64,000 nucleotides of DNA, from the NCBI GenBank assembly GCA_964541525.1, contig CAZIQF010000005.1:5114-69113 (forward strand), given 5' to 3'. Made by a program: the position numbers and the translations under genes. Under the pieces are notes generated by a model. It did no database searches. It saw only the letters and a list, made by a program, of their open reading frames with translations, and was not told the origin of the DNA. The stretch is from an uncultured Staphylococcaceae bacterium. GTDB lineage: Bacteria > Bacillota_I > Bacilli_A > ML615J-28 > CAG-313. Below are positions 1 through 64,000 of this stretch, piece after piece (positions within the stretch are counted from its first letter, which is position 1; every line of letters starts with the position of its first letter).

Positions 1-264
1 TATTAACAATACCTTTTGGGAAGGAAAATAGCGAATTCTTGCATTTTTACACATATAAATTTTATAATAAAAAAATTTAAAAAGAAAATACGATAAGTAG
101 TTATTATGTTTTGAAAAGCATAAAATATATTAATGCCAATCCAATAAATGTCAAGTAAAAGTAAAAAATACTTGACGAAATATAATTATAAAGAAAATGA
201 ATTAATATTTGCAAGTAAATTATATAAATCAGAACTATGTAATCAAACTAGTTCTTATGGTACA

Positions 265-714
265 TTATTTTTCTTTATTCGTTTCTTCCTTTTTACTAAA
301 CACTTGTTTTAACTTGATTATCTTTGATTTTACTAAAGATGTAAATTTCTTCATTATTGTTACTGAATACAATAAATGATTAAGAATCGGTTTTAATCTA
401 CTCAATAATTTTGATCCCATATTCATCGTCTTAATAAAATAATCACGCATAAATAAATAATATAATAGAAATCCAATTATAATAAATAATAGAAAATAAA
501 TAGGAATATAGCCACTTTCTAGTTTATAACAAAAATTATAAGTCAGAAAAATCTGAACGATTAAATAAATAAACTCTAAAATTAATTTAGGTACTTTTTT
601 AAAATGGTATCTTTCTTCTAAATAAATAATCACATCACTTGCTGCAAAGTAATAGATACCATAGGCAATAATATAAACTAAGATTTTGATTTCAACATTT
701 AAAGGTCTAATCAT
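265..714 (-). CDS. yabQ: Small polytopic membrane protein; its position immediately downstream of yabP, with a 4-nt overlap, suggests YabQ (spore cortex biosynthesis protein)
   Basis: 149 aa, several hydrophobic helices. ATGA overlap with the upstream yabP-like gene, as in the Bacillus yabP-yabQ pair. Hairpin terminator at about 227-255 on the minus strand. Confidence 0.45.
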   Translation of the reverse strand: MIRPLNVEIKILVYIIAYGIYYFAASDVIIYLEERYHFKKVPKLILEFIYLIVQIFLTYNFCYKLESGYIPIYFLLFIIIGFLLYYLFMRDYFIKTMNMGSKLLSRLKPILNHLLYSVTIMKKFTSLVKSKIIKLKQVFSKKEETNKEK

Positions 715-1004
715 TTGAATAACTTTTTAAAGAAACCTTCCTTTTTATTTTTATCTAGATCTTCATCTAAATATTCAATTGAAGTAATTATTCCACTAAT
801 GAGTAAAATATGTTTTTCTAAATCGAGATGTTGCATTTCTAATTCTGATCCAGTTACTTCTAACATTCCTAAAGTTGTTTTCACTAAAAATTCTTCTTTA
901 TTTAGATTCTCTAATTTCTCTACACCAGTAATTTCTAATTGTTTTCGATTATTTAAAGTAATTGATTGTTCCTTAAATTCAGTTTTCTCATTAACATAAT
1001 TCAT
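711..1004 (-). CDS. yabP: YabP family sporulation protein
   Basis: 97 aa. N-terminus MNYVNEKTE..HILLISGIITSIEYLDE resembles the YabP family (about 100 aa, same N-terminal pattern and the conserved ..G.I..I.Y.DE tail). Followed by the yabQ-like gene. Confidence 0.55.
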   Translation of the reverse strand: MNYVNEKTEFKEQSITLNNRKQLEITGVEKLENLNKEEFLVKTTLGMLEVTGSELEMQHLDLEKHILLISGIITSIEYLDEDLDKNKKEGFFKKLFK

Positions 1005-1106
1005 TTTTGATATCCTCCATTAATAAATTATATGAGATAATTAATGGATATATGAAATGTTTTAAGGATGAGGTGAATGAATTTGATAATTTTGTGGCTA
1101 ATCCTT

Positions 1107-1135
1107 TTGCAAGAAATGATAAAATGTGGTATAAT
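1107..1135 (+). promoter_or_regulatory. Sigma-A type promoter for lysS (TTGCAA, 17 bp spacer, extended TGgTATAAT)
   Basis: TTGCAA at 1107-1112, 17 bp spacer, TG then TATAAT at 1130-1135, about 40 nt upstream of the lysS ATG. No T-box leader fits in this short 5' region. Confidence 0.5.
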
Positions 1136-1174
1136 GAATAAGAATAAGAAAAATATAATATAAGAGGTAAAATA

Positions 1175-2674
1175 ATGGCAGAAGAATTACGTTTATCAGA
1201 ACAAGAAAAAGTTCGTCGTGGAAAGATGGAAGACTTAAGAGCCAAAGGGCTTGATCCGTTTGGACAAAAATTTGAAAGAACAACCAATTCTAAACTTTTA
1301 AAAGACGCATATTTAGAAGCTACTAAAGAAGAATTAGACGAAAAAAATATTGAAGTAAGTATTGCCGGAAGAATTATGAGCAAACGTCGTCAAGGTAAGA
1401 TTGGCTTTATGCATATTCAAGACCGTGAAGGACAAATTCAAATCTTTATGCGTGCAGACTCAGTATCAGAAGCAGATTATGAATTATTTAAAGTAGCTGA
1501 TATTGGTGATATTATTGGCATTGTTGGTCAAGTAATTAAAACACAAACTGGTGAACTATCAGTAAAAGCATCTAAATATGTTCATCTAACTAAAGCTTTA
1601 AGACCGCTTCCAGAAAAATTCCATGGTTTACAAGATCGTGAAGAGGCAAGAAGAAGACGTTATGTTGACTTAATTATGAATGAAGAAGCAAGAAGAATTG
1701 CTTACTTACGTCCAAGAATTATTCGTGGTCTTCAAAAATATTTAGATGATTTGGGATATATTGAAGTTGAAACACCAGTATTGAGCCCAATTCTAGGTGG
1801 TGCTAGTGCGAGACCTTTTGTTACCCATCATAATACTTTAGATATGGATTTCTATTTGCGAATCGCTACTGAACTTCACTTAAAACGCTTAATTGTTGGT
1901 GGTATGGAAGCAGTTTATGAAATTGGTCGTTTATTTAGAAATGAAGGAATGGACTCCACTCATAATCCTGAATTTACAACTGTTGAAGCCTATCTTGCAT
2001 ATGGTGATTTATCAGATATGATGAATCTAGTTGAAGGTTTATTGGTTAAACTTGCAAAAGATGTAATCGGTAAAACTACATTCAACTGGAATGGTTGTGA
2101 GATTAGTTTAGATGCACCTTTCAAACGAATTCATATGGTTGATGCAATCAAGGAAATAACGGGAATTAATTTCTTTGAAGTTTATGACTTAGATGTTGCG
2201 TTAAAATTAGCTCAAGAACATCATATTGAAGTACCTGAACATCAAAAATCAATTGGTCATATTATTAATCTATTCTTCGAAAAATACGTAGAAGAAACAT
2301 TAATTCAACCAACTATTTTGTATGGTCATCCAATTGAAATCAGCCCATTAACAAAGAAAAACCCAGATGATCCACGTTTTACTGATCGTTTCGAATTATT
2401 CATTGGCAGAAAAGAATTTTGTAATGCTTATACCGAATTAAATGATCCAATTGATCAAAGAGAACGATTTATAGCTCAACTTAAAGAACGTGAATTAGGA
2501 AATGATGAAGCCAATGACATGGATATTGATTTCCTAGAAGCATTAGAATATGGTATGCCACCAACAGGTGGAATCGGAATCGGGATTGACCGTTTAGTAA
2601 TGTTATTAACAGAATGTGATACAATTCGTGATGTATTACTATTCCCTCATATGCGTAATAAAGTAGAAAACTAA
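1175..2674 (+). CDS. lysS: Lysyl-tRNA synthetase, class II
   Basis: 499 aa. N-terminal OB-fold region, class II aaRS motifs ([18 protein letters not shown]). RBS AAGAGG upstream. Confidence 0.95.
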
Positions 2675-2681
2675 AACAATT

Positions 2682-2726
2682 AATATTCTATAAAGTAAAT
2701 TTATATTTTATAGAATATTTTTATTT
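2682..2726 (+). terminator. Rho-independent terminator of lysS
   Basis: AATATTCTATAAA...TTTATAGAATATT inverted repeat followed by a T-run. Confidence 0.6.
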
Positions 2727-2885
2727 TTATGAAAATTTTATCTTCTGTACAAATACTTACAGAAAATCAAAAATGAAGAAATTATTGAACCTTGAGCTTA
2801 GATTATAAAATTACAGAATAAAAAATAGATTTAATTAAATAAATGTGATATAATAAGTAATGAAGATAAAAAATGGGAGAAAATA

Positions 2886-5618
2886 ATGAAAAAAATAGTT
2901 TTTTGTATATTGATACTTATATGTATTATTCATACTACATTCTTAGTAAAAGCAGAAAATAATGTTTCCGTTAGTTTATATGATTCTGCATCAATTAGAA
3001 TGGAAACACCAAGTGGCATCAGGTTCAAGGCTAAGGTCACAAACCCCCAAGATGGATATAAATATGGAATGGTATTTATTAATCATTTAGTAAGCAATGT
3101 CGAAGATTTATATGTAGGATCTACTGATAGTGTTTATGCTGAAGTCGATTGTCTTGCTGAAACTAATGAATATACAGTATCTTTAGTCAACTTTCCTGAA
3201 TATGGATATTTAGATGATATAACTGTCAGAGCCTATGTTCAAGTTGATAATGATACATATATTTATTCTGATCATGTTGTCTCTAAAACAATTAAAGATA
3301 TTGCAACAAAAGCGTATGAAGATGGAAATGATAATCAATATATAAAAGATATTGCATTATTTGATAAAACTATCTTAGTTAGATATGATAGTCTTAGTAA
3401 GGAAGTTGCATATAATACCTCAAGTAGTGAGTTAGATTTACCAACGACAATTACTTTATATGATAAATATGATCAAGCATATCATCTCGGTGTTACATGG
3501 AATTTATCTAATTATGATGGAACTAAAGCAGGAACTACCAATATTCAAGGAACACTTGATTTAGGCACAACCTACATAACTAAAAAATTTGAAATTAGCT
3601 ATCAAATAACAGTAAAAAATAATCCAGTCATATTTGATTATGATTTTAGAACGATGTCAACCTTAGATAGTGCGTTTGAAAACAAGTCAGATGGCATGTA
3701 TAAGGATACAGAAAAAGGTGTTGCGTTAAAATCATCCGGCAAATATATTATTACTCCTAGTTTCAATGCTTTAGGTCCGTTTAAAGTAACAGCTGAGATT
3801 AGAGGAAGATCAACATCGGGGAACGCAACAATTACAATTTATGGTTTAGATAGTTCTGGTAACGTATTAGAAAAACAAGCTTTTACTCAAGTTATCTCAA
3901 CATCAAATTCATATTTATATGCGACATTTACTAATACTCTAATCACAAAAATTAAATTTGAATACACAACCAAAGCGACAGGAAATATTGGGATCTCGAC
4001 TTTAAAAGCAGAATATACTGATGATATTAGTACCGATGTGGATGAATTAGAAAGTATTAGTGTTAAAGATTATACAACTAATTATTATGTAGGTAGCACG
4101 TTTGATTACTTAGGAACAATTGTTAAAACCTATACATCTGGTAAAACTGAAGAAGTAAGTTTAACTAATGTGAAAAGTGATCTTGAAGTGGTTTTCGATT
4201 CTACAACTCCAGGTAATTTTGTTGGTAGTATTACTTATTTAGGTTTCACTACAACCTTCAATTATAGTATTCTAACACAAGAAGTTACGGATACAATCAC
4301 TTCTAAAGTTGATAATGTTATGGTTTATGCTATCGATTTATCAGCATCCAGCAATGATACACTTTCTTTAATTCGGATTAATCAAGGAACAAATCAAGTT
4401 AATATCATTATTGATCAAGGTCCAGTTTTAAGTGATGCGTCAAAAGCACAATTAACATTGCAACTTGAATCCTTGATTAATAATAAAATCTCTTATTATT
4501 ATTCTCTAAATAATAGTAGCTACTTTGATAATTTATCAGGTAAACCGATGGTAATTAATTATGAATATTATTTTACTAAAGAAGTATTATTAACAATCAA
4601 GCCTAATGGTTTTATCCTTGATTGTTTAGGCTATGTATATTATGATGTTCAAAATATGAGTAATAGTCAAATCGAATTAGATACTAAAGTAGATATTTTA
4701 TGGGCAAATAACACAATCACAGAATCAATTATCGAAGCCTTAGATCCAGAGACAATTATCCTTCCGGAAGGAAATTTGACAACATTTATTGAACTTGCAA
4801 AAGCGATTTATACTTATGATGATGAAATTTTCCAATATTCACCAACACTAAATAAAAATATTTGGCATGTGTTTACAGATATATCATATTATTTAGATGG
4901 TGAAAGTACTAAAGAACTTAGTAGTTATAGTGAGTGGAGTAATGCTGAAACCAATGGCTTGCATCATGCAAGTATGGTTAATTACTTGTATCGTGAAGCC
5001 TATTATGGCGATATCAGCAACTTATCAGGAGATGCACTAGTAACTGCATTAAGAAAAGTCATAACTAATACCCATACATTCAGTGTATCATATGGTGAAA
5101 ATAAAACTTATTTACAACAAACGGATGCAGATCCATTTAACGAAGGCAATATTATGCTAATTTATTTAGGAACATCAGTCACAGCTGCTTGGGATGGTGG
5201 TACTACTTGGAATCGTGAACATGTATGGCCAAAATCATTATCCGGTGGTCTTTATACGAGTGTAGCTGAAAGTCATCGAGGAGCTGGTAGTGATTTACAT
5301 CATATTAAACCAGCTAATCCGAGTGAAAATACATCAAGAAATAATAAAGCATTTGGTACAGTAACCAATTCCACATATTATTGTCCACGAGATGGAGTAA
5401 AAGGCGACGTTGCGCGAATCTTATTCTATATGTCTGTAAGATATGATATGGATATTGAACAACTTGGCGTTGCCCAAAGCACAAGTATGCTTCTTGAATG
5501 GAATGATTTAGATCAAGTTGATTCATTTGAAAGAAATCGTAATCGAATCGTTCAAAGCATTCAAGGGAATTACAACCCATTTGTTGATAATCCTTGGCTT
5601 GCCGATTTAATTTGGTAA
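2886..5618 (+). CDS. Secreted large protein with a C-terminal endonuclease-I-like (EndA/Vvn-type) nuclease domain
   Basis: Signal peptide MKKIVFCILILICIIHTTFLVKA. Long beta-rich N-terminal region. C-terminal NREHVWPKS and nearby HHIKP motifs resemble the endonuclease I family catalytic region. Terminator at about 5627-5665. Confidence 0.5.
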   Translation: MKKIVFCILILICIIHTTFLVKAENNVSVSLYDSASIRMETPSGIRFKAKVTNPQDGYKYGMVFINHLVSNVEDLYVGSTDSVYAEVDCLAETNEYTVSLVNFPEYGYLDDITVRAYVQVDNDTYIYSDHVVSKTIKDIATKAYEDGNDNQYIKDIALFDKTILVRYDSLSKEVAYNTSSSELDLPTTITLYDKYDQAYHLGVTWNLSNYDGTKAGTTNIQGTLDLGTTYITKKFEISYQITVKNNPVIFDYDFRTMSTLDSAFENKSDGMYKDTEKGVALKSSGKYIITPSFNALGPFKVTAEIRGRSTSGNATITIYGLDSSGNVLEKQAFTQVISTSNSYLYATFTNTLITKIKFEYTTKATGNIGISTLKAEYTDDISTDVDELESISVKDYTTNYYVGSTFDYLGTIVKTYTSGKTEEVSLTNVKSDLEVVFDSTTPGNFVGSITYLGFTTTFNYSILTQEVTDTITSKVDNVMVYAIDLSASSNDTLSLIRINQGTNQVNIIIDQGPVLSDASKAQLTLQLESLINNKISYYYSLNNSSYFDNLSGKPMVINYEYYFTKEVLLTIKPNGFILDCLGYVYYDVQNMSNSQIELDTKVDILWANNTITESIIEALDPETIILPEGNLTTFIELAKAIYTYDDEIFQYSPTLNKNIWHVFTDISYYLDGESTKELSSYSEWSNAETNGLHHASMVNYLYREAYYGDISNLSGDALVTALRKVITNTHTFSVSYGENKTYLQQTDADPFNEGNIMLIYLGTSVTAAWDGGTTWNREHVWPKSLSGGLYTSVAESHRGAGSDLHHIKPANPSENTSRNNKAFGTVTNSTYYCPRDGVKGDVARILFYMSVRYDMDIEQLGVAQSTSMLLEWNDLDQVDSFERNRNRIVQSIQGNYNPFVDNPWLADLIW

Positions 5619-5753
5619 TTAAAATAATCCTTACGCTTTTGTAAGGGTTATTTTTTATCTAATTCTTTTTCTTTGAAAAAATCAGTAAAAAAGATTATAA
5701 TATATATAAAGATGAATTGTAAATAAAAAATAAAGTTAGGAGATTTTTAGAGT

Positions 5754-7643
5754 ATGGATTATATTACTCAAGAAGAATATTTATTAGCTCTTGCTGAAGA
5801 ACTTAAATATTTAAATCCCAAAGATGCAACAAAAGTACTACAATATTACCAAACGAGAATTAATAATGCCCTTGATTATGGAGAAAAAGAAAAAGATATT
5901 ATTGCAGGACTTCCAACACCAGACGAAGTTGCAAAACAAACATATGAAGCACATGGGATTAACTATCTAGCAATTAGAAAAAAAAGTTATAAACGAAAAA
6001 TGATTTTATCAAAGATTATCGATAGTCTTTTATCATTAATCATTATTATAGCATTTATAGCAGTGATGATTTTTATGTTTAAATCATTATTTAAGATGGG
6101 AACATTAGTTTATCAACTCATTATTGTCGAAGAAGGAATCAATAAATTAATTAGTTCACTAGCAGTAGTTGGTTATATGTTAACTATCCTGTTTGCTTTT
6201 ATATACGTTGTTGATTTATTTTATATTATATTGTCTAATTTTTTAAATAATATTGTTAATCTTAAAAACAAAGACTTGCAAAGAAAAATTTTTACTTTCA
6301 CGATTACGGGATTGATTGAAGATAAAACCAATCATCACAAAATCCAATTAAAGTTACTAGTATCAGTTGTAATTGTAACTATCTTTTTAATGATTGGTAG
6401 TTTTATGAATAATGGCTACGTTGCAAGCACTTTGAATGATACGCCATCAAATAGTTTAGAAGTAGTAATTGATGATAATATAACAAATATTAAGTTAGAT
6501 ACTGCCATAGCTAATATTTATTTCAAAGAATCAACTAGCAATCAAGCTTATCTAGTTTATGAATATGAAATAAACAATCATTTAAATACAAGTACTAGTC
6601 AAAATAACTTCAATATTGAAATTAATAATGCTTCTACATATGATATTTTTGGCTTATTCAATGAACCAACCCCGATTATTACTTTCTATATTCCAAACAA
6701 TCAACTAATTGATATGATTATTAATTTTGATTCAGGTGTAATTGATTTAACCGATATGAAGTTAAATAACTTAACTGTCAATGTTACAAGTAAAAGCACA
6801 ATCAGTATTGTTGGTTCTACGCTTAATCAAACAACAATTACTGGTTTTAATGTTAATTTTGCAATTCATAGCAGTAATATCAAAGAAGCTAGTTATGAAG
6901 CTAGCAAAGGCCAATTTATCATTGAAGAAAAAGCCATGATAAACAAGTTAAATGTAAATAATTTTCAATCAAAAATCAAATTTAATAATAGTACAATTAA
7001 CGACTTGACAATAACAAATAATGCTGGAAATCTTGAATTAGATGGTATAACAGGAAATCAAATTAATTTCACAGCACGAACTTCACAAAACTATTTATTA
7101 AATGTCAATTACACCGAAATGAATTGTCAAGTTGCAAACACATGTTCATTAACAATTAATGATAGTATTGCTGATACAGCAAAAATTGAATCTAATAATG
7201 CCTTTATTATTATTGATAATTTAATCGCAAATAAGATGACGATTACATCAACTAGTAGCGAATTATTTTTAAGTAATTTAGGTGATAAGCAAACACCAAC
7301 AATGGAACTAGCAATTACTCATTATAATGGATCAAAAACCGAAATTACTAAATCTAATCTAAGACTATTAACAATTACCCAAGAAGATGGTTACGTTATT
7401 TGCAATAATAATTATATAAGAAATGGTATTTTAAACTTAGTAAAATGCAATATTGTGGAATTAATTGATTTAGACGGTAGTCAAATTGAATTATATTTAG
7501 CGGAAATTGAAACTAGCATCACGCTTGATGCCAAAGCAAAAACCGAATTAATCTATTTAGTTAAAGACTGGGATTTAATTTCTGGTGCTAATTTAATTAG
7601 AAACGAAGACACAATTAATTTTAAGGTTGAAGGTGAAGAATAG
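5754..7643 (+). CDS. Membrane protein with an N-terminal DUF1700-like helical domain and a C-terminal DUF4097 (putative adhesin, beta-helix) domain
   Basis: N-terminus MDYITQEEYLLALAEELKYL...GLPTPDEVAKQ matches the DUF1700 pattern. Central transmembrane helices. C-terminal half is N/T/I-rich repeats typical of DUF4097. Confidence 0.55.
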   Translation: MDYITQEEYLLALAEELKYLNPKDATKVLQYYQTRINNALDYGEKEKDIIAGLPTPDEVAKQTYEAHGINYLAIRKKSYKRKMILSKIIDSLLSLIIIIAFIAVMIFMFKSLFKMGTLVYQLIIVEEGINKLISSLAVVGYMLTILFAFIYVVDLFYIILSNFLNNIVNLKNKDLQRKIFTFTITGLIEDKTNHHKIQLKLLVSVVIVTIFLMIGSFMNNGYVASTLNDTPSNSLEVVIDDNITNIKLDTAIANIYFKESTSNQAYLVYEYEINNHLNTSTSQNNFNIEINNASTYDIFGLFNEPTPIITFYIPNNQLIDMIINFDSGVIDLTDMKLNNLTVNVTSKSTISIVGSTLNQTTITGFNVNFAIHSSNIKEASYEASKGQFIIEEKAMINKLNVNNFQSKIKFNNSTINDLTITNNAGNLELDGITGNQINFTARTSQNYLLNVNYTEMNCQVANTCSLTINDSIADTAKIESNNAFIIIDNLIANKMTITSTSSELFLSNLGDKQTPTMELAITHYNGSKTEITKSNLRLLTITQEDGYVICNNNYIRNGILNLVKCNIVELIDLDGSQIELYLAEIETSITLDAKAKTELIYLVKDWDLISGANLIRNEDTINFKVEGEE

Positions 7644-7927
7644 TTCATTGCACCTAGTGTTAAAAATGATAGGAAAAAATTGTGAAATAAAAACAAACAA
7701 AAGTTAACTCTTTTTAATTATAATGAGTTAACTTTTTCATTTGTTATCCTTGTATTAATGATATCTATAACTTGGTAAATTCATTAATTTAAGCATGATT
7801 AAGTAACAATTAATATTACATTTAAATCTAACAAGTAAAATATTTGAATAAACTTTTTAAAAGTGGTAAAATATATAAGGTAAAAACCATTTTTAAAAAA
7901 ATATATTATTTAGGAGGACTTAAAAAA

Positions 7928-9001
7928 ATGGCAAATGTAAAAGTAGCAATCAATGGATTTGGTCGTATTGGACGTCTTGCTTTCAGACAAATGTTTGGTG
8001 CTGAAGGTTATGAAATTGTTGCAATTAATGACCTAACTAGTCCAAAAATGCTTGCAAACTTATTAAAGTATGACACTGCACAAGGTGGTTATGCTGGATT
8101 TATTGGTGAAAATCTTCACACTGTATCATCAAAAGAACCTGTACTTGCTGAAGATGGCAAAACTGTAGTTGTACCTGGTTCAATCACAGTTGATGGTAAA
8201 GAAATCACTATTTATGCTCAACCTAAAGCTGAATTACTTCCTTGGGGTGAATTAAATGTTGATGTAGTATTAGAATGTACTGGTTTCTATTGCTCAAAAG
8301 CAAAATCAGAAGCACACATTCAAGCTGGTGCTAAAAAAGTAGTTATTTCTGCTCCTGCTGGTAATGATTTACCTACAGTTGTTTATGGTGTAAATGAACA
8401 CATCTTAACAAAAGAAGACAAGATTATCTCTGCTGCTTCTTGTACAACTAACTGTTTAGCTCCTATGGCTAAAGCATTAAATGATTATGCTCCAATCCAA
8501 TCTGGTATTATGTCAACAATTCATGCATATACTGGTGACCAAATGATTCTTGATGGACCACATCGTAAAGGCGATTTAAGAAGAGCTAGAGCAGGTGCTG
8601 CAAATATCGTTCCTAACTCAACTGGTGCTGCTAAAGCAATCGGTTTAGTTATTCCTGAATTAAATGGTAAATTAATTGGTTCTGCACAAAGAGTTCCAGT
8701 TCCTACAGGATCAACAACTATTTTAACAGCTGTTGTTAAAGGTGCTGATGTAACTAAAGAAGGCATCAATGCTGCAATGAAAGCTGCTGCAAGTGATTCT
8801 TATGGATATAACGAAGATCCAATTGTTTCATCTGATGTTATTGGTATGAGATATGGTTCATTATTTGATGCAACTCAAACTATGGTTGCAAAAGTTGGTG
8901 AAGATTTATATCAAGTTCAAGTTGTTTCTTGGTATGATAATGAAAACTCTTATACTAGCCAAATGGTTAAAACTATCAAATACTTTGCAGAAAAATGCTA
9001 A
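7928..9001 (+). CDS. gap: Glyceraldehyde-3-phosphate dehydrogenase
   Basis: [19 protein letters not shown]-binding N-terminus. [10 protein letters not shown] active-site motif. RBS AGGAGGA at 7912. The listed ORF start at 7844 lies upstream of the RBS, so the ATG at 7928 is preferred. Confidence 0.95.
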
Positions 9002-9032
9002 TTAAAAATCTAGGAACTACTTAATAGTTCCT
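8972..9032 (+). repeat. Left copy of a ~60 bp direct repeat: the last ~30 nt of gap, the stop codon and a 10-bp-stem hairpin
   Basis: AACTATCAAATACTTTGCAGAAAAATGCTAATTAAAAATCTAGGAACTACTTAATAGTTCC recurs at 10550-10608 with about 5 differences. Confidence 0.85.
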
Positions 9033-9357
9033 AGAGTCTTGACAAACCTATCTTGCTATTATTAGCATTGATAGGTTTTTAAATTTATTCGTTTATTAAA
9101 GAAATTATAGAAATTATAATGTTTTTAACTATTTTTATATAAATTTATAAAAAATATATAATCACGAAAAAGCAATGCTGTTGACATTTGACTTTGTCAA
9201 CAGCCCATTTATTTTTTGTTATATGTTATTATACATTTGTTTTGAACAGTTCGCTGCAAAACAATTTGTAATATTTCACAAGTATAACACTACAGGTACA
9301 AATGTGCTAAACATTACAAAAAATTTTAACTATTTTTAGAATTAGACTTCATTATTC

Positions 9358-9615
9358 TTATTCATAGTGTGTCCACATTCTAATAATCTTTACAACTTTT
9401 TCAGCATCATATACTTGGTATACTAATCTATGTTGAATATTTATTCTTCTTGAAAAAGTATTATTTATTCCAATTAATTTTTCATATGAAGGTGGATTAG
9501 TATAAGGATTCACTTCAAGTAATTCAAGTAATGCAATTACTTTTTTATATAATGTTGGATTTTGTTTAACTCTTTCAAAATCTTTAATTGCTTGTTTAGT
9601 AAATACTATTTCCAT
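9358..9615 (-). CDS. yoeB: YoeB/Txe family toxin (type II TA, mRNA interferase)
   Basis: 85 aa. ..FSRRINIQHRLVYQVYD..VKIIRMWTHY closely matches the YoeB consensus (SRRI..HRLVY, terminal HY). 10-nt overlap with the upstream antitoxin gene. Confidence 0.85.
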   Translation of the reverse strand: MEIVFTKQAIKDFERVKQNPTLYKKVIALLELLEVNPYTNPPSYEKLIGINNTFSRRINIQHRLVYQVYDAEKVVKIIRMWTHYE

Positions 9616-9848
9616 TCAATTTTCTCGCAATCTTCAAGTTTAGTATTTGCCCCTTCCACAATGCTTTCATACATTCCGGGAATACCCGCTAAATATAATG
9701 ATTCCATAAGACTATTATAATCTTCTTCACTCATCATTATCACATTGCCTTCTTTTGTATTAATATTTATAACATTATTATATTTAATACAACTTGATGC
9801 AAGCTTATAAAGTTCTGCCCTTGCATTTGTAATATTTGTATTCATCAT
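9606..9848 (-). CDS. yefM: YefM/Phd family antitoxin
   Basis: About 80 aa. NARAELYKL and SEEDYNSLMESLYL match the YefM pattern. ATG chosen 5-8 nt after the AGAGGTGA RBS; the ORF-track start is a GTG inside the RBS. Confidence 0.8.
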   Translation of the reverse strand: MMNTNITNARAELYKLASSCIKYNNVININTKEGNVIMMSEEDYNSLMESLYLAGIPGMYESIVEGANTKLEDCEKIEWK

Positions 9849-9914
9849 AATTATCACCTCTATTATTTATTATTGTATGTATAGTATATCATTATTATTC
9901 ATATAAGTCAACAA

Positions 9915-9938
9915 AAACGTACATAAAAATGTACGTTT
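9915..9938. promoter_or_regulatory. Perfect 10-bp inverted repeat AAACGTACAT-aaaa-ATGTACGTTT next to the yefM promoter (TTGACT-17-TATACT on the minus strand); candidate YefM-YoeB autoregulatory operator
   Basis: Palindrome seen directly. The minus-strand promoter has TTGACT and TATACT separated by 17 nt just upstream of the yefM RBS. E. coli YefM-YoeB operators are palindromes with a GTAC core. Confidence 0.45.
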
Positions 9939-9975
9939 CAGGCTGTTGACCATACTTTTACAGTGTTATGCTACA

Positions 9976-10011
9976 AAACACCTTAGCCGGATGGTATAAG
10001 GTGTTTTTTTC
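9976..10011 (+). terminator. Hairpin plus T7 terminator-like element inside the insertion
   Basis: AACACCTTAGCCGGATGGTATAAGGTGTT followed by TTTTTTT. A partial A-tract precedes it, so it may act bidirectionally. Confidence 0.4.
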
Positions 10012-10549
10012 TATTAGTACTTAATTGAGTTTAAGTATCCTTTAAATTTATTTAGCTTATAGCGACATCTTGGTATTTCTACTTTTAATTTTTTTAGTAT
10101 AAATAAGAAATCATTTTAAAGAACGATAAATACTATGTAACTCAAAAGAAAATAATGAATTAAATAATGTATTAATTTTTTGTAAAGTAGCACGTTTAGA
10201 GTCATGATTCATAATTCTTTATATTACAAGAAATTTAAATATATCTTTTAATGAAAATTTACAATTTGTTTTTATATCATCAAAAAACTTATCAATATTT
10301 AAAGAATTATATATATCTTCAAGATATCCAACAGTTTTTATAGTTCTTTGTTAAATCTTACCAGAAGAATCTACCACTCTAATATGAGTTTTTCTAATGC
10401 ATTTGAAGTAGATAAGGTCGTTTGGAATAAATATAGCATAACATCAAATAAAATACTCATAAAAATAAAAAATATAACTAAATCCAATCTAAAATAAGAA
10501 TTTAGTTATATGATTTTATAAATTGTAGTATAATAATGTAAAAGTAATG

Positions 10550-10608
10550 ACTATCAAATATTTTGCAGAAAATGCTAATTAAAAAACTAGGAAATATTTA
10601 ATAGTTCC
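10550..10608 (+). repeat. Right copy of the gap 3'-end direct repeat, followed by T8
   Basis: GACTATCAAATATTTTGCAGAAAATGCTAATTAAAAAACTAGGAAATATTTAATAGTTCC then TTTTTTTT. About 92% identical to 8972-9032. It carries a 1-nt deletion in the A-run relative to the coding copy. Confidence 0.85.
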
Positions 10609-10663
10609 TTTTTTTTCTAAAAAAAATAAAAATATGTTATAATGTTAATCGAGGTATAAAAAA

Positions 10664-11332
10664 GTGAAAATAGATGGTTTAGAAATAAAGGCAGTCATCT
10701 TTGACTTAGATGGAACATTACTAGATTCATGTTCAATTTGGACGGATGTTGATAGAAACTTCTTTGAAAAAAGAAATATGAAAATGCCAGTTGATTATTC
10801 CGAAGCAATTGGTCATTTAGGACTAGATAAAGCTGCAGAATACACAATTAATCGGTTTAATTTAAAGGAAGACAAGATGGATATTATCAAAGAATGGAAA
10901 CAAGATGTATTACATAAATATGCAACCGAAGTTAAATTAAAACCAGGGGTAAAAGAGTTTTTAAGTATCTTAAAAGCACAGCATATTCCCTTTTGTGCCG
11001 CTACTGCAAATGATGAAGATTGTTATAAGAGTTGTTTAATTCACAATGGCATATATGATGATTTTGATTTTATTTTAGAAGTTAATCATTTTAAAGATGG
11101 TAAAGATAAACCAACTATTTATTTAGAAGCAGCAAAAAGATTAAATACTACTAAAGAATATTGCTTAGTTTGTGAAGATTTAGCTATTCCGATTCTTACT
11201 TGTAAAAAGTCAGGGTTTATTCCTTGCGCAATCTATGAAGTATCATGTAAAGAGGAAACTGAAAAAGCCTTAAACGCAAGATTTTATATCAAAGATTTTA
11301 GAGAACTAATCGAGAAGATAACCAATGATTAA
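10664..11332 (+). CDS. HAD-superfamily hydrolase (beta-phosphoglucomutase-like subfamily), GTG start
   Basis: Motif I VIFDLDGTLLDS. 222 aa. RBS GAGGT. Overlaps the next gene by 8 nt. Confidence 0.75.
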   Translation: MKIDGLEIKAVIFDLDGTLLDSCSIWTDVDRNFFEKRNMKMPVDYSEAIGHLGLDKAAEYTINRFNLKEDKMDIIKEWKQDVLHKYATEVKLKPGVKEFLSILKAQHIPFCAATANDEDCYKSCLIHNGIYDDFDFILEVNHFKDGKDKPTIYLEAAKRLNTTKEYCLVCEDLAIPILTCKKSGFIPCAIYEVSCKEETEKALNARFYIKDFRELIEKITND

Positions 11333-11927
11333 CATATATATCGTTGATAGCAAAAAAATTAATATTAAGGATGATTTTTATAATCATCTTCCCTCAAGAA
11401 AACTTAAAAAGGTCCAAGCTAGTACCAATGAACTATTTATTAAAGAGCAATTAATATCACAACGATTATTAAATGATATTTTAGAATCAGATTATGAATT
11501 AGATTTAGCAACAATTGAATATGTATACAATGAGCAAGGAAAACCTTATTTAAAAGATTTAGATCTATATTTTTCCGTTAGTCACTCAAATGGTGTGATT
11601 GCAGTAGGTGTAAATGAAGCAGAGTTTGGCATTGACCTTGAATTAGTTAAAGCGGTTCCATCAAAAGTCATCACAAAAGTTTTAACACCTAATGAATTAA
11701 ATATATATAGCACATTAAATGAAAAAGCAAAATCAGAGTACTTTTTTAAAATTTGGACAAAAAAAGAAGCAATCGTCAAAAAGCAAGGTACATCAATTGT
11801 TTTTAATGCAAATAAAATTGAAACTGATGAAAATATATATACAACAAGTTTTAAATTAGGCCATGAACAATATATATTATCATCAACAATTTCAGATGTA
11901 AAATTAATTATAAAGGAGAAAATTTAA
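11325..11927 (+). CDS. 4'-phosphopantetheinyl transferase, Sfp type
   Basis: GKPYL, FSVSHSNGVIAVGV, FGIDLE and W.KKEAIVK motifs, characteristic of Sfp/EntD-type PPTases. Confidence 0.75.
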   Translation: MINIYIVDSKKINIKDDFYNHLPSRKLKKVQASTNELFIKEQLISQRLLNDILESDYELDLATIEYVYNEQGKPYLKDLDLYFSVSHSNGVIAVGVNEAEFGIDLELVKAVPSKVITKVLTPNELNIYSTLNEKAKSEYFFKIWTKKEAIVKKQGTSIVFNANKIETDENIYTTSFKLGHEQYILSSTISDVKLIIKEKI

Positions 11928-11928
11928 A

Positions 11929-12684
11929 ATGAAATATTCATATTTAGGCCATGAATTAAATGTTGATTTATGGGAATCAAAAGAAGCCTTATTTAGAAGT
12001 TTTTATACTGACTTTTATTCATTCATCAAAAATCATGATGGTGAAACCGATTTATTAGCTCATAACATTCATAATGCCGAAGACTTTATTCATTATGCAG
12101 ACTATTATGCTGATGGTAAAGAAAACTGTTATGCAATGGGATTTAGTTTTCATAAATACTATTTACACGCAAGAATGGACGGAAGCCTAGAATCAGAACC
12201 AACAACATCATTTATCGGTTGGTGTTATCATAATCATAAATATCTTGATTTTCTAAACTTCTTAGTCACTTTCTTCGCATGGTGGCGTAATGATGAGGGA
12301 TGTACAAGAATGGACCCATATAACTATGCTGATAATTTCTTTGTATCTAGTTGGGCAGCATTAGTAGATACATCAAAACTATTCTATTTTACATCCGAAA
12401 CTGTTTATTTCTGGCAAAGTTATCGAGTAAAATATGTATTAGATAATATCCCTGGAACTTTTAAAACTGATCTTCCAACTGCTGGTCTTCCAAAAGTTAG
12501 AATTTCAGGCTATGAATTCTTAGGTTGGGTCGATCAAGATGGTAATGAATTAAAGAAAGATCAAACATATGATATTGTCTACGCATCATTAAAACGTAAA
12601 GATTTCTACGATTATTGGGGAAAAGAAGAAAAACAAATTAAGAAAGTTTATGTAGATAACTGGACAAAAGTGGATCCTGCATAA
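11929..12684 (+). CDS. Hypothetical aromatic-rich (W/Y/F/H) protein, no recognisable family
   Basis: 251 aa ORF tightly packed between the PPTase (2 nt gap) and yqeY. No signal peptide or transmembrane helix. Confidence 0.6.
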   Translation: MKYSYLGHELNVDLWESKEALFRSFYTDFYSFIKNHDGETDLLAHNIHNAEDFIHYADYYADGKENCYAMGFSFHKYYLHARMDGSLESEPTTSFIGWCYHNHKYLDFLNFLVTFFAWWRNDEGCTRMDPYNYADNFFVSSWAALVDTSKLFYFTSETVYFWQSYRVKYVLDNIPGTFKTDLPTAGLPKVRISGYEFLGWVDQDGNELKKDQTYDIVYASLKRKDFYDYWGKEEKQIKKVYVDNWTKVDPA

Positions 12685-12700
12685 AAGAGGAGGAAAATAT

Positions 12701-13126
12701 ATGTTAATTGATGAATTAAAAAAAGCTCAAATGGAGGCTTTAAAACAAAAAGATCCAATTACAAGAAGTATTCTACAAATTGTAACTGGCAAAGCGAAAT
12801 TAGTTGAAATTGAAAAAAGAACAAAAAACGAAAGTTTAACTGATACAGATGTCCTACAAGTGATTTCCAAAACAATTAAAGAACTAGAAGAAGAATTAAT
12901 TGCCTTTGAAAAAGCATCAAGACAAGAAAAAGTTGAAGAATTACAACAACAAAAACAAGTATTAGAAAAATACTTACCAAAACAACTAACAGAACAAGAA
13001 ATTAAAGCCGAAATCGAAAAACTAGAAGATAAAACATTACCAAATATTATGAAACATTTTAAAATGAATTTCCAAGGTCAATGTGATATGAAACTAGTAA
13101 ATAAAATAGCATCAGAATATAAATAA
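12701..13126 (+). CDS. yqeY: GatB/YqeY domain protein
   Basis: MLIDELKKAQMEALKQKDPITRSILQ.. is the typical YqeY N-terminus. 141 aa. Terminator AGAGGACAAAATCGTCCTCTTTT at about 13133-13160. Confidence 0.7.
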   Translation: MLIDELKKAQMEALKQKDPITRSILQIVTGKAKLVEIEKRTKNESLTDTDVLQVISKTIKELEEELIAFEKASRQEKVEELQQQKQVLEKYLPKQLTEQEIKAEIEKLEDKTLPNIMKHFKMNFQGQCDMKLVNKIASEYK

Positions 13127-13306
13127 AAACTTTAGAGGACAAAATCGTCCTCTTTTATTTTATATTGAAAATAGAATCTAGATTAAATTTGCGTTAATAA
13201 AAAAATATACGAAAGAAAAAAATGAAAAAAAGGCAAAAACTATCAAAAAATGTATGAAAAAAAGGGCAAAATGCGATATAATAATATTGGTGGTGATAAT
13301 ATGTTA

Positions 13307-14662
13307 TGAGAAAAAGAATAAAAGATATTAGTGAATGGGCTAATCATAGTAAAAAAGCATTGTTAGTAACAGGGCTAGACAAATAGGTAAAACATATATT
13401 ATTAGACATGTTTTACAACAAGAACAATATGATTATGTTGAATTCAATCTAATTAATCAACCTGAAATAATCAAAATTTTAGAAACTGCACGAGCAGGTG
13501 ATGTTCAAACCTTTTTAGAAAGACTTACTATTGCGACTTCTAAAGAGTTAATTAAAGGAAAAACAATCATCTTTTTTGATGAAGTTCAAGAATATAAAGA
13601 AATTGTAACTAAAATTAAATTCTTAGTTGAAGAAGGCAGCTTTAAATATATTTTAAGTGGATCATTATTAGGAGTGGAGTTAGTAGGATTAAAGTCTGCA
13701 CCCGTTGGCTATTTAGATACAATTGAAATGTTTCCACTTGATTTTGAAGAATATATTTATGCTTTAAAGATTAAGCAAGAAACGATAACAAAATTAAAAG
13801 AGTGTTTTAACCATCGTAAACCAGTTGATTCATATGTTCATGAAAAAATGCTTGAAGCTTTTAAAACCTATCTTTTAGTAGGTGGGATGCCAGAGGCAGT
13901 TGATTCGTATATTAACAATCATGATTATAATAAAATATATATAATTCATCAAAATATTATTAATCAATATAAATTAGATTTTACTAAATATGATCGTTTG
14001 CATAAGTTGAAGCTAATTAAAATTTATGACTTAATTCCTTCAGAATTATCTGATCAAAATAAACGATATATATTTAAGCATTTAGATAATAATATTAAAA
14101 TTGATCGCTATGAAAATAGTTTTAATTGGTTAATTGATGCAGGAGTAGCAATCCCAGTATATAATGTAACCGAACCAAGATTGCGGTTAAAGATTAATAT
14201 GAAGAGTAGTTTATTTAAATTGTTCCTATCTGATATAGGTTTATTAACAAGTTTATATGGAAGAACAACACAAATGGCAATTATTAATGATGATAAGTCA
14301 CTTAATTGTGGTGCTATATATGAGAATGTAGTTGCACAAGAATTAAATGCTCATGGTTTTGATGGATATTATTTCAATAGTCACAAACAAGGCGAATTAG
14401 ATTTTGGATTAAATATCAAGATTATGTTGCACCAATCGAGGTTAAGAGCGGAAAAGATTATCAAAAATATACTGCTCTACATAATGCATTAAAGAATGAA
14501 AGCTATGGGATAAAGAATGCATTTGTATTATCCAATGCTAATGTATCACAAGATGGAAACATTGTGTATTATCCTATTTATAGGATTATGTTTTTTCAGA
14601 ATAATTTAATTGACAATTTAATTTTAAAAAAATTGACTGATCTGACTTATAATATATTTTGA
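13307..14662 (+). pseudogene. AAA+ ATPase of the AAA_14/DUF4143 type, disrupted by at least two frameshifts
   Basis: MRKRIKDISEWANHSKKALLVTG stops after ..GLDK. The expected Walker A ALLVTGARQIGKTY is restored by adding one G to the GGG run at about 13368. The reading frame continues to 14492. A second shift near 14415 restores the conserved C-terminus ..YVAPIEVKSGKDYQKY.., which ends at 14662. Confidence 0.75.
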
Positions 14663-14951
14663 TTATTGTATCAAGATTATCTTTAATAATTAATTTTTTA
14701 TAAATTATTTTATTTGACAAATTATTCAGCAATCATCAAATTGATCAACTAAAATAACAGCAACTTATCGGACAAAAATTTTATTTTATGTTATAATGAT
14801 AATTGAAGTTAAGATAAAGATCGTATAAAATCGATAATAAGGATCGATTGTATCTACCATATCACCTTAAATGATATGACTACGATTAATTATAAAGCTT
14901 TGTTTGTTTATAATTTTTCGTTTTTATGATATTTATCTAATATCTAAAATT

Positions 14952-14985
14952 CCCCTAATACCAAAAAGTATTAGGGTGTTTTTTA
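14952..14985 (+). terminator. Rho-independent terminator
   Basis: CCCCTAATAC-caaaaa-GTATTAGGGTG followed by TTTTTT. Confidence 0.6.
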
Positions 14986-15064
14986 TTGGATTTAAGTTCT
15001 TTTCTCTTTATTAAAATTATGAAATATGATAAAATAATATAAATGATTTAAGAGGTAAAAAAAT

Positions 15065-16366
15065 ATGAGTGAAAAATTAATCTATTTAGCAGAACGTTAT
15101 GATTTAGTAATTGGTGATACATTTGAATTATTTTATCGAGGAATTATTAAATCTATGAATCCATATAAATATTATATTCATATTTCATCTTTGAAGGGAC
15201 GACCATATCCAAGATATTATACATATACACCAGTGGATGGTGAAGAAGGCGATTATGAATTAGAAGTTAGTTTATATGATGATCATCATCACCTAATTGA
15301 AAAAGCGAAAACAACTTTGCATGTTGTAAAACCAGTAGCTCCTAAACGTAAAATGAACATCTTATGTTTTGGTGATTCAATCACTTTTAATGGTGTATGG
15401 CCTTATGAAGGTTATCGTCGATTTACAGCTGAAGATGGTAACCCCAAGGGACTAGGATTTAAAGATAGCCTTAATCTAATTGGGACTTGTAAAAAAGATG
15501 AAATTGGTTATGAAGGTTATGGTGGTTGGCAATGGTGTCATTTTGCTGGTAATGAAGCTGTATCGACTACCTCATCAGTATGGATTAAAGTCAAAAATCA
15601 TCATCTTGATGAAAATGACCAACATAGCTGCTGGAAATCTGCTAATCTAAATTGGGTATTAGAATCAATTGAAAAAGATCGACTTAAATTTAAACGGGGA
15701 GCAGGCAATTATTCATGTTTACCACAAATTGGCGAAGTCTTTACTAATGTTGATGGAGGAATTCATACTGAAGATCTTAATGTTGAAAGTTATGAATTTG
15801 AAAAAGGCAATCCATTCTATGATGAAGCAATTAAAGGACCTAACTTTAAAAAATATGTTTTAGATAATCACTTTGATGGATTAGATTATGTATATATCTT
15901 ACTTACATGGAATGGTCAATATACACCTTATAATAACGATTTTTCCCATTTTGAACCACATATTGTAAAAATTCTAAACCGACTTCATGAAGATTATCCT
16001 CTTGCAAAGGTTCGTTTAATTGGAATTCAAAGTCCATCCATTAATGGTGGTATTGCTGCTAATTATGGTGCTAGTGGCTTATATTCTGATGTATTCGGTG
16101 AAGTAACAACTGCTTATAATTATAATCTTTATTTGGAAAACCTATGTAAGAAAGACGAATATAGCTCATTCTGTCGCTACATAGATTTAAAAGCCCAATT
16201 TGATGTTGAATACAATATGCCATCTACAATGTTAAAAGTTAATTCAAGAAGTATGATTGAAGAACGAATTGGAACTAATGGCGTTCACCCAACTATGGAA
16301 GGTTATTTACAAATTGGTGATGTTTTCTATCGTGCTTTAGTAGCCGATATGAAAGAAGAGGCATAA
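15065..16366 (+). CDS. SGNH/GDSL-family hydrolase, cytoplasmic, with an N-terminal extension
   Basis: GDS block ILCFGDSITFNG and C-terminal DGVHP (DxxH) block. No signal peptide. 433 aa. Confidence 0.6.
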   Translation: MSEKLIYLAERYDLVIGDTFELFYRGIIKSMNPYKYYIHISSLKGRPYPRYYTYTPVDGEEGDYELEVSLYDDHHHLIEKAKTTLHVVKPVAPKRKMNILCFGDSITFNGVWPYEGYRRFTAEDGNPKGLGFKDSLNLIGTCKKDEIGYEGYGGWQWCHFAGNEAVSTTSSVWIKVKNHHLDENDQHSCWKSANLNWVLESIEKDRLKFKRGAGNYSCLPQIGEVFTNVDGGIHTEDLNVESYEFEKGNPFYDEAIKGPNFKKYVLDNHFDGLDYVYILLTWNGQYTPYNNDFSHFEPHIVKILNRLHEDYPLAKVRLIGIQSPSINGGIAANYGASGLYSDVFGEVTTAYNYNLYLENLCKKDEYSSFCRYIDLKAQFDVEYNMPSTMLKVNSRSMIEERIGTNGVHPTMEGYLQIGDVFYRALVADMKEEA

Positions 16367-16367
16367 A

Positions 16368-17654
16368 ATGCCCACCATTATTATTGCATTAATAACCATT
16401 TTATTAATTATAACTTCAATTTTATTCTTTCCAACAATTAAAATTAAAAATATTAATCTTTCAACTTATTGGGTGATAGCCTTAATTGGTGCTCTTTTGT
16501 TGTTAATCTTTAGAGAAGTAGCGTTAAATGAATTAATAATGAGTTTTTTCCAAAGCAAGATCGGTCCTTTACAAATCCTAATTTTATTTATTTCTATGAC
16601 AATTATCTCGATTTTTTTAGATGAAGTAGGATTCTTTAAAAAATTAGCATGTATTGTGACAAAAAAGGCTAGAGGTAAACAATTAACATTATTTTTATAC
16701 TTATATATCTTAACTAGTGTGCTAACCATTTTCACATCAAACGACATTATTATTTTAACGTTTACACCATTTATATGTTATTTTGCTCATCACGTCAAAA
16801 TTAATCCCTTACCCTTTTTAGTTGGTGAATTTATTGCTGCTAACACTTGGAGTATGATGCTAATTATTGGTAATCCGACTAATATCTATATTGCATCAAG
16901 TTTTGAAATTGATTTTGTAAGTTACTTTTTGAAGATGTTTATTCCAACATTAGTCACTGGAATATTATCAATGTTTTTATTATTATTAATTTTTAAAAAG
17001 CAATTAGTTAAACCGATTGAATCAAGTACGGAAGATATTGAAATTAAAGATCAATTTTTATTAGTTTTAGGAATTATTGTTTTAAGTATTACCACTATTT
17101 TACTAGCAATATCATCATATATTCATCTTAAGATGTGGTTAATTAGCTTAGTGATGGTAATTATCTTATTAGTTATTGCTGGTAGTTATTTATTAATCAA
17201 AAGAAAATCATTAAAAATACTTAATTGTACTTTAAAAAAAGCTCCTTGGACTTTAATTCCCTTTTTACTATCGATGTTTACAATTATTTTTGCATTATCA
17301 AAAATAGGGTTAATCACAAATTTTGCCAAATTCTTTATCAATCATCATGATAATTTCACATATGGAATTATTTCTTTCCTTAGTTGTAATGTACTAAATA
17401 ATATTCCTATGAGTGTTTTATTTACCGATATTCTAGTTAAATCTGGTGCTTCAATTAGTAATGTATATAGTGTGATTGCAGCATCTAATATTGGTGCTTA
17501 TCTTACTCCACTGGGGGCTTTAGCTGGGATTATGTGGATGGGACTATTAAAAGAACAGCATATTGATTTTTCTTTTATGCGATTCGTCAAATATGGTGTA
17601 GTTTTATCTTTACCAGCAATTATCGTAGCAATTTTAATGATTACAATTATTTAA
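16368..17654 (+). CDS. Polytopic permease, ArsB/NhaD-like (anion permease superfamily)
   Basis: 428 aa, at least 10 transmembrane helices. Starts 2 nt after the SGNH gene. Family assignment from overall topology only. Confidence 0.4.
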   Translation: MPTIIIALITILLIITSILFFPTIKIKNINLSTYWVIALIGALLLLIFREVALNELIMSFFQSKIGPLQILILFISMTIISIFLDEVGFFKKLACIVTKKARGKQLTLFLYLYILTSVLTIFTSNDIIILTFTPFICYFAHHVKINPLPFLVGEFIAANTWSMMLIIGNPTNIYIASSFEIDFVSYFLKMFIPTLVTGILSMFLLLLIFKKQLVKPIESSTEDIEIKDQFLLVLGIIVLSITTILLAISSYIHLKMWLISLVMVIILLVIAGSYLLIKRKSLKILNCTLKKAPWTLIPFLLSMFTIIFALSKIGLITNFAKFFINHHDNFTYGIISFLSCNVLNNIPMSVLFTDILVKSGASISNVYSVIAASNIGAYLTPLGALAGIMWMGLLKEQHIDFSFMRFVKYGVVLSLPAIIVAILMITII

Positions 17655-17731
17655 AAAAATTAAATCTATGATATAATTAGTTAAGAAGAAATCAAGAATT
17701 TAGATAATTAATCAAGAAAGGATTAAAAGAT

Positions 17732-19276
17732 ATGAAATTAAAAACGGTCAAAGAAATGACATTGAAAGAAAAATTAGGTCAATTAATCTTGCCAGGTTTT
17801 CATTCAACAACCTATGATGAACAAATTAGAACGTTAATTGAAGATTATCATGTAGGTAATGTTATTTTATTTACAAGAAATTTTTCTTCAGGAGCACAAA
17901 TTAGAGAACTCACACAAAAGATTCATGAAGAAGTATATAAACACACAGGTCATATTCCATTTATTGCTATTGATCAAGAAGGTGGATTAGTTACAAGAAT
18001 GATGAAAGATGTAACATTTGCACCAGGACCAATGACTTGTTCAGCAGCTGGTGAAGATGCCAGTTACTATGCGGGTAAAATGCTTGCATGTGATATGATT
18101 AGATTAGGAATGAATTTAAATTTAGCACCTAGTCTAGATACTAATAATAATCCGAATAATCCGGTCATTAATGTAAGAAGTTATTCTGATGATCCAAAAG
18201 TAGTTGCTGAATTAGGCAAAAGATTCATTAAAGGTTGTAGCGAATATGGAGTACTTGCTTGTGCAAAACACTTTCCAGGACATGGTGATTGTGAAGTAGA
18301 TTCCCATTTAGGACTCCCAACAATCAATCATAGTAATGAAAGAATTCATGAAGTTGAAATGTATCCATTCAAAGCCAATATTGATGTTCCAGCAATTATG
18401 AGTGCTCATATTATGTTTCCATCTTATGATATATATCCAGCAACCCTTTCAAAAAAAATCTTAAAAGGAATTTTAAGAGAAGAATTAAACTTCAAAGGAT
18501 TAATTCTAACTGATTGTCTAGAAATGAAAGCAATTGCTGACATGTATGGTACAGCAGAAGGTGCTTGTATGGCCATTTTAGCTGGTGCTGATCTTTGTGA
18601 TATTAGTCATACATTAGAATATCAAATTAAAGCTCTTGAGTTAATTGAACAAGCAGTAAATGATGGAAGACTACCAATTGCAGAATTGGATGAAAAAGTT
18701 GAACGAATCTTGAAATTTAAAGAACAAACGTTGCCTTATTTAAATCAATATTTCTATAATCATGAAATGGAATATAGTGAAGAAAACAAGCAATTATCCA
18801 AACAAATTGTTAATCGTTCACTAACTAAAGTACTTGGTAATGATGTTGTATTAACGCCTAAAACATTAGTAATTGCCCCAAGAGCGATTGCCAAAACGAT
18901 TATTGAAGATGAATTTGATGAACGTAATCTTGCAAAAGTACTTAAAAAAGAATTTAATAATTTAGAAGTTTATGAATTAGAAGAAACCAAGGAATTTGCG
19001 GATTTAGTTAATGAAAAAGCAAAATGCTCTGATCAAATTATTGTTTTTAGTTATAACGCAGTAACATCGCCAAAACAAGTAGCGTTTATTAATAATCTAT
19101 TAGCACAACATAATGTAACAGTTATTTCTTTGAAAGGACCAATGGATTACCATAAATATCAAAATCTAAAGAATTATTTATGTTTATATGAATATACGCC
19201 TAATTCAATTCAAACGGTTGTATCATATTTTAAAGGTGAAATTAAACCTCTAGGTAAGTTAACAATTAAACTTTAA
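17732..19276 (+). CDS. nagZ: Glycoside hydrolase family 3 beta-N-acetylhexosaminidase (NagZ-like)
   Basis: KHFPGHGD..DSH and the GH3 N-terminal domain pattern. 514 aa. Confidence 0.75.
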   Translation: MKLKTVKEMTLKEKLGQLILPGFHSTTYDEQIRTLIEDYHVGNVILFTRNFSSGAQIRELTQKIHEEVYKHTGHIPFIAIDQEGGLVTRMMKDVTFAPGPMTCSAAGEDASYYAGKMLACDMIRLGMNLNLAPSLDTNNNPNNPVINVRSYSDDPKVVAELGKRFIKGCSEYGVLACAKHFPGHGDCEVDSHLGLPTINHSNERIHEVEMYPFKANIDVPAIMSAHIMFPSYDIYPATLSKKILKGILREELNFKGLILTDCLEMKAIADMYGTAEGACMAILAGADLCDISHTLEYQIKALELIEQAVNDGRLPIAELDEKVERILKFKEQTLPYLNQYFYNHEMEYSEENKQLSKQIVNRSLTKVLGNDVVLTPKTLVIAPRAIAKTIIEDEFDERNLAKVLKKEFNNLEVYELEETKEFADLVNEKAKCSDQIIVFSYNAVTSPKQVAFINNLLAQHNVTVISLKGPMDYHKYQNLKNYLCLYEYTPNSIQTVVSYFKGEIKPLGKLTIKL

Positions 19277-19280
19277 AAAA

Positions 19281-19320
19281 AGGTAAAAAACGAATCAATT
19301 CGTTTATTTACCCTTTTTTA
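19281..19320. terminator. Bidirectional hairpin terminator between convergent genes
   Basis: GGTAAAAAACGAAT-caa-TTCGTTTATTTACC flanked by A- and T-runs. Confidence 0.55.
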
Positions 19321-19668
19321 TCTTTTTTCCGTATAACAAGTAGCGTTGATAATTTTAATTTTAACTTGATATGATGAATTATTATTAGGTATAGGCTGAT
19401 TAAAAGCTGTAGAAGATACACAAGCATTGCCATCAATAATTAAATAATAAATTTGATATTCATCACATACAGTAATATAAAGCGTTAAATCAGGATGCTT
19501 AAGCAGATTATTTAAAGTATTATTATAAGCTGTAAATGTAATTATTAAATCTGAATTTAAAACATCAAAATAATAATTACATGGTAATACTAAAATATCA
19601 TTATTGAAAGTAGATATTAATAAACATTTATTTGTTGAAGTTAAAATTTTTTTAATTTCATTAGTCAT
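19318..19668 (-). CDS. Small hypothetical protein, possibly PPOX-class split-barrel
   Basis: 116 aa from the ATG preceded by RBS AGGTGA. The ORF-track N-terminal extension is unlikely to be translated. Confidence 0.4.
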   Translation of the reverse strand: MTNEIKKILTSTNKCLLISTFNNDILVLPCNYYFDVLNSDLIITFTAYNNTLNNLLKHPDLTLYITVCDEYQIYYLIIDGNACVSSTAFNQPIPNNNSSYQVKIKIINATCYTEKR

Positions 19669-19755
19669 TTTATCACCTATTGTAATATATGATAAAAGAA
19701 GCAATTTGGTTTTTATTTTTATTAAAAAAGGTATAATAGTAAAGAGGTTAAAAAT

Positions 19756-20961
19756 ATGCATAAAATACTTATTAAATTATTTATCAAAGATTATAATAAC
19801 TTATCATCACCTAAGGTTCGAGCTGCCTATGGAGCACTTGCAGGAATCGTCGGTATTATTAGTAATATCTTATTAGCGGGACTCAAAATTATTATTGGTA
19901 TTCTTGCTATCTCACCATCAATTATCGCTGATGGGATTAATAATTTAACCGATGGTGTTAGTTCAATTATCACCTTAGTTGGATTTAAGTTAAGCAGTAA
20001 ACAAGCCGATAGTGATCATCCGTATGGTCATCAAAGACTAGAATATATTACGGGGCTAATTATTGCTTTTATCATTTTTATCATTGGCATTACGCTATTG
20101 AAAGATTCAATCGTTGGTGTTTATGAATTATTTACAGGGCAAGCTAAAGCTCTTGATATTGTTAATCCCGTTGTTATTATTGGTTGTTTAGTATTATCAA
20201 TTGGTATGAAATTTTTGCAATCATCTTTCTATAAAAAAATGGGAACAATTGTCTCATCAGATGCTTTATTTGCGAGTGCCAAAGATTCACTTAATGACTG
20301 CATCACAACTGTAGCCGTTTTAATTTCAACACTTGTTTATATTTTTAGTAATGGTAAAATTAATATCGATAGTATCGCTTTACTAGTTGTTTCTATCTTT
20401 ATTTTAGTATCAAGCATCAGCTTAATTAAAGATACAATTGATCCATTAGTAGGAGTAATCCCAAGTGACGAAGAAGTAACAAAAATTGCTAATGCGATTA
20501 AGGCTTATGATGGAGTATTAGGAATTCATGATTTAGTTGTTCATAGTTATGGTCCAAATATGAATTTTGTCACTGTTCATGTTGAAGTATCGCGAGAAGT
20601 AGATGTGATGAAAAGCCATGATTTAATTGATAATATTGAACATGAAGTATCTAAACTATTAAATATTTTGTTAACAATTCATATGGATCCAGTTGAGGTA
20701 AATGATGAAAAAACGAATGAAATTAAAGTAGTTGTTAAGCAAATTTTAGAGGATATTGACCCAAAGCTTTCGTTTCATGATTTTAGAATTGTTCCCGGGC
20801 CAACACATACCAATATTTTATTTGATGTTGTAATGCCTTTTGAATATCCAATTACTGCTAAAGAATTAAAAACAGCAATTGAAGATAAGGTTAAGGAACA
20901 CAATGAGACTTGGAATACAGTTATTGAAATTGATACAATGTATAGTAGGAATAAACATTAA
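19756..20961 (+). CDS. Cation diffusion facilitator (CDF) family metal efflux transporter
   Basis: N-terminal transmembrane domain with ..DSDHPYGHQRLEY.. (CDF signature region) and a C-terminal cytoplasmic domain. RBS AAGAGG. Confidence 0.8.
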   Translation: MHKILIKLFIKDYNNLSSPKVRAAYGALAGIVGIISNILLAGLKIIIGILAISPSIIADGINNLTDGVSSIITLVGFKLSSKQADSDHPYGHQRLEYITGLIIAFIIFIIGITLLKDSIVGVYELFTGQAKALDIVNPVVIIGCLVLSIGMKFLQSSFYKKMGTIVSSDALFASAKDSLNDCITTVAVLISTLVYIFSNGKINIDSIALLVVSIFILVSSISLIKDTIDPLVGVIPSDEEVTKIANAIKAYDGVLGIHDLVVHSYGPNMNFVTVHVEVSREVDVMKSHDLIDNIEHEVSKLLNILLTIHMDPVEVNDEKTNEIKVVVKQILEDIDPKLSFHDFRIVPGPTHTNILFDVVMPFEYPITAKELKTAIEDKVKEHNETWNTVIEIDTMYSRNKH

Positions 20962-21023
20962 TTACTTGATTTTAACTGAAATTTCTTGTATAATATAAAA
21001 AAGCAATCAAAAAGGAGATTAAT

Positions 21024-21449
21024 ATGAACTTAAAAAAAGTTGAAGAAATTTTAAATAAAGTTTTAAATAAAACTTGGGATCTAGGAGTAACATTTAAAAC
21101 AGAAGGTGATTTATTAACTGCTAGTGCTAATATTACAACAAAATCAATTGATGATGGAATTTTCTTTAAAGTCGGGGTTTTTGAATCATCTGCGTTCTTT
21201 ATAACTTTTGTTTTAGATAAAATTGAATATTCAAATTATGTATCTAAATTAATCTATGATTTTAATGCTCATTCAAAATGGTTAAATGCATATATTAGAG
21301 AAGATGGTTATTTAATTATTGAATATGCAATCAGATATACTAGTGAAGATATTCTAGAAGCTAATATTGATTTCTTATTAGAAGAATTTGTGTGTGAAGA
21401 TTGTATGAAGTATTTAAAACCATTAGCTGATGAAACACACGCTGAATAA
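21024..21449 (+). CDS. Hypothetical cytoplasmic protein, possibly YbjN-domain-like
   Basis: 141 aa. RBS AAGGAG. Family assignment weak. Confidence 0.4.
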   Translation: MNLKKVEEILNKVLNKTWDLGVTFKTEGDLLTASANITTKSIDDGIFFKVGVFESSAFFITFVLDKIEYSNYVSKLIYDFNAHSKWLNAYIREDGYLIIEYAIRYTSEDILEANIDFLLEEFVCEDCMKYLKPLADETHAE

Positions 21450-21550
21450 TAACATCAATAGTAAATTAGAAACCTAGTTTTTAATTTACTGTTTTTTTAG
21501 AAAAATCCTTATTTATCGAATCAACGATAAAAAGGAAAATAGGAGCATTT

Positions 21551-22471
21551 ATGAAAGAACTACTAAATAAATTTAAAGGACCAATTCTTTTATTTATTAC
21601 CGCCTTCTTTTGGGGAACAACTTTTGTAGCTCAATCTTTAGGCAGTGATTATGTTGGAGCCTTTACCTATAATGGTGGTAGATTTATTATTACCGGAATC
21701 ATTTTATCGCTATTTGTTGTAGTTAGATCCCTTATAACTAAAAAAAGGCCAATGATTGATACGACAATAATTGGTAAAAAGAAGGTTTATCTTTATGCTT
21801 GTTTGGTAGGTTTAACTTTATTTATCGGTGCGACTTTACAACAGCTAGGAATTAACTTAACTAAATCGCCAGCTAAATCAGGATTCATTACAACTACATA
21901 TATTGTTTTTGTTCCCCTACTTGGTCTATTTTTTAAAAAGAAAATTAAACCGATGCTTTGGATTTTATTAATCGTAGCTTTAATTGGTTCATATTTAATT
22001 TCCATCAATGGTAATTTAGAATTAGAATTAGGTGATTTATTAACTCTTGTATGTGCAATTGCTTTTGCTATGCAGATTGTATTTATCGATTTGGTAAGCC
22101 CATATATTGATAGCATATTATTAACGGCAATTGAATTTATGATTGCAGGAATAATGTCAATTATACTGATGTTGATATGCGAAGACATTAGTTTTACTAA
22201 TATTATTCATGCCGCACCAGCAATTTTATATGCAGCAGTCTTTTCTGGTTGTATTGCTTATACTTGTCAAATTATTGGTCAAAAATATACTGAAGCATCC
22301 GTAGCAACACTGATTATGAGTTTAGAATCAGTTATCGCGTTAATTAGTGGGGTTATTATTTTACATGATGTAATTACTTTAAGGATATGTATTGGTTGTA
22401 TTTTAATCTTTACTGCAACCATTTTGGCACAAGTTAATTTTGATAAATTATTTAAAAAGAAAACAAAATGA
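21551..22471 (+). CDS. DMT-superfamily (EamA-like) transporter
   Basis: 306 aa, 10 transmembrane helices in two repeated halves. Confidence 0.7.
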   Translation: MKELLNKFKGPILLFITAFFWGTTFVAQSLGSDYVGAFTYNGGRFIITGIILSLFVVVRSLITKKRPMIDTTIIGKKKVYLYACLVGLTLFIGATLQQLGINLTKSPAKSGFITTTYIVFVPLLGLFFKKKIKPMLWILLIVALIGSYLISINGNLELELGDLLTLVCAIAFAMQIVFIDLVSPYIDSILLTAIEFMIAGIMSIILMLICEDISFTNIIHAAPAILYAAVFSGCIAYTCQIIGQKYTEASVATLIMSLESVIALISGVIILHDVITLRICIGCILIFTATILAQVNFDKLFKKKTK

Positions 22472-22554
22472 TAACAAGCATTTGTAATTAAAACAAGTGC
22501 TTTTTTTGATAATTTGTGGTAAAATAGATATATATGATGAAAGGAGAAATCAAG

Positions 22555-24264
22555 ATGAAACGAGTTTTTAGTTATTTTAAACCATTACTACTAAAAGTCA
22601 TTTTATGTCTATTGATTAAAATTAGTGGTGTAATCATTGAATTATTTATTCCCATCCTTTTATCACATATTTTAGATGTTGTTGTTAAAGAAGGAACAAT
22701 GCTAGATATCGTTTTATATGGGCTACTAATGATTATTTGTTCATTAGGTGGTTTTTTCGGTAACTGTAAAGCTAATCAGATTGCAGCAAGGATTGCGAGA
22801 AACGTTTCAATTAATCTAAGAAAAGATTTATTTGAAAAAATCATGACGCTTAGTGCATCGACCGTTGATGAAGTTACAATCCCTTCGCTAGTTGCAAGAA
22901 TGTCAAGTGATACATATAATATTCATCAAATGTGTGGAATGATTTTAAGATTAGGAGTAAGAGCACCAATGCTTTTGATTGGTGGGACAGTTGCTACACT
23001 ATTTTTAGACCCAATGCTTACATTGGTCATCCTTGCTACCTTTCCTTTTGTGATTGGCATTTTATATTTAATATCAAAAACTTCAATCCCATTATTCACA
23101 AAACTTCAACAAGCAATTGATCAAATGGTTCAAACGATTAGAGAAACAATGACAGGGATTAGAGTAATCAAAGCTTTATCAAAAGAAGATTATGAGAATG
23201 GCAGGTTTAATCGGATTAATCAAAATGTGATTAATTATGAACTAAAATCAAGCAATGTCATGGCTAACTTAAATCCTTCGATTAATTTAATCTTAAATTT
23301 TGGGTTAACAGCAGTATTAGTAGTAGGAGCAATCCGAGTTAATGGTGGTGCAATTCTTCCTGGTAAAGTCCTTGCATTCACAACGTTCTTTCAAATGATT
23401 TTAAACGCAGTAATTGCGCTTAACCGGATGTTAACTGTTATCTCAAAAGCTTATGCTTCCGAACAAAGAATTAGTTATATTATGAATCTGGGACGTGATT
23501 TAAAGAAAGAAGAAGATATTACAAAATCTAAAGCGTTTATTGAATTTAGAAATGTTAATTTTTCCTATTTAGGTAGAAAGAATAATCTAACCAATATTAA
23601 TTTTAAATTAGAAAAAGGAGAAACTTTAGGAATTATTGGTTCAACCGGTAGTGGCAAGTCAACGATAATTAATCTATTATTAAGGTTATATGATGTCAAT
23701 AGTGGTATGGTTTTTGTTAATCATAAAAATATCAAAAATTACTCTGAAAGAAATTTAAAATCATATTTTGGCACAGCATTACAATATGATACATTATTTG
23801 CTGATACAATTTATAATAATATTGATTTCTTTAGAAATGTATCGAAGAAAAATTTGGATTTAGCAATTAAAACTTCAGCATCAAATTTTATTGATGATTT
23901 AGAACAAGGATTGAACACTAAACTATCACAAAAAGGAACCAATCTTTCAGGCGGACAAAGACAAAGAATTATTCTTGCAAGAGCCATAGCAGCTAAACCC
24001 AAAATTCTTATTTTAGATGATTCAACTAGTGCGTTAGATTACAAAACCGAAAGTATTGTCAGAGAAAATTTAAAAAAATATTATCAAGATACGACTTTAA
24101 TTATTGTTTCATCAAGAATCAGTTCAATCAAAAATGCTGATCAAATATTAGTATTAGAAAATGGAATGATTGATAGTTTAGGTACACATGACGAATTGAT
24201 GAAAACTTCTAAAATTTATCAAGAAATTTGTTACTCTCAATTAGGGGGTGATGCTGATGAATAG
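22555..24264 (+). CDS. ABC exporter, fused permease and ATPase (heterodimer half 1)
   Basis: 6 transmembrane helices plus a nucleotide-binding domain with GSTGSGKST, LSGGQRQR, ILILDD. Start chosen at the ATG after the RBS. Confidence 0.85.
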   Translation: MKRVFSYFKPLLLKVILCLLIKISGVIIELFIPILLSHILDVVVKEGTMLDIVLYGLLMIICSLGGFFGNCKANQIAARIARNVSINLRKDLFEKIMTLSASTVDEVTIPSLVARMSSDTYNIHQMCGMILRLGVRAPMLLIGGTVATLFLDPMLTLVILATFPFVIGILYLISKTSIPLFTKLQQAIDQMVQTIRETMTGIRVIKALSKEDYENGRFNRINQNVINYELKSSNVMANLNPSINLILNFGLTAVLVVGAIRVNGGAILPGKVLAFTTFFQMILNAVIALNRMLTVISKAYASEQRISYIMNLGRDLKKEEDITKSKAFIEFRNVNFSYLGRKNNLTNINFKLEKGETLGIIGSTGSGKSTIINLLLRLYDVNSGMVFVNHKNIKNYSERNLKSYFGTALQYDTLFADTIYNNIDFFRNVSKKNLDLAIKTSASNFIDDLEQGLNTKLSQKGTNLSGGQRQRIILARAIAAKPKILILDDSTSALDYKTESIVRENLKKYYQDTTLIIVSSRISSIKNADQILVLENGMIDSLGTHDELMKTSKIYQEICYSQLGGDADE

Positions 24265-26032
24265 AAGAATGGTTAGTTATGCTAAAGGTAAAGCTAAAAA
24301 TACTAAATATACATTGAAAAGATTAAAAGATTATCTATTTAAGTTTAGATATCTACTCCTTCTTGCATTTATTTTAACAATCGCTGCGAATGTATTATCA
24401 TTAATTGGACCAAAGATTACTGGTGATATCATGGATATAATTGAATTAGGCAAAGGCAATATTACAATGAGTAAAGTTTATTACTTAGCACTATTAATGC
24501 TGATTTGTTATTTTACTTCCGCTTTTGCATCACTCCTTCTAGCAAAATTAATGATTAAAATTAGTAAAAAAATTGTCTTTACAATGCGTAAAGATGCATA
24601 TGATAAAATGATGAAATTACCAATTGCTTATTATGATAATCATGCAGTAGGTGATGTCATCAGCCGTCTATCTTATGATATTGATACAGTTAATACTTCA
24701 TTGTCTAGTGATTTAATTCAAATTTTAACAAGTATTATTACGATTGTTGGTGCTTTAATTATGATGATTATTGTCTCTAGTGCATTAGTTTTAGTTTTTG
24801 TTATTACCATTCCAATCTCCCTTTTATTTACAAGAATTATGGTTAAAAAGACCAGCAAATATTTTAAAGAACGTTCTAAGCAATTAGGTAATCTCAATGG
24901 ATATACGGAAGAAATGATTACTGGGCTTAAAACGATTAAGGCTTATGGCAAAGAAAAAACGATTATTGAAAACTTTAATTATCATAATACTATAGCTGCT
25001 GATGCAAGTTATATGGCGGAATATTATAGTGCTTATACTGGACCAGGGGTAAATTTTGTTAATAATTTATCACTTTCATTAATCTGTTTATTTGGTGCAA
25101 TCCTTAATCGAAATCAGTTATTATCAATAGGTCAGATTTCATCATTTGTGCTTTACTCCAAAAAATTCTCAGGACCAATTAATGAAATCGCAAATATTAT
25201 TGTCGATATCCAAAGTGCTTTAGCTGCAGCTGAACGTGTATTTGAACTAATTGATGAGAAAGAAGAATTAAGCGATAGTGATAATGCAACTCAATTAGTT
25301 AGTGCTAAAGGAATGATTGAATTTAAGAATGTTTATTTTGTCTATCAACCAAATCAAATGATTCTGAACAATATTAGTTTTAAAGCATTAGAAGGAAAAA
25401 CAATTGCAATTGTTGGTCCAACCGGAAGTGGCAAAACAACGATTGTTAATTTATTGATGCGATTCTATGACATTAATTCCGGTTCAATCTTTTTAGATGA
25501 GCATAATATTGAATTAATAACAAGATCATCACTAAGAAATAAATATGCAATGGTCTTACAAGATACCTGGTTATTTGAAGGAACCATTTTAGAAAATTTA
25601 GCATATGGCCGAGATGATTTAACTTTAGATGAAGTGAAACAGGCAGCAAAAATGGCTTTAGTTGATACTCTAATTGAAAGAATGCCAGAAGGTTATCATA
25701 CGATCTTAACTGAAGGTGGAACTAATATTTCTAAAGGGCAAAAACAATTATTAACGATTGCTAGAGCTATGCTGTTAGATGCGAAAATCCTAATTTTAGA
25801 TGAAGCTACTTCTTCAGTTGATACTAGAACTGAGATTAAAGTTAGTCTTGCAATGAAAGAATTAATGAAAGATAAAACTTCATTTATTATTGCTCATCGA
25901 CTTTCAACCATTAAAAATGCAGATTTGATTTTAGTGGTTAAAGATGGAAAGATTATTGAACAAGGAACCCATAAAGAATTATTAAAACAAAATGGTTTTT
26001 ATTATGGATTATACAATTCGCAATTTAATTAA
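24257..26032 (+). CDS. ABC exporter, fused permease and ATPase (heterodimer half 2)
   Basis: GPTGSGKTT, ISKGQKQLL, ILILDEATS. Overlaps the upstream partner gene. Confidence 0.85.
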   Translation: MNRRMVSYAKGKAKNTKYTLKRLKDYLFKFRYLLLLAFILTIAANVLSLIGPKITGDIMDIIELGKGNITMSKVYYLALLMLICYFTSAFASLLLAKLMIKISKKIVFTMRKDAYDKMMKLPIAYYDNHAVGDVISRLSYDIDTVNTSLSSDLIQILTSIITIVGALIMMIIVSSALVLVFVITIPISLLFTRIMVKKTSKYFKERSKQLGNLNGYTEEMITGLKTIKAYGKEKTIIENFNYHNTIAADASYMAEYYSAYTGPGVNFVNNLSLSLICLFGAILNRNQLLSIGQISSFVLYSKKFSGPINEIANIIVDIQSALAAAERVFELIDEKEELSDSDNATQLVSAKGMIEFKNVYFVYQPNQMILNNISFKALEGKTIAIVGPTGSGKTTIVNLLMRFYDINSGSIFLDEHNIELITRSSLRNKYAMVLQDTWLFEGTILENLAYGRDDLTLDEVKQAAKMALVDTLIERMPEGYHTILTEGGTNISKGQKQLLTIARAMLLDAKILILDEATSSVDTRTEIKVSLAMKELMKDKTSFIIAHRLSTIKNADLILVVKDGKIIEQGTHKELLKQNGFYYGLYNSQFN

Positions 26033-26059
26033 AAAGGGAAGTTCATGGCGAACTTCTTT

Positions 26060-26527
26060 TTAATTTTGTAGATAAAGCATAATTGAGTATACTGTTGCAA
26101 ACATTGTCCAAAGAATATATGGTAGATAAAGGTAAGTTAATTTTTTCTTTAGAAGTAAACTTTGCATTGCAAGTAAGATTGAAGTCATACAAGTAAGTAG
26201 CGTAACAATATATGAAAAAAAGAGATTATGCATTACAAAAAATGCTAAAGGAAATAAAAAGATTAAGATATAGTTGATAATAACTAAAATAAAGTAATGT
26301 TTAACTTCCCTTTGATCATAGTCTTTTCGATGATATATGTAATATGAATTCACAAAAGCTAAGCATAAAAAGATAATTGCCCAAGCAATAATAAAGATAA
26401 TTGGTGGTACAAAGTTTCCTTTTAAACTTGTATAAAATTCATTATCTTGTCTAAAAATTAATGATGGCAAAAAATAGATAATTAGAAATAAGGCAAAGAT
26501 TAAGATTTTTTTAAAATTAAGTTTCAT
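26060..26527 (-). CDS. TspO/MBR-family (tryptophan-rich sensory protein-like) membrane protein
   Basis: About 155 aa, 5 transmembrane helices. LKGNFVPPIIFIIAWAIIFLCLA resembles the TspO ..KPSW.PP..F..VW..LY motif. Confidence 0.45.
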   Translation of the reverse strand: MKLNFKKILIFALFLIIYFLPSLIFRQDNEFYTSLKGNFVPPIIFIIAWAIIFLCLAFVNSYYIYHRKDYDQREVKHYFILVIINYILIFLFPLAFFVMHNLFFSYIVTLLTCMTSILLAMQSLLLKKKLTYLYLPYILWTMFATVYSIMLYLQN

Positions 26528-26617
26528 AAGTAGCTTTCCTTTCAATAGATTTTATGAAAAGGATCTATAGATTATTACAAAAAGAATTAGCAAAAATAAT
26601 TGCTAATCCCCTTTTAT

Positions 26618-26908
26618 TTATTTGACATAATCTTGATTTGAACAACATTCATTATAAGGCATATTTAATGGCTCAATATTTTGTTGTTCTTTTTGAATTA
26701 CTGAATCATCAACATTTTCAGTTTGATAGAAACCTTTGGCTTCCATTTGTTTGTAGATTGCATTTTGCCATTCTAAACATACATTAAGTCCAGTTTGAAA
26801 GGTTTGATGTACATGCGGATTAGAACTTTCGGTAGTGGCAGAAAATAAAATTGTACAAAGTGATTTTACTTGTGTTAGTAAACTTTCATAATAAAATTTT
26901 TCGTCCAT
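26618..26908 (-). CDS. Coat F domain-like small protein (spore coat protein family)
   Basis: ..SLCTILFSATTESSNPHVHQTFQ...QMEAKGFY fits the Coat_F pattern (..ES.NP..RQ.F....M..KGWY). Confidence 0.45.
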   Translation of the reverse strand: MDEKFYYESLLTQVKSLCTILFSATTESSNPHVHQTFQTGLNVCLEWQNAIYKQMEAKGFYQTENVDDSVIQKEQQNIEPLNMPYNECCSNQDYVK

Positions 26909-27132
26909 TAGTTTACTCCTTTCGTATAAACTAAATTAGTCATTGTTTTGTAAGCATCAGTAGCTTCAGTTAATAATGTGCAAATAAAACCTTTTGCTTC
27001 TTTGCTTAAATCTTCAGCTTTATAAGCATTGCACATATCAGTAAGATGTTTTAAATGGTTTACTGCATCCATTGTGTAAAGTAATTCTTTTTGGGTCATA
27101 TTTAAAATCTCCTTCAAATTTAGTTTTAACAA
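26908..27132 (-). CDS. Small helical protein, possibly a second Coat F-like protein
   Basis: 74 aa. Overlaps the downstream gene by 1 nt. Confidence 0.35.
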   Translation of the reverse strand: MLKLNLKEILNMTQKELLYTMDAVNHLKHLTDMCNAYKAEDLSKEAKGFICTLLTEATDAYKTMTNLVYTKGVN

Positions 27133-27259
27133 ATTTGTTCTTTTTATAATTGTTAAATATTTCCATAATTAATGGATTAACTTGCATATATCTAGAGTTT
27201 TTCTTCAAAATTTGGTATATTAAAAGTAGTGAAGAAGAATAAAAATATAAGGAGGCAAT

Positions 27260-29956
27260 ATGAACAAAATTTTTAAAATCTGCTTAAGTTTAATGATTAC
27301 TTTATCATTGATTGCAGTAATTGTAGTTGATGAAGGAAATAAGCAGACTAATGCTGCAGGGGCAACTACAGCAATTGTTGATGATAATGGTAATGTCGTT
27401 AAATATCGTAATAGTAGTGAATCAATAATGCGTTTAACGGAATATGATTATCCAAATCAAGAATTAAGAGCTTGTTGGGTATCTAACTTTGTTAATAGCT
27501 TACCCGCATATACTAATGAAGAAGCATGGAAAGTTTCATATACGCATGTTTTAGATCAAATGGAAGCATATGGTTTAAATTGTATTATTTTCCATGTGCG
27601 TACCCATAATAATGCACTATATAACTCAAAATTAAATCCGGTTGCAACTTGGTTTGCTAATGTTAATTTTGATGAATTTGATCCACTTGCATGGTCAATT
27701 GAAGAAACACATCGAAGAGGAATTGAGTTTCACGCATGGCTTAATCCATATCGTGTAAACGATAGTTTTTGTGCTGAATATTATCCGGAAGGAAATCCCG
27801 CAAACGATGAAAGTAATTTATTATCGAATGGTACAACTACGATTTTAAATCCTGGTATTCAGTCAAATCGTGATTTTATTGTTAATACATGTATGGAAGT
27901 TGTAGAAAATTATAATGTTGATGCGATTCATTTTGATGATTATTTTTATATTTCTGGTGTTGAAACAAGTAAATCAGGTAACTGGAAAAGAGAACAAGTA
28001 AATCTATTTATTGAAGATTTATCAAATCAATTAAGAGCGTATAATAAGCAACATCAAAAAGCAGTTCAATTAGGTATTTCACCTAGTGGTATCTACCAAA
28101 ACGGAAGCTATTCAACTAAGCCAAGTTATGATGCAAATGGCAACTTAACATCGCCACTTGGTTCAAATACAGCTGGTTTTGCTCATTATGATCATTATCT
28201 ATATTCTGATACATTACACTGGATTAATGAAGAATGGATTGACTATATTATGCCTCAAGCTTATTGGTCATTAGAACATACTGTAGCTAGTTTTGGTGCA
28301 ATCTCCCGTTGGTGGAGTTGGGCTGTAGCTAACAAAGATGTGAATCTATATTTGGGAATGGGAATTTATATGCCAGTAGAAGGTGGTTCAAGTGGAACTT
28401 ATTGGCAAAAGAATAAATATGAAGTTCGTGATCAAATTTTAAATGGTTCGATGTATGAAGAAGTTGGTGGTTTCTCATTTTATAGTTATAACTATATGAC
28501 AAGTAGTAATGTATATGTTAAAACAGGGATGGATATTGTTAAAAATGATTATTGGGCATCTAAAATTCCATGTGATGTTAAAAAATATTATGCTGATCAA
28601 TATGATACAATTACACCACAAAACTTTTTCATCAGTGGTAGTACTTTAAATCTTGAAACATCTGACGCAGTAAGAGGGCATATTATATATAAAGTTCATC
28701 ATACAAAACAATTAGATCAAACCGATCTTACACAAATTTATTACTATGGTAACGATTCATCAATAACTTTAGATAATACTAATGAATATTCATATTATAT
28801 TGCAACAGTAAATCTTGCAAATGAAATTAGTGAAGCAGTTATCGCAACCGCATCTAACCTTAGTAGTGCATACGTTGTTGAAAAAATTAATGCTCTTCCA
28901 GAAGTTATTAAAGTTGAACATGAAGAAAATTTAAACTTAATTGTCGATGCATATAATGCTTTATCGGAACAGGAAAAAGCCAAAGTCTATAACTATCAAA
29001 GATTAGTTGATGCGTTAAATACAGTAACCAAGAAAAAAGCAGGCATCCTTGCTTTAGAAGATTATGTAATTTTAAGTTTATATAGCAGTGCTAATCAAGC
29101 TGTACTAACTAATTTACTTACTACCTATACTGAGCAAATTGATAATCTAACAGATTTATCCAAGATTGATGGTATTATTACAGAATTTAAACAAGAAGTA
29201 GATAAAATTCCAACAACTAATGCTGAACTACAAGCAGCGATTACTTCAGCATTATCCGAACTAGAATTATTCTATCAATCATTAGATAAGACATACTATA
29301 CAAAACAAAACCTAGAATCAATTGATAAGATTTACAATGAATCAAAAACAAAAATTAAAAATAGTACTGACATTCAAACAATTAAAAATATTGTTAATAG
29401 TGCCAAAACAAGAATCAATGCGATCAAAACCTTTAAAGCTGATTATGAAAAAGCTCTTGTATCAATTGATACAGCATTAAATAATCATATCAGCGAATTA
29501 CTTCCAATTAAAGAATGGTTGACTACATATATTGACCAAATCAATAGTATTATTGCCGGTTTAAATGAAGCAGCTGCGGCTGTTGATAAAGAAACATTAG
29601 TTCAAACAGTTGAAGAATATACTAGTGAATTAATTGCTCAATTAGATCAACAAATCGCCGAACTTGAAATAGTTTATAATGCGATTTTAGCAGCTATCAC
29701 GGAAATTAATACTTATGAAGATAAAACGGATTTAAAAAATGAATATATTGAAAAAATGAATCAAGTTAATACAGTAGAAGAAGTAACTAATTTGTTGAAT
29801 GAATTTAAAACAAAATATCAACAAGATACTCCTACTCCACCAAATAATAGTGATGATAATGAAGATAAAGATTGTTCATTATTTGGTAGCATGATGTTTA
29901 TTCATCTACTTTCAATAATTTCATTAGGATATATCGTAATTCGCAAAAAATATTAA
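27260..29956 (+). CDS. Glycoside hydrolase-like family 10 (GHL10/DUF187, YngK-like) protein with a long helical C-terminal region and a C-terminal membrane anchor
   Basis: Signal peptide. ELRACWVSNF, CIIFHVRTHNNALY and IEFHAWLNPYRV are typical of GHL10/DUF187. C-terminal TM-like segment then IVIRKKY. Confidence 0.6.
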   Translation: MNKIFKICLSLMITLSLIAVIVVDEGNKQTNAAGATTAIVDDNGNVVKYRNSSESIMRLTEYDYPNQELRACWVSNFVNSLPAYTNEEAWKVSYTHVLDQMEAYGLNCIIFHVRTHNNALYNSKLNPVATWFANVNFDEFDPLAWSIEETHRRGIEFHAWLNPYRVNDSFCAEYYPEGNPANDESNLLSNGTTTILNPGIQSNRDFIVNTCMEVVENYNVDAIHFDDYFYISGVETSKSGNWKREQVNLFIEDLSNQLRAYNKQHQKAVQLGISPSGIYQNGSYSTKPSYDANGNLTSPLGSNTAGFAHYDHYLYSDTLHWINEEWIDYIMPQAYWSLEHTVASFGAISRWWSWAVANKDVNLYLGMGIYMPVEGGSSGTYWQKNKYEVRDQILNGSMYEEVGGFSFYSYNYMTSSNVYVKTGMDIVKNDYWASKIPCDVKKYYADQYDTITPQNFFISGSTLNLETSDAVRGHIIYKVHHTKQLDQTDLTQIYYYGNDSSITLDNTNEYSYYIATVNLANEISEAVIATASNLSSAYVVEKINALPEVIKVEHEENLNLIVDAYNALSEQEKAKVYNYQRLVDALNTVTKKKAGILALEDYVILSLYSSANQAVLTNLLTTYTEQIDNLTDLSKIDGIITEFKQEVDKIPTTNAELQAAITSALSELELFYQSLDKTYYTKQNLESIDKIYNESKTKIKNSTDIQTIKNIVNSAKTRINAIKTFKADYEKALVSIDTALNNHISELLPIKEWLTTYIDQINSIIAGLNEAAAAVDKETLVQTVEEYTSELIAQLDQQIAELEIVYNAILAAITEINTYEDKTDLKNEYIEKMNQVNTVEEVTNLLNEFKTKYQQDTPTPPNNSDDNEDKDCSLFGSMMFIHLLSIISLGYIVIRKKY

Positions 29957-29985
29957 TAAATAATGCTCCTATAAAAAATCAAGTT

Positions 29986-30018
29986 AAAGCACCTGTCAAT
30001 TGAACAGGTGCTTTTTTT
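29986..30018 (+). terminator. Rho-independent terminator
   Basis: AAAGCACCTGT-caattgaa-CAGGTGCTTT followed by TTTTT. Confidence 0.65.
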
Positions 30019-30255
30019 GCCAAATTATGATCAATATTGATTAACAGATCTCTAATCGAATACTTATTAAACTAAACTTGCTGTTTCTATTAGCACATTT
30101 TTATTGTATATTTTATTATTCTATTATTCTATGATATATTTATTATAAAGAAGATATAAAAAGAAACGTGTCTGCGTTTTTATTAATCATTTGTTTTGAA
30201 CTATCATAAAAAAGGTGTTATATTATATTGAAAAATGATGAAGGAGGGAAGAATT

Positions 30256-31995
30256 ATGAAAGAAGCATTTAAACATCTTAGTTGGTTTTTTAAGCGTGAA
30301 TGGAAAACTTATTTAATATGTATGATCCTTTTACTATTAGTATCAATCATTCCTTTAATTCCAGCCAAAATTTTAGGGATGGCAATTGATGATATTTCAA
30401 TGGGATTAATTACTTTACCAGGTGTTTTTAAGTATGCATTTCTATTATTTATTTGTCCTTTTTTGACCTATTTGCTCAACATTATATATCACTATACGAT
30501 GAGCAAACTTGGTCATAAATTATCATATGAGTTAAGAGAACATTATATAATACATCTATTTATTATGGATGATGCATTATATGAAAAATATACTAAAGGT
30601 GATTTAATTAGTAGAGCCACTAATGACTTAAATAACTTAACTAGTCTTGCCACAACATTCTTACAAAATGTCATTTTTTATTCTGCAACAATTATTACTG
30701 CAGTAATTTTAATGGTTAGTATTAGTCCATCGCTGACTTTAGCATCAGTTGCGTTTATGCCGATTGTAATCTTCGTTTTAAATCGAATTAGGCTCGAAAA
30801 AAGGAAGTACTATAAAATTCATCATGAAATTTACGGAGCCATGACAGAAAGCGTCTTAGAATCAATTGAAGGGGTGAAAACCGTTAGAGCCTACGGTTAT
30901 GAAGAACAAGATTTTGAAAAAACGAAAAAAGCGATTACTGCTGATGTCAACTCATGGTGGAAAATCCAAAAATTTGAATCTGTCTTTTCCCCATTATTTG
31001 AATTAGTGTATGCAGTAGCTTATTTTATTGCAATTGGTTTTGGCACTTATCAAGTTATTAATGGGATGGTTAGCCCTGGTAATCTAGTTTCTTATTTAGT
31101 ATATGTGGGTACGCTTTATTCACCATTAATTGGTCTTAGTAATATTCTAAATATCATGAACAATATTGTCATTGCAGATACTAGATTTAATGAAATTATG
31201 AATTCAACACCTGAGGTAATTGATGGGGGTAACAGTGACAAAATTAGTGATTTTCAATCACTAACATTTTCGAATGTAACATTTAGATATCCAGGTAGTG
31301 ACATTGATACCATTACTAATATTAATTTTACCATCAATAAAGGTGAAACAATTGGGATTGTTGGTCCTACTGGTGGTGGTAAATCAACCTTAATCAAACA
31401 AATCCTAAGAGAATTTAATCCCACATGTGGTGATATTTACCTTAATGATAAAAATATTAAAGAATACAGAATTGAAGATGTTCGAAGCCTAGTTGGATAT
31501 GTTCCACAGAACCATATTTTATTTCGAAGAAGTGTGCTTGATAATATTTTAATTGGAAAATTAGATGCATCCAAAAGTGAAATTGATATGGCAATGGAAA
31601 TTGCTGACTTTAAGAAAGATTTATCCATTTTAAGTGATGGAACTGGAACGATGGTAGCTGAACTTGGCGAATCATTATCTGGTGGACAACGTCAAAGATT
31701 ATCAATTGCGAGAGCATTAGTTAAAGATCCAGAAATTTTAATTTTAGATGATTCCTTAAGTGCGGTTGATGCCTTAACCGAAAGTAATATCATTGGTAAA
31801 TTAAAGACCTTTAGAAGTAATAAAACCAATATTATTATTGCTCATCGATTTAGTGCGTTAGAAAATGCCGATAAAATCATTGTCGTTGAAGATGGTATGA
31901 TTACTGATATTAATTCACCCCAAAAATTATTAGAATACGATAATTGGTATAAAAGACAATATGAAGAACAACTAAAAGGTGATAGCCATGAATAA
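30256..31995 (+). CDS. ABC exporter, fused permease and ATPase (second pair, half 1)
   Basis: GPTGGGKST, LSGGQRQRLSIARAL, ILILDD. RBS AGGAGGG. Confidence 0.85.
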   Translation: MKEAFKHLSWFFKREWKTYLICMILLLLVSIIPLIPAKILGMAIDDISMGLITLPGVFKYAFLLFICPFLTYLLNIIYHYTMSKLGHKLSYELREHYIIHLFIMDDALYEKYTKGDLISRATNDLNNLTSLATTFLQNVIFYSATIITAVILMVSISPSLTLASVAFMPIVIFVLNRIRLEKRKYYKIHHEIYGAMTESVLESIEGVKTVRAYGYEEQDFEKTKKAITADVNSWWKIQKFESVFSPLFELVYAVAYFIAIGFGTYQVINGMVSPGNLVSYLVYVGTLYSPLIGLSNILNIMNNIVIADTRFNEIMNSTPEVIDGGNSDKISDFQSLTFSNVTFRYPGSDIDTITNINFTINKGETIGIVGPTGGGKSTLIKQILREFNPTCGDIYLNDKNIKEYRIEDVRSLVGYVPQNHILFRRSVLDNILIGKLDASKSEIDMAMEIADFKKDLSILSDGTGTMVAELGESLSGGQRQRLSIARALVKDPEILILDDSLSAVDALTESNIIGKLKTFRSNKTNIIIAHRFSALENADKIIVVEDGMITDINSPQKLLEYDNWYKRQYEEQLKGDSHE

Positions 31996-34012
31996 CTATA
32001 AACGATTATTACACTTTTTAAAAGGGCGAATGCGATATTTTTATATCAGTTTAATTATGATTTTAATTGTTCAACTCTTAAACTTTATTTCGCCATTATT
32101 AGTTAAAACCCTACTGGATGATTACATTATGGGAATTGAATACGATCTTGTTGAAGTTAGCGAAGGTGATCAAGAAACAACCAAATATCAAGATCGATAC
32201 TTCAAACAAGTACGATATTTAGATGAAGATGATGTAATTATAAAAGATGTCAGTATTGTCTTATATAAAACGGGGATTTATTTTGTTGATGCCAAGGTAA
32301 ACTCTGGTTCAAAAGAACTAATTGATAATCAATTAGTTATTACCACCACTGATCATCTCACTTATGTATATCAAGCAACTAAACTATCACGTGATGAAAT
32401 TTTTGCTTTCTATAATCCAATGTTACATTTTATTTTAGTCATTATTGGTTTAATCTTTATTAAGTCGGTGATTACTATTATTTGTAATTTTGTTCAATTG
32501 ATGTGCACTAATCGCGTCGTAAACAGAATGGTTTTAGAAGAGCGAATCAAGGGAATGAAAGCAGTTGAACGTTTGCCAATTAAAGAATTTGAACAAGAAC
32601 CAGCAGGTAAAATGGCTAATCGGATTACACGAGATGTTGATGGTATTTTAATGTTATACCGACAACTATTAAATATGTTTTTTAGTGCATTCCTATCATT
32701 TATTTTCGCTTATGTTGGAATGTTCTATTTAGATGTCAAATTAGCATTACTCAGTCTTTTAATTTATCCATTTATTTTCATTTGGATTAAATTTTTCTTA
32801 AAACATTTGAAAAAAATTGCTGAAAAAGTTAATGAGGCAAGCAGCATGTTAACAGCTAAAATTAATGAAATTATCAATGGGATTAATATTTTACAAATCT
32901 TCAATTTTAAAAATCAAACTGTTAAAGAATTTAATCAAATCAATCACGAATATAAAGAGGAACAATTAAAAGATGTTAAACTGAATTTAAAATTAGGTTG
33001 GAACTTAATTAATGTGATTAAAGGAATTATTACCACGCTGGTAGTTGTTTATTTTGGCCTTCAATATACAGTCATTAAGGGAATTGTCGTAACAGCGGGA
33101 TTAATTTATGCTTATAACCAATATATTTTAAAATTAGTTGAACCAATTCATATTATCTTTACGCAAATCAGTACTTTTCAAAATTCTCATGTGCAAACAT
33201 CAAGATATCATAAACTAATTGAAACACCATTAGAAGATGATACAGTAGCGGATATTGAAAGGTATAAGGGGAAAATTTGCTTCAAGCATGTTTCATTTAG
33301 GTATACTCCTGATACATATGTACTACAAGATATTAACTTTGAAATTAAAGAAAGACAAATGGTAGCCTTGGTTGGTCATACCGGAAGTGGTAAAAGTTCG
33401 TTAATGAATTTATTACTAAGATTCTATGATTTAGAAACTAATCATGGAACCATATTGGTTGATGACATGGATATTTCTACAATTGATAAAAGGACTTACC
33501 GAAAGCATATTGGGATTGTTTTACAAGAACCGGTTTTATTTAAAGGAACCATTGGTAGTAATATCAAATTCGGTAAAGATGTTAGTGATGAGCTTGTATG
33601 CGAAGTTTTATCAATGATTGGTGGCGATAAACTAATCAAGAAATTTCCAAAAGGAATTCATCAAGAAATTACTCGAGCTGGACTTAATATGAGCGCTGGT
33701 GAAAAACAAATTATTTCACTCGCAAGAGTCTTGATTCATAATCCAAGTATTCTAATTATGGATGAAGCCACTTCACATATTGATTTAGAAACGGAAAGTA
33801 TGATTAAAAAAGCCTTAAAAGTGGTAGCTAAAGATCGGACAGTGATTGTAATTGCTCACCGACTTTCAACGATTTATGATGCTGATAAAATTATTGTTTT
33901 GGATCATGGTAAAGTTGCAGAAGAAGGAACACATGCGGAGTTACTTAATCATGAAGGCGTATATAAAAGTATTTATGAAGCACAAAAAGGTGGATTTGAT
34001 GAAGCTGCATAA
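31988..34012 (+). CDS. ABC exporter, fused permease and ATPase (second pair, half 2) with a ~110-aa extracytoplasmic insert after TM1
   Basis: GHTGSGKSS, MSAGEKQIISLARVL, ILIMDEATS. Long acidic loop between TM1 and TM2. Confidence 0.85.
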   Translation: MNNYKRLLHFLKGRMRYFYISLIMILIVQLLNFISPLLVKTLLDDYIMGIEYDLVEVSEGDQETTKYQDRYFKQVRYLDEDDVIIKDVSIVLYKTGIYFVDAKVNSGSKELIDNQLVITTTDHLTYVYQATKLSRDEIFAFYNPMLHFILVIIGLIFIKSVITIICNFVQLMCTNRVVNRMVLEERIKGMKAVERLPIKEFEQEPAGKMANRITRDVDGILMLYRQLLNMFFSAFLSFIFAYVGMFYLDVKLALLSLLIYPFIFIWIKFFLKHLKKIAEKVNEASSMLTAKINEIINGINILQIFNFKNQTVKEFNQINHEYKEEQLKDVKLNLKLGWNLINVIKGIITTLVVVYFGLQYTVIKGIVVTAGLIYAYNQYILKLVEPIHIIFTQISTFQNSHVQTSRYHKLIETPLEDDTVADIERYKGKICFKHVSFRYTPDTYVLQDINFEIKERQMVALVGHTGSGKSSLMNLLLRFYDLETNHGTILVDDMDISTIDKRTYRKHIGIVLQEPVLFKGTIGSNIKFGKDVSDELVCEVLSMIGGDKLIKKFPKGIHQEITRAGLNMSAGEKQIISLARVLIHNPSILIMDEATSHIDLETESMIKKALKVVAKDRTVIVIAHRLSTIYDADKIIVLDHGKVAEEGTHAELLNHEGVYKSIYEAQKGGFDEAA

Positions 34013-34051
34013 TCAAAAAAAGAACTAGTTCAAATGAATGAATTAGTTCTT

Positions 34052-34570
34052 TTAAATTTCAATGAGATAGAAACCATATGGGTACAATTCTAACTTTTCT
34101 TCAATTTCAATTTCATCGCCACAATTAATACAATAGTGAGTAGAATTTTTTAAACAATCAGGCACATCAATGACAATATCAGTTTCAGTTGGATTAAAGA
34201 TGATAATTACATTACCACGTTTATAGATTTGATACATTAGGTTAAGTGCAATTACTTCTTTAGGACTTTTAAAATCCTCAGGATAGGAATCAAGTACACT
34301 CTTAATAAAGGTAAGATACATATTGTCAGCACCAGTTAATTGTGCTTGTTGATTAAGTCGATTGGGTAATAACCATAAATATAAATAGGTTAACATTACC
34401 ATATCAGGATTATATTCCACAAAACTATCATCAGTGATATGATGATGAAAATTAGTTAATTCGCCAGGATTAACTATTTTTAAATATTGATCCATTTTTT
34501 CCATAAACTCATTAAATGATATTTGTTTGGTAAAAAATTCATTATAAATCATAATAAATGTATATTGCAT
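34052..34570 (-). CDS. Hypothetical protein with a C-terminal CxxC..C.NC element
   Basis: 172 aa ORF only. No family recognised. Confidence 0.45.
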   Translation of the reverse strand: MQYTFIMIYNEFFTKQISFNEFMEKMDQYLKIVNPGELTNFHHHITDDSFVEYNPDMVMLTYLYLWLLPNRLNQQAQLTGADNMYLTFIKSVLDSYPEDFKSPKEVIALNLMYQIYKRGNVIIIFNPTETDIVIDVPDCLKNSTHYCINCGDEIEIEEKLELYPYGFYLIEI

Positions 34571-34737
34571 AAAGACTCCTTTTGATTAGTTATATTATAC
34601 TAAAAAATAATTAAAATTGCAAAAATAATAGTCGGTAAAAATTGTAAAATCAAAAATAAAAAGATTATTTTTTTAGTTGTCGAAATGAATGAAAAGATGT
34701 ATAATATATAACTAGTAAGAAAAAGGAGAAATTAACA

Positions 34738-35331
34738 ATGGATATCAGAAGAAATAATGATGGTTGGATTGAAGTAATCTGTGGAAGTATGTTTGCTGGT
34801 AAAACCGAAGAACTAATTAGAAGAATTAATCGAATCAAATATGCGAAAAAAACAATTGTTGTCTTTAAACCCAAGATTGATAATCGTTATGATGATATTC
34901 AAGTTGTTTCTCACTCTAATTTAAGAGTTGATGCCATCCCGATTTCAACCGCTAAAGAAGCCTGTGGTTACTTAACAACTTTACCATATGCAGTAGCTTT
35001 TGATGAAGTTCAATTCTTTGAACAAGATATTGTCGATTTATGTGAACGTCTGGCTAATTCCGGAGTTAGAGTTATCTGTGCTGGTCTTGATTTAGACTTT
35101 AGAGGTGAACCATTTGGAATAATGCCAGAATTATTATGTCGTGCTGAATTTGTTACTAAATTAAATGCGATTTGTACTGTTTGTGGTGCACCAGCAACGA
35201 GAACACAAAGAATCATTAATGGTCGTCCTGCTGATTATGAAGATCCAATTATTCTCGTTAGTGCTCATGAAAAGTATGAAGCGAGATGTCGTTTCTGTCA
35301 TCAAGTTCCTCATAAAAATTACCATGAATAA
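34738..35331 (+). CDS. tdk: Thymidine kinase
   Basis: [15 protein letters not shown]-loop and C-terminal zinc ribbon CTVCG...CRFCH. Promoter TTGTCG-17-TATAAT upstream. Confidence 0.9.
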
Positions 35332-35794
35332 TCATCAAGATGAATATTTTATGACTCTTGCATTAAAAGAAGCTAGGAAAGCATACATTAAAAAAGAAGT
35401 GCCAGTAGGTTGTGTAATTGTACTTAATGGTGAAGTGATTGCTAGAGCTCATAATCAAAGACATAAAAACAAATCAGTATTTGATCATGCTGAGATAATC
35501 GCTATTAAAAAGGCAAATAAAAAATTAAATAGTTGGATGTTAGATGAGGCAATTATGTATGTAACTTTAGAACCATGTTTAATGTGTGCTGGAGCAATTA
35601 TCCAATCACGAATTAAAAGAATTGTATATGCTGCGACTGAACCGAAATTTGGTGTATTCGGTAGCGTACTTAATCTAAAAGATCATATGCATAAATTCAA
35701 TCATCAATTAGAAGTTACCCCTTTAATTATGAAAGAAGAGTCATCAACGCTGCTTAAAACCTTTTTTAAAGAAATTAGAAACACTAAGTCCTAA
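35324..35794 (+). CDS. tadA: tRNA-specific adenosine deaminase
   Basis: HAE (DHAEIIAIK) and PCLMCAGAI zinc-ligand motifs. Start ATG overlaps the tdk stop (ATGAATAA). The ORF-track upstream extension was ignored. Confidence 0.9.
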
Positions 35795-35809
35795 ATTAAG
35801 AATAATAAT

Positions 35810-35838
35810 TTGACATTTGTTATAAAATATATTATAAT
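35810..35838 (+). promoter_or_regulatory. Consensus sigma-A promoter (TTGACA-17-TATAAT) driving the SRP RNA
   Basis: TTGACA at 35810-35815, exact 17 bp spacer, TATAAT at 35833-35838. Confidence 0.7.
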
Positions 35839-35844
35839 ATTACT

Positions 35845-35962
35845 AGATCTTATTTTAAGTACCTTCATCCAAGGCTCCATAGCGAACCAGGTCAGATCGT
35901 GATTGAAGCAGCCTTAAACTTTTTGTAGCTTGTGGGTGGGGGGACTTAAGATAAGATCTTTT
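35845..35962 (+). ncRNA. ffs: Small (4.5S-type) signal recognition particle RNA
   Basis: Terminal helix AGATCTTATTTTAAGT / ACTTAAGATAAGATCT. Internal ACCAGGTCAG..GAAGCAGCC matches the conserved SRP domain IV motif. Ends in a T-run. Lies immediately downstream of tadA, as scr does in Bacillus. Confidence 0.75.
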
Positions 35963-35982
35963 TAAGTTTAAAGAGAGAGAAG

Positions 35983-36765
35983 ATGAATTTTATGGAACAA
36001 ATTAAAGCGTTTTTTTCATACTTTTTTGGTAAAGGTGATGTGATTGAATTTCACTATTTTTCACTAGCACATATCTTACCAATCGTACTAATGATTTTAG
36101 TTATTGTTTTAATTTATCAGTTTAGAAATAAATTAAGAAACTTAACTTGTGAACCAAAAATTAGATTAGCACTTGCTTTTGTTTTAATTATCACGGAAAT
36201 GTCATATTTTTGGCGTTTAGTTGGGGTGGAAAGTTTAAATGCTAATCCAGTTGATCACTTGCCAATTACTGTATGTGGATGGTCAATTATTTTTTGCAGT
36301 TTCTTATTGACGTCTAAAAATCAAACCCTATTTGATATATCTTACTTTTGGGTTTTTTCGGGGACTATTTTTGCGTTAATCACACCGACTGTTATTGCCT
36401 ATACTGGCCCAACTAGATTTAGATATTATCAATTTTGGGGTGAACATACTCTAGGGTATATTGCGATATTTTATATGATTTTTGTCCATGGATTTAGACC
36501 TAATTATAAATCAATGGCTAAATCATATGTGGCATTAGGCATTCTCGCAGTGATTGCGTATTGTGCTAATCGAATGTTAGGCCCTGGTGCTAATTACTTG
36601 TTTATGGCAGAACCAGAAGAAACACCATCGATTTTAGATATCTTGCCACCTAATTTTGCACTTAGAGTTTTAGTTATGGCCTCAATCATTACAATTTTAT
36701 TTATTTTAGCGTATCTTCCATGGTTGATGATGGATCGAAAAAAGAAACTACAAGTTGGTAAATAA
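35983..36765 (+). CDS. Integral membrane protein, YwaF/TIGR02206-like
   Basis: 260 aa, 7-8 transmembrane helices. Family call tentative. Confidence 0.5.
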   Translation: MNFMEQIKAFFSYFFGKGDVIEFHYFSLAHILPIVLMILVIVLIYQFRNKLRNLTCEPKIRLALAFVLIITEMSYFWRLVGVESLNANPVDHLPITVCGWSIIFCSFLLTSKNQTLFDISYFWVFSGTIFALITPTVIAYTGPTRFRYYQFWGEHTLGYIAIFYMIFVHGFRPNYKSMAKSYVALGILAVIAYCANRMLGPGANYLFMAEPEETPSILDILPPNFALRVLVMASIITILFILAYLPWLMMDRKKKLQVGK

Positions 36766-36793
36766 TTAAGGAGTTCTAAACATAAAATTTAAT

Positions 36794-38170
36794 ATGATTA
36801 ATTTTATTATCAAATATTGGTACATACCAATTTTAGTTTTAATTTTTTTAACGGGAATTATTCTAACGATTAGATTAAGAGGAATTCAGTTTCGATGTTT
36901 AGGTAAAGCATTAAAATTAATGTTTAGTTCGAAAAAAGATGGTGAGGGTGAAGTATCAACCTTTGGTGCTTTATGCATATCGCTTTCGGCGACAATTGGT
37001 ACTGGTAATATTATTGGTGTTGCAACAGCTCTAGCCATTGGTGGTCCTGGTGCTTTATTTTGGATGACTTTTTTTGCTATTTTTGGTCTTGCCACTAAAT
37101 ATTCTGAAGGTTTTCTTGCAATTAAATATCGAAAGTTTAGTTCGAATGGTGAAGTTCAGGGTGGACCATTTGCATATATTGAGTATGGTATGGGTAAGAA
37201 ATTTATTCCCCTTGCTAAAACCTTTGCTTTATGTGCAGCAATCGCTTCAGCATTAGGAATTGGAACGATGACCCAATCAAATGGTATTAGTGAAGCAATT
37301 ATTAATGTTGTACCATTAAATATTGCAAATTTACATCTTAATTTTTTTAATCAAAATGTTAGTATAGTATCTTTAGTTGTAGGAATGATTATTACCATTT
37401 TGACTGGTTTAATTATTTTTGGTGGTGTAAAAAGAATTGCTAAAGTTTGTGAATATATCGTTCCTTTTATGGCATTTATTTATCTTGGTAGCACCCTTTT
37501 AATCTTAATCTTAAATTATCAATTAATTCCTAATGCGTTAAAAGATATAGTAATACTTGCAGTAAACCCTAAAAGTGCGATTGGGGCTTTAGCCGGATAT
37601 ACTATTCTTAAAGCCATTGTTAATGGGGCCCAAAAAGGTATTTTTGCCAATGAAGCAGGACTTGGATCAACTCCGATTGCTCTTGCAACTTCATCAACTA
37701 ATGATCCAGTTAAAGAAGGTTTAATCTCAATGGCAGGGATGGTTATTACGATTGTTATTTGTATTATGACTGGTCTTGCAGTAGTCATCACCAATGCTTA
37801 TAATACCGGCTTATTAGGAATCAATATTACTAACCTAGCGTTTACTAAAGGTTTAATCTTTAATGAAACATTTAGTTCAGTAATTTTACTTTTATGTATT
37901 ATCTTTTTTGCGTTTACTACGATTATTGGTTGGAATGTATATGGAGTTAAATGTATTAATTACTTAACGAACAATAATCAAAAAGTGGCTAAAATCTATA
38001 TAGTTTTTTATTTATTAATGGTTTATTTAGGTTCATTTTTAAAAGTTGATTTAATTTGGAATCTAGCAGATATTTTTAATGGTTTAATGGCTATTCCCAA
38101 TTTAATTGCGTTAATCTATTTAAGTAAAGATGTATCAAAAACCACAATTGATGTCTTATACAAGGAGTAA
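36794..38170 (+). CDS. Alanine/glycine:cation symporter (AGCS family)
   Basis: GGPGALFWMTFFAIFGLATKYSEGFLAIKYR is a characteristic AGCS block. 458 aa polytopic. Confidence 0.85.
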   Translation: MINFIIKYWYIPILVLIFLTGIILTIRLRGIQFRCLGKALKLMFSSKKDGEGEVSTFGALCISLSATIGTGNIIGVATALAIGGPGALFWMTFFAIFGLATKYSEGFLAIKYRKFSSNGEVQGGPFAYIEYGMGKKFIPLAKTFALCAAIASALGIGTMTQSNGISEAIINVVPLNIANLHLNFFNQNVSIVSLVVGMIITILTGLIIFGGVKRIAKVCEYIVPFMAFIYLGSTLLILILNYQLIPNALKDIVILAVNPKSAIGALAGYTILKAIVNGAQKGIFANEAGLGSTPIALATSSTNDPVKEGLISMAGMVITIVICIMTGLAVVITNAYNTGLLGINITNLAFTKGLIFNETFSSVILLLCIIFFAFTTIIGWNVYGVKCINYLTNNNQKVAKIYIVFYLLMVYLGSFLKVDLIWNLADIFNGLMAIPNLIALIYLSKDVSKTTIDVLYKE

Positions 38171-38173
38171 ATA

Positions 38174-39157
38174 ATGAAAATCGGAAAAGTTGAAACAAGG
38201 AATAATGTAATCTTAGCCCCAATGGCTGGCGTTACAACTGCAGCATTTAGAACACTGGCTTTAGAACATGGAGCAGGAATGGTTTATGCCGAAATGGTTA
38301 GTGATAAAGGTCTTGCATATGCGAACAATAAAACTCTAGAAATGATTGAAGTCGATGCTAAAGAACATCCAATTGCGATGCAAGTGTTTGGTTCTAGTCC
38401 CGATACTATTTTAGAAGCAGCAAAACTGATTGAATCGCGTTCGCAAGCAGATATTATTGATGTTAATATGGGATGTCCAGTCCAAAAAATTATTAAAGCG
38501 GGATCGGGATCAGCCTTACTAAAAAACCCAGATAAGATTTATGAAATTGTTAAAACTTTAGTTGATAATATTAGCCTACCCGTAACCGTTAAAATTAGAG
38601 CGGGATATGATCATTCATCGATCAATTGTGATAAGGTCAGTAAATTAATCGAACAAGCCGGAGCGAAAGCGATTTGTATTCATGGTAGAACCAGATCAGA
38701 TATGTATAATGGTAGTGCCAATTTAGATTATATTAAAATGGTCAAAGAAGCAGTATCAATTCCGGTTATTGGTAATGGTGACATCAAAGATGTTACCTCA
38801 GCTCTTAAGATGAAAAATGAAACGGGATGTGATGCGTTAATGATTGGCCGTGCAGCTTGTGGTAATCCTTGGATTTTTGAAGAAATCAACACCTTTTTAA
38901 CGACCGGAGAAATAATTGAAAGACCAACTAAACAAGCAATAATTGAAACAATGTTAGAACATACCAAAAGATTGATTACTCTAAAAGGTGAACATGTCGC
39001 TTTAGTTGAAATGCGAACTCATGCTGCTTGGTATTTAAAACAATTAATTGGAACTAAGAATTATCGTCAACAAGTTGTATCGGTATCAAGCTTTGAAGCA
39101 TTAGAAAGACTCGCAGTAGAAATTATTAATAATGACTTGATATATGTAAAACGATAG
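38174..39157 (+). CDS. dusB: tRNA dihydrouridine synthase
   Basis: LAPMAGVTT..FR, DINMGCP and the TIM-barrel FMN pattern. Terminator at about 39160-39180. Confidence 0.9.
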   Translation: MKIGKVETRNNVILAPMAGVTTAAFRTLALEHGAGMVYAEMVSDKGLAYANNKTLEMIEVDAKEHPIAMQVFGSSPDTILEAAKLIESRSQADIIDVNMGCPVQKIIKAGSGSALLKNPDKIYEIVKTLVDNISLPVTVKIRAGYDHSSINCDKVSKLIEQAGAKAICIHGRTRSDMYNGSANLDYIKMVKEAVSIPVIGNGDIKDVTSALKMKNETGCDALMIGRAACGNPWIFEEINTFLTTGEIIERPTKQAIIETMLEHTKRLITLKGEHVALVEMRTHAAWYLKQLIGTKNYRQQVVSVSSFEALERLAVEIINNDLIYVKR

Positions 39158-39218
39158 GTAAAAAAATACCTATCGTTTTTATATGCATATTTTTATCGAT
39201 TATTTAATATTTTATAGT

Positions 39219-39941
39219 ATGAAAAAAATATTGATCATTTTAATTATCTTTTTTTTATTTTTAATTTCTAGTTGTAAAAAACAAGAAGAAAGCAAAATTG
39301 AATGTATGAAAGTATCATGTATTGAAGATTTAACGCATTCTACCTTAACGGTTTACTTAAATATATATACTACTTTAGATGTGGAAACAATAAAAATTCC
39401 CAATCAACAATATTTAGAAAGTTCGATTTTAACTTTAAAAAAAATTACTGAATATTGTTTTGAAGAACAATTGGAAAAAGCTTTTGTTTATCAATTTTTA
39501 TTAACTTTTAAAAATGAAGTCTTTACTTTAACTAAAATTAAGCTTCTAATCAATGATATCAGTCAAACAATTGATATTGGTCTTTACAAAACGATTAAGA
39601 TTAATCATGATGATGTGGATATTAAAGTTACGACTAATATTGTTGATCAAAACATTGAAATCTATGTTCATAATAATTTAGATCGAACGATTTATTTAAC
39701 GAAAGTAGAAGAATACTTAATGTCCAATCTCAATTTACAAGTTGGGAAAATTAACCTTAGTGAGACATATTTATATTCAGGAGCGACTAGAAGTTTTAAT
39801 GTAATTGAATTAACCATCCCTCAAAACTATAAAATGGTATCGGGTATTTTAAAATTGGAATTTACTACTAATTTAAAAAAATATCAAGTGTATGCAACTT
39901 ATTACTTAAATGACACAGTAGAAGTGTTAAATATAATTTAA
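39219..39941 (+). CDS. Hypothetical lipoprotein
   Basis: MKKILIILIIFFLFLISSC lipobox. No clear SD, so the start is uncertain. Confidence 0.5.
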   Translation: MKKILIILIIFFLFLISSCKKQEESKIECMKVSCIEDLTHSTLTVYLNIYTTLDVETIKIPNQQYLESSILTLKKITEYCFEEQLEKAFVYQFLLTFKNEVFTLTKIKLLINDISQTIDIGLYKTIKINHDDVDIKVTTNIVDQNIEIYVHNNLDRTIYLTKVEEYLMSNLNLQVGKINLSETYLYSGATRSFNVIELTIPQNYKMVSGILKLEFTTNLKKYQVYATYYLNDTVEVLNII

Positions 39942-39961
39942 AAAAGACTCAAACTATGAGT

Positions 39962-41239
39962 CTATTTAATTTCATATTCTTGGTATAAGTTATATAAGTA
40001 TTCACTTAAGGTTACAACCACCTTGATGCCTTCATTTAAATATTCAGTACTACTAATATGGGCTTTTTCTTTTAAGACATTATAGATTTCTCCTTTGGTA
40101 TAAGGAAGCATTAAACTAACTGTTAAGTCTTTAAATAATATACTTTCAATATATGTTAGTAGTTCATCAATTCCTTCAAGCGTGCGATTGGATATTTTAA
40201 GCATTGGTTGATATTCGGTAGGAATGAAAATCAAATTTTTGACTAAATCAACTTTATTATATGCATAAACAATCGGAATATCGCTACAACCTAATTTCTT
40301 TAATACTTCATTGGTTGTTTCAATTTGCCATTTCATATATGGACTTGAAGCATCAATTAAATGAACAATTAGTGAACTTTCGGTAATTTCTTCTAAAGTT
40401 GATTTAAAAGATTCAACTAAATGATGGGGCAATTTATTGACAAAACCAACTGTATCTGTGATTAAAAATTCATGATTATTAGCCAGTTTAATTCTTCTTG
40501 TGGAAGTATCTAGGGTTGCAAAAAGCATATCTTTAACGAATACTTCCTTTTCAACATCGCTACCAGCACATCTTAATAAGCTATTAATCGTTGAAGACTT
40601 TCCAGCATTAGTATAGCCAACAAATGATACAACTAAAGTATTAGTTTTCTTTCGCATTTTTCTCGCAGTTTGGCGATCTAAGCTAATTGCATATAAATCG
40701 CTTTTTAATTTATCAATGCGTTTTTCAATAATTCGACGGTCTAACTCTAATTTAGTTTCACCGGCTCCTCTTCTCGCACCAGCACCACCACTAGCGCCAC
40801 CACCAGTTCTTGAAAGGTTTTTTCTCGCACCGACTAATCTTGGTAACATATAGTTAAGATGAGCTAATTCAACTTGTAATGTTGCCTCTTTGGTCCGAGC
40901 TCTTGTTTTAAAAATTTCTAAAATTAGCATTGTTCGATCCATGATTTCACATTCTATTACATCAGCTAAATTAGCTAATTGAGCAGGAGTTAATTCATCA
41001 TTAAAGATAACTAAATCAACATCTTTAATTTCGACCATCTCTTTAATTTCGAAGACTTTACCACTACCAACATAAGTAGCGTTATTAAATGAAGGTAAGT
41101 TTTGGGTAATCACTGCGACACATTCCATCATACATGCCTCACAAAGTGCCGAAAGTTCTTTCATTTCATAATTAAAAAATTCTTCATTTTTTGTACATAC
41201 ACCAACAATAATCGCTTTTCTAGTTATCATTTCTTCCAT
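39962..41239 (-). CDS. hflX: GTPase HflX
   Basis: HflX N-domain (AIIVGV..), G1 GYTNAGKSS, G3 DTVGF, G4 NKVD. Start at the ATG after RBS GGAGGTG. Confidence 0.85.
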   Translation of the reverse strand: MEEMITRKAIIVGVCTKNEEFFNYEMKELSALCEACMMECVAVITQNLPSFNNATYVGSGKVFEIKEMVEIKDVDLVIFNDELTPAQLANLADVIECEIMDRTMLILEIFKTRARTKEATLQVELAHLNYMLPRLVGARKNLSRTGGGASGGAGARRGAGETKLELDRRIIEKRIDKLKSDLYAISLDRQTARKMRKKTNTLVVSFVGYTNAGKSSTINSLLRCAGSDVEKEVFVKDMLFATLDTSTRRIKLANNHEFLITDTVGFVNKLPHHLVESFKSTLEEITESSLIVHLIDASSPYMKWQIETTNEVLKKLGCSDIPIVYAYNKVDLVKNLIFIPTEYQPMLKISNRTLEGIDELLTYIESILFKDLTVSLMLPYTKGEIYNVLKEKAHISSTEYLNEGIKVVVTLSEYLYNLYQEYEIK

Positions 41240-41349
41240 ATAATAACACCTCCACATTACTAGTATATCACAAAAGGACTTAATTTATAATAATTTAACA
41301 ATACCTTTCATATACTTAACTATAGGTAATGAAGAAAGGAAGAAAAATA

Positions 41350-43284
41350 ATGTTGGAAACATTTAGTACTAAAGCCGTTCAATTAATTGATGAGGCTAAA
41401 CAATTATCGAAAGAAATGTCTGAAGTATCAGGTACTATAGTTGAGGTCACTACCTATCATTTATTATTATCAATGTTTCTTGCGAATGATACGATTTGTC
41501 ATTTTTTGTTGAAAGAAGAAAATAAAACATTGGATGATATAGTTAATGCGAGAAATAAAATCACTTACACCGAAGAACTAGGAACCGTTTTTACAAAAGA
41601 ATTTGAAGCCATTGTCGCTTTAGCTAGTAGAATAGCCTTAAAAGTTGAATCGGAATATGTCTATGATGAACACTTATTTTATGCAATTTTAGAACATCAA
41701 GATAATCTAGCAGTTAAAGTAATTAATGAATTAAATCTAAATATTGATTTATTGAAACAAGACATTGAAGATATTTTTAATTTTTATCAAACAGAAATTA
41801 TTTATCAGCCCCAAAAAGAAGAACAACTAAAATATTTAATCTGTTTAAGCGATATAAAACACATTCATCCCTATATTACAAGAAGTACCTATATTGAACA
41901 AATGATTTATATTTTAAATAAACGACAAAAGAATAACCCTTTATTAATTGGTTCAGCAGGAGTTGGTAAAACCGCTCTAGTTGAAGGTTTAACTAAATAT
42001 ATCAGTGAAAAGATTTATGAATTAGATTTAGGGGGGATGATCGCCGGTACTAAATATCGAGGTGAAATGGAAGAAAAAATTATTAATGCAATAGAATATG
42101 TCAGCAAGAATAATGGAATTTTATTTATTGATGAAATTCACAATATCGTTGGTGCGGGATCAAATGATGGTAGTTTAGATTTAGCTAATCTTTTAAAACC
42201 ATATTTATCAAAAGGTGTAATTAAAATTATTGCAGCAACGACTTTAGATGAATATTATCAATATATGGATAAAGATAAAGCTTTGACCAGAAGATTTCAA
42301 AATATTTTTATTGATGAACCAACTAAAGAAGAAACCGTTACAATCTTAAAAGGAATTAAAACTAAATATGAAGAATACTATCATACTGTAATCAGTGATG
42401 AATTAATTGAATATATTGTCAAACAAACAGATGATAATTTGTTAAACAAAAAATTCCCGGATAAAGCAATTGATGTGCTAGACGAAACCTTTTCCAGATA
42501 TCGTCTAAAACAAGAAGATTTGAAAAAGTTAGTTCTAAAAGTAATTGAAAATATTAATGGAATCAAATTACCAACTAAAGAAGAAATCCAAACAATGAAG
42601 TTAAATTATGAAGAATTAGTCCCATTTTATTTACGTAAATTATATCCTCTAACTAATGTTAAAAATTTAGGCATTATTAAAGTTAATCATAATTTTAAAA
42701 TTAATCTCCTTTTAAATGATTTAAATCAAGTTTTCAATTTCAAGAAAGAAATGTTATTAACAATTGATGCAAATGACTATCAAACGATTGAATCAATTAA
42801 TAATTTAACCGGATCATCAAAAGGTTATGTTGGATATGAACAAGGTGGTTTACTCTATAATCATATTTTAAAGTATCCGATTAGTTTGATTTATCTTAAA
42901 AACTTTAATCAATCTGTGCCTAGTTTTAAAGTCTTTTTTAAAGACTTATTTAAAAAAGATTATATTATGGATGCTCATATGCGAATGATTTATTTGAAAA
43001 ATACGTTATTTATTGTTCAAGATATAGATAAGCAAATAACGGTTGGATTTGTTAATCAACAAAATCGTCAAAATAAATATTATGATTATTATCTAAAAAA
43101 ACAAATAACAATGGAAAATTTAGAGATAGATACGTATCTTTTAAAAAAAGGAATTATTATTGAAGGTTTAAAACATTTAAGTGAACAAGAACAACTTAAC
43201 TTATTTTATCAAGCGATTACTAAACCAATGGGAAAATATAAAGTAAAATTAGAACAAGAAACAATTGTGCTAGAACAGGTATGA
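41350..43284 (+). CDS. ClpC-like AAA+ protein: Clp_N repeats and intact D1 ATPase, but a catalytically dead D2 that retains the VGF ClpP-docking loop
   Basis: D1 has Walker A LLIGSAGVGKTALVEGL, Walker B ILFIDEIHNIV, and an arginine-finger region TTLDEY..ALTRRFQ. D2 aligns (GSSKGYVGYEQGG like GSPPGYVGYEEGG; VGFVNQQ like VGFNVQD) but lacks a GKT P-loop. Its Walker B DEIE is replaced by KNFN and sensor-1 N by D. Confidence 0.75.
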   Translation: MLETFSTKAVQLIDEAKQLSKEMSEVSGTIVEVTTYHLLLSMFLANDTICHFLLKEENKTLDDIVNARNKITYTEELGTVFTKEFEAIVALASRIALKVESEYVYDEHLFYAILEHQDNLAVKVINELNLNIDLLKQDIEDIFNFYQTEIIYQPQKEEQLKYLICLSDIKHIHPYITRSTYIEQMIYILNKRQKNNPLLIGSAGVGKTALVEGLTKYISEKIYELDLGGMIAGTKYRGEMEEKIINAIEYVSKNNGILFIDEIHNIVGAGSNDGSLDLANLLKPYLSKGVIKIIAATTLDEYYQYMDKDKALTRRFQNIFIDEPTKEETVTILKGIKTKYEEYYHTVISDELIEYIVKQTDDNLLNKKFPDKAIDVLDETFSRYRLKQEDLKKLVLKVIENINGIKLPTKEEIQTMKLNYEELVPFYLRKLYPLTNVKNLGIIKVNHNFKINLLLNDLNQVFNFKKEMLLTIDANDYQTIESINNLTGSSKGYVGYEQGGLLYNHILKYPISLIYLKNFNQSVPSFKVFFKDLFKKDYIMDAHMRMIYLKNTLFIVQDIDKQITVGFVNQQNRQNKYYDYYLKKQITMENLEIDTYLLKKGIIIEGLKHLSEQEQLNLFYQAITKPMGKYKVKLEQETIVLEQV

Positions 43285-43530
43285 TGACAATATAATGATA
43301 TTGAACTTATATTTTTTGATATAAGTTCTTTTTAATTTTGGCTTAAGTATTGATACAATAATATCATCAACAAACTTTAATCTCTTTATTTAGTTTATTA
43401 TTTTTTAGTTGATAGGGATTAATTTATTCACATCGATTAAATGATTATAAAAATAAAAAACTATATTTTAATATTTTTTTTGTTTGATGTGTTATAATAA
43501 ATATAAGTAGTATGTTTAATGAGGTGGACA

Positions 43531-46500
43531 ATGAAAAGAAGCGAAAATAAAACTTACCACATTCAATCCATAAATAAACATTTAGTTAATATATTAGAAG
43601 AAAATTATTATATCGAACTTGGTAATGTTGACTTACATATTATTGAAGCGATTTTAATTGGACAAACAGTAAATTTTAATCAAATGTTTGATTATAATAT
43701 CTTAACTAAAGGTATTGGCAAAATTATTGATGAAACAGATGATGCTCATTTTCAATTTAATTATTTATATGAACTTCATCAAAAATCATCATCATCGAAA
43801 TTCGTTTTAACATGTGGAACAATTAGATATTTAGATAAAACTGGGGTTGAAACATACGCACCGATAGTATTAATCCCACTTAGTTTAGATTATCTTAATA
43901 TGGAATTTGTAATTAATAGTTCACCAAAAATTAATAGTGTTTTTATTCGATTACTTAAAAGAAACTATCGAAAAGAAAAAGATCTATTAGAACAAAAAAA
44001 ACAAGAAGTGGTTCAAGAAGAAGCGATTAATTCAGTCACAGAACAGATCAATAATATCAATAATCTAATTCATAATCTTGATATTATCGAAGAAACTAAA
44101 CTTTCTAGTGTTTATGAAATTGATATGTTATGCAAACGATTAAGTGAACTAACATCATTAACCATTGATACAACTAATTACTTAACGGTTGTGGAAGTTG
44201 AGTATCCCGATTATATTGATAAAAAAGGGTTATTTGGTATTCAACGTTCAATCTATGAAATGAATGATATTGAACTATTAAACCAATATTTTTTAACTAC
44301 TCATGGGATTTTGACTAGTAATATTGAACAAAAATATATTACACTAAAGGCGCATCAAGGTGAATCATTTGTTGTTGATGGTCGTCTTGGTTCGGGTAAA
44401 ACGCAAACTGTAATTAATATTATTGGTGATTTTTTATTTGAAGCTAAAAGAGTTTTGTATGTTAACCATGATTTAGATAACATTAATGATTTTAGAAGAA
44501 AGATTAAATTTTTAGGTCTTGGTAGTTATCTATATGATTTAACTAAAAATGTTAGTGATATTGATAATGAAACCGAATTAGAAGTTAAAAAATATGGTAA
44601 ATTTAATTTTAATAAGATTAATGATCTTGCATCATATCGTAATATATATGATTATAAGTTTCATGGTTATCCCTATAGTTATATCCTAGAAAAAATTGCG
44701 ATTCGTAAAGCAAGACAAATTCAAAATAATGTCGTTTTAGAAGAAAACTTAGACCGCGAAGAAGTTGAATATATCTATAAAGCATTAAAACAAATAGAAT
44801 ATGAATTACAATTTATTGATCCATTACCAGATAATGTTTGGGGATCATTATCATCAGCAAAAAATGCTCCCGATGTATCAGAGATTATTGAACGAACTAA
44901 TAACTTGTTAGAACAAACGAAAAAATTACTTAAACTATTAAGCAAAATTGAAACAAAATATCATTTAGAAGAAATTGATTCTATATCCAATTTTCATCGT
45001 TTAATTGAACAAATGATCAGTTTTGTCAGTGTTAGACCTATCCTTAAATGGATTGAAACTGATTTTTATGAAAAATCACATCAAGCGTTAGCCGAAATTA
45101 ATAATGATATTGATATCCATTATAGTTGTACGACATTCTATAAACAACATTGCCCAGATGACTATCTTCCTGGCAGTATTAGTGAGGCTTTTAAAACAAT
45201 TATCCATAAACATTATGATATTAAAAATGCTTATAGTGCTGATTGTGTATATGTCAATGAATTATTATCATCATTTGATCAGTTATGTGCGCTTGTTGAT
45301 CAAATTAAAAAATGGGTTAAAGACTCAATAAATTGTTATGATTTATTAAAGAAGTATTTTAATTATGATACACCTAATCGAAATCAATTTATTTTATTTA
45401 ATAAGCTACTTAGTTTACTTCAAACTTATGAAATTGATGATGTATGGTTCTTAGAGTTTGTTGAAAACCCCAAAGAAATGATAAAAAAATCAATTACACT
45501 AAGTGAAGAATTTAAACAATTACAGACTTTGAGGGAATCACTTTTACCATATCTAACGTTTAATGAACTTATTTTTGTTAATGTAGAAGAAATTGTTAAT
45601 CATAAACGTTTTACCCGCATTTTAAAGAAACATCTTAATCAGCCTAAAATTAAACAAGATGGTTTAAGTGTAAATACCATTTGTTCTCGATTTAAAGCCT
45701 ACTATGAACAATGCTTATTGATTAAAAATGAACTACCAAAGCAAACATCATTTAATCAATTTGATGAACAAATTTGGAATGCTTATTTGAATTTTCTAAT
45801 TTTTGTCAGCAAATTAACATCATTTGAAACTAATAGTTTAGTTTATTTATTTAAGAATGGTTTAAATCAAAAGGGTGGATCAAAAGAACAATTAATTAGT
45901 AATTTACATCGCTTAAGAGAAAATCAAAAAGAATTAGAAATTATTGAACATCATTTAGGTAAATATAATATTGCAATAGCAGGGGATAATTTCTTAGAAT
46001 CGGTTTATTTTATTAAAAGTAATCTTAATTACTTAGACAAAGTAATTGATGCGATAAAGAAAATTCAAAATAGTTTTATTGATAGTAGGAATTTAAAAAC
46101 GACAGATATCTTAACTTTAATCGAAATTGATAATCAACACTTATTAGTACTCGACCGAATGGAAAAAAATAGTGATCGTTATGAACAATTGTTTGGTTCA
46201 GCATTTAAAAAATTTGCGACTCTAACATCAGAAATTACGCAATCAATTGAACGCTTTATGGAATTTATGAAACGTTTTAAAACTACTGATACAATAACTC
46301 AACAAGAACTACTTACGGTGCTCCTAGCTGAGAAACCATTTACGGATTTTTTAGATAATATTGGTTTGTTTACGAATAGTCATAGTGAATGGTTTAGTGC
46401 CTTAAGAGACTTTTCGACTTGTTTCTTTGGCGGAAAGATGGGGCTTCAAAATAGCACCTTTAAAGAGATTATTGCGTTATTAAAAGTTCATGTCAAAAAG

Positions 46501-47889
46501 ATTGATCAAGTCGAACATGTATATATCATTGAACATATTTTGGATACATTCTATCGTTATAAATTAGAAGATTTACCAAAAGGCATTCAATCAGGGAAAT
46601 ACGCAACAGGGATTGCTGAGGCATATCTTTATTCAACAATGTGTAAATATTACCACGATATGAAAGAACAAGGTTATATCCAATTTGATTTAGACGTTAT
46701 GAAAAAAACGGCAATAGCTTTTGATGAAGAAGAAAGTAAATACGCTGAAACCAATTTATTTAATTTAAGACATCATCATCATCGCTTTGGAAATAAGCAA
46801 AATAAAGATTTAAATGCTAAAGTTCTTGCGAATAAATCACTACCAAATAATAAAGGTTTATTTGTTAGTGATGTTGATGTTTTTAACAATATTGAAGATT
46901 TAAGTTATTTTGACTTGGTCATTATTGATGATGCTCATTTATCAACAGCTAATAAATATGCGAATATCTTAAATGCAAGGCAAGTCATTGTTTTTGGTGA
47001 CCGAATGTTCCAAACCTCAGTAACTAATACTTTAATGCAACGGGTTAAGAGTAGTAGAGTTGTGCCATTACGCAAACGTTATATCAAAATGAGAAACGAT
47101 TTTGGCAATATGTGGCAAGTAGATAATCAATTTATTTATTCACCACAACTACCATTAAATATAAGTGGCTATAATAGCTTAGAAGAAATGGTAATTGAAG
47201 TTGTCAAACAGTTTAAATTATATAAAGATACCCTTGATAAACGTACCTTCAATATTATTGTTGGATCTTCAGTTACTCGTAGAGAAGTTTACCGCATTTT
47301 AATTAACACCTTAAAACAAGAATATTCCACTGATGAAATAGTAATGATTGCCGATGATTTAATTAGAATTATTGCAGTAAATGGTGAATCAGCAAGGATT
47401 GCTTCGGAAGTGTATTTATGGTATGATGATATTGTTATGTATGATCAAATGGCTAAAGATTTAATTAAGCGAAATTATATTACTTCAAGCAAAAAAATAA
47501 ATCTTTGTTATCAACTAGTTAAAAATCCTAAACAAAATGAAGATATGCTTCAATCAATTAACGATTTCGTTGGTAATCATCTTGTCATAACTAATAATAC
47601 TGAGGGAATTGCGAAAATCATCTGTGAAGAATTAACTAAAAAAGGTATTGATATTGAACTAGGATATGGACATTTAGATTTAGTAATCAAAACGCAAGCG
47701 AAAAATATTGGGATTATGCTTTATGGTAAGCGAATTAATAATAGTTATTCAATGGTGGATGATTATTTATACTTTGTTAAAGAATACCAAAGAAATGGTT
47801 GGGAAATTAAACAATATTCAATGGAAGCAATTGCTGAATCACTAGATAATGTTCTAACTGATATTATTAATACAGTTAATAAAGGATAA
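43531..47889 (+). CDS. Giant (1452 aa) SF1-helicase-like P-loop NTPase with a ~840-aa helical insert between Walker A and motifs II/III
   Basis: Walker A VVDGRLGSGKTQTVINII at about aa 290. DLVIIDDAHLS (motif II-like) and VIVFGDRMFQ (motif III-like) at about aa 1130-1165. No clear motifs IV-VI. Own promoter TGTTATAAT. RBS GAGGTGG. Confidence 0.8.
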   Translation: MKRSENKTYHIQSINKHLVNILEENYYIELGNVDLHIIEAILIGQTVNFNQMFDYNILTKGIGKIIDETDDAHFQFNYLYELHQKSSSSKFVLTCGTIRYLDKTGVETYAPIVLIPLSLDYLNMEFVINSSPKINSVFIRLLKRNYRKEKDLLEQKKQEVVQEEAINSVTEQINNINNLIHNLDIIEETKLSSVYEIDMLCKRLSELTSLTIDTTNYLTVVEVEYPDYIDKKGLFGIQRSIYEMNDIELLNQYFLTTHGILTSNIEQKYITLKAHQGESFVVDGRLGSGKTQTVINIIGDFLFEAKRVLYVNHDLDNINDFRRKIKFLGLGSYLYDLTKNVSDIDNETELEVKKYGKFNFNKINDLASYRNIYDYKFHGYPYSYILEKIAIRKARQIQNNVVLEENLDREEVEYIYKALKQIEYELQFIDPLPDNVWGSLSSAKNAPDVSEIIERTNNLLEQTKKLLKLLSKIETKYHLEEIDSISNFHRLIEQMISFVSVRPILKWIETDFYEKSHQALAEINNDIDIHYSCTTFYKQHCPDDYLPGSISEAFKTIIHKHYDIKNAYSADCVYVNELLSSFDQLCALVDQIKKWVKDSINCYDLLKKYFNYDTPNRNQFILFNKLLSLLQTYEIDDVWFLEFVENPKEMIKKSITLSEEFKQLQTLRESLLPYLTFNELIFVNVEEIVNHKRFTRILKKHLNQPKIKQDGLSVNTICSRFKAYYEQCLLIKNELPKQTSFNQFDEQIWNAYLNFLIFVSKLTSFETNSLVYLFKNGLNQKGGSKEQLISNLHRLRENQKELEIIEHHLGKYNIAIAGDNFLESVYFIKSNLNYLDKVIDAIKKIQNSFIDSRNLKTTDILTLIEIDNQHLLVLDRMEKNSDRYEQLFGSAFKKFATLTSEITQSIERFMEFMKRFKTTDTITQQELLTVLLAEKPFTDFLDNIGLFTNSHSEWFSALRDFSTCFFGGKMGLQNSTFKEIIALLKVHVKKIDQVEHVYIIEHILDTFYRYKLEDLPKGIQSGKYATGIAEAYLYSTMCKYYHDMKEQGYIQFDLDVMKKTAIAFDEEESKYAETNLFNLRHHHHRFGNKQNKDLNAKVLANKSLPNNKGLFVSDVDVFNNIEDLSYFDLVIIDDAHLSTANKYANILNARQVIVFGDRMFQTSVTNTLMQRVKSSRVVPLRKRYIKMRNDFGNMWQVDNQFIYSPQLPLNISGYNSLEEMVIEVVKQFKLYKDTLDKRTFNIIVGSSVTRREVYRILINTLKQEYSTDEIVMIADDLIRIIAVNGESARIASEVYLWYDDIVMYDQMAKDLIKRNYITSSKKINLCYQLVKNPKQNEDMLQSINDFVGNHLVITNNTEGIAKIICEELTKKGIDIELGYGHLDLVIKTQAKNIGIMLYGKRINNSYSMVDDYLYFVKEYQRNGWEIKQYSMEAIAESLDNVLTDIINTVNKG

Positions 47890-47893
47890 GATT

Positions 47894-48400
47894 ATGCCAA
47901 GTAACAAAACAATGTTAATCTCGATTATTCATGAATTAAAAGAAAATGCTAATCATCTTGCGAAAATCAAGACCTTAATTAGGTTAAATCTTGCTAATGG
48001 TTTTGATCTTAATACCAAGTATATCAAAGGAAGAACCCTTGGACACTATATTGTTAAATATAATATTACCGGTTTAATTGGGTTTGTCTCTAAATTAGGT
48101 TTAAATTTAGATATATGTGATGATAATTATGATACACCATTACATATTGCAGTAAAAAACAATCGTTTAAATTTAATTAAAGAACTAATCAAGGCCGGTG
48201 TTGACATTAATATGGCAGCTGAATTTGAAGCAACTCCACTCCATTTAGCAGTCTCAGAAGGACACCTAGATATTGCCAAACTATTAATTAAGTCTGGAGC
48301 TGATGTATCACTAGTTGATGAACACAATTTAACAGCTCTAGATTACGCAATTGATGAAAAAAATGAGCAAATGATTAATTTACTCAAAAATAAAAAATAA
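47894..48400 (+). CDS. Ankyrin-repeat protein (about 4 ANK repeats)
   Basis: DTPLHIAVKNNRLNLIKELIKAGVDIN and ATPLHLAVSEGHLDIAKLLIKSGADV are canonical ANK repeats. Starts 4 nt after the giant gene. Confidence 0.85.
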   Translation: MPSNKTMLISIIHELKENANHLAKIKTLIRLNLANGFDLNTKYIKGRTLGHYIVKYNITGLIGFVSKLGLNLDICDDNYDTPLHIAVKNNRLNLIKELIKAGVDINMAAEFEATPLHLAVSEGHLDIAKLLIKSGADVSLVDEHNLTALDYAIDEKNEQMINLLKNKK

Positions 48401-48418
48401 AAAGAAAGAAGGGAAAAT

Positions 48419-49216
48419 ATGATTGAACAGTATTTAGAAATGATCGGTTATACCGGTGAATATCGTTATATTATTTTTGCGATAGATCTAATCTTATCCT
48501 TAGGATTATTTACAGTTCTTTCAATAATGTTATATAAGAAGTTAAAACGAAAAACGGTTTTTTTAGTAGCAGCTAGTTATTTTATTGTATCAACAATTAC
48601 TACGATTTTAGATTTACAATTAGTTAAACTAGCCCTAATAACAACATTAGCGATTGTTTGTGTTGGTGCTTTAGTGATTGGTAATTTTGAACAAAAGAAT
48701 GGGGCTAAACCTCATCAACAACAAACAACAAACAAAGAAAATAAAAATTTCGTTTCCAATCAAGATGCGAAAGCGGCTTTAATTGAGACATTAGTCACAA
48801 CAGTTGAATATCTTTCATCTAGAAAAATTGGTGCGATTATTACCATTGAAAAAGAAAATAGTTTAAATCTATATATTAACAAAGCCGTAATTATTGATGC
48901 TGAAGTATCTTGTGAATTGCTTAAAACGATTTTCTTCCCAAACACCGCTTTACATGATGGAGCTGTTATTATTAGAGGAAACCGCATTATGTGTGCTGGT
49001 GTTTACTATAATCACTTAGCTGATAAAGAAGGATTAGGTGAACTAGGAACTCGCCATCGGGCGGCAATTGGAATTAGTGAAGAAACTGATGCTTTCACCC
49101 TTGTTGTATCAGAACAAACAGGAATTATTTCAACAACAATTGGGGGAACGATCACCAGAGAATTAAATGATCAAGAATTAAGAGTTTCACTTAATCAACA
49201 CATTATCGTTCAATAA
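48419..49216 (+). CDS. cdaA: Membrane-anchored diadenylate cyclase (c-di-AMP synthase), CdaA type
   Basis: Three N-terminal transmembrane helices. DAC domain motifs IGAIITIE, HDGAVII, LGTRHRAAIGISEETDA, VVSEQTGIIS. Confidence 0.9.
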   Translation: MIEQYLEMIGYTGEYRYIIFAIDLILSLGLFTVLSIMLYKKLKRKTVFLVAASYFIVSTITTILDLQLVKLALITTLAIVCVGALVIGNFEQKNGAKPHQQQTTNKENKNFVSNQDAKAALIETLVTTVEYLSSRKIGAIITIEKENSLNLYINKAVIIDAEVSCELLKTIFFPNTALHDGAVIIRGNRIMCAGVYYNHLADKEGLGELGTRHRAAIGISEETDAFTLVVSEQTGIISTTIGGTITRELNDQELRVSLNQHIIVQ

Positions 49217-49228
49217 TAGGTGGCAAAG

Positions 49229-50446
49229 ATGAACCTATTATCAATGAGTAAAAGTTTAGCCATTTACCAAATGGTTAATAAATATGAAATTGTGCTATAT
49301 GCAATCTTATTTGGAGCCTTAGTCTTAACAATAATCAGCAAATCGATTATTAGCCGTAAAGTTGACTTTATTACGATTATTTTACTAATTATTCTCATAG
49401 CCATTATCTTTATTCCCGCTATAAATCTATCCTTATTTTACTTATTGATGATTTTATCGTATATCTATCTTTGTTTAATTAATGTCGATTTATATCTAAA
49501 ATTCATCTTTAAACAAACCCGAAATAAAAAGTTGTTAGAACATATAAAAAATGATACAACTGATTATTACTTGAGTTTAGATTTAAAAAACAAAATCTTA
49601 GATTATAGTGGTTCATTATTAAATTTAACGAAATTAACGGATAAACAAATTAGAAAAAGTAAGAGTTGGGAATTATTATTTAAACATTTGAATGTCGTAA
49701 AACTAAATAATGAAGTATATGGTAAAGAAGTTTTAGCTAATTTTATTTTAAGTTTAGAAAAAGTCGTAAGTAAATACAAACTATATCAATTTGATATCGA
49801 AGTAAAAAACGAAGAAATCACTAAATATAATTGTTTTATTCAAGCCATTTACTATAAAAACTTAAAAATTGGTCTAAATGTATATATCTATAGTGATAAA
49901 ATGCAAGTATTAACAAGATTAAAAGAAAATTTAGATGTGACATTAACTTCACTATATAATTATAAAAAAAGTTTACATATTTTAATGTCCCTTCAAGAAG
50001 GCATGGCACTATATTTTGACTATCAAGAAAAACTTTATTACGCAACTGAAAGTTTTAAAAACTTCATGAACAATAATAAAACAACATATACTTTCCAAGA
50101 AATATATGAAATGATTGCTGATGATGACAAAGACAGTTATGTTGAAGAAAGTAGAAACATCAATAATCTAAATATTAACCGCATTAAGTTTAAACTTTTA
50201 TTAAAAGATGAAGTATATTTCGCAATTGAAGATTCAATTAATTTATCTACTGATGATAATGAATTGGTATCAGTGATTAAAATTTTAGGTCTTGCATCTA
50301 AAGTAGATAGTAGTCCAATTCTATCAACTCAACAAACAATTGATCTAATGAAAGAATTCGCTCAAACACCAGTAACGCCAATTGTTTATGAAATTGAAGA
50401 ATTATTAAATAGTGTTTTAGAAAAAGAGGAAAAAGATGAAAAGTAG
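49229..50446 (+). CDS. Membrane protein of unknown function in the CdaR/YacL position
   Basis: 2-3 N-terminal transmembrane helices, then about 300 aa of mixed alpha/beta sequence. No YbbR, PIN or TRAM signature recognised. ATG after RBS AGGTGG. Confidence 0.6.
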   Translation: MNLLSMSKSLAIYQMVNKYEIVLYAILFGALVLTIISKSIISRKVDFITIILLIILIAIIFIPAINLSLFYLLMILSYIYLCLINVDLYLKFIFKQTRNKKLLEHIKNDTTDYYLSLDLKNKILDYSGSLLNLTKLTDKQIRKSKSWELLFKHLNVVKLNNEVYGKEVLANFILSLEKVVSKYKLYQFDIEVKNEEITKYNCFIQAIYYKNLKIGLNVYIYSDKMQVLTRLKENLDVTLTSLYNYKKSLHILMSLQEGMALYFDYQEKLYYATESFKNFMNNNKTTYTFQEIYEMIADDDKDSYVEESRNINNLNINRIKFKLLLKDEVYFAIEDSINLSTDDNELVSVIKILGLASKVDSSPILSTQQTIDLMKEFAQTPVTPIVYEIEELLNSVLEKEEKDEK

Positions 50447-51551
50447 TTTTGTTTTATTGATGGGTGGAGTAGGTAGTAGAACAAATTTAACTATCAATAA
50501 AACCCTATTAGAAATTGCCGAAAAGCCCATTTTCCTATATAGTTTAGAAACAGCAATTCAATCACATTTTGATGAATATATCTTAGTCATTAAAAAAACT
50601 GAATTAGAAATCATCAAAACATATTTAACAAAATTTCAATTACAAGATCAAGTCAAAATTACATATGGTGGGGCGACTAGAGGTGAAAGTGTAAAAAATG
50701 GGTTAAAAGCCGTAACTACGGATATTGTATATTTTCATGATGCAGCGAGACCACTGGTAACTAAACAAGACTTAGACGCTCTAAAGGAAGCAGCAGACAA
50801 CTATAACTGTGGAACTTTATATCATCTAATTCCTGATACTTTAAAAAGAATCAAACCAAATGTTATAACCATTGATCGTAATAATATTTATGCAGTAAGC
50901 ACACCACAGTTTTTTAAAAAAGCCCTTTATCCAACTATTTTAAATAATCAGCAAGATATTACGGATGAGATTAGTTTATTTGAACAAACTGAACCAATTG
51001 GTTTTGTTAAGGAAAGTTCGAATAATATGAAATTCACAACCATTCAAGACTTAGATTATTTAAAATACCAATTAAATAAAAAAGCAACCTATATTGGTCA
51101 CTCATTAGATTATCACCCTTTTTCAGATCATGGCACTTTAATTTTAGGAGGAGAACTAATAGAAGGTTATCCAATTTTAGAAGGTCATAGTGATGCCGAT
51201 GTGATCTTACATGTTGTAACTGAGGCGATTATGGGTGCAGCATTATTGGGAGACTTAGGAACATTATTTCCGGATAACGATCCTAAATATAAGGGAATTG
51301 CCTCATCTAAATTATTAGCGGAGGTAGTTAGAAGAATTCAAGATTTGGGCTATGAAATAGTTAATATCGATATTACTGCTTATTTAATCAAACCTAACTT
51401 GAAAAATTATAAATTAAAAATGGCAGATAATATTAAGAAATTAACTAATACAACGCACGTTAATGTTAAAGCAGCAACTTTAAATAAACGTGGATTAATC
51501 GCTTTAGAAGCAGGCATTGGTGCGGAAGCAGTCGTATTACTAAAAAAATAA
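50436..51551 (+). CDS. ispDF: Bifunctional IspD/IspF (MEP cytidylyltransferase / MEcPP synthase) fusion
   Basis: N-terminal LMGGVGSR (IspD) and C-terminal GHSDADVILH..GDLG..FP (IspF) in a single 371-aa frame. Confidence 0.85.
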   Translation: MKSSFVLLMGGVGSRTNLTINKTLLEIAEKPIFLYSLETAIQSHFDEYILVIKKTELEIIKTYLTKFQLQDQVKITYGGATRGESVKNGLKAVTTDIVYFHDAARPLVTKQDLDALKEAADNYNCGTLYHLIPDTLKRIKPNVITIDRNNIYAVSTPQFFKKALYPTILNNQQDITDEISLFEQTEPIGFVKESSNNMKFTTIQDLDYLKYQLNKKATYIGHSLDYHPFSDHGTLILGGELIEGYPILEGHSDADVILHVVTEAIMGAALLGDLGTLFPDNDPKYKGIASSKLLAEVVRRIQDLGYEIVNIDITAYLIKPNLKNYKLKMADNIKKLTNTTHVNVKAATLNKRGLIALEAGIGAEAVVLLKK

Positions 51552-51597
51552 ATAATTTGATCTCATAATTAATAAAATATTATGAGGTCTTTTTTAT

Positions 51598-52218
51598 ATG
51601 AAAAAATTAAAAACATTAATTATTATGATATTACTATTATTAATCCCTTTAACGATTATCTCTTCACTAGATAATTATTTTAGTGAAAGAACAGAAGAAT
51701 ACCTAGAACACGCAGTAACCTTCGCTGCATCAGATATCTTTTCTAATGCATCATTAGAAGTAGCTGATTTTGCAGCAGACACACCATTTTTAAAATATAG
51801 TTATGATGAAAATAATCAAATAACAGGAGTATATGTTGATACAATCACCGTTAACTTGATTTTAACTAAAGTATCACAATTAATTTCAACTTCACTCAGT
51901 AATGGGGCTATTGAAGAAAAACTTGGATCAGTCCCAATCCCCTTAGGACAATTTATCTCCAAATCGATTTTTGCCAATGCAGGTCCAGATATTATTATTA
52001 AGACGTCACCAATGTACTCATATACAACCGATTTATATACTACAACTACAGACTATGGCATTAATAATACATTATTAGAGGTATATATCCTAGCTGTAAT
52101 TAATATTGAAGCATTTATTCCTTTAATTAGTCAAAATATATCTTTAGAAACTAAAATTTACTTAATTTCTGAAGTACTACAAGGAAGTATTCCTGTTTAT
52201 TATTTTTCAGCATCATGA
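51598..52218 (+). CDS. Membrane-anchored protein, possibly YunB-family sporulation protein
   Basis: N-terminal transmembrane helix, 206 aa. Assignment by size and topology only. Confidence 0.35.
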   Translation: MKKLKTLIIMILLLLIPLTIISSLDNYFSERTEEYLEHAVTFAASDIFSNASLEVADFAADTPFLKYSYDENNQITGVYVDTITVNLILTKVSQLISTSLSNGAIEEKLGSVPIPLGQFISKSIFANAGPDIIIKTSPMYSYTTDLYTTTTDYGINNTLLEVYILAVINIEAFIPLISQNISLETKIYLISEVLQGSIPVYYFSAS

Positions 52219-52823
52219 AATAAACACAAATAAAATCATAGATTAGATTAATTATTTGACAATAAAATTTTCGTATATTAAAATCTATCACGAAGGGTAT
52301 GTAAGATATTTGGATTTAGGGGAAGTGATAGAATACTATTTATATTTTTTGCTATTTCACAAAATATTCAAAAATGATTAAATGTCTGTTAATTATAACA
52401 AAAAATGGATATAAAAAATTAATTTAAGAGTAGCTATAGCAACATCTATAATAATTGTTGCTATATTCATAAATGAAATAGATACTAGAAATTTAATTAA
52501 TATAAAATATGCAGCAATAGATAAAGAGTGAATGTAATCATGATTTTTAAATGTTGCTAAAAAATTGAAGGAAAAGTGTCTTTTTTTAATGCTATTAAAT
52601 AGGTGATTCTTTATCAATTGACTTACTTGAAAATGATTCTGTTTTATTGTATAATGATAGTGTTACTAGTTTAATCAAAAAGGAAATTGAAGAACTAGAT
52701 GAAGAAGAAACTACATATGAAGTTGAGGATTTTCATACTTATGATGTGGTTTTGAAGAAAATATAGTCGCTAAAGTTCAAACAAATAATAGAACTAATAA
52801 AAATATAGTAAGAGGTTAACAAT

Positions 52824-53779
52824 ATGAATAAACAATTTGATGTGATTACATTTAATGATCAAGATATATGTTTAGAAGTTAATTTTGATCAAGAAAATGA
52901 TACAGTATGGTTATCTCAAAAACAAATGTCTGAGTTATTTGATGTTTCTACTGACAATATTGGTTTACATATTAAAAATATTCTTTCTTCAGGAGAGTTA
53001 GATCTAACAACTATCGAGGAATACTCGGTTGTTCAACAAGAAGGGAATCGTAAAGTAAAAAGAAAAATTAAGTTTTATAATCTTGACATGATAATTTCTG
53101 TTGGATATCGTGTTAATTCTAAAAAAGGCATTTTATTTAGAAAATGGGCTAGTAATATTTTGAAGCAATATTTATTTGATGGATATGTTGTAAACGAAAA
53201 AAGATTAGCTTATTTAGAAAAACAAATTAATTTAATATCTATTGCTTCAAGATTAGATGAGAAATTAATAACTGATGAAGGAAATAAAATATTAGAAACA
53301 ATAATTAATTATAATAAAGCTCTAAGCTTACTAGATGATTATGATCATCAAATAATTAGTAAACCTGATGGAACATTAGGCTGTTATAAATTAACATATG
53401 AAGAATGTCGTAAAATAATTGATTCTATGAAATTTGAATCAACTATTTTTGGAGTAGAAAAAGATGGAAGTTTTAATTCTAGTATTAATGCGATATATCA
53501 AAGTGCATTTGGTGAAGATATATATATAAATCTATAGAAGAAAAATCAGCCAATTTATTATATTTCATAACCAAAAATCATTCATTTGTTGATGGTAATA
53601 AACGTATAGCAGCAAGTATCTTTTTATATTTTTTAGATAAGAACAATTTATTATATATTAATGGAAATAAAAGATTATCTGATTCAGCACTTGTAGCAAT
53701 AACTATATTGATTGCTGAAAGTAAGCCTGAAGAAAAAGAAATAATAATTGATTTAATAATGAATTTTTTAACTATGTAA
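52824..53779 (+). pseudogene. RhuM-family (Virulence_RhuM, Doc-like C-terminus) gene interrupted by a -1 frameshift
   Basis: N-terminal 237 aa are RhuM-like (..KIKFYNLDMIISVGYRVNSKKGILFRKWA..). After the stop at 53537, the +2 frame continues EEKSANLLYFITKNHSFVDGNKRIAASIFLYFL.. (Doc HxFxDGNKR motif) to 53779. The shift lies in the TATATATAAATC run at about 53525. Confidence 0.7.
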
Positions 53780-54013
53780 TACTATAAGGTAATATATAAA
53801 TAAAATCCAAACGAACAAAACTACAATCACATATAATTAGTAAGGAATAAGATGTAGAAAAGAAAAAAGATAGATATGTCATATTATTTGGCATATCTTT
53901 TTTGTAATATTTTGACTTTACAATTTTCAAAAAATAAAAATAAAACCAAATTACAACCATTTGTGAAAGAAATGTAGTATAATAGATATAGAATTAGAAA
54001 ACTGGAGGTCTAT

Positions 54014-54259
54014 ATGACAGAAACAGAAATTATTAAAGAAGTAAAAAAAGTAATTAAGAAATTACGGCCATATTTAAATCAAGATGGTGGCGACTTGGAT
54101 TTCGTTGATTTTCGTGATGGTATTGTCTATATCAAATTATTAGGAGCTTGTATTGGTTGTTCAAGTAGTGATGACACAATCAAAAATAGTATTGAAGCGA
54201 TGATGTTAGAAGAAGTACCAGGGGTTATTGGCGTTGAAAAAGTTGAGGAAGAACTATAA
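54014..54259 (+). CDS. NifU-like (Nfu-type) Fe-S cluster assembly protein
   Basis: 81 aa with a LGACIGCSSS CxxC motif. Confidence 0.8.
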   Translation: MTETEIIKEVKKVIKKLRPYLNQDGGDLDFVDFRDGIVYIKLLGACIGCSSSDDTIKNSIEAMMLEEVPGVIGVEKVEEEL

Positions 54260-54591
54260 TGAAACCAGGAGATATTGTGGTTGCGAAAGTAACTAATATT
54301 GTTGGCTATGGTGCTTTCGTCAGTGTTGGTGAATATGATGGATTAGTGCATATTTCCGAATTTTCGGATAACTTTGTTAAAACGATTAATGACTTTGTTA
54401 GTGTTGGTCAAGAAATCAGACTTCGAGTATTAGAGATTGATGAAGTTGAAAAACGAGTTAAATTGAGCTATAAACAACTTCATAAAACTAGGGGTGTTAA
54501 ATGTCGTGTTCCTGAATATAAAATCGGCTTTGAAAGTTTAAACAACAAACTAGAGGGATGGATTGAAAAATACTCTGATTTGGAGGAATAG
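54259..54591 (+). CDS. S1 domain RNA-binding protein (GSP13/YugI-like)
   Basis: GDIVVAKVTNIVGYGAFVSVGEYDGLVHISE S1 fold pattern. Start overlaps the nifU stop. Confidence 0.75.
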   Translation: MKPGDIVVAKVTNIVGYGAFVSVGEYDGLVHISEFSDNFVKTINDFVSVGQEIRLRVLEIDEVEKRVKLSYKQLHKTRGVKCRVPEYKIGFESLNNKLEGWIEKYSDLEE

Positions 54592-54592
54592 T

Positions 54593-55144
54593 ATGATTAA
54601 AAAGATATGTTTATTAATGGTGATATTGATGAGTTTAACTTTATCAAGTTGTACAAAACAAGATGAACTAATGGGAAACTATCCTAGTTTAACAGATAAA
54701 AAACATGTCATCAAAACAATTAATGCTGAAACAGCAGTAAAAAAAGTCAGTAATCAAGAATCATTTATATTATTATTAGGTTTTGAAGCATGTCCATGGT
54801 GTCAAGCAATTATGCCAGAATATAATGAAGCTGCGAAAGAACTAGGTATTAATGAAGTTTATTATTTGGATATCTTAGATATGCGTGATAATCCAGATTC
54901 AAGTGACAGAATTTATTATCTAGCACTGGAAAATTATTTTAGTGAAGCCAAAGATCAAGCAAAAAATCGAATAAATGCTCCAACCATTTTAGGAATTAAA
55001 AATGGTAAATTGGTTGGTTATCATTTAAATACAGTTGCATCACATATCAAGAATGAAAGCGGAATTCTTCCACCAATGACAGATGAACAAAAAACAGAAT
55101 TAAAATTAGTGTTAACAGAAATTTTTAATAAAGTTTATAAATAA
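54593..55144 (+). CDS. Thioredoxin-fold lipoprotein (CPWC motif)
   Basis: Lipobox LTLSSC. ..LLLGFEACPWCQAIMPEY.. is a thioredoxin-like CxxC. RBS GGAGGA. Confidence 0.7.
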   Translation: MIKKICLLMVILMSLTLSSCTKQDELMGNYPSLTDKKHVIKTINAETAVKKVSNQESFILLLGFEACPWCQAIMPEYNEAAKELGINEVYYLDILDMRDNPDSSDRIYYLALENYFSEAKDQAKNRINAPTILGIKNGKLVGYHLNTVASHIKNESGILPPMTDEQKTELKLVLTEIFNKVYK

Positions 55145-55189
55145 AGTATAAAAATAATTGGTTAAAAATAAAATACATTGGTGATGAAA

Positions 55190-55843
55190 ATGAAAAAGAA
55201 TGTAACTTTATTTTTAACTTTTATTATTGTTATGATTACATTATTAACTGCATCAACAATTTATCAAGCTAATACATATCCTTCAATTGTAATTGATCCT
55301 GGACATGGAGGCTTTGATGGTGGAGCAACGATTAATAATTGCTTAGAAAAAGATATTACATTAACTGCTAGTTTAATGATTGGAGAACTATTAGAAAAAA
55401 CGGGATATAAAGTAACATATACTAGAAAAAAAGATATTGCATTGGATAACGCTAAAGTTAAAGATATGCAGAAACGTTTAAAAATAATTAATAAAGAATC
55501 AACAATAATATATATATCTGTTCATGCTAATATCTATTCAAGTAATATTGCTCGTGGTGCGCAAACGTTTTATAATAGTAATAATCCCGCATCAGCATTA
55601 CTTGCAGATTATATCCAAGAAGCATTGGTATCTGAAGATAAATTAAATAAAAGAAAAGCTAAAGGAATTACGGGGAAATACCTTCTTGATCAAGCCACAT
55701 CTGTTGGATGTATTGTTGAACTTGGCTTTATGAGCAACGAAGAAGAATTAAAAACATTAACTGATGAAAAACTCTTAGAAAAACGTTGTTTAATGATTTA
55801 TTTAGGAGTCTTAAAATATTTACAAACAGATATCAAATACTAA
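55190..55843 (+). CDS. cwlD: N-acetylmuramoyl-L-alanine amidase, CwlD-like (Amidase_3)
   Basis: IVIDPGHGGFDGGA and the ..ISVHAN.. Amidase_3 motifs. N-terminal transmembrane helix. Small size typical of CwlD. Confidence 0.7.
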   Translation: MKKNVTLFLTFIIVMITLLTASTIYQANTYPSIVIDPGHGGFDGGATINNCLEKDITLTASLMIGELLEKTGYKVTYTRKKDIALDNAKVKDMQKRLKIINKESTIIYISVHANIYSSNIARGAQTFYNSNNPASALLADYIQEALVSEDKLNKRKAKGITGKYLLDQATSVGCIVELGFMSNEEELKTLTDEKLLEKRCLMIYLGVLKYLQTDIKY

Positions 55844-55859
55844 AGTTTTAGGAGTATTT

Positions 55860-56357
55860 ATGAAAAAAATCGAATTTAAAGTATGTGGAAGCGAGAAGAT
55901 GATTCTACTGGGAAAACTATTGACAAGTTTTGCCTATCCTAATTTAGTTATCGCCTTAAATGGTGATTTAGGATGTGGAAAGACAACCTTTACCAAAGGA
56001 ATAGGGATAGCACTAGGAATCAAACGTGTAATTAATAGTCCTACTTTCACAATTATGAAAACATATGAAGTTACAAATAAAGTAAATAATATTGAAATGT
56101 TATATCATTTAGATGTATATCGTTTAAACAATAGTGCAGATGACTTTAGTTTAAGTGAATACTTTGAATGGGGTGGTTTAACTGTTATTGAATGGGCTGA
56201 AATTATTGATGATTTATTACCAGATAATTTATGGAAAATGGTAATTAAAAATGATGGTGAAAATCAAAGAATTGTTGAGTTAGAATTTTTAGATGATACT
56301 AATTATTTGGATGTAGAAACAGTTTTAAGGAGTAATGATTATGAAATTATTAATTGA
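55860..56357 (+). CDS. tsaE: tRNA t6A biosynthesis ATPase TsaE
   Basis: LNGDLGCGKTTFTKGI P-loop. 165 aa. Confidence 0.85.
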   Translation: MKKIEFKVCGSEKMILLGKLLTSFAYPNLVIALNGDLGCGKTTFTKGIGIALGIKRVINSPTFTIMKTYEVTNKVNNIEMLYHLDVYRLNNSADDFSLSEYFEWGGLTVIEWAEIIDDLLPDNLWKMVIKNDGENQRIVELEFLDDTNYLDVETVLRSNDYEIIN

Positions 56358-56922
56358 TAGTTCAACTAACTATTTATTTCTAGCAGTTATTAATGGTGAA
56401 ACAATTAAAACACTAATCAGATGTGGTAAAAATGATCATTCTGAAACCTTAGTCGATACACTTAATAACTTTCTAAAAGCAAATAACTATAATTTACAAG
56501 ATGTTAAAGAACTTTTAATTGGTAGAGGACCAGGGTCTTATACAGGATTAAGAATTGCAGGAACAGTCGGTAAAGTATTAGCTTACGTAAATAACATAGA
56601 TTTATATAGTTTTTCATCATTGGACTTAATTTTATCAAGTGTTGTAAGTAAAGATGGTAATTATCTGCTTACCATTGATGCGAAGAAAAATCATAGTTAT
56701 TATAAAACTGCAATAATTAAAAATGGAAAGATAACCTGTAGTGAAGAATTATTTGCTGAAAACACAGTCTTTAATGAATACCCTAATTATCAAATTTTAA
56801 CTATTAATGAAGAACTATTTAAAACAGGAAAAATTCTTGCCGAAAACATCATTAAATATCAGCTATATCGACAAGAGAATGAATTTGAATATACACCAAA
56901 TTATATTAGAAGTGGTATTTAA
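56341..56922 (+). CDS. tsaB: tRNA t6A biosynthesis protein TsaB
   Basis: MKLLIDSSTN..GRGPGSYTGLRIA (YeaZ pattern). Confidence 0.85.
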   Translation: MKLLIDSSTNYLFLAVINGETIKTLIRCGKNDHSETLVDTLNNFLKANNYNLQDVKELLIGRGPGSYTGLRIAGTVGKVLAYVNNIDLYSFSSLDLILSSVVSKDGNYLLTIDAKKNHSYYKTAIIKNGKITCSEELFAENTVFNEYPNYQILTINEELFKTGKILAENIIKYQLYRQENEFEYTPNYIRSGI

Positions 56923-57351
56923 ATGATAAGTTATCAAAGATTAACAAAAGCAGATATCAAACAAGTTGTTTTATTAGAAGAAGAACTTTTACAAGAAACA
57001 TTAGGAATTGAAATGTTAGAAAGTGAATTAAATAATCCTACTGTTTGCTTCTTAACCGCTAAAGATAATTTAAAAGTAGTAGGATATATCGGTTTATATG
57101 TCTATTTAGATGAAGGCGAAATCTTAAACTTTGTGGTAGATGAGTCATATCAAAGACAAAATATTGGTTCAACTTTATTAAATAAAGTAATTGAACAATA
57201 TAATTTAAAAAAAATTACTTTAGAAGTAAGGGAACACAATCAAAAAGCAATCAATTTCTATATCAAAAACAACTTTAAAAAAGTAAATATAAGAAAGCAT
57301 TACTATAAAAATGGTGATAACGCGATAGTAATGATGAAGGTAATAAAATGA
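56923..57351 (+). CDS. rimI: Ribosomal-protein-alanine N-acetyltransferase (GNAT)
   Basis: GNAT motif A region (QRQNIGSTLL). Conserved position between tsaB and tsaD. Confidence 0.75.
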   Translation: MISYQRLTKADIKQVVLLEEELLQETLGIEMLESELNNPTVCFLTAKDNLKVVGYIGLYVYLDEGEILNFVVDESYQRQNIGSTLLNKVIEQYNLKKITLEVREHNQKAINFYIKNNFKKVNIRKHYYKNGDNAIVMMKVIK

Positions 57352-58307
57352 AAATATTAGCAATCGAAACTAGTTGTGATGAAACAGCATTAGCAGTCGT
57401 TGAAGATGGAAGAACAATTATTAGTAATGTTGTATATACACAAATTGATATTCATACTAAGTTTGGTGGAGTCGTACCTGAGGTTGCAAGTAGAGAACAT
57501 ATTGCAAAAATCACATATGTAATTGATGCATGTATGAAAGAAGCAAATCTAACTTTTGCAGAATTAGATGCAGTAGCAGTAACTAAAACGCCAGGTTTAA
57601 TTGGCTCATTAATGGTTGGAATTAATGCAGCAAAAGCTATCGCTTTAAGTTATAATAAACCCTTAATCTATGTTAATCATATTCATGGACATATATATGC
57701 TAACTATCTAGTTGAAGACTTTACTTTTCCTTTACTTGCATTAGTAGTATCGGGGGGACATACTGAACTAGTTTTAATGAAAGATCATATGGAATTTGAA
57801 ATCATCGGTGAGACTTTAGATGATGCAGTAGGAGAAGCATATGATAAGATTGCAAGAGTAGTAAATGTGGGATACCCTGGTGGACCAATAATCGATAAAA
57901 TGGCTAAACTAGGAAGTCCTAATTATAAACTACCCCATATTTTACTTGCGAAAGATTCCTATGATTTTAGTTTTTCCGGATTAAAATCAGCCGTAATCAA
58001 TCTTCATCACAATGCAATGCAAAAATGTGAAGAACTAAATAAAAATGATTTAGCAGCAAGTTTCCAAGATGCAGTTATCGATGTATTAGTATCAAAAACA
58101 AAACGAGCAGCACTTGAATTTGGAGTAAAACAAGTGATTATTGCTGGTGGTGTAGCGGCTAATCAAGGTTTAAGACAAGCGATGAAAACAGCATTAGATG
58201 ATATTAATATCAAATTAACAGTGCCACCATTTAAGTATTGTACTGACAATGCTGCAATGATTGGTGCGGCTGCTTATTTTACATATTTAAAAAATAAATC
58301 AGAATAA
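57348..58307 (+). CDS. tsaD: tRNA N6-adenosine threonylcarbamoyltransferase TsaD
   Basis: MKILAIETSCDETALA.., HIHGHIYAN, SGGHTE (Kae1/Gcp pattern). Confidence 0.9.
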   Translation: MKILAIETSCDETALAVVEDGRTIISNVVYTQIDIHTKFGGVVPEVASREHIAKITYVIDACMKEANLTFAELDAVAVTKTPGLIGSLMVGINAAKAIALSYNKPLIYVNHIHGHIYANYLVEDFTFPLLALVVSGGHTELVLMKDHMEFEIIGETLDDAVGEAYDKIARVVNVGYPGGPIIDKMAKLGSPNYKLPHILLAKDSYDFSFSGLKSAVINLHHNAMQKCEELNKNDLAASFQDAVIDVLVSKTKRAALEFGVKQVIIAGGVAANQGLRQAMKTALDDINIKLTVPPFKYCTDNAAMIGAAAYFTYLKNKSE

Positions 58308-58483
58308 AAAATAGAAGTAAGAATCGAAGAAAATGTTTTTTAGGTTCTTACTTTTTTAAAATATTTTTAGTTTTTGCATAAGAATTGATTAAAAAAAATA
58401 AATGTGATAAAATAAATTGAAAAATTGGCTTTTTTTAGAAAAAAGCAATTCATAAAATCAAAAAAATAAAAAGGAGAAAAAAG

Positions 58484-59875
58484 ATGAGTGTAAAAATTGT
58501 TGATACTTCATTAAGAGATGGTCATCAATCATTAATTGCAACTCGACTTACAACTGCTGATATTTTACCAGTTGCTGAACTTTTAGACAAAGCTGGATAT
58601 CACGCTCTTGAAGTATGGGGTGGTGCCACATTTGATGCATGTTTACGTTTTTTAAATGAAGATCCATGGGAAAGATTAGATTTAATTCGTAAAGCATGTC
58701 CTAATACTAAATTACAAATGTTATTTAGAGGACAAAATATCTTAGGATATCGTCATTATTCAGATGAAGTAGTAGAAAAATTTGTTCAAAAGTCATTAGA
58801 ACATGGAATTAATATTATTCGAATTTTTGATGCATTAAATGATTTAAGAAATTTAAAAAGTGCTGTTGATGCAACAAATAAGTATAAAGCACAATATGAT
58901 GGTCATTGTCAAATTGCTTTATCATATACAACAAGTCCAGTTCACACAATTGATTATTATGTAGAACTTGCTAAAGAAGTTGAAAAAATGGGTGCAGATT
59001 CAATCTGTATCAAAGATATGGCAGGGGTACTTCTACCTAATGATGCGTATGAATTAATCTCACGTTTAAAACAAAGTGTATCACTTCCATTGGAATTGCA
59101 TACACACTGTACAGGTGGAATTGCTGAAATGACAATAATGAAAGCAATTGAAGCTGGTTGTGATATCGTTGATACGGCTTTATCTCCATTTTCTGGTGGT
59201 ACTTCGCAACCATGTACAGAAAGTTTGCAATATGCACTTACAGGAACTGAATATGATCCACATCTTAATTTAGATTATTTGAAAAAAGCTTGTGAAAAAT
59301 TAACAGTGGTAAAAGATCGCTTTTTACAAGAAGGACTACTTAATCCGAAAGCACTAACTGTTAATCCTAATATTTTAAAATATCAAGTACCTGGTGGAAT
59401 GTTATCTAACCTTATGAGCCAATTAAAAGGTCAAAATGCAATGGATAAATATGAAGAAGTATTAAAAGAAATTCCACGTGTAAGAAAAGATTTAGGTTAC
59501 CCACCACTTGTAACACCACTTTCACAAATGGTTGGTACTCAAGCCGTTATGAATGTTTTATTTAAAGAACGTTATAAATCATGTCCAAAAGAAATAATTG
59601 AATACTTAAAAGGTAATTATGGACAAGCACCAGCACCAATTAATGAAGAAATTAGACACAAAATTATTGGTGATGCAAAAGTAATTACTCATCGTCCTGC
59701 GGATGATATTGCTCCTGAATTTGAAGCAATGAAAGCTAAATATGCTGATATTTGTGAATCTGATGAAGATGTATTATCTTGTGCATTATTTGAAAATGTT
59801 GCAGTAAAATTCTTAGAAGCAAAGAAAAAAGCAAATAATCAAGAAATCGTTGAATTCAACGTACATATTGGGTAG
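58484..59875 (+). CDS. Oxaloacetate decarboxylase alpha-type carboxyltransferase (PYC_OADA 5S domain), without a biotinyl domain
   Basis: MSVKIVDTSLRDGHQSL.. TIM-barrel carboxyltransferase domain. 463 aa, ending before any AMKM segment. Confidence 0.8.
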   Translation: MSVKIVDTSLRDGHQSLIATRLTTADILPVAELLDKAGYHALEVWGGATFDACLRFLNEDPWERLDLIRKACPNTKLQMLFRGQNILGYRHYSDEVVEKFVQKSLEHGINIIRIFDALNDLRNLKSAVDATNKYKAQYDGHCQIALSYTTSPVHTIDYYVELAKEVEKMGADSICIKDMAGVLLPNDAYELISRLKQSVSLPLELHTHCTGGIAEMTIMKAIEAGCDIVDTALSPFSGGTSQPCTESLQYALTGTEYDPHLNLDYLKKACEKLTVVKDRFLQEGLLNPKALTVNPNILKYQVPGGMLSNLMSQLKGQNAMDKYEEVLKEIPRVRKDLGYPPLVTPLSQMVGTQAVMNVLFKERYKSCPKEIIEYLKGNYGQAPAPINEEIRHKIIGDAKVITHRPADDIAPEFEAMKAKYADICESDEDVLSCALFENVAVKFLEAKKKANNQEIVEFNVHIG

Positions 59876-59883
59876 GTGATGAC

Positions 59884-60594
59884 ATGAAAAAAGGATTTAA
59901 ATTATTAACATTAGTTATCGCATTCTTTTTAGTTATTAATCTTGCTAGTTGCAGTAGTAAAGAATCTAACCTAGATTTAAAAGATGTGACAATTCCAGTA
60001 GTTATAGATATTAGTACTGAAGATAAAGTATTTTTAGGATATTATACTTTTGATGCAGAAACTAAAACGGGAACGCTATATACAGTAGGTGCTAGTATTC
60101 CTGGAGGTCAATATGAAGAAGTATTTATTGATGTAAAAGAAGAAGCACTTCCTTCTTATGCTAATGGTAGAAATGGCTTAAAATTTGCTGGTTGGTATCC
60201 AACAGCAGCATTTACTAATGGTGCTAAATTATCATCACTAGCTGCAATGGACAGTGATGCAGATGGCGTTATTTATGCTAAATATATTACATATGGTGAT
60301 GCAGGAATCATTGCTGTTGTATGTGTTATCATTGTATTTAGTATGCTTGCCTTATTATGGGGAATTGTATCATTATTTAAATATATTAAGCCAAAAGCTG
60401 AAAATAAGCAACAAACTAGTGCTAGTTCGGCAAATAATGCTAGTGCACCAATTGCAAATGCACCAAAACAAGCATTTACAATTGAAGATATTAAAGATGA
60501 AGATATGATGGTAGCTGCTTTAGTTGCTACAATTGATTATCATAATGAAACTAATGAAGATGTAAGAGTAGTTTCAATTAAACAAATTGGATAG
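59884..60594 (+). CDS. OadG-like decarboxylase small membrane subunit with an unusual N-terminal lipoprotein extension
   Basis: Lipobox LASC. About 110-aa extracytoplasmic domain, one transmembrane helix, then an Ala/Pro-rich segment and EDMMVAALVATIDYH.. typical of OadG/MmdD tails. Confidence 0.55.
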   Translation: MKKGFKLLTLVIAFFLVINLASCSSKESNLDLKDVTIPVVIDISTEDKVFLGYYTFDAETKTGTLYTVGASIPGGQYEEVFIDVKEEALPSYANGRNGLKFAGWYPTAAFTNGAKLSSLAAMDSDADGVIYAKYITYGDAGIIAVVCVIIVFSMLALLWGIVSLFKYIKPKAENKQQTSASSANNASAPIANAPKQAFTIEDIKDEDMMVAALVATIDYHNETNEDVRVVSIKQIG

Positions 60595-60606
60595 GAGAAA
60601 AAGGAA

Positions 60607-60948
60607 ATGAAAATTTATAAAGTTAAAGTTAATGGAAAAGTTTATGAAGTTGAATTAGAAAGTGTTAGTGAAGCAGCTGGTAATATTCAAGCACCAGTAG
60701 AACCTGCACAACAAGCACCAGCAGCAAGTGGTGCTGATTATGAATTAAAAGCACCGATGGCTGGTACAATTTTAGATGTTAAAGTCAGTGTTGGTCAAAG
60801 CGTTAAAGCTGGTGATGTTGTTTGTATTTTAGAAGCAATGAAACTAGAAAATGAAGTAGTAGCTGATAAAGCTGGTGTTGTTAAATCAATTGCTGTTAGT
60901 AAAAATACTGCAGTTCAAAATGGTCAATTATTGGTAGTTATTGGATAA
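60607..60948 (+). CDS. Biotin carboxyl carrier protein (biotinyl domain) subunit
   Basis: ..VCILEAMKLENEV.. biotinylation motif. Ala/Pro-rich linker. Confidence 0.85.
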   Translation: MKIYKVKVNGKVYEVELESVSEAAGNIQAPVEPAQQAPAASGADYELKAPMAGTILDVKVSVGQSVKAGDVVCILEAMKLENEVVADKAGVVKSIAVSKNTAVQNGQLLVVIG

Positions 60949-60954
60949 GATATT

Positions 60955-62127
60955 ATGGAAATGATTGGCAATTTATTTGAAAATTTCTTTAAACAAATGG
61001 GGTTTTTAAGTGATGGTCAATTTGATGCAACAAGTTTCTTATTAAGATTAGCAATGATTATTGTTGCTTGTGTCTTAATATATTTAGCTATTGCAAAAGG
61101 TTTTGAACCATATTTATTAATTCCTATTGGTATTGGAATGTTACTTGTAAACTTAGCTCCAGGGTTATATAGCAGTGATCCAACACATCCAGGATTGTTC
61201 TATACATTCCATAAAGGAATTGAATTAGAAATATTCCCACCATTAATCTTTTTAGGTATTGGTGCGACAACTGATTTTGGACCATTATTATCACGTCCAT
61301 CAAGTTTATTATTAGGAGCAGCTGCACAACTAGGAATCTTTATTACATTCTTTGGTGCAATATTATTGGGATTTAATGCTCTAGAAGCTGCAGCAATCGG
61401 TATTATCGGTGGTGCTGATGGACCTACTGCGATTTTCTTATCAAATAAAATGTTACAAGGTGCTGAAGGTGGCGAAATGTTATGTGCATCAATTGCGGTT
61501 GTTGCATATTCATATATGGCTCTTGTTCCAGTAATTCAACCACCTATTATTAAAGCTCTTACAACTAAAGAAGAACGTAAGATCAAAATGGTACAATCAC
61601 GTGCTGTTTCTAAACGTGAAAGAATCTTGTTCCCAATTGTGGTTATGATTGTTGTTATTACGTTAATTCCATCATGTGCTGCTTTAATTGGAATGTTAAT
61701 GCTTGGAAATCTAATTAAAGAATCAGGTGTCGTTCCTAATCTAGTTGATGCAGTAGCAAGAACAATTATGTATGCTGTAACAATTTTATTAGGCCTTTCT
61801 GTAGGCGCCACAGCCATCTTAACTGATGTTACGCAAGCACTAAGTTTTGTTAAAATCTTAATACTAGGTATGATAGCATTTAGCGTTGCTACAGCGGGTG
61901 GTGTTTTAGTTGGAAAATTAATGTGCAAATTAACTGGTGGAAAAGTTAATCCAATGATTGGTGCTGCCGGTGTATCTGCAGTTCCAATGGCAGCTAGAGT
62001 TGTTCATAAAGTTGGTTTAGAAGAAGATCGTTCAAATTATTTATTAATGCATGCAATGGGACCTAATGTTGCTGGTGTAATTGGTTCAGCAGTAGCAGCT
62101 GGTTTACTATTAAGTATTTTTGGGTAA
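60955..62127 (+). CDS. Na+-translocating decarboxylase beta subunit (OadB/MmdB/GcdB family)
   Basis: 390 aa polytopic. Typical N-terminus and SNKMLQGAEGGE region of the OadB family. Confidence 0.85.
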   Translation: MEMIGNLFENFFKQMGFLSDGQFDATSFLLRLAMIIVACVLIYLAIAKGFEPYLLIPIGIGMLLVNLAPGLYSSDPTHPGLFYTFHKGIELEIFPPLIFLGIGATTDFGPLLSRPSSLLLGAAAQLGIFITFFGAILLGFNALEAAAIGIIGGADGPTAIFLSNKMLQGAEGGEMLCASIAVVAYSYMALVPVIQPPIIKALTTKEERKIKMVQSRAVSKRERILFPIVVMIVVITLIPSCAALIGMLMLGNLIKESGVVPNLVDAVARTIMYAVTILLGLSVGATAILTDVTQALSFVKILILGMIAFSVATAGGVLVGKLMCKLTGGKVNPMIGAAGVSAVPMAARVVHKVGLEEDRSNYLLMHAMGPNVAGVIGSAVAAGLLLSIFG

Positions 62128-62135
62128 AACTTAAA

Positions 62136-62690
62136 ATGGATATTAAACGATTGGCTAAAAATAGTATTTGTCTAACAATTTTAATTGTTAGTGCGGAGAT
62201 TTCTTTTTTAGTTTCCGAAATCGCTTTTACATTACAATTGCTAGTAGTTTTACTACTAGCATTTATTTTACCGCCGAAAGATGCAACCTTAATTAACATT
62301 ATATATATTATTATGGGACTGATTGGCTTACCTGTCTTCGCCAATTTTACCGGTGGAATTATGTCAGTAGTTAAACCATCGTTTGGCTATCTCCTTGGCT
62401 TTATTTTTGTACCATTAATTAACTATTTAGTAATGAAAATAAAAATCAAAAATGAACTAGTTAAACACTTAATGAGTGGGATAATATCTTGTATAATAAT
62501 TTATATCATCGGTAGTATTTATTTTTATTTAATTCGTAAATTTTATTTTATCAACGAAATAAGTATCAAACAAGTAATTTTAATTTGTGTCGTTCCATTT
62601 ATAATTATTGATTCAATTAAAGTGATTACTGCATCGTTAATCGCGATAAGAATCAAAAAGGAAAATAAAAAAGAATATGAGCATCATTAA
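62136..62690 (+). CDS. bioY: Biotin transporter BioY (ECF S-component)
   Basis: 184 aa, 6 transmembrane helices. ..GLPVFANFTGG.. is a BioY signature region. Confidence 0.8.
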   Translation: MDIKRLAKNSICLTILIVSAEISFLVSEIAFTLQLLVVLLLAFILPPKDATLINIIYIIMGLIGLPVFANFTGGIMSVVKPSFGYLLGFIFVPLINYLVMKIKIKNELVKHLMSGIISCIIIYIIGSIYFYLIRKFYFINEISIKQVILICVVPFIIIDSIKVITASLIAIRIKKENKKEYEHH

Positions 62691-63402
62691 ACTGGAACAA
62701 GTTACATCCACTAATGATTATTTAAAAGAGCATGCATTAAATTTAAATAATTATGATATTTGTATTGCTGATTATCAAACTAAAGGGCGAGGGCGGATGA
62801 ACCGTAATTGGGAATCTGAACCGAAAACTAATTTGATGATGTCAATCTTAATTAAAGATTTGAAAAAACGAACTAATTATTCGAATATTACTTTATTAGT
62901 TGGGTGTGCAGTTCATCAATTCTTGAGTAAATATCTAGAAAAAATTGAAATTAAATGGCCTAATGATTTATTAATTAATCATCAAAAAATCTGTGGGATT
63001 TTAGCAGAAGGACAAACAATTGCTAATAACAAAACCATTTTAATTATCGGTATCGGCATTAATATTAACCAAAAAGAATATAGTCTAGATATTGAGCAAC
63101 ACACAACATCACTCGCAAAAGAAACTAATCAAACCTATAATTTAGATGAACTTACCAAAGAATTATCGACTATTCTTATTCAAAAAATTGATGATTATTT
63201 AGAACTTGATGATTCATTTATCGCATATTTAAGAAAACATTTATATGCAAGAGGAAGCATGATTACTTATGAAGAACAAGGAACTTTAAAAGAAGCTGTT
63301 TTATTAGATGTCGATGAAGAAGGTAATTTAATCATTAATAGTGCTAACACTTTAAAGCGAGTAAAAGCGGGAGAAATCAAAATAATTAGAAATAAAAACT
63401 AA
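62677..63402 (+). CDS. birA: Biotin--protein ligase BirA, class I (no N-terminal HTH)
   Basis: KGRGRMNRNWES motif. 241 aa. Starts directly with the catalytic domain. Confidence 0.85.
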   Translation: MSIIKLEQVTSTNDYLKEHALNLNNYDICIADYQTKGRGRMNRNWESEPKTNLMMSILIKDLKKRTNYSNITLLVGCAVHQFLSKYLEKIEIKWPNDLLINHQKICGILAEGQTIANNKTILIIGIGININQKEYSLDIEQHTTSLAKETNQTYNLDELTKELSTILIQKIDDYLELDDSFIAYLRKHLYARGSMITYEEQGTLKEAVLLDVDEEGNLIINSANTLKRVKAGEIKIIRNKN

Positions 63403-63405
63403 AAA

Positions 63406-63435
63406 GCTAGTACAAATTGATGTACTAGTTTTTTA
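63406..63435 (+). terminator. Rho-independent terminator of birA
   Basis: CTAGTACA-aattga-TGTACTAG followed by TTTTTT. Confidence 0.65.
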
Positions 63436-63490
63436 ATTTGATGTCATAGTTTATGATTAAAAGCTCCAATAAAAAAAAGTATTTACCCTC

Positions 63491-63519
63491 TTGAAAAAAA
63501 ATCACAATTGTGGTACAAT
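63491..63519 (+). promoter_or_regulatory. groES promoter (TTGAAA-17-TGgTACAAT) with an embedded CACAATTGTG palindrome
   Basis: TTGAAA at 63491-63496, 17 bp spacer, TACAAT at 63514-63519 with an extended TG. Perfect 10-bp palindrome at 63503-63512. RBS GGAGGA at 63531. Confidence 0.5.
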
Positions 63520-63544
63520 ATAATAAAATAGGAGGACTATCACT

Positions 63545-63784
63545 ATGATCAAACCTTTAGGTAAAAATGTCTTATTAAAAGTTAAAAATACTCAAAATAC
63601 AATTATTATGATGCCTAATGAACATCATGATTTATATGAAGTTATGGGGCAAGGGGAATTAGTAGAACTAAATTTAGTTGGTAAAGTTGTTTTTGTTAAA
63701 GAAGGACTACAAAAACTAGAATATGAAAATCATCAATACTATGTTGTTGATATCAAAGATATTCTAGCAATTATTGAGGAGTAA
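63545..63784 (+). CDS. groES: Co-chaperonin GroES
   Basis: MIKPLGKNVLLK.. and C-terminal ..DILAIIEE. 79 aa. Followed 6 nt later by groEL. Confidence 0.85.
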   Translation: MIKPLGKNVLLKVKNTQNTIIMMPNEHHDLYEVMGQGELVELNLVGKVVFVKEGLQKLEYENHQYYVVDIKDILAIIEE

Positions 63785-63790
63785 GATAAG

Positions 63791-64000
63791 ATGGCAAATG
63801 ATTTATTATTTGGTTCTAAAGCACGTACGGAAATTGCTTTAGGGATAAAAACATTAAGTGATGCAGTAAGAGTAACACTTGGTCCTCGTGGTAGAAATGT
63901 CATTATTGAACAAGATTTTGGTACACCTTTAATTATTAATGATGGAGTTACGATTGCCAAAAACGTTCAGTTAAAAAATAAATATCAAAATTTGGGAGCT
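63791..64000 (+). CDS. groEL: Chaperonin GroEL (N-terminal fragment, continues beyond the window)
   Basis: ..[47 protein letters not shown].. is the canonical GroEL N-terminus. Confidence 0.9.

Follow-up and report, generated by a model that had tools for sequence, protein, structure and literature searches.

We analysed a 64-kb window (the whole stretch of DNA under study) in which the glycolytic gene gap and its usual neighbour, a HAD-family phosphatase gene, are separated by about 1.5 kb of foreign DNA, with a 61-bp duplication of the gap end at both sides. The gap gene for GAPDH (7928..9001, + strand) is intact, with the Pfam domains Gp_dh_N and Gp_dh_C and the C-terminus ...TIKYFAEKC*. 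The left repeat copy (8972..9032, 61 nt, +) comprises the last 30 nt of gap, the stop codon, TTAAAAA and a hairpin, and the right copy (10550..10609, 60 nt, +) is a frameshifted pseudo-3' end of gap with a weak hairpin. The remainder of the native gap-HAD spacer (10609..10663, +) consists of a T8 tract (10609-10616) and the HAD promoter, of the extended -10 type (TGTTATAAT, 10635-10643, +), and is homologous to the DNA upstream of HAD in the related loci L088 and L093 (score reached in 0 of 300 shuffles). The HAD gene itself (10664..11332, +) was assigned by Pfam and, as the ancestral downstream neighbour of gap, by synteny in L088-L092.

Judged by sequence comparison, the DNA between the repeat copies is an insertion, since in related species the HAD gene follows gap directly, behind a single terminator. 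At the empty site of L089, L090 and L091, gap is followed by one hairpin with T7, and HAD lies 150 bp past the gap stop codon. These empty sites bear out the insertion behind gap that the initial annotation had proposed, and contradict a conserved arrangement among relatives. The GAPDH of the window shares 97.5% amino acid identity with that of L088 and 93% with that of L089. The gap-HAD spacer of L088 and L092 holds other cargo, unrelated to the window insert and without flanking repeats, and the duplicated gap end was found only in the window among the four loci compared (the window, L088, L092 and L089). Within the species, the insert was carried by all contigs that span the site, from at least 7 samples, and the remaining contigs stop inside or beside it; no empty site was found among the conspecific contigs (samples ERZ27271066, SRR6824180, SRR6824179, SRR35641743, SRR17704075, SRR5626741, SRR27787371 and SRR27787377). 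Shared flanking genes were absent from 80 gap loci of the GTDB genome collection, which were informative for GAPDH C-termini only. A search for other copies of the insert, or of the insertion sequence (IS) described below, returned none in the window, the 150 fetched loci and viral contigs. The insert is not one element decayed to its toxin-antitoxin pair, as had been suggested, but contains at least two modules, namely the relic of an IS and a toxin-antitoxin cassette that is widely shared.

The two repeat copies were identical in 56 of 61 alignment columns, with 4 substitutions and 1 single-base indel (A5 in the left copy vs A4 in the right), and were paired by blastn within the 64-kb window with E = 5e-18. 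The initial annotation had already recorded the recurrence of the gap end and hairpin with five differences (about 92% identity), and had noted the T8 tract that follows the right copy and is lacking after the left one, which continues with AGAGTC; both observations stand, with the end of the right copy now at 10609. The hairpin motif occurred at 2 sites only, namely the repeat copies, with 0 expected from shuffles. The indel frameshifts the right copy, which reads TIKYFAENAN* vs TIKYFAEKC* of gap; relatives end in EKC* or ENC*. The hairpin and T-run of the right copy look ancestral (the closest outgroup, L088, likewise has the T-run and agrees with this copy at 2 of 3 informative hairpin positions), in line with the earlier view that this copy resembles the ancestral gap terminator. 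The coding half of the left copy has the ancestral state at both informative sites; in terms of polarity, ancestral states are seen in the left half of the left copy and in the right half of the right one, and the changes derived with respect to the outgroup number 3 in the left copy and 2 in the right. Because both informative coding sites show ancestral states, there is no sign of a gap 3' end rebuilt from element sequence, as had been claimed. We rejected a leftward extension of the repeat (8951-8971 vs 10529-10549, reported as 75%) and take it as chance, because only 11 of 21 positions match outside the true repeat and the stretch coincides with an IS inverted repeat.

Several hairpins lie between gap and the toxin-antitoxin genes. 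A perfect 11-bp palindromic hairpin (9009..9035; fold and minus-strand terminator scan) has its last 3 nt within the insert; it is followed by a T5 tract on the - strand and by no T-run on the + strand. A second hairpin and then UUUUUAAAUUU are found inside the insert (9044..9085, +), and the segment 9002-9095, with both hairpins together, folds at -32.1 kcal/mol (z = -6.8). The hairpin of the right copy is weak (-5.4 kcal/mol, no better than shuffles). The hairpin and U-run at 9044..9085 are likely the present-day gap terminator, as predicted from fold and position. Downstream of yoeB, a 10-bp hairpin (9177..9204) is terminator-like on both strands according to the terminator scan and the fold. 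It is faced by a promoter-like TTGCAG-17-TATAAT within a partial copy of a ~140-nt dispersed repeat (9214..9276, -), which shows 81% identity to the copies of L138, L139 and L142. This repeat is common in relatives beside rpsR and beside the toxin-antitoxin cassette, and the partial copy is the sole one in the 64-kb window. No Rfam family was detected in the insert or for the dispersed repeat. The dispersed-repeat hairpin (GCTTAAC...GTTAAGC) was considered as an integron attC site and rejected; we regard it as an ordinary terminator because it is short (only ~30 nt), variable between copies and followed by a T-run. The region downstream of gap in L088 shares TTGACAAA with 9033-9360, and its candidate homology was dismissed as not significant (23 of 300 shuffles equalled the score).

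The conserved yefM-yoeB cassette (9340..9938, -) has 86-90% DNA identity to cassettes elsewhere in L136-L145 and, on the evidence of these matches, is a separate and widely shared module that occupies other loci in relatives. The YoeB toxin (85 aa; 9358..9615, -) was recognised by Pfam YoeB_toxin with 34.8 bits (cut-off 27) and matches YoeB in the solved structure 7v5y (E = 1e-10). Its C-terminus W-T-H-Y-E is retained and aligns to W-S-H-Y-D of the 7v5y YoeB, and its His-Tyr pair presumably represents the catalytic residues, by reference to E. coli YoeB. In strain L003, yoeB has a stop at the Trp codon. The YefM antitoxin (9606..9857, -; 80 aa from the ATG at 9848) scored 29.3 bits with Pfam PhdYeFM, just below the cut-off of 29.8, and matches YefM in the solved structure 6l8e (E = 2e-6); yefM and yoeB overlap by 10 nt. 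An identical YefM protein was listed in 931 index blocks, and the 10 contexts shown include several different loci. A predicted sigma-70-like toxin-antitoxin promoter, TTGACT-17-TATACT with an upstream TG (9883..9911, -), is conserved across ten cassettes. The upstream edge of the cassette is sharp and lies at the palindrome AAACGTACATTTTTATGTACGTTT (9914..9940; -16 kcal/mol, z = -7.0), which is kept in 9 of 10 related cassettes and absent from L138 only. On the toxin-antitoxin strand, this palindrome forms a hairpin and then a U-run just upstream of the -35 box, and may serve as an operator, as a terminator that insulates the pair, or in both roles. The complete YefM-YoeB pair with promoter and palindrome, as first annotated, is thus supported by the Pfam and solved-structure matches and by the promoter at 9911-9883(-).

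Next to the cassette we identified an IS1634-family insertion sequence of 599 bp (9951..10549, -) that is internally deleted and keeps both ends. The right inverted repeat (IRR; 9951..9976, +) reads CATACTTTTACAGTGTTATGCTACAA and the left inverted repeat (IRL; 10523..10549, -) reads CATTACTTTTACATTATTATACTACAA; the IRR is complementary to 10523-10546 at 21 of 24 positions, a score reached in 1 of 500 shuffles. Both inverted repeats start CAT..TT, as expected from the family consensus C-----YT (PMC2266710). Their core, TTTTACAKTRTTATRCTACAA, given as TTTTACAG(T)TGTTATGCTA, agrees with the inverted repeats (35 nt) of L156, where the IS1634-family element is near-intact and its transposase matches annotated IS1634-family genes; a hairpin just inside the IRR (9978..10010; fold) follows the same hairpin-then-IRR order as in L156. 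The outer base of the IRL, 10549, directly abuts the first base of the right copy, 10550, and we estimate the chance of an IS end within 3 nt of such a position in a 1.5-kb insert at ~0.4%. The other IS end (9951) adjoins toxin-antitoxin DNA and not the left repeat copy, and the relic is flanked by no short duplication of its own (GTTGAC vs ACTATC). The inverted repeats could be extended outward in two ways: a 16-nt extension in the style of L156 was rejected on the right side, where 10 gap-identical bases would join the IS, and a 6-nt extension compares AGAGTC (9033-9038) with ATAGTC (p ~0.013, for a variant picked after data inspection). The latter is a variant reading that would place the toxin-antitoxin segment within the IS right end.

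A transposase N-terminal remnant (10060..10449, -) was delineated by translation, by positions 35-108 of 483 of the NCBIfam profile NF033559 (E = 4e-7) and by alignment with P0121, an IS1634-type protein (P0121 vs NF033559, 2e-15) to which it shows 46% identity over 89 aa. The degraded minus-strand frame of the initial annotation is therefore real, with an extent of about 10060-10449 instead of 10140-10460; its suggested origin from an integrase or recombinase gave way to an IS1634-family transposase stub. The remnant contains 3 in-frame stops, at least one frameshift and a gap of ~52 codons; ~110 N-terminal codons remain, the DDE domain is absent and the rest of the gene is deleted. A search for closer transposase relatives gave only three N-terminal fragments (31-39% identity). 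By its sequence, the element is a relic and not an active IS, and an intact copy with a measurable duplication was found neither in the window nor among the fetched loci and viral contigs.

At this locus, then, an insertion with identified modules retains both IS ends, one of them in contact with the right repeat copy, and the pattern favours a transposable element over an integrase. We infer that a transposase made the duplication: IS1634-type transposition into the gap terminator is our favoured origin of the 61-bp repeat, with a likelihood a little short of even. The initial annotation had judged ordinary transposition less likely in view of the repeat length. This argument fails because the family includes two ISs with long and variable duplications, IS1634 and IS1549, which make direct repeats of 8-514 bp; the family norm is a duplication of 5-6 bp, and long ones are documented in these two members only (PMC2266710). 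Ancestrally, gap would have been followed by a single hairpin and T-run and then by HAD with its promoter. An IS1634-family IS would have jumped into the 3' end and terminator of gap and produced a long target duplication of 61 bp in the manner of IS1634 and IS1549, leaving an intact gap end at the left and a useless copy at the right, beside the old T-run. The yefM-yoeB cassette, the partial dispersed repeat and two hairpins lie on the transposase-distal side of the IS, and the toxin-antitoxin segment would have entered the duplication either together with the IS as one unit, with a surrogate far end at 9033, or by a later insertion at the IS right end. Subsequently, most of the transposase gene, including the DDE domain, would have been lost from the IS while the toxin-antitoxin pair stayed intact, the right copy would have acquired its frameshift, and the hairpins supplied by the insert would now terminate the gap transcript.

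The empty site in relatives, the IS1634-family identity of the decayed frame, both inverted repeats, the contact between the IRL and the right copy, the long direct repeats made by IS1634 and IS1549 and the lack of a recombinase remnant speak for transposition. The 3:2 split of derived changes fits once-identical copies that drift apart with the left coding half under selection, and an IS so heavily decayed suits an insertion of sufficient age for the copies to have diverged by 8%. Against transposition stand the 918 bp, including the toxin-antitoxin cassette, between the end of the left copy (9032) and the IRR (9951); since the left copy is away from the IS end, a target duplication needs either surrogate-end cargo capture or another insertion placed precisely where IS and target meet. 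The family norm of 5-6 bp also weighs against it, as does the failure to find, in the window, the fetched loci and the viral contigs, an intact copy with a measurable duplication. Alignment of the sequence from 9033 onward with the IS inverted repeats gave no significant similarity, and to our knowledge surrogate-end cargo capture is not documented for the IS1634 family. We consider it rather unlikely that an IS1634-family element moved yefM-yoeB as one transposition unit, with a surrogate far end and a 61-bp duplication, into the terminator of a highly expressed gene. The half-and-half polarity is equally expected from a single crossover between two diverged copies, and this brings in the main rival to the transposition model, which we hold to be doubtful: donor DNA with its own gap 3' end and hairpin, the toxin-antitoxin segment and the IS may have integrated by homology and been trimmed by the IS afterwards. 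A Campbell-type single crossover, or else homology-facilitated illegitimate recombination with gap as its anchor, would have brought the donor DNA in and left a direct duplication of unequal alleles, and the IS end would then have set the right junction, either by a one-ended join or by an IS-mediated adjacent deletion that trimmed a longer second copy; the left hairpin would be the donor allele, and the right hairpin with T8 the native one. Such integration accounts for the polarity (left copy ancestral in the coding half and derived in the hairpin half, right copy the reverse) and for 8% divergence without a long waiting time, needs no IS end at 9033, and would leave the IS without a short flank duplication, as expected after adjacent deletion (GTTGAC vs ACTATC). 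The different cargo without repeats in the gap-HAD spacer of relatives is typical of flanking-homology exchange, and the partial dispersed repeat, otherwise absent from the window, marks the toxin-antitoxin segment as foreign. Moreover, insertions that duplicate a stretch of homology do occur in this group: in L140, two cargo genes are flanked by direct copies of rpsF'-ssb-rpsR (770 bp, 99.2% identical) that enclose no IS, and the 8-kb L140 stretch gave no IS1634-type match. However, homology-driven integration needs more steps, and RecA-type recombination would have had very little to work with in 61 bp of homology, where at present no identical run exceeds 13 nt. No donor arrangement, in which the left-copy hairpin and the cassette natively follow gap, was seen among the 10 contexts shown for the identical YefM, and nothing in gap suggests a foreign 3' portion: derived substitutions between the window and L088, polarised with L089 and counted per half of gap, were symmetric (10 vs 9 and 20 vs 19). 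The raw differences between the window and L088 are denser in the 3' half (40 vs 19), yet a foreign 3' part was rejected and no donor signal is seen in gap, because the derived changes are symmetric on both lineages.

The model of the initial annotation, a tyrosine- or serine-recombinase integrative element at the 3' end of gap whose attL and attR copies border a CIME-like, integrase-less remnant, appears improbable to us. It agrees with the direct repeats of ~60 bp where a conserved gene ends and with the empty site in relatives, features that do not discriminate because the rival mechanisms have them in common; a crossover inside an att core would also give the half-and-half polarity, and other cargo does occupy the spacer in relatives. 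However, the sole decayed gene, and sole mobility gene, encodes an IS1634-family (DDE-type) transposase, and Pfam searches of 9033-9357 (six frames) and 9939-10140 (three minus-strand frames) had no matches and hence gave no recombinase remnant. There was no phage DNA similarity, and the plasmid collection gave two short, weak matches only, inside the yefM-yoeB genes. The exact contact of the IS end with the right copy would be a coincidence under a recombinase, the cargoes of L088 and L092 are unrelated and lack flanking repeats, and the toxin-antitoxin cassette is present at many other loci without such repeats. We give almost no credence to an origin without any mobile event, whether the repeat is taken as a regulatory duplication that has been conserved or as chance similarity between AT-rich sequences: all contigs of the species do share the arrangement, but the repeat has E = 5e-18, relatives are single-copy with an empty site, and the right copy is frameshifted with a hairpin that folds no better than shuffles.

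The insertion scar is real, yet fairly ordinary; it adds a new case to known kinds and does not overturn current understanding. It corrects a plausible but wrong annotation, in which a repeat at a gene 3' end together with a toxin-antitoxin pair mimics a decayed integrative element. If the duplication was made by the transposase, the long-duplication behaviour of IS1634 and IS1549 extends to gut Firmicutes, with a hint that such ISs can carry addiction modules. If the whole insert moved as one transposition unit, the IS1634 family would gain its first example of cargo capture coupled to a long duplication, also the first outside Mycoplasma and Mycobacterium, and the so far unexplained mechanism of long duplications would gain a sequence-defined example. 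In this clade, accessory genes have landed repeatedly in the spacer after gap; in addition, termination of a core gene can be taken over by inserted DNA, and a toxin-antitoxin pair can outlive its neighbouring element.

Among known mobile systems, IS1634 of Mycoplasma mycoides and IS1549 of Mycobacterium smegmatis share with the window the transposase family (NF033559), inverted repeats starting with C, a direct repeat within the 8-514 bp range (here 61 bp) and a repeat copy that starts exactly at the IS end. In contrast to them, the other copy in the window is 918 bp of non-IS DNA (the toxin-antitoxin cassette) away, the 599-bp IS relic has no DDE domain, and the host is an uncultured low-GC gut member of Bacilli; long duplications are known from those two elements and not from the sub-lineage of the window IS. 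In ISEcp1-type transposition units, an IS and its adjacent DNA are mobilised via a surrogate right end; ISEcp1 itself is an IS1380-family element with duplications of 5 bp. The topology is the same in the window (IRL, transposase gene, IRR and downstream cargo, with the duplication flanking IS and cargo together), but no surrogate end is recognisable at 9033, and we know of no documented use of such ends in the IS1634 family. The locus also resembles CIMEs and the Streptococcus thermophilus elements ICESt1 and ICESt3, which are integrated in the 3' end of another glycolytic gene, fda: direct repeats lie where a housekeeping (glycolytic) gene ends, and the short remnant between them has no recombination genes. 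The window differs in that no integrase or relic of one was found, the sole mobility gene is a DDE transposase whose IS end abuts one copy, and other cargoes at the gap site have no repeats. Finally, chromosomal YefM-YoeB (Axe-Txe) type II cassettes have the same organisation, with the antitoxin gene upstream of and overlapping the toxin gene, their own promoter and palindromes, and the same Pfam and solved-structure matches and conserved YoeB C-terminal H-Y. Compared with these, the window proteins are unremarkable; what stands out is a YefM found in 931 blocks and a sharp cassette edge at a terminator-like palindrome.

The 3' end of gap (plus strand, 7928-9001; C-terminus TIKYFAEKC*) and its hairpin were found twice in the window (28.6% GC), as direct repeats at 8972-9032 (left copy) and 10550-10609 (right copy). 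The ~60-bp duplication with five differences proposed in the initial annotation is real: 56 of 61 aligned columns were identical, the other five being four substitutions and a single-base indel, and blastn within the window gave E = 5e-18. The hairpin motif was present at both copies and nowhere else (chance expectation 0). In the right copy the indel (A5 to A4) is a frameshift, reading TIKYFAENAN*; GAPDH C-termini in relatives are EKC* or ENC*, and therefore the functional frame was kept by the left copy. The T8 tract noticed earlier indeed follows the right copy only, AGAGTC standing behind the left one. The left hairpin has a perfect 11-bp stem and is followed by a second hairpin with a U-run at 9044-9085 (together -32.1 kcal/mol, z = -6.8 by folding); the right hairpin is weak (-5.4 kcal/mol, equal to shuffles at best). 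Polarized with two outgroups (L088 and L089), the left copy kept ancestral states in the coding half and had derived ones at three positions of the hairpin, and the right copy was derived in the coding half and ancestral in the hairpin and T-run. The idea that the right copy looks like the ancestral terminator is thus supported for its hairpin and T-run; its coding half is derived and frameshifted. The gap transcripts most likely now end at the insert-supplied hairpins (9009-9085), and the old T-run terminator would be stranded beside the promoter of the downstream HAD phosphatase gene.

Between the copies, a degraded minus-strand frame (about 10060-10449) with three in-frame stops, at least one frameshift and a ~52-codon gap matched the NCBIfam IS1634-family transposase model (E = 4e-7, profile positions 35-108 of 483) and the IS1634-type N-terminus of a fetched protein, P0121 (46% identity over 89 aa). 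The degraded frame that had been placed at 10140-10460 exists, but it is the remnant of an IS1634-family transposase and not of an integrase. The 24-27 nt adjoining the right copy (IRL, 10523-10549) recur inverted at 9951-9976 (IRR) with 21/24 matches; when the insert was Markov-shuffled 500 times, an equally good match to this terminal stretch arose once. A near-intact IS1634-family IS of ~2.1 kb was found in a fetched locus (L156, 91-2206), with a DDE_Tnp_1 domain, a transposase gene split into reading frames of 221 aa and 400 aa that matched annotated IS1634-family genes, and 35-nt inverted repeats (TATGGTATAACCCGAGTTTTACAGTTGTTATGCTA) whose core, TTTTACAGTTGTTATGCTA, matches both inverted repeats of the window; the hairpin-then-IRR layout is also common to both. 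This IS is a useful reference for the ends in the relic's sub-lineage, on a contig too short for the target duplication. The transposase match, the paired inverted repeats and this likeness thus delimit an IS relic at 9951-10549, with both ends retained and the middle deleted. The right copy begins at 10550, directly next to the outer base of IRL (10549). The relic is a non-autonomous IS, because the DDE domain is gone.

The rest of the insert carries yoeB (9358-9615) and yefM (9606-9848), both on the minus strand, which according to Pfam and to matches with YoeB in 7v5y and YefM in 6l8e are a bona fide toxin-antitoxin (TA) pair; together with the promoter at 9911-9883 (minus strand), this agrees with the complete pair of the initial annotation. 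A strong palindrome at 9914-9940, predicted by folding, reads on the cassette strand as a hairpin and then a U-run, just upstream of the -35 box; the pair would be transcribed convergently with gap, its own promoter insulated by this hairpin. The identical 80-aa YefM was listed by 931 index blocks. In ten fetched contexts (L136-L145) the cassette was found at other places, in most cases downstream of rpsF-ssb-rpsR and in one behind glnA, with 86-90% DNA identity to window 9340-9938 and homology ending sharply at the palindrome. In addition, 9214-9276 is a partial copy, the sole one in the window, of a ~140-nt dispersed repeat found beside rpsR and the cassette in these relatives. Judged by these other loci and the accompanying repeat, the TA segment is a widely shared module that originated elsewhere.

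In the related genomes the dispersed repeat (~120-140 nt; reference copy L139 1260-1400; further copies L143 3497-3636 and 7318-7403, L145 1-73, 3378-3497 and 4639-4750) usually lies directly 3' of rpsR and directly 3' of the cassette. Its features are a promoter-like TTGCAA-17-TGTAATAAT, a stretch rich in A and a terminator hairpin that varies between copies. It gave no match in Rfam and might be either a MITE-like element or the gene for a small RNA. The TA pair was intact in most strains; in strain L003 the yoeB Trp codon changed from TGG to TGA, with loss of the catalytic C-terminus. This codon (window 9373-9375) directly precedes the catalytic T-H-Y-E; it is TGA in L003 and L140, cutting the toxin to 80 aa, and TGT in L145, as if the toxin had been inactivated or altered repeatedly at one position.

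Related-species contigs were reached through homologues of the HAD phosphatase. In three of them (L089, L090 and L091; GAPDH 93% identical to that of the window) a single hairpin with T7 stands behind gap, and HAD comes next, 150 bp past the stop codon; this is an empty site, as the insertion claimed earlier predicts. The closest outgroup with gap context, L088 (GAPDH 97.5% identical in protein, gap DNA 5.5% diverged), has a hairpin homologous to that of the window, with a T-run, and KilA-N and HTH_3 genes between hairpin and HAD. L092 and L089 share one HAD protein, yet a 348-aa gene sits in the L092 spacer, and L093 has a membrane-protein gene upstream of HAD. The gap 3'-end repeat was absent from the three loci checked (L088, L089 and L092; L093 has no gap gene). 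The gap-HAD spacer is therefore variable in content, and the repeat belongs to the window's species alone. There, the insert was present in every spanning contig, and the remaining contigs stop within or beside it (at least seven samples); between strains 0.6-1.4% diverged, the repeat copies were identical wherever contigs cover them. The empty sites and the decay of the right copy rule out a conserved regulatory duplication or chance. The 10610-10663 segment (T-run and extended -10 box) is native, as judged by its significant homology to DNA upstream of HAD in L088 and L093.

The spacer cargo differed in each relative (L088 4626-6000, KilA-N and HTH_3; L092 2302-3704, the 348-aa gene, on the minus strand; L093 1-532, the membrane-protein gene) and had no flanking repeats; the spacer is apparently a place where accessory genes accumulate, a local hot spot. 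Upstream, the order is DUF4097/HAAS-gap in the window and L151, and MatE-gap in L088 and L089, with a radical-SAM gene behind the DUF4097 gene in the L088 genome. When window 7644-7927, L151 5860-6095, L088 3369-3551 and L150 were compared, homology between lineages began again at the gap promoter, ~100 nt before the gene, which places a second rearrangement junction immediately 5' of gap. Another variable spacer, 13130-15038, lies between YqeY and a 433-aa gene: it had no tblastx match of at least 40 aa in L089 and only a 44-51-aa match in L088 (window 14770-14925), and in L003 it holds a DUF4143 gene. Its place is taken by a 188-aa gene in L088 and by a short spacer in L089, and L090 has an extra 152-aa gene. 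Against L003 and L148, strain differences in 10664-17331 were clustered (e.g. 11128-11173, 13504-13658, 15833-15862), a pattern that suggests imported recombination tracts; the insert was less polymorphic (about 0.2%) than this downstream DNA.

We favour, at slightly less than an even chance, transposition of an IS1634-family IS into the gap 3' end and terminator, which would have duplicated 61 bp. Transposition had been thought less likely given the repeat length, an objection that falls away: duplications in the family are normally 5-6 bp, but IS1634 and IS1549, the two members studied best, generate direct repeats of long and variable size (8-514 bp) through an unexplained mechanism (PMC2266710), and therefore 61 bp at an IS1634-family end is within the family's capacity. 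The weak point is the 918-bp TA segment separating the end of the left copy (9032) from the other IS end (9951); from 9033 onward there was no significant similarity to the IS inverted repeats. The IS and the downstream TA segment might have moved as one unit via a surrogate end, or the TA segment might have been inserted later at the IS right end. AGAGTC (9033-9038) resembles ATAGTC, the hexamer on the outer side of the other inverted repeat (a post hoc comparison, p about 0.013), a tentative hint of later insertion. An integrase-driven element decayed to a TA remnant, the initial reading, would also fit the empty site and the location of the direct repeats at the 3' end of a gene, features common to the other models, but we consider it very improbable. 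Pfam searches of 9033-9357 (all six frames) and 9939-10140 (three minus-strand frames) gave no match, at the DNA level no phage resembled the insert, just two matches came from the plasmid collection, both short, weak and within the yefM-yoeB genes, and the sole mobility gene is of IS1634 type; the contact of the IS end with the repeat would moreover be a coincidence. The recombinase that defines an integrative element or CIME was not found, and for this reason the insert should not be filed as either.

On the unlikely side, though a serious contender, is the integration through homology of donor DNA that brought a gap end and hairpin of its own, together with the TA segment and the IS, either by homology-facilitated illegitimate recombination or in a Campbell-type crossover; the right junction would then have been set by the IS end, e.g. 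by adjacent deletion. This would account for the polarity of the five differences and for the 8% divergence between copies without a long wait. The polarity does not decide between it and transposition, because simple duplication with the left coding half under selection predicts the same. Homology-driven integration also needs more steps, rests on very short homology, and meets a gap gene without a foreign 3' portion, the derived changes being balanced between L088 and the window in either half. A point in its favour is that one relative, L140, has a counterpart of the gap repeat on a larger scale: rpsF'-ssb-rpsR is directly duplicated over 770 bp at 99.2% identity (168-936 and 3116-3885) around two lipoprotein-like genes, without an IS between the copies and without an IS1634-type match in the 8-kb stretch. 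The TA cassette lies 21 nt downstream of the second copy.

Each part belongs to a known kind (the relic of an IS1634-family IS, a YefM-YoeB cassette and a terminator insertion). The sole mildly novel reading, which we regard as rather unlikely, is that cargo capture was combined with a long duplication by an IS1634-family element, here in a member of the Bacilli from the gut. ISEcp1 units have the topology IRL, transposase gene, IRR and cargo, and the arrangement in the window is alike.

Follow-up and report, generated by a model that had tools for sequence, protein, structure and literature searches.

A conserved gene trio encoding a DUF4011-family ATPase, an ankyrin-repeat protein and the diadenylate cyclase CdaA in uncultured low-GC Bacilli

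Gene content and operon structure

The window, i.e. the whole stretch of 64,000 nucleotides analyzed here, contains a single tightly packed unit from 43531 to 51551 with a terminator-like hairpin at each end (Table 1). It comprises, in this order, the genes for a giant ATPase, an ankyrin-repeat protein, CdaA, a membrane protein and a fused IspDF. The genes are separated by gaps of 4, 18 and 12 nt, while the start of ispDF overlaps the end of the membrane protein gene by 11 nt, and a Shine-Dalgarno sequence was found at each of these four internal junctions. All genes listed in the original prediction were present and its domain calls (ClpC derivative, SF1-like NTPase, ankyrin protein, CdaA-type cyclase, membrane protein, fused IspDF) were correct, with small corrections of coordinates. 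The predicted 4-nt gap between the giant and the ankyrin gene was measured again, whereas the gap between the ankyrin gene and cdaA, given as 19 nt, is 18 nt. RadA, DisA, YbbR/CdaR, GlmM and PIN/TRAM proteins were not found within the window.

Table 1. Features of the operon and its borders in the window.
Feature	Position	Strand	Evidence or remark
ClpC-like AAA+ protein, 651 aa	41329..43284	+	Pfam, NCBIfam; alignment to B. subtilis ClpC 3J3S
Hairpin with T-run 3′ of the ClpC-like gene, AT-rich	43303..43333	+	likely intrinsic terminator
Giant, diverged DUF4011-family Upf1-like SF1 ATPase, 1452 aa	43531..47889	+	
Cytoplasmic ankyrin-repeat protein, 168 aa	47894..48400	+	Pfam Ank families, E = 1e-18 to 1e-21
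CdaA-type diadenylate cyclase, 265 aa	48419..49216	+	PF02457, E = 4e-38
PAS-PAS membrane protein, 405 aa	49229..50446	+	AF2 and Foldseek
Bifunctional IspDF, 371 aa, last gene in unit	50436..51551	+	PF01128, PF02542; NF006899, E = 1e-81
Hairpin with T-run directly 3′ of ispDF	51559..51595	+	likely intrinsic terminator

The hairpin upstream of the operon (RNA fold dG = −11.1 kcal/mol, z = −4.2 against shuffled sequences) likely parts the ClpC-like gene from the operon; its G-C pairs were too few for the consensus terminator scan, which did not call it. The downstream hairpin (dG = −12.1 kcal/mol, z = −4.4) likely closes the operon.

The ClpC-like gene and the chromosomal position

The ClpC-like protein has the N-domain, an intact, active-looking D1 domain and the AAA lid of ClpC, a class I Hsp100/Clp ATPase, and its gene lies where clpC does, ahead of the radA position. 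Unlike ClpC, it has no M-domain and no D2 Walker A motif, and in the alignment to 3J3S the D2 Walker B motif reads KN instead of DE, in agreement with the 'dead D2' proposed before. Also unlike clpC, the gene is not preceded by ctsR, mcsA and mcsB, the divergent neighbor being HflX, and it is predicted to lie outside the operon transcript. The original prediction listed it with the remodelled neighborhood; the hairpin with T-run at its 3′ end and its variable arrangement in relatives, in which it is inverted or separated from the operon by a spacer of about 50 nt to 3 kb, place it outside the unit.

The same window contains DusB, LysS, YabQ and TadA as well as the SRP RNA, in line with the neighborhood of clpC-radA-disA-yacL-ispDF near the origin in B. 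subtilis. DusB, LysS, YabQ, ClpC and IspDF support a predicted location of the operon at this ancestral position, and the positional argument of the original prediction holds. That radA and disA, which share one operon (PMC10804225), are replaced here holds for the position, and only in that positional sense. A RadA motif was absent from 741 kb covering the window and related loci, and the wider synteny (HflX, Dus, YunB) was fairly well conserved.

The giant ATPase

The open reading frame of the giant opens at 43519, but it is the ATG at 43531 that has a Shine-Dalgarno sequence (GAGGTGG) upstream. This start gives the 1452 aa predicted earlier and agrees with the database protein P0001. The protein begins with a DUF4011-like N-terminus, followed by a Q motif and Walker A (GRLGSGKT, residues 284–291), an all-helical insert of about 750–840 aa, motif II (IIDDAH, 1131–1136) and motifs III (VIVFGD, 1152–1157) and IV; a 2A domain, which is degenerate, and a Vsr/MTES_1575-like domain form the C-terminal part. 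The distance from Walker A to motif II is about 840 aa. This insert, predicted before, is present but not peculiar to the giant, being standard in the DUF4011 family; in the family member P0067, Walker A lies near residue 705 and motif II near 1545.

The prediction of an SF1-like NTPase without RadA features was borne out, while the label of an unclassifiable 'pseudo-helicase' has to be dropped, since several methods identify a diverged DUF4011/Upf1-like helicase-nuclease. NCBIfam models gave matches far under their cutoffs for ProA (E = 5e-20; 70.6 vs. 1500 bits) and Hhe (E = 7e-7; 27 vs. 2000 bits), and PADLOC returned PDC-S37 (E = 6e-17). In hhalign, the giant was collinear with canonical DUF4011 helicases over residues 9–1452 (probability 99.8%, E = 2e-30), and Foldseek with its AF2 model (pLDDT 87) matched IGHMBP2, Sen1, Upf1, Dna2 and nsp13.

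The DUF4011/DUF3320 family combines Pfam PF13195, AAA_11, AAA_12 and MTES_1575 and includes anti-phage Hhe and ProA as well as PADLOC PDC-S37. It also includes a core DUF4011 gene of P. aeruginosa (PMC10250203). The giant shares with this family the collinear DUF4011 N-domain, Walker A, the helical insert of about 840 aa inside domain 1A, motifs II–IV, domain 2A, the Vsr/MTES-like C-terminal domain and a core of SF1B fold. Unlike other members, it is shorter (about 1450 vs. 1500–2200 aa) and lacks the DUF3320 tail, motif II has DD instead of DE, motifs V and VI of the helicase have degenerated, and I(I/M)IxG stands in place of the nuclease motif IEcDG, so that the catalytic Glu is lost (motif comparison of 100 homologs). 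Its gene also differs in being located at a housekeeping locus, where the ankyrin gene and cdaA always come next.

Residues Q267, G284, G289, K290, D1133, D1134 and G1156 were invariant in 100 homologs, and the ATPase site is therefore under selection. The nucleotide-binding site is retained, with Walker A, the DD motif II and motifs III and IV. The giant did not turn out to be a common family with unrelated neighbors: with 356 matches among 1.84 billion representatives, the family is small and restricted to one lineage. The giant is thus a fast-evolving, lineage-restricted offshoot of the DUF4011/Upf1-like SF1 helicase-nuclease family, and its fold is not new.

Ankyrin protein, CdaA, membrane protein and IspDF

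The ankyrin protein (Ank_2, E = 3e-21) consists of an N-terminal helix and about four ANK repeats. Family alignments, one of them with 87 sequences, revealed conserved acidic hairpin tips; E110, D142, E143, N145, D150, Y151, A152, D154 and E155 were conserved to at least 95% in the 87 sequences. Hairpin tips of ankyrin repeats are usually variable, target-binding positions, and their conservation here implies that the protein probably has a conserved binding partner.

In CdaA, three transmembrane helices at the N-terminus precede a DAC domain that carries the DGA and RHR motifs, and the protein could be aligned to L. monocytogenes CdaA (4RV7). It scored 171.9 bits against TIGR00159 (cutoff 188.8), while the DisA model gave only 27 bits.

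The membrane protein probably starts at the ATG at 49229 with AGGTGG 5 nt upstream, and the resulting product of 405 aa is identical to P0068. Three transmembrane helices are combined with two PAS domains in tandem, which are probably cytoplasmic; an output domain is absent. No match was obtained in Pfam, NCBIfam or PADLOC; with the AF2 model (pLDDT 71), Foldseek found LOV-PAS and HIF/ARNT PAS pairs (E = 1e-8 to 1e-5). The protein differs from both YacL and CdaR, and the occupant of the yacL slot is indeed unrelated to YacL, as had been suspected. Its length varies from 394 to 527 aa across relatives, and positional counterparts in deeper lineages gave sub-threshold PAS and GGDEF matches. IspD and IspF are fused in the window as predicted, but this is not constant, as deep-branching relatives have two separate genes.

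Conservation of the gene trio

The same gene order was found again at 31 loci from genomes, 4 from deep-branching relatives and 80 from metagenomes, so that the arrangement is not due to chance. In more than 100 independent loci, anchored either on the giant or on the ankyrin gene, the genes for the giant, the ankyrin protein and CdaA lay side by side or overlapped wherever there was sequence to judge from, with junctions of at most 20 nt; the sole exception was one chimera-like contig. Co-occurrence of the three genes therefore held whichever gene served as anchor. All 28 giant-anchored genome loci with downstream sequence had the ankyrin gene and then cdaA, with median gaps of −4 nt and 0 nt, respectively, even where the giant shared only 26–27% identity, and the trio was kept in the 4 deep relatives, with the identity of the giant down to about 18–24%. 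Among the 80 metagenome loci anchored on the ankyrin gene, all 73 informative cases had the giant upstream, and CdaA was located downstream in 71 of 72.

Genes flanking the trio are rearranged, inverted, fused or replaced; the deep lineages also have insertions of MGS-like and 5-FTHF cyclo-ligase genes. As the flanks vary and the trio is constant, selection acts on the trio and not on the whole block; giant, ankyrin protein and CdaA are the invariant core of the operon. The giant and ankyrin families both occur solely in this context. Mirror-tree partial correlations, a confounded method in any case, speak against a functional link: residual co-variation with CdaA and the giant was lowest for the ankyrin protein, at about 0.4 once IspDF was controlled for. 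The carriers are uncultured low-GC Bacilli from gut and digester, labeled Bacilli, Mollicutes or Acholeplasmatales in the database records, with a resemblance to the RF39, RFN20 and ML615J-28 groups.

Discussion

Two known systems are closest to this operon with respect to the cyclase. The radA-disA operon of Bacillus and actinobacteria occupies the same position between clpC and ispD/ispF and also has a large ATPase gene directly upstream of a diadenylate cyclase gene, and the interplay of RadA and DisA serves as a functional model (PMC10804225; bioRxiv 10.1101/2022.06.29.498085). However, the ATPase studied here is SF1 Upf1-like and RadA is RecA/Lon-type, the cyclase is a membrane CdaA without DNA-binding domain and DisA is soluble with an HhH domain, and an ankyrin gene is intercalated between the ATPase and cyclase genes. 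With the cdaA-cdaR-glmM operon it shares a CdaA-type cyclase with three transmembrane helices, a following gene for a membrane-anchored protein and a cytoplasmic protein alongside that may attach to the DAC domain in the manner of GlmM, which inhibits CdaA through direct binding (PMC8573169, PMC6368335). In contrast to CdaR with its single transmembrane helix and extracytoplasmic YbbR domains, the downstream protein combines transmembrane helices with a PAS-PAS region that is probably cytoplasmic; glmM is missing, and the candidate cytoplasmic partner is the ankyrin protein encoded upstream.

We tentatively propose, at somewhat less than even probability, that this is a vertically inherited operon at the ancestral clpC-radA-disA-yacL-ispDF position in which the ankyrin protein would be an adaptor that physically links the giant ATPase to CdaA. 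Whether the giant has nucleotide or nucleic acid bound would then gate c-di-AMP synthesis by CdaA, analogous in function to the action of RadA on DisA or of GlmM and CdaR on CdaA; the putative nucleic-acid-sensing role of the giant is extrapolated from its family membership. The two-PAS membrane protein may be a second, membrane-level regulator of CdaA in place of CdaR, and IspDF would be transcribed together with these genes as a relic of their ancestral order.

IspDF belongs to the operon although it has no obvious functional connection to the other genes, so that co-transcription alone is no proof of shared function. The genomes are reduced and slow to rearrange, and an inherited order can persist uncoupled. 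The operon could thus be a supra-operon of co-transcribed housekeeping genes whose ancestral order was never broken in streamlined genomes, with the giant and the ankyrin protein serving RNA/DNA metabolism or protein quality control instead of c-di-AMP. IspDF and, in deep lineages, the MGS-like and 5-FTHF cyclo-ligase genes have no evident link to c-di-AMP, the ancestral cluster of B. subtilis is also functionally mixed (PMC10804225), and the wider synteny is consistent with such an origin. We nevertheless consider it unlikely, although to be taken seriously, in view of flanking genes that change around tight trio junctions and of two protein families that are found in no other context.

Quite improbable is a nucleic-acid machine of giant and ankyrin protein that has assumed a role like that of RadA in recombination or repair, with CdaA simply taking the place of DisA in the slot and no regulatory contact between ATPase and cyclase. 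The position of the giant corresponds to radA, its core has the SF1B Upf1-like fold and the RadA motif is absent from the 741 kb, but the degenerate motifs V and VI and nuclease site disfavor a processive helicase-nuclease, and RadA forms a RecA/Lon-type hexamer structurally unlike the giant. A domesticated anti-phage system, in which the cyclase could supply a nucleotide alarm signal, is suggested by the occurrence of DUF4011 helicase-nucleases (Hhe, ProA, PDC-S37) and ankyrin proteins (PDC-M72A, MzaA) in defense systems and by weak matches to ProA, Hhe, PDC-S37 and PDC-M72A. Yet every score is far under the family cutoff, the operon is uniformly present and vertically inherited across the lineage at one fixed housekeeping site with host-like GC content, the giant has lost the nuclease Glu, the cyclase is an ordinary membrane CdaA, an effector gene is absent from the locus, and the DUF4011 gene of P. 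aeruginosa is likewise core and non-mobile (PMC10250203). We regard this origin as highly improbable.

The giant-ankyrin-cdaA arrangement is previously undescribed, and it may represent a new mode of control of the essential bacterial signal c-di-AMP.

Organization of the putative operon

At a GC content of about 28%, the forward strand of the window carries five tightly packed genes between those for a ClpC-like AAA+ protein and YunB. They code for a very large P-loop protein (hereafter the giant), an ankyrin-repeat protein, a CdaA-type diadenylate cyclase, a membrane protein, and a fused IspDF. Two start codons were corrected by their Shine-Dalgarno sequences. GAGGTGG lies 5′ of ATG 43531 and gives a giant of 1452 aa, the length quoted in the original prediction, while AGGTGG lies 5 nt 5′ of ATG 49229 and gives a membrane protein of 405 aa, as in database protein P0068. 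Within the unit, 4 nt separate the giant and ankyrin genes, 18 nt the ankyrin gene and cdaA, and 12 nt cdaA and the membrane protein gene; ispDF overlaps its predecessor by 11 nt. All four junctions have a purine-rich Shine-Dalgarno sequence.

Hairpins followed by T-runs were found after the ClpC-like gene and after ispDF (see table). The most economical reading of these signals is a single putative transcription unit running from the giant to ispDF, with the ClpC-like gene outside. Membership of the ClpC-like gene in the operon was rejected on account of the terminator-like hairpin and of its varying position in relatives, where it lies between −4 nt and 3 kb from the giant and is inverted in three loci. 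Because the DNA is so AT-rich, a sigma-70 promoter scan was uninformative (90 sites observed versus 103 expected at 28% GC); the sequence TTGTTT...TGTTATAAT was noted 5′ of 43531, and no promoter was assigned on the consensus scan. Rfam and tRNA scans of the operon detected neither a c-di-AMP (ydaO) riboswitch nor any other RNA element.

Features of the window: positions, strands and signals
Feature	Position	Strand	Remarks
YabQ	265-714	-	
910-aa protein	2886-5618		C-terminal Endonuclease I domain (PF04231)
LysS	1175-2674		
Purine riboswitch	14801-14902		RF00167, 82 bits
433-aa ORF	15065-16366		
Thymidine kinase ORF	34738-35331		
TadA-like deaminase	35165-35951		including SRP RNA directly after
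Bacterial small SRP RNA	35856-35951		Rfam RF00169, 43.4 bits
Dus-family protein	38174-39157		
HflX	39962-41257	-	
ClpC-like AAA+ protein	41329-43284	+	
Hairpin and T-run after ClpC-like gene	43303-43333		dG = -11.1, z = -4.2
Giant, very large P-loop protein	43519-47889	+	ORF; start ATG 43531
Ankyrin-repeat protein	47894-48400	+	168 aa
CdaA-type diadenylate cyclase	48419-49216	+	
Membrane protein	49229-50446	+	~405 aa; start ATG 49229
Fused IspDF	50436-51551	+	
Hairpin and T-run after ispDF	51559-51595		dG = -12.1, z = -4.4
YunB	51598-52218	+	
Low-GC segment (~23%)	52219-54258		
RhuM-family gene	52824-53537		within the low-GC segment

IspDF is bifunctional, with PF01128 (residues 6-208) and PF02542 (residues 220-369) on one polypeptide; TIGR00151 scored 128.6 against a cutoff of 116.45, and NF006899 reached 274.9 bits, under its cutoff of 417.

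Genomic position

In Bacillus subtilis, the origin-proximal region contains yabQ, tadA-scr, dusB and lysS, then ctsR-mcsA-mcsB-clpC-radA-disA-yacL-ispD-ispF. YabQ, LysS, a TadA-like deaminase with the SRP RNA, and a Dus-family protein are all present in the window, and they therefore support the claim of the original prediction that the giant, ankyrin and cdaA genes (the trio) occupy the position of radA and disA. The adjacency of the TadA-like gene and the SRP RNA corresponds to tadA-scr of B. subtilis. As the TadA ORF overlaps the thymidine kinase ORF by 167 nt, its real start is probably located further downstream.

No protein of the region matched the RadA, Lon or ChlI families of Pfam and NCBIfam, and neither an in-frame KNRFG motif nor a zinc-finger RadA motif occurred in the 741 kb made up of the window and the local flanks in L001-L035, a set of related loci. 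A RadA/Sms identity of the giant was rejected, as it has no zinc finger, no RecA-like ATPase with KNRFG and no Lon-like C-terminal domain.

Some further features of the window were noted. The sporulation-associated YabQ and YunB persist in this small-genome, low-GC lineage, in line with published predictions of sporulation genes in some members of RF39, RFN20 and ML615J-28 (PMC10868615). The purine riboswitch is located 5′ of an ORF for a 433-aa protein without Pfam match at 1e-6, which is followed by a gene for a CitMHS/ArsB-type transporter. The low-GC segment that holds the RhuM-family gene and separates YunB from the genes downstream resembles a small insertion, since relatives carry different genes there or none at all. 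The 910-aa protein could be a large nuclease that is secreted or exposed at the surface.

The ClpC-like protein

Compared with B. subtilis ClpC (PDB 3J3S), residues 88-397 of the ClpC-like protein align to ClpC 80-408, covering the N-domain repeat and D1, and the alignment picks up again at residues 469-565 (ClpC 563-658). In between, the M-domain, which docks MecA/McsB, and the D2 Walker A region (ClpC residues 408-563) are replaced by just 72 residues, and the D2 Walker B sequence LLDEIEK of ClpC reads YLKNFNQ, with KN in place of DE. The protein thus has the N-domain and D1 of ClpC and lacks the M-domain and an active D2, in agreement with its earlier description as a ClpC derivative with a dead D2. 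It scored below the ClpA, ClpB and ClpC equivalog cutoffs.

Conservation of the trio in related genomes

Gene order was surveyed from two anchors. With the giant as anchor and one genome per species (31 loci), the order giant-ankyrin-cdaA-membrane protein-ispDF was kept in every locus with downstream sequence, even at a giant identity of 26-27%. Median gaps in these loci were −4 nt from giant to ankyrin, 0 nt from ankyrin to cdaA, 9.5 nt from cdaA to the membrane protein gene and −15.5 nt from there to ispDF. With the ankyrin protein as anchor, 80 metagenome loci were collected, from gut samples of humans and animals as well as from digesters and bioreactors. Of 73 informative loci, 71 had the giant directly 5′ of the ankyrin gene according to HMM, and BLASTP recognised it in the remaining two; CdaA lay directly 3′ in 71 of 72. 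The lone exception (L071:1-5304) is 99.4% identical to another locus, L063, until position 1040, where the ankyrin gene ends, and unrelated beyond; a chimeric assembly or a rearrangement at strain level is the probable cause.

The surroundings of the trio change in deeper branches. Four deep relatives with a giant identity of 18-24% retain giant-ankyrin-DAC, followed downstream by genes for an MGS-like protein, a ~520-aa transmembrane and PAS protein, a 5-FTHF cyclo-ligase, and separate IspD and IspF. Between cdaA and the separate ispD and ispF, deep-branching relatives (L032, L035, L086, L093, L101, L103, L107, L111, L112 and L115) insert three genes, coding for the MGS-like protein (117-129 aa), a ~500-527-aa transmembrane/PAS/degenerate GGDEF-like protein and often 5-formyl-THF cyclo-ligase. 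In one of the four deep relatives, cdaA is followed by genes for sigma-70 region-4-like proteins and a holin-like protein (L033:15932-18033), which look like a prophage remnant displacing the usual downstream genes. As the trio is kept whichever anchor is used while its surroundings change, the linkage is obligate and exclusive in both directions, and the co-occurrence proposed for the three genes was thereby found from either side. Two near-identical loci, L008 and L011, are labelled 'Prevotella sp.' and 'Anaeroplasma bactoclasticum', so taxonomic labels of such metagenome-assembled genomes are unreliable.

Family assignment of the giant

Direct scans with the giant were weak: ResIII (Pfam) was sub-threshold, the anti-phage equivalogs Hhe and ProA (NCBIfam NF042953, NF058533) gave 5e-20 and 70.6 bits against a cutoff of 1500 for ProA, and 7e-7 and 27 bits against 2000 for Hhe, and PADLOC PDC-S37 gave a sub-threshold 6e-17. 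Membership in the Hhe and ProA equivalogs was rejected, the scores being far under the curated cutoffs. A sequence-profile search of the PDB yielded only IGHMBP2 at E = 0.18. The assignment to a family comes instead from profile-profile alignment and from structure.

A homolog search with the giant retrieved only full-length proteins of ~1410-1465 aa, all from MAGs of uncultured 'Bacilli bacterium', before scores fell steeply to those of canonical DUF4011 helicases. With the first 1200 residues as query, an exhaustive phmmer search of 1.84 billion representatives returned only 356 matches at E ≤ 1e-3, of which 38 reached E ≤ 1e-30. About 70-80 of the 356 are full-length clusters (1330-1500 aa) with identities down to 21%; past these, ordinary DUF4011 proteins of 1500-2150 aa follow. 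When 100 family members were aligned by hhalign with 11 canonical DUF4011-AAA_11-AAA_12-MTES_1575(-DUF3320) proteins, the two groups were collinear over giant residues 9-1452 (probability 99.8%, E = 2e-30). Residues 9-317 align to DUF4011 and the Walker A region, both with P0067, a canonical DUF4011 helicase, and with the 11 canonical members. The window giant alone has no direct Pfam match to DUF4011; four family members (P0056, P0062, P0064 and P0098) pass PF13195 alone with 25.8-27.9 bits against a cutoff of 22.2. The alignments thus assign an N-terminal DUF4011 domain to the family. A C-terminal DUF3320 was not found in the giant, which ends with an MTES-like domain, and its alignment with P0067 ends at residue 1954 of 2205.

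The ~840 residues that separate Walker A from motif II are also present in canonical DUF4011 members (P0067 has Walker A at about residue 705 and the latter part of AAA_11 at 1539-1588), and the insert is therefore a family trait and not a novelty of the giant.

Fold and predicted activity of the giant

An AlphaFold2 model of residues 253-1452, computed from a 52-sequence alignment (mean pLDDT 87), shows a RecA-like start, ~750 helical residues, further alpha/beta domains and a C-terminal alpha/beta domain. Foldseek placed this core among SF1B Upf1-like helicases, with IGHMBP2 (7e-5) ahead of Sen1, Upf1, SLFN11, Dna2, nsp13 and HelD; the modelled fold is that of an Upf1-like SF1B protein.

Across 100 homologs, Q267 of the Q motif, G284, G289 and K290 of Walker A, D1133-D1134 and G1156 are invariant, and position 291 in Walker A is T or S. 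Motif II reads DD in this family versus DE in canonical members. D1157 is conserved to 92%, and R1183 and Y1184 of motif IV to 88% and 98%. Conservation thus extends over the Q motif and motifs I, II (in its DD form), III and IV, and the regions of motifs V and VI are degenerate, without the usual QGxE and TRA signatures or the conserved 'TRA' arginine, in a part of the alignment with low confidence. The C-terminal Vsr/MTES-like domain can be aligned, with the catalytic IEcDG changed to I(I/M)IxG. I or M takes the place of the catalytic Glu, the next Asp position is variable (E in 29, L in 19, Y in 18 and I in 17 of the 100), and the first Asp, D1383, is the sole nuclease residue retained (91%). 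Judged from these residues, the giant does not appear to be an active Vsr/MTES_1575 PD-(D/E)xK nuclease. Conserved ATP motifs, degenerate motifs V and VI and loss of the nuclease residues together suggest a protein that keeps a selected nucleotide-binding site and is unlikely to be a processive helicase-nuclease.

Ankyrin protein and diadenylate cyclase

Five Pfam Ank families matched the ankyrin protein over cutoff; it carries tandem 33-residue ANK repeats with TPLH and is of DARPin size, and searches against PDB profiles gave ankyrin proteins and DARPins down to 1e-117. Neither a signal peptide nor a transmembrane segment was predicted. Across 87 distinct homologs, the hairpin tips E110, D142, E143, N145, D150, Y151, A152, D154 and E155 are among the positions conserved to at least 95%. 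Hairpin-tip positions of ANK proteins usually differ according to the binding target, so that their conservation here points to a conserved binding partner.

The cyclase has three N-terminal hydrophobic/transmembrane helices and ends after the DAC domain (PF02457, E = 4e-38). Its DGA and RHR motifs, present as HDGAVII and GTRHRAA, align to Listeria monocytogenes CdaA (4RV7), and TIGR00159 reached 171.9 bits, slightly below the cutoff of 188.8. By these features it is classified as CdaA (DacA). A DisA identity was rejected: NF010009 gave 27 bits versus a cutoff of 201, the N-terminus holds three transmembrane helices, and the chain stops after DAC.

The 405-aa membrane protein

No match to the 405-aa protein was found in Pfam, NCBIfam or PADLOC. 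In its AlphaFold2 model (pLDDT 71), transmembrane helices at the N-terminus are followed by a PAS-like domain, and a long helix leads on to a second PAS-like unit. By Foldseek, LOV-PAS structures (6PH4, 6PPS) matched at E = 1e-8 and HIF/ARNT PAS-A/B pairs at 1e-5, and the best 50 fold matches were all PAS-domain proteins; the ortholog in locus L076 gave PAS_9 at a sub-threshold 4e-5. The model accordingly assigns a tandem PAS fold, and the positive-inside rule predicts cytoplasmic PAS domains. The protein is not YacL, as it has no PIN or TRAM match and a PAS fold instead, nor CdaR, as it has no YbbR (PF07949) match and instead transmembrane helices with a PAS-PAS model.

In deeper lineages, the same slot holds 394-527-aa proteins with N-terminal transmembrane helices, sub-threshold PAS and GGDEF matches and 'GNIEY' where GGDEF is expected. 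Intermediate HMM scores (176 bits, then 24-27 bits) tie them to the 405-aa family.

Possible mechanism and alternative explanations

Most Firmicutes cannot do without c-di-AMP, either in general or under certain conditions, and control of its synthesis is only partly understood. Known controls are GlmM and CdaR acting on CdaA, and RadA and DNA branches acting on DisA. All parts of the locus come from known superfamilies, and their association is undescribed. In the library searched, no paper joined ankyrin with c-di-AMP, diadenylate cyclase or CdaA, and of just six papers that named DUF4011 none did so in this connection. The association is a solid observation; for the mechanism, we infer that the ankyrin protein may bridge the giant ATPase and CdaA, that the state of the ATPase would thereby control c-di-AMP synthesis, and that the membrane PAS protein could act as a second regulator of CdaA. 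Direct protein control of the cyclase is known from the binding of GlmM to CdaA/DacA (PMC8573169, PMC6368335), and the interplay of radA and disA is a precedent for protein control of DisA (PMC10804225; bioRxiv 10.1101/2022.06.29.498085).

The main rival explanation is inherited co-transcription of genes that have no functional coupling, and it stays alive because ispDF shares the operon. A mirror-tree partial correlation was set aside as evidence, since it is confounded by shared phylogeny and protein length. That the locus is instead a defence system is unlikely, given that it is fixed and vertically inherited, that the nuclease of the giant is dead, that the cyclase is an ordinary CdaA and that the giant scores far under the Hhe and ProA cutoffs; moreover, a DUF4011 gene of Pseudomonas aeruginosa belongs to the core genome (PMC10250203). 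Beyond regulatory coupling through an ankyrin bridge, the RadA-DisA DNA-integrity/c-di-AMP checkpoint might have been replaced in situ, throughout a lineage of Bacilli, by a non-orthologous three-part device, in which a nuclease-dead Upf1-like SF1 ATPase would sense nucleic-acid or nucleotide state, the ankyrin protein would serve as adaptor to CdaA, and the PAS protein would provide a second input. We consider such a replacement rather improbable. If true, it would be the first case in which an ankyrin protein mediates control of a bacterial second-messenger cyclase, and a DUF4011 protein would gain its first assigned housekeeping role.

Biological significance

Members of the lineage are common in anaerobic digesters and in the guts of humans and animals. 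As they are uncultured, their physiology is accessible mainly through hypotheses drawn from genomes. The locus represents a natural experiment: across deep divergence in one lineage, a cyclase is locked to an ankyrin protein and a helicase-like ATPase, at the site that radA-disA takes in relatives. Should the coupling be real, the two proteins would constitute a new class of CdaA regulators, and the ankyrin protein would be one of the rare bacterial cytoplasmic ankyrin proteins to have a housekeeping partner. For DUF4011 helicases, a large and uncharacterised family, it would open a first way to a function beyond phage defence.

What the first reader, a model, noticed from the sequence alone, without database searches (positions are those of the whole stretch)
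41350..43284. ClpC paralogue with an intact D1 but a catalytically dead D2 that keeps the VGF ClpP-docking loop
The second half aligns residue-by-residue to ClpC D2 (GSSKGYVGYEQGG; LIYLKNFNQ in place of VVLLDEIEKAH; LFIVQD in place of IIMTSN; VGFVNQQ in place of VGFNVQD). The D2 P-loop is missing and Walker B DE is replaced by KN. The UVR-type middle domain is largely lost. Retention of the VGF tripeptide suggests the protein can still dock on ClpP while hydrolysing ATP only in D1. This would be a pseudo-ATPase adaptor or a minimalist unfoldase. No ctsR-mcsA-mcsB genes precede it.
Basis: partly seen in the sequence, partly recalled or inferred. Interest (0 to 1): 0.6.

Follow-up and report, generated by a model that had tools for sequence, protein, structure and literature searches.

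The report
ClpC orthologue with ATP-free second ring
This gene encodes a conserved, shortened ClpC-type protein unfoldase whose second motor ring has lost every ATP-binding motif yet keeps its substrate-gripping loop and the loop that normally plugs into the ClpP protease. That is unexpected, because the second ring is the main motor in the studied relatives.

Summary
The gene (true start 41350, stop 43284, 644 aa) has a Clp N-domain and a fully canonical D1. It has no middle domain. Its D2 lacks Walker A, Walker B, sensor-1 and sensor-2, and the C-terminal 252 residues contain no GK[ST], K[ST], D[DE] or GAR.

This is not decay or an artefact. More than 200 homologues of 597-705 aa share the architecture, falling into about 35 clusters at 50% identity. 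They include uncultured 'Acholeplasmatales'/'Bacilli' gut MAGs, Candidatus Onthovivens and cultured 'Mycoplasmatota bacterium zrk1' and WC44. The D2 GYVGY pore loop is kept throughout. A [VILF]-G-[FLY] tripeptide at the ClpP-loop position is kept in 27 of 28 deeply divergent members, within unconserved, predicted-flexible flanks.

Conserved synteny (dus … clpC-like … cdaA … ispDF) makes it the positional orthologue of clpC, not a paralogue.

Most likely it is a D1-powered unfoldase whose nucleotide-free D2 ring serves as channel and ClpP dock. I could not show clpP in the same genomes. Canonical clpP exists in other low-GC 'Bacilli bacterium' MAGs, but no within-genome link was obtained.

Novelty: new variant of a known kind. 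Interest about 0.55.

The parts
41350..43284 (+). clpC-like gene, 644 aa plus stop. The ORF opens at 41329, but 41350 is the supported start.
   Evidence: Pfam Clp_N, AAA, AAA_lid_9 and partial AAA_2
41350..41784 (+). Clp N-terminal domain (residues 1-145, two helical repeats)
   Evidence: Pfam Clp_N E=2.6e-9; matches to the ClpC N-domain in the PDB; helical in the AF2 model with pLDDT mostly 73-93; mean pairwise identity 0.53
41866..42525 (+). D1 AAA+ module (large and small subdomains). Contains Walker A GSAGVGKT at 41950-41973, pore loop GTKYRGE at 42046-42066, Walker B ILFIDE at 42118-42135 and arginine fingers RRF at 42289-42297.
   Evidence: all four motifs are invariant in 115 homologues; D1-large mean identity is 0.76
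42526..42753 (+). Junction with the N-terminal part of the degenerate D2. No middle domain is present. The P-loop-equivalent segment LGIIKVNHNFK lies at 42667-42699.
   Evidence: The query has 71 residues between the D1 and D2 matches where B. subtilis ClpC has 154. No P-loop occurs in any family member. The AF2 model has strand 441-445 followed by helix 451-462.
42754..43029 (+). Degenerate D2 core. Contains pore loop GYVGY at 42823-42837, KN replacing the Walker B DE at 42898-42903, R545 at the Arg-finger position at 42982-42984, and QD replacing the sensor-1 SN at 43018-43023.
   Evidence: Pfam AAA_2 matches positions 21-121 of 166; mean identity 0.57
43030..43074 (+). Flexible loop carrying the VGF tripeptide (43042-43050), at the position of the ClpP-docking loop
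   Evidence: Aligned to the ClpC1 LGF loop. GF is invariant in 115 of 115 homologues. [VILF]G[FLY] is kept in 27 of 28 deep relatives with unconserved flanks. pLDDT is below 50 for residues 562-574.
43075..43284 (+). Short C-terminal alpha/beta domain, a reduced D2-small without the sensor-2 GAR helix, plus the stop codon
   Evidence: AF2 elements H591-599, E602-605, H612-622, E628-633 and E638-643; no ClpB_D2-small Pfam hit; no GAR; mean identity 0.28
43519..47889 (+). Conserved downstream partner gene: a 1456-aa P-loop, SF1-helicase-like protein of unknown family. It is possibly co-transcribed, since no terminator-like site was found in between.
   Evidence: It lies directly downstream, or one gene away, in every locus examined, including strain zrk1. 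No terminator-like site was found. There is no Pfam family at gathering score and no PDB match. Weak ProA/Hhe similarity is far below cut-off.

Best explanation
The gene is this lineage's clpC orthologue, remodelled into a 'one-motor' Hsp100.

Shown here:
- The N-domain and a complete D1 ATPase are retained, with Walker A, Walker B, the KYR pore loop and the RRF arginine fingers.
- The middle domain is deleted.
- D2 has lost Walker A, Walker B, sensor-1 and sensor-2, so it cannot bind or hydrolyse ATP.
- D2 keeps the AAA+ alpha/beta core fold, the GYVGY pore-1 loop and a flexible [VILF]-G-[FLY] loop.
- This state is conserved across deeply divergent Mollicutes-related Bacilli.

Inferred mechanism:
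- The protein forms a double-ring hexamer.
- D1 alone supplies the power strokes for unfolding and translocation.
- The nucleotide-free D2 ring acts as a passive extension of the channel. Its tyrosine loops hold the polypeptide, and its xGF loops dock into the hydrophobic pockets of ClpP, so substrates are delivered for degradation.
- Without a middle domain, the enzyme cannot use MecA-type activation or the middle-domain-mediated resting state. It is probably constitutively assembled, with substrate choice left to the N-domain.
For: - Motifs and alignment.
- Family-wide conservation of the degenerate state: 115 close homologues. About 35 clusters at 50% identity, 597-705 aa long, have a single Walker A/B plus a D2 GYVGY loop. 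Deep alignment. Cultured isolates zrk1 and WC44 carry it.
- Purifying selection on D2: its core is as conserved (0.57) as the N-domain (0.53) and D1-small (0.51).
- xGF loop: GF is invariant. The first residue is I/V/L in 102 of 115 homologues. The motif is kept in 27 of 28 deep relatives while the flanks are unconserved and predicted disordered. This is the pattern expected of a docking tripeptide.
- Fold: the AF2 model (pLDDT 80.9) retains the D2 beta-sheet order. Its best PDB matches are ClpC-ClpP and ClpC1-ClpP1P2 complexes.
- Orthology by synteny.
- Canonical clpP, with all three catalytic residues present at the expected positions, exists in other low-GC uncultured 'Bacilli bacterium' MAGs and in Candidatus Faecimonas.
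Against: - No clpP was found in the window or in any locus carrying this gene.
- No record or contig could be shown to carry both genes.
- Classical Mollicutes are generally held to lack ClpP (my own knowledge). The family reaches into 'Mycoplasmatota' isolates, so some carriers may be ClpP-less.
- About 11% of close homologues have T, A or S instead of a hydrophobic residue before GF.
- In ClpA, D2 performs 80-90% of ATP hydrolysis and is the principal unfoldase, and a D2-inactive variant fails on many substrates (PMC7568338). A D1-only machine may therefore be weak.
- The residue at the Arg-finger position and the N of 'KN' are conserved among close relatives for reasons this model does not explain.
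Confidence: 0.55

Rival explanations
1. It is a ClpP-independent chaperone or unfoldase. D1 remodels or holds substrates. The dead D2 ring is only an oligomerisation scaffold and channel. The conserved xGF loop has been co-opted for another partner, for example the conserved downstream 1456-aa protein, or for an intramolecular role.
For: - No clpP could be linked to any carrier genome.
- The family occurs in wall-less 'Mycoplasmatota' isolates, and classical Mollicutes are generally held to lack ClpP (own knowledge).
- It is strictly adjacent to a giant uncharacterised P-loop protein in all lineages, with no terminator-like site between them.
Against: - The retained tripeptide matches the ClpP-docking consensus [LIV]-G-[FL] at the homologous position in a disordered loop.
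- ClpB-type chaperones lack this loop (established knowledge).
- Carriers such as this window's organism keep sporulation genes (yabQ, yunB) and look like ordinary small Firmicutes, which normally have ClpP.
Confidence: 0.25
2. It is a regulatory or adaptor subunit rather than an autonomous machine. It would form mixed hexamers with, or cap, another full-length Clp ATPase encoded elsewhere.
For: The presence of other Hsp100 or ClpX genes in these genomes could not be tested. Pseudo-enzymes often act as regulators (general knowledge).
Against: - It occupies the ancestral clpC locus in every lineage.
- The entire D1 catalytic apparatus and both pore loops are invariant. That is the signature of an active translocase, not of a passive adaptor.
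Confidence: 0.12
3. It is a decaying pseudogene, frameshifted assembly or sequencing artefact of a normal clpC.
For: Compared with ClpC (810 aa), about 170 residues and all D2 motifs are missing.
Against: - The reading frame is uninterrupted.
- The same architecture and length recur in hundreds of independent assemblies, including closed genomes of cultured strains.
- The D2 core is conserved at 0.57 mean identity.
- Among near-identical strains there are 3 non-synonymous against 13 synonymous differences. These are few sites, but the direction is consistent with constraint.
Confidence: 0.01

Closest known systems
ClpC of Bacillus subtilis and Staphylococcus aureus (Hsp100 class I, ClpP partner)
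   Same: It is the best sequence and structure match (3j3s E=9.5e-76; Foldseek top hits are ClpC-ClpP complexes). It shares the Clp N-domain, the classic-clade D1, the D2 GYVGY pore loop, a VGF loop at the same position, and the chromosomal neighbourhood dus … clpC … DAC … ispDF.
   Different: It has no middle (coiled-coil/UVR) domain. D2 lacks Walker A, Walker B, sensor-1 and sensor-2. D2-small is reduced to about 60 residues. There is no ctsR-mcsA-mcsB upstream. It is 644 aa against 810 aa.
ClpA of E. coli (N-D1-D2 without a middle domain, IGL loop)
   Same: The overall N-D1-D2 layout lacks a middle domain. NCBIfam ClpA is the top model, although far below its cut-off (307 against 993 bits).
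   Different: In ClpA, D2 is the principal ATPase and motor, performing 80-90% of hydrolysis (PMC7568338). Here D2 is nucleotide-free and D1 must do all the work, so the polarity is reversed.
Plastid-encoded ClpM/ClpC of apicomplexans and algae
   Same: It is a natural Hsp100 in which one of the two AAA+ modules has lost its Walker motifs in a reduced genome (bioRxiv 10.64898/2026.05.20.726455).
   Different: [quoted passage not shown] Here D2 is dead, D1 is retained and the ClpP-type loop is kept.
NSF and PEX1/PEX6-type double-ring AAA+ proteins with one non-hydrolysing ring (own knowledge)
   Same: There is a division of labour in which one ring is a structural or oligomerisation ring and the other is the motor.
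   Different: Those inactive rings generally still bind nucleotide. Here the P-loop is gone altogether, and the dead ring is the one facing a peptidase-docking surface.

Membership tests
Hsp100/Clp class I (double-ring ClpA/B/C/E) | Clp N-terminal repeat domain | tested here: met
   Pfam Clp_N E=2.6e-9 against a 20.7-bit cut-off; PDB ClpC N-domain matches
Hsp100/Clp class I (double-ring ClpA/B/C/E) | D1 AAA+ module with Walker A, Walker B, pore-loop Tyr, Arg fingers and AAA_lid_9 | tested here: met
Hsp100/Clp class I (double-ring ClpA/B/C/E) | D2 AAA+ (AAA_2) module with functional Walker A (GxxGxGKT) and Walker B (hhhhDE) | tested here: not met
   AAA_2 matches only positions 21-121 of 166. 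There is no P-loop and no DE in residues 393-644. The same holds across the family.
Hsp100/Clp class I (double-ring ClpA/B/C/E) | C-terminal D2-small domain with sensor-2 (GAR) | tested here: not met
   No ClpB_D2-small hit at E<=1. No GAR. Only a roughly 60-residue alpha/beta remnant is seen in the AF2 model.
Hsp100/Clp class I (double-ring ClpA/B/C/E) | Reaches the curated NCBIfam equivalog score for ClpA, ClpB, ClpV, ClpG or ClpK | tested here: not met
   ClpA 307 against 993 bits; ClpB 304 against 1232 bits
ClpC (Firmicutes type) | Middle (linker/coiled-coil) domain between D1 and D2 that binds MecA and mediates the resting state | tested here: not met
   There are 71 residues between the D1 and D2 matches, against 154 in B. 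subtilis ClpC. No extra helical hairpin appears in the model.
ClpC (Firmicutes type) | ctsR-mcsA-mcsB-clpC operon | tested here: not met
   The upstream genes are dus, orf252 and hflX on the opposite strand. The same holds in relatives.
ClpC (Firmicutes type) | Chromosomal position between dusB/lysS and radA-disA-ispD-ispF. The B. subtilis gene order is from my own knowledge. | tested here: met
   lysS at 1175, dus at 38174, the clpC-like gene at 41350, DAC at 48419 and ispDF at 50436. The order is conserved in 6 other lineages.
ClpP-partner unfoldases (ClpX/A/C/E) | Flexible loop carrying a [LIV]-G-[FL] tripeptide on the D2 (ClpP-proximal) module | tested here: met
   VGF at 43042-43050, aligned to the ClpC1 LGF loop, conserved and with pLDDT below 50
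ClpP-partner unfoldases (ClpX/A/C/E) | clpP encoded in the same genome | tested here: inconclusive
   clpP is absent from the 64-kb window and from all carrier loci. It is present in other low-GC 'Bacilli bacterium' MAGs. No shared contig or record was found. Whole carrier genomes could not be read with these tools.
ClpB/Hsp104 disaggregases | Long coiled-coil middle domain inserted in D1-small, and no ClpP loop | tested here: not met
   There is no middle domain, and an xGF loop is present.

The most novel reading that the evidence does not exclude
A whole clade of Mollicutes-related Bacilli, including very prevalent gut species and cultivable marine isolates, runs its ClpC-ClpP protease on the D1 ring alone. 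The ClpP-proximal D2 ring has become a nucleotide-free scaffold that only grips the substrate and docks the peptidase. This would be a natural inversion of the D2-dominant division of labour established for ClpA and ClpC. It would also show that the HCLR-clade ring is dispensable as a motor.
Probability: 0.5. Interest if true: 0.7.

Novelty: new variant of a known kind. Interest (0 to 1): 0.55.

Why it matters
Double-ring Hsp100 unfoldases are models for how two stacked AAA+ motors share work. In ClpA, the D2 ring does most of the ATP hydrolysis and unfolding, and engineered D2-dead variants are crippled (PMC7568338).

Here evolution has permanently removed nucleotide binding from D2. It has nevertheless preserved that ring's pore loop and peptidase-docking loop for a long evolutionary time, in lineages that include some of the most prevalent uncultured gut Bacilli. 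One variant is seen on 725 contigs.

If the protein works with ClpP, it is a natural minimal design. It tests which D2 functions (motor, conduit or dock) are really essential. It also offers a simpler one-motor system for mechanistic work.

If it works without ClpP, the conserved xGF loop points to an unknown partner.

Public annotation currently calls these proteins 'hypothetical', 'AAA family ATPase' or generic 'Clp ATP-binding subunit', so automated inferences about proteostasis in these genomes are unreliable. Cultured carriers (strains zrk1 and WC44) make the question experimentally accessible.

Tried and rejected
1. Looking for clpP/clpX in the window and first loci by tblastn found nothing. 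Pfam annotation of all 50-odd window ORFs found no Clp, Lon or FtsH gene other than this one.

2. Literature searches on Acholeplasma or RF39 with Clp gave nothing relevant.

3. A codon-biased ClpP DNA pattern scan of GTDB genomes failed at first. My pattern had an off-by-one gap (N{78} instead of N{79}) and returned 0 hits. I diagnosed this with local tests.

It yielded five 'Bacilli bacterium' MAG loci with canonical clpP next to whiA-yvcK-lgt and gap.

5. I tried to link clpP and the clpC-like gene within one genome in two ways. First, by matching 'longest contig' values between the ClpP hit list and the family lists. Second, by comparing record names. No match was found. A near-coincidence (52,748 against 52,749 bp) turned out to be two different contigs.

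6. The 'longest contig' argument is weak in any case. The hit lists are truncated at 120 rows and saturated with micro-variants.

7. Locus L231 looked syntenic by tblastx, but it is an unrelated clpP-clpX-dnaA region.

8. GAPDH identity between the window and the clpP-bearing species is only 47-56%. Those species are therefore not close relatives of the window's organism.

9. dN/dS per domain could not be estimated. The only unsaturated pair has 16 differences.

10. A metagenome scan with the family profile returned almost only canonical Hsp100s. It found one family member (L277), which has no clpP nearby.

11. The AFDB fold library was unavailable.

12. A defence-system reading of the gene pair was considered and set aside. 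PADLOC and NCBIfam hits are far below cut-offs, and the locus is a conserved housekeeping neighbourhood.
Full report
**What is there.** The window is about 28% G+C. An ORF runs 41329..43284 on the + strand. The start supported by comparison is the ATG at 41350. It has an AAGGAAG ribosome-binding site 7 nt upstream, and every homologue starts MLETFS or MFETFS. This gives a protein of 644 aa.

Pfam finds four domains:
- Clp_N.
- A classic AAA domain (D1).
- AAA_lid_9.
- Only the middle of AAA_2, profile positions 21-121 of 166.

No ClpB_D2-small domain is found even at E<=1. The NCBIfam ClpA and ClpB equivalogs score about 305 bits against cut-offs of 993 and 1232. The best solved relative is B. 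subtilis ClpC (E=9.5e-76). D1 aligns over residues 88-397. A second, weak match aligns residues 469-565 with ClpC 563-658.

All the quoted strings are present, and they align as claimed.

D1 has:
- Walker A GSAGVGKT at 41950-41973.
- Pore loop GTKYRGE at 42046-42066.
- Walker B ILFIDE at 42118-42135.
- RRF at 42289-42297.

In D2:
- The P-loop position reads LGIIKVNHNFK (42667-42699).
- The Walker B DE is KN (42898-42903).
- The sensor-1 SN is QD (43018-43023).
- There is no GAR sensor-2.

The whole C-terminal half (residues 393-644) contains no GK[ST], no K[ST], no D[DE] and no GAR. A cryptic site missed by alignment is therefore excluded.

Two D2 features are retained. One is the pore-1 loop GYVGY (42823-42837). 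The other is VGF (43042-43050). HMMER aligns VGF with the LGF ClpP-docking loop of Streptomyces ClpC1 from the ClpC1:ClpP1P2 complex (8xon).

The middle domain is completely absent. Only 71 residues separate the D1 and D2 matches, against 154 in ClpC.

**It is a conserved family, not decay.**
- The first database search returned a long series of 623-653-aa proteins at 47-100% identity. In 115 full-length members, the D1 Walker A, Walker B, KYR and RRF are invariant. No member has a D2 P-loop. The N of 'KN' is invariant, GYVGY is essentially invariant, and the GF of xGF is invariant. The residue before GF is I, V or L in 102 members and T, A or S in 13.
- An exhaustive HMMER search used only the D2 remnant plus tail against 1.84 billion cluster representatives. 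It found about 35 further clusters at the 50% identity level, 597-705 aa long. Each has exactly one Walker A/B pair, in D1, together with a D2 GYVGY loop.
- In an alignment of 28 such deeply divergent members, D2 identity is only about 30-40%. Even so, the pore loop is kept in all, and a [VILF]-G-[FLY] tripeptide is kept in 27 of 28, surrounded by unconserved sequence. The arginine at the Arg-finger position is not kept in the deep branches. That is what one expects if no nucleotide sits in the site.
- Mean pairwise identity per domain is as follows: D1-large 0.76, D2 core 0.57, N-domain 0.53, D1-small 0.51, loop flanks 0.30 and C-tail 0.28. The dead D2 core is therefore under as much constraint as the N-domain.

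**Structure.** AlphaFold2, run with the family alignment, gives mean pLDDT 80.9. D2 keeps the AAA+ strand order (441-445, 469-473, 512-517, 552-557, 580-582). The xGF loop (residues 562-574) has pLDDT below 50, so it is predicted flexible. A small alpha/beta domain (591-643) replaces D2-small. The best Foldseek matches in the PDB are ClpC-ClpP, MecA/ClpC/ClpP and ClpC1-ClpP1P2 structures.

**Who has it.** Names attached to members are:
- 'hypothetical protein [Acholeplasmatales bacterium]'.
- 'Clp protease N-terminal domain-containing protein [Acholeplasmatales bacterium]'. This variant is seen on 725 contigs.
- '[Candidatus Onthovivens sp.]'.
- '[Bacilli bacterium]'.
- 'AAA family ATPase' for the cultured Mycoplasmatota bacterium zrk1 (2.36-Mb closed genome) and WC44 (2.45 Mb).

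The window's organism keeps sporulation and wall genes: yabQ, yunB and an amidase. This is consistent with the uncultured Mollicutes-related Bacilli orders discussed in PMC10868615. I did not place the organism phylogenetically.

**Orthologue, not paralogue.** The local gene order in the window is:
- lysS (1175).
- tdk, tadA and the SRP RNA.
- dus (38174).
- orf252.
- hflX on the opposite strand.
- The clpC-like gene.
- A 1456-aa P-loop protein.
- An ankyrin protein.
- cdaA-type DAC.
- A 408-aa ORF.
- ispDF.
- yunB.

The same order recurs in all three close subclades and in strain zrk1, where hslO and dus lie upstream and DAC and ispD downstream. This mirrors the B. subtilis arrangement dusB-lysS-ctsR-mcsA-mcsB-clpC-radA-disA-yacL-ispD-ispF (own knowledge). 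The giant protein sits where radA is, and the DAC protein sits where disA is. The gene is therefore the positional orthologue of clpC, and the ctsR-mcsA-mcsB genes have been lost. Whether additional Clp ATPases exist elsewhere could not be tested.

**The ClpP question.** No clpP lies in the window or in any carrier locus.
- My first pattern scan of GTDB genomes failed because of an off-by-one gap of my own making.
- The corrected scan recovered canonical clpP, with all three catalytic residues present at the expected positions, in five low-GC 'Bacilli bacterium' MAGs. There it is flanked by gap-PRK on one side and whiA-yvcK-lgt-uvrA on the other.
- A profile of these ClpPs found 120 relatives. 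They include very prevalent species with closed 1.81-Mb and 1.42-Mb genomes, and Candidatus Faecimonas.
- None of these records coincides with the records that carry the clpC-like gene (1.70, 1.71 and 1.29 Mb, among others). Their GAPDH is only 47-56% identical to the window's.

Co-occurrence is thus neither shown nor excluded. The tools do not allow whole carrier genomes to be read. The evidence for ClpP docking is therefore indirect. It rests on the deep conservation of a consensus docking tripeptide at the homologous position in a flexible loop.

**Mechanism proposed.**

Shown:
- D1 is complete and is the most conserved part of the protein.
- D2 cannot bind nucleotide.
- The D2 fold, the pore loop and the xGF loop are conserved.
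- There is no middle domain.

Inferred:
- The protein forms a hexamer in which D1 is the sole motor.
- The D2 ring is a static conduit whose tyrosines hold the chain and whose loops dock ClpP.
- The enzyme is unregulated by MecA or the middle domain, with substrate selection through the N-domain.

This inverts the division of labour measured in ClpA. There D2 performs 80-90% of hydrolysis and is the principal unfoldase (PMC7568338). It is also the mirror image of plastid ClpM, where D1 is dead, D2 is live and the ClpP site is lost (bioRxiv 10.64898/2026.05.20.726455).

**Rivals.**
- A ClpP-independent chaperone whose loop serves another partner, such as the invariably adjacent giant protein. 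No terminator-like site lies between the two genes.
- A regulatory subunit for another Clp ATPase.
- Artefact or pseudogene, which the conservation data exclude.

**Verdict.** I found no description of such a D2-dead ClpC clade in the searchable literature, and curated models do not recognise it. I classify it as a new variant of a known kind, of moderate-to-good interest. Cultured carriers are available for a direct test.

Noticed in passing
window 43519-47889 (+): A 1456-aa ORF lies directly downstream of the clpC-like gene. It has a P-loop (GRLGSGKTQ) and a DDAH / VIVFGD SF1-helicase-like C-terminal part. It has no Pfam family at gathering score and no PDB match. It shows only remote similarity to the DUF4011-type anti-phage proteins ProA and Hhe (70 against 1500 bits). 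Homologues of 1359-1456 aa sit in the same place in every lineage examined, including cultured strain zrk1, where radA sits in B. subtilis.
   Followed up: partly
window 47894-50446 (+): An ankyrin-repeat protein (168 aa) is followed by a CdaA-type diadenylate cyclase (172 bits against a cut-off of 189). Next comes a 408-aa ORF with no family, at the position where a CdaR-like regulator might be expected. Then comes a fused ispD-ispF. The block is conserved with the clpC-like gene.
   Followed up: partly
window 9358-9848 (-): Two small overlapping ORFs (85 and 80 aa) lie between gap and a HAD hydrolase. By eye they look like a YoeB/Txe-type toxin and a YefM/Phd-type antitoxin. No tool was used to check this.
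   Followed up: no
window 14801-14902 (+): A purine riboswitch (Rfam RF00167, 82 bits) lies upstream of a 433-aa ORF with no Pfam family and a CitMHS/ArsB-type transporter.
   Followed up: no
window 35856-35951 (+): A small bacterial SRP RNA lies immediately after tdk and tadA. The tdk ORF (34738-35331) and the tadA ORF (35165-35794) overlap as listed, so the tadA start is probably further downstream.
   Followed up: no
window 7844-9001 (+): The GAPDH ORF is listed with a TTG start and a 28-residue N-terminal extension. The likely true start is the internal [12 protein letters not shown]. It is only 46-56% identical to B. subtilis GapA and to the GAPDH of the clpP-bearing 'Bacilli bacterium' species. 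In those species, gap lies a few kb from clpP.
   Followed up: partly
window 265-714 (-), 51598-52218 (+), 55178-55843 (+): Sporulation and cell-wall genes (yabQ, yunB and an N-acetylmuramoyl-L-alanine amidase) occur in an organism whose relatives are labelled 'Acholeplasmatales' in NCBI. This suggests a walled, possibly spore-forming lineage rather than a true mollicute.
   Followed up: no
window 58484-63402 (+): Genes for a Na+-translocating oxaloacetate decarboxylase (alpha, gamma-like and beta subunits) are followed by BioY and a biotin/lipoate ligase-family gene.
   Followed up: no
loci L137, L188, L210, L244-L273: In the low-GC 'Bacilli bacterium' species that do carry clpP, the gene is embedded in a conserved block: gap-(HAD)-PRK(551 aa) | clpP | whiA-yvcK(CofD)-lgt-uvrA. 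In one lineage (L223/L266), cysS-mrnC-rlmB-sigH is joined to it.
   Followed up: partly
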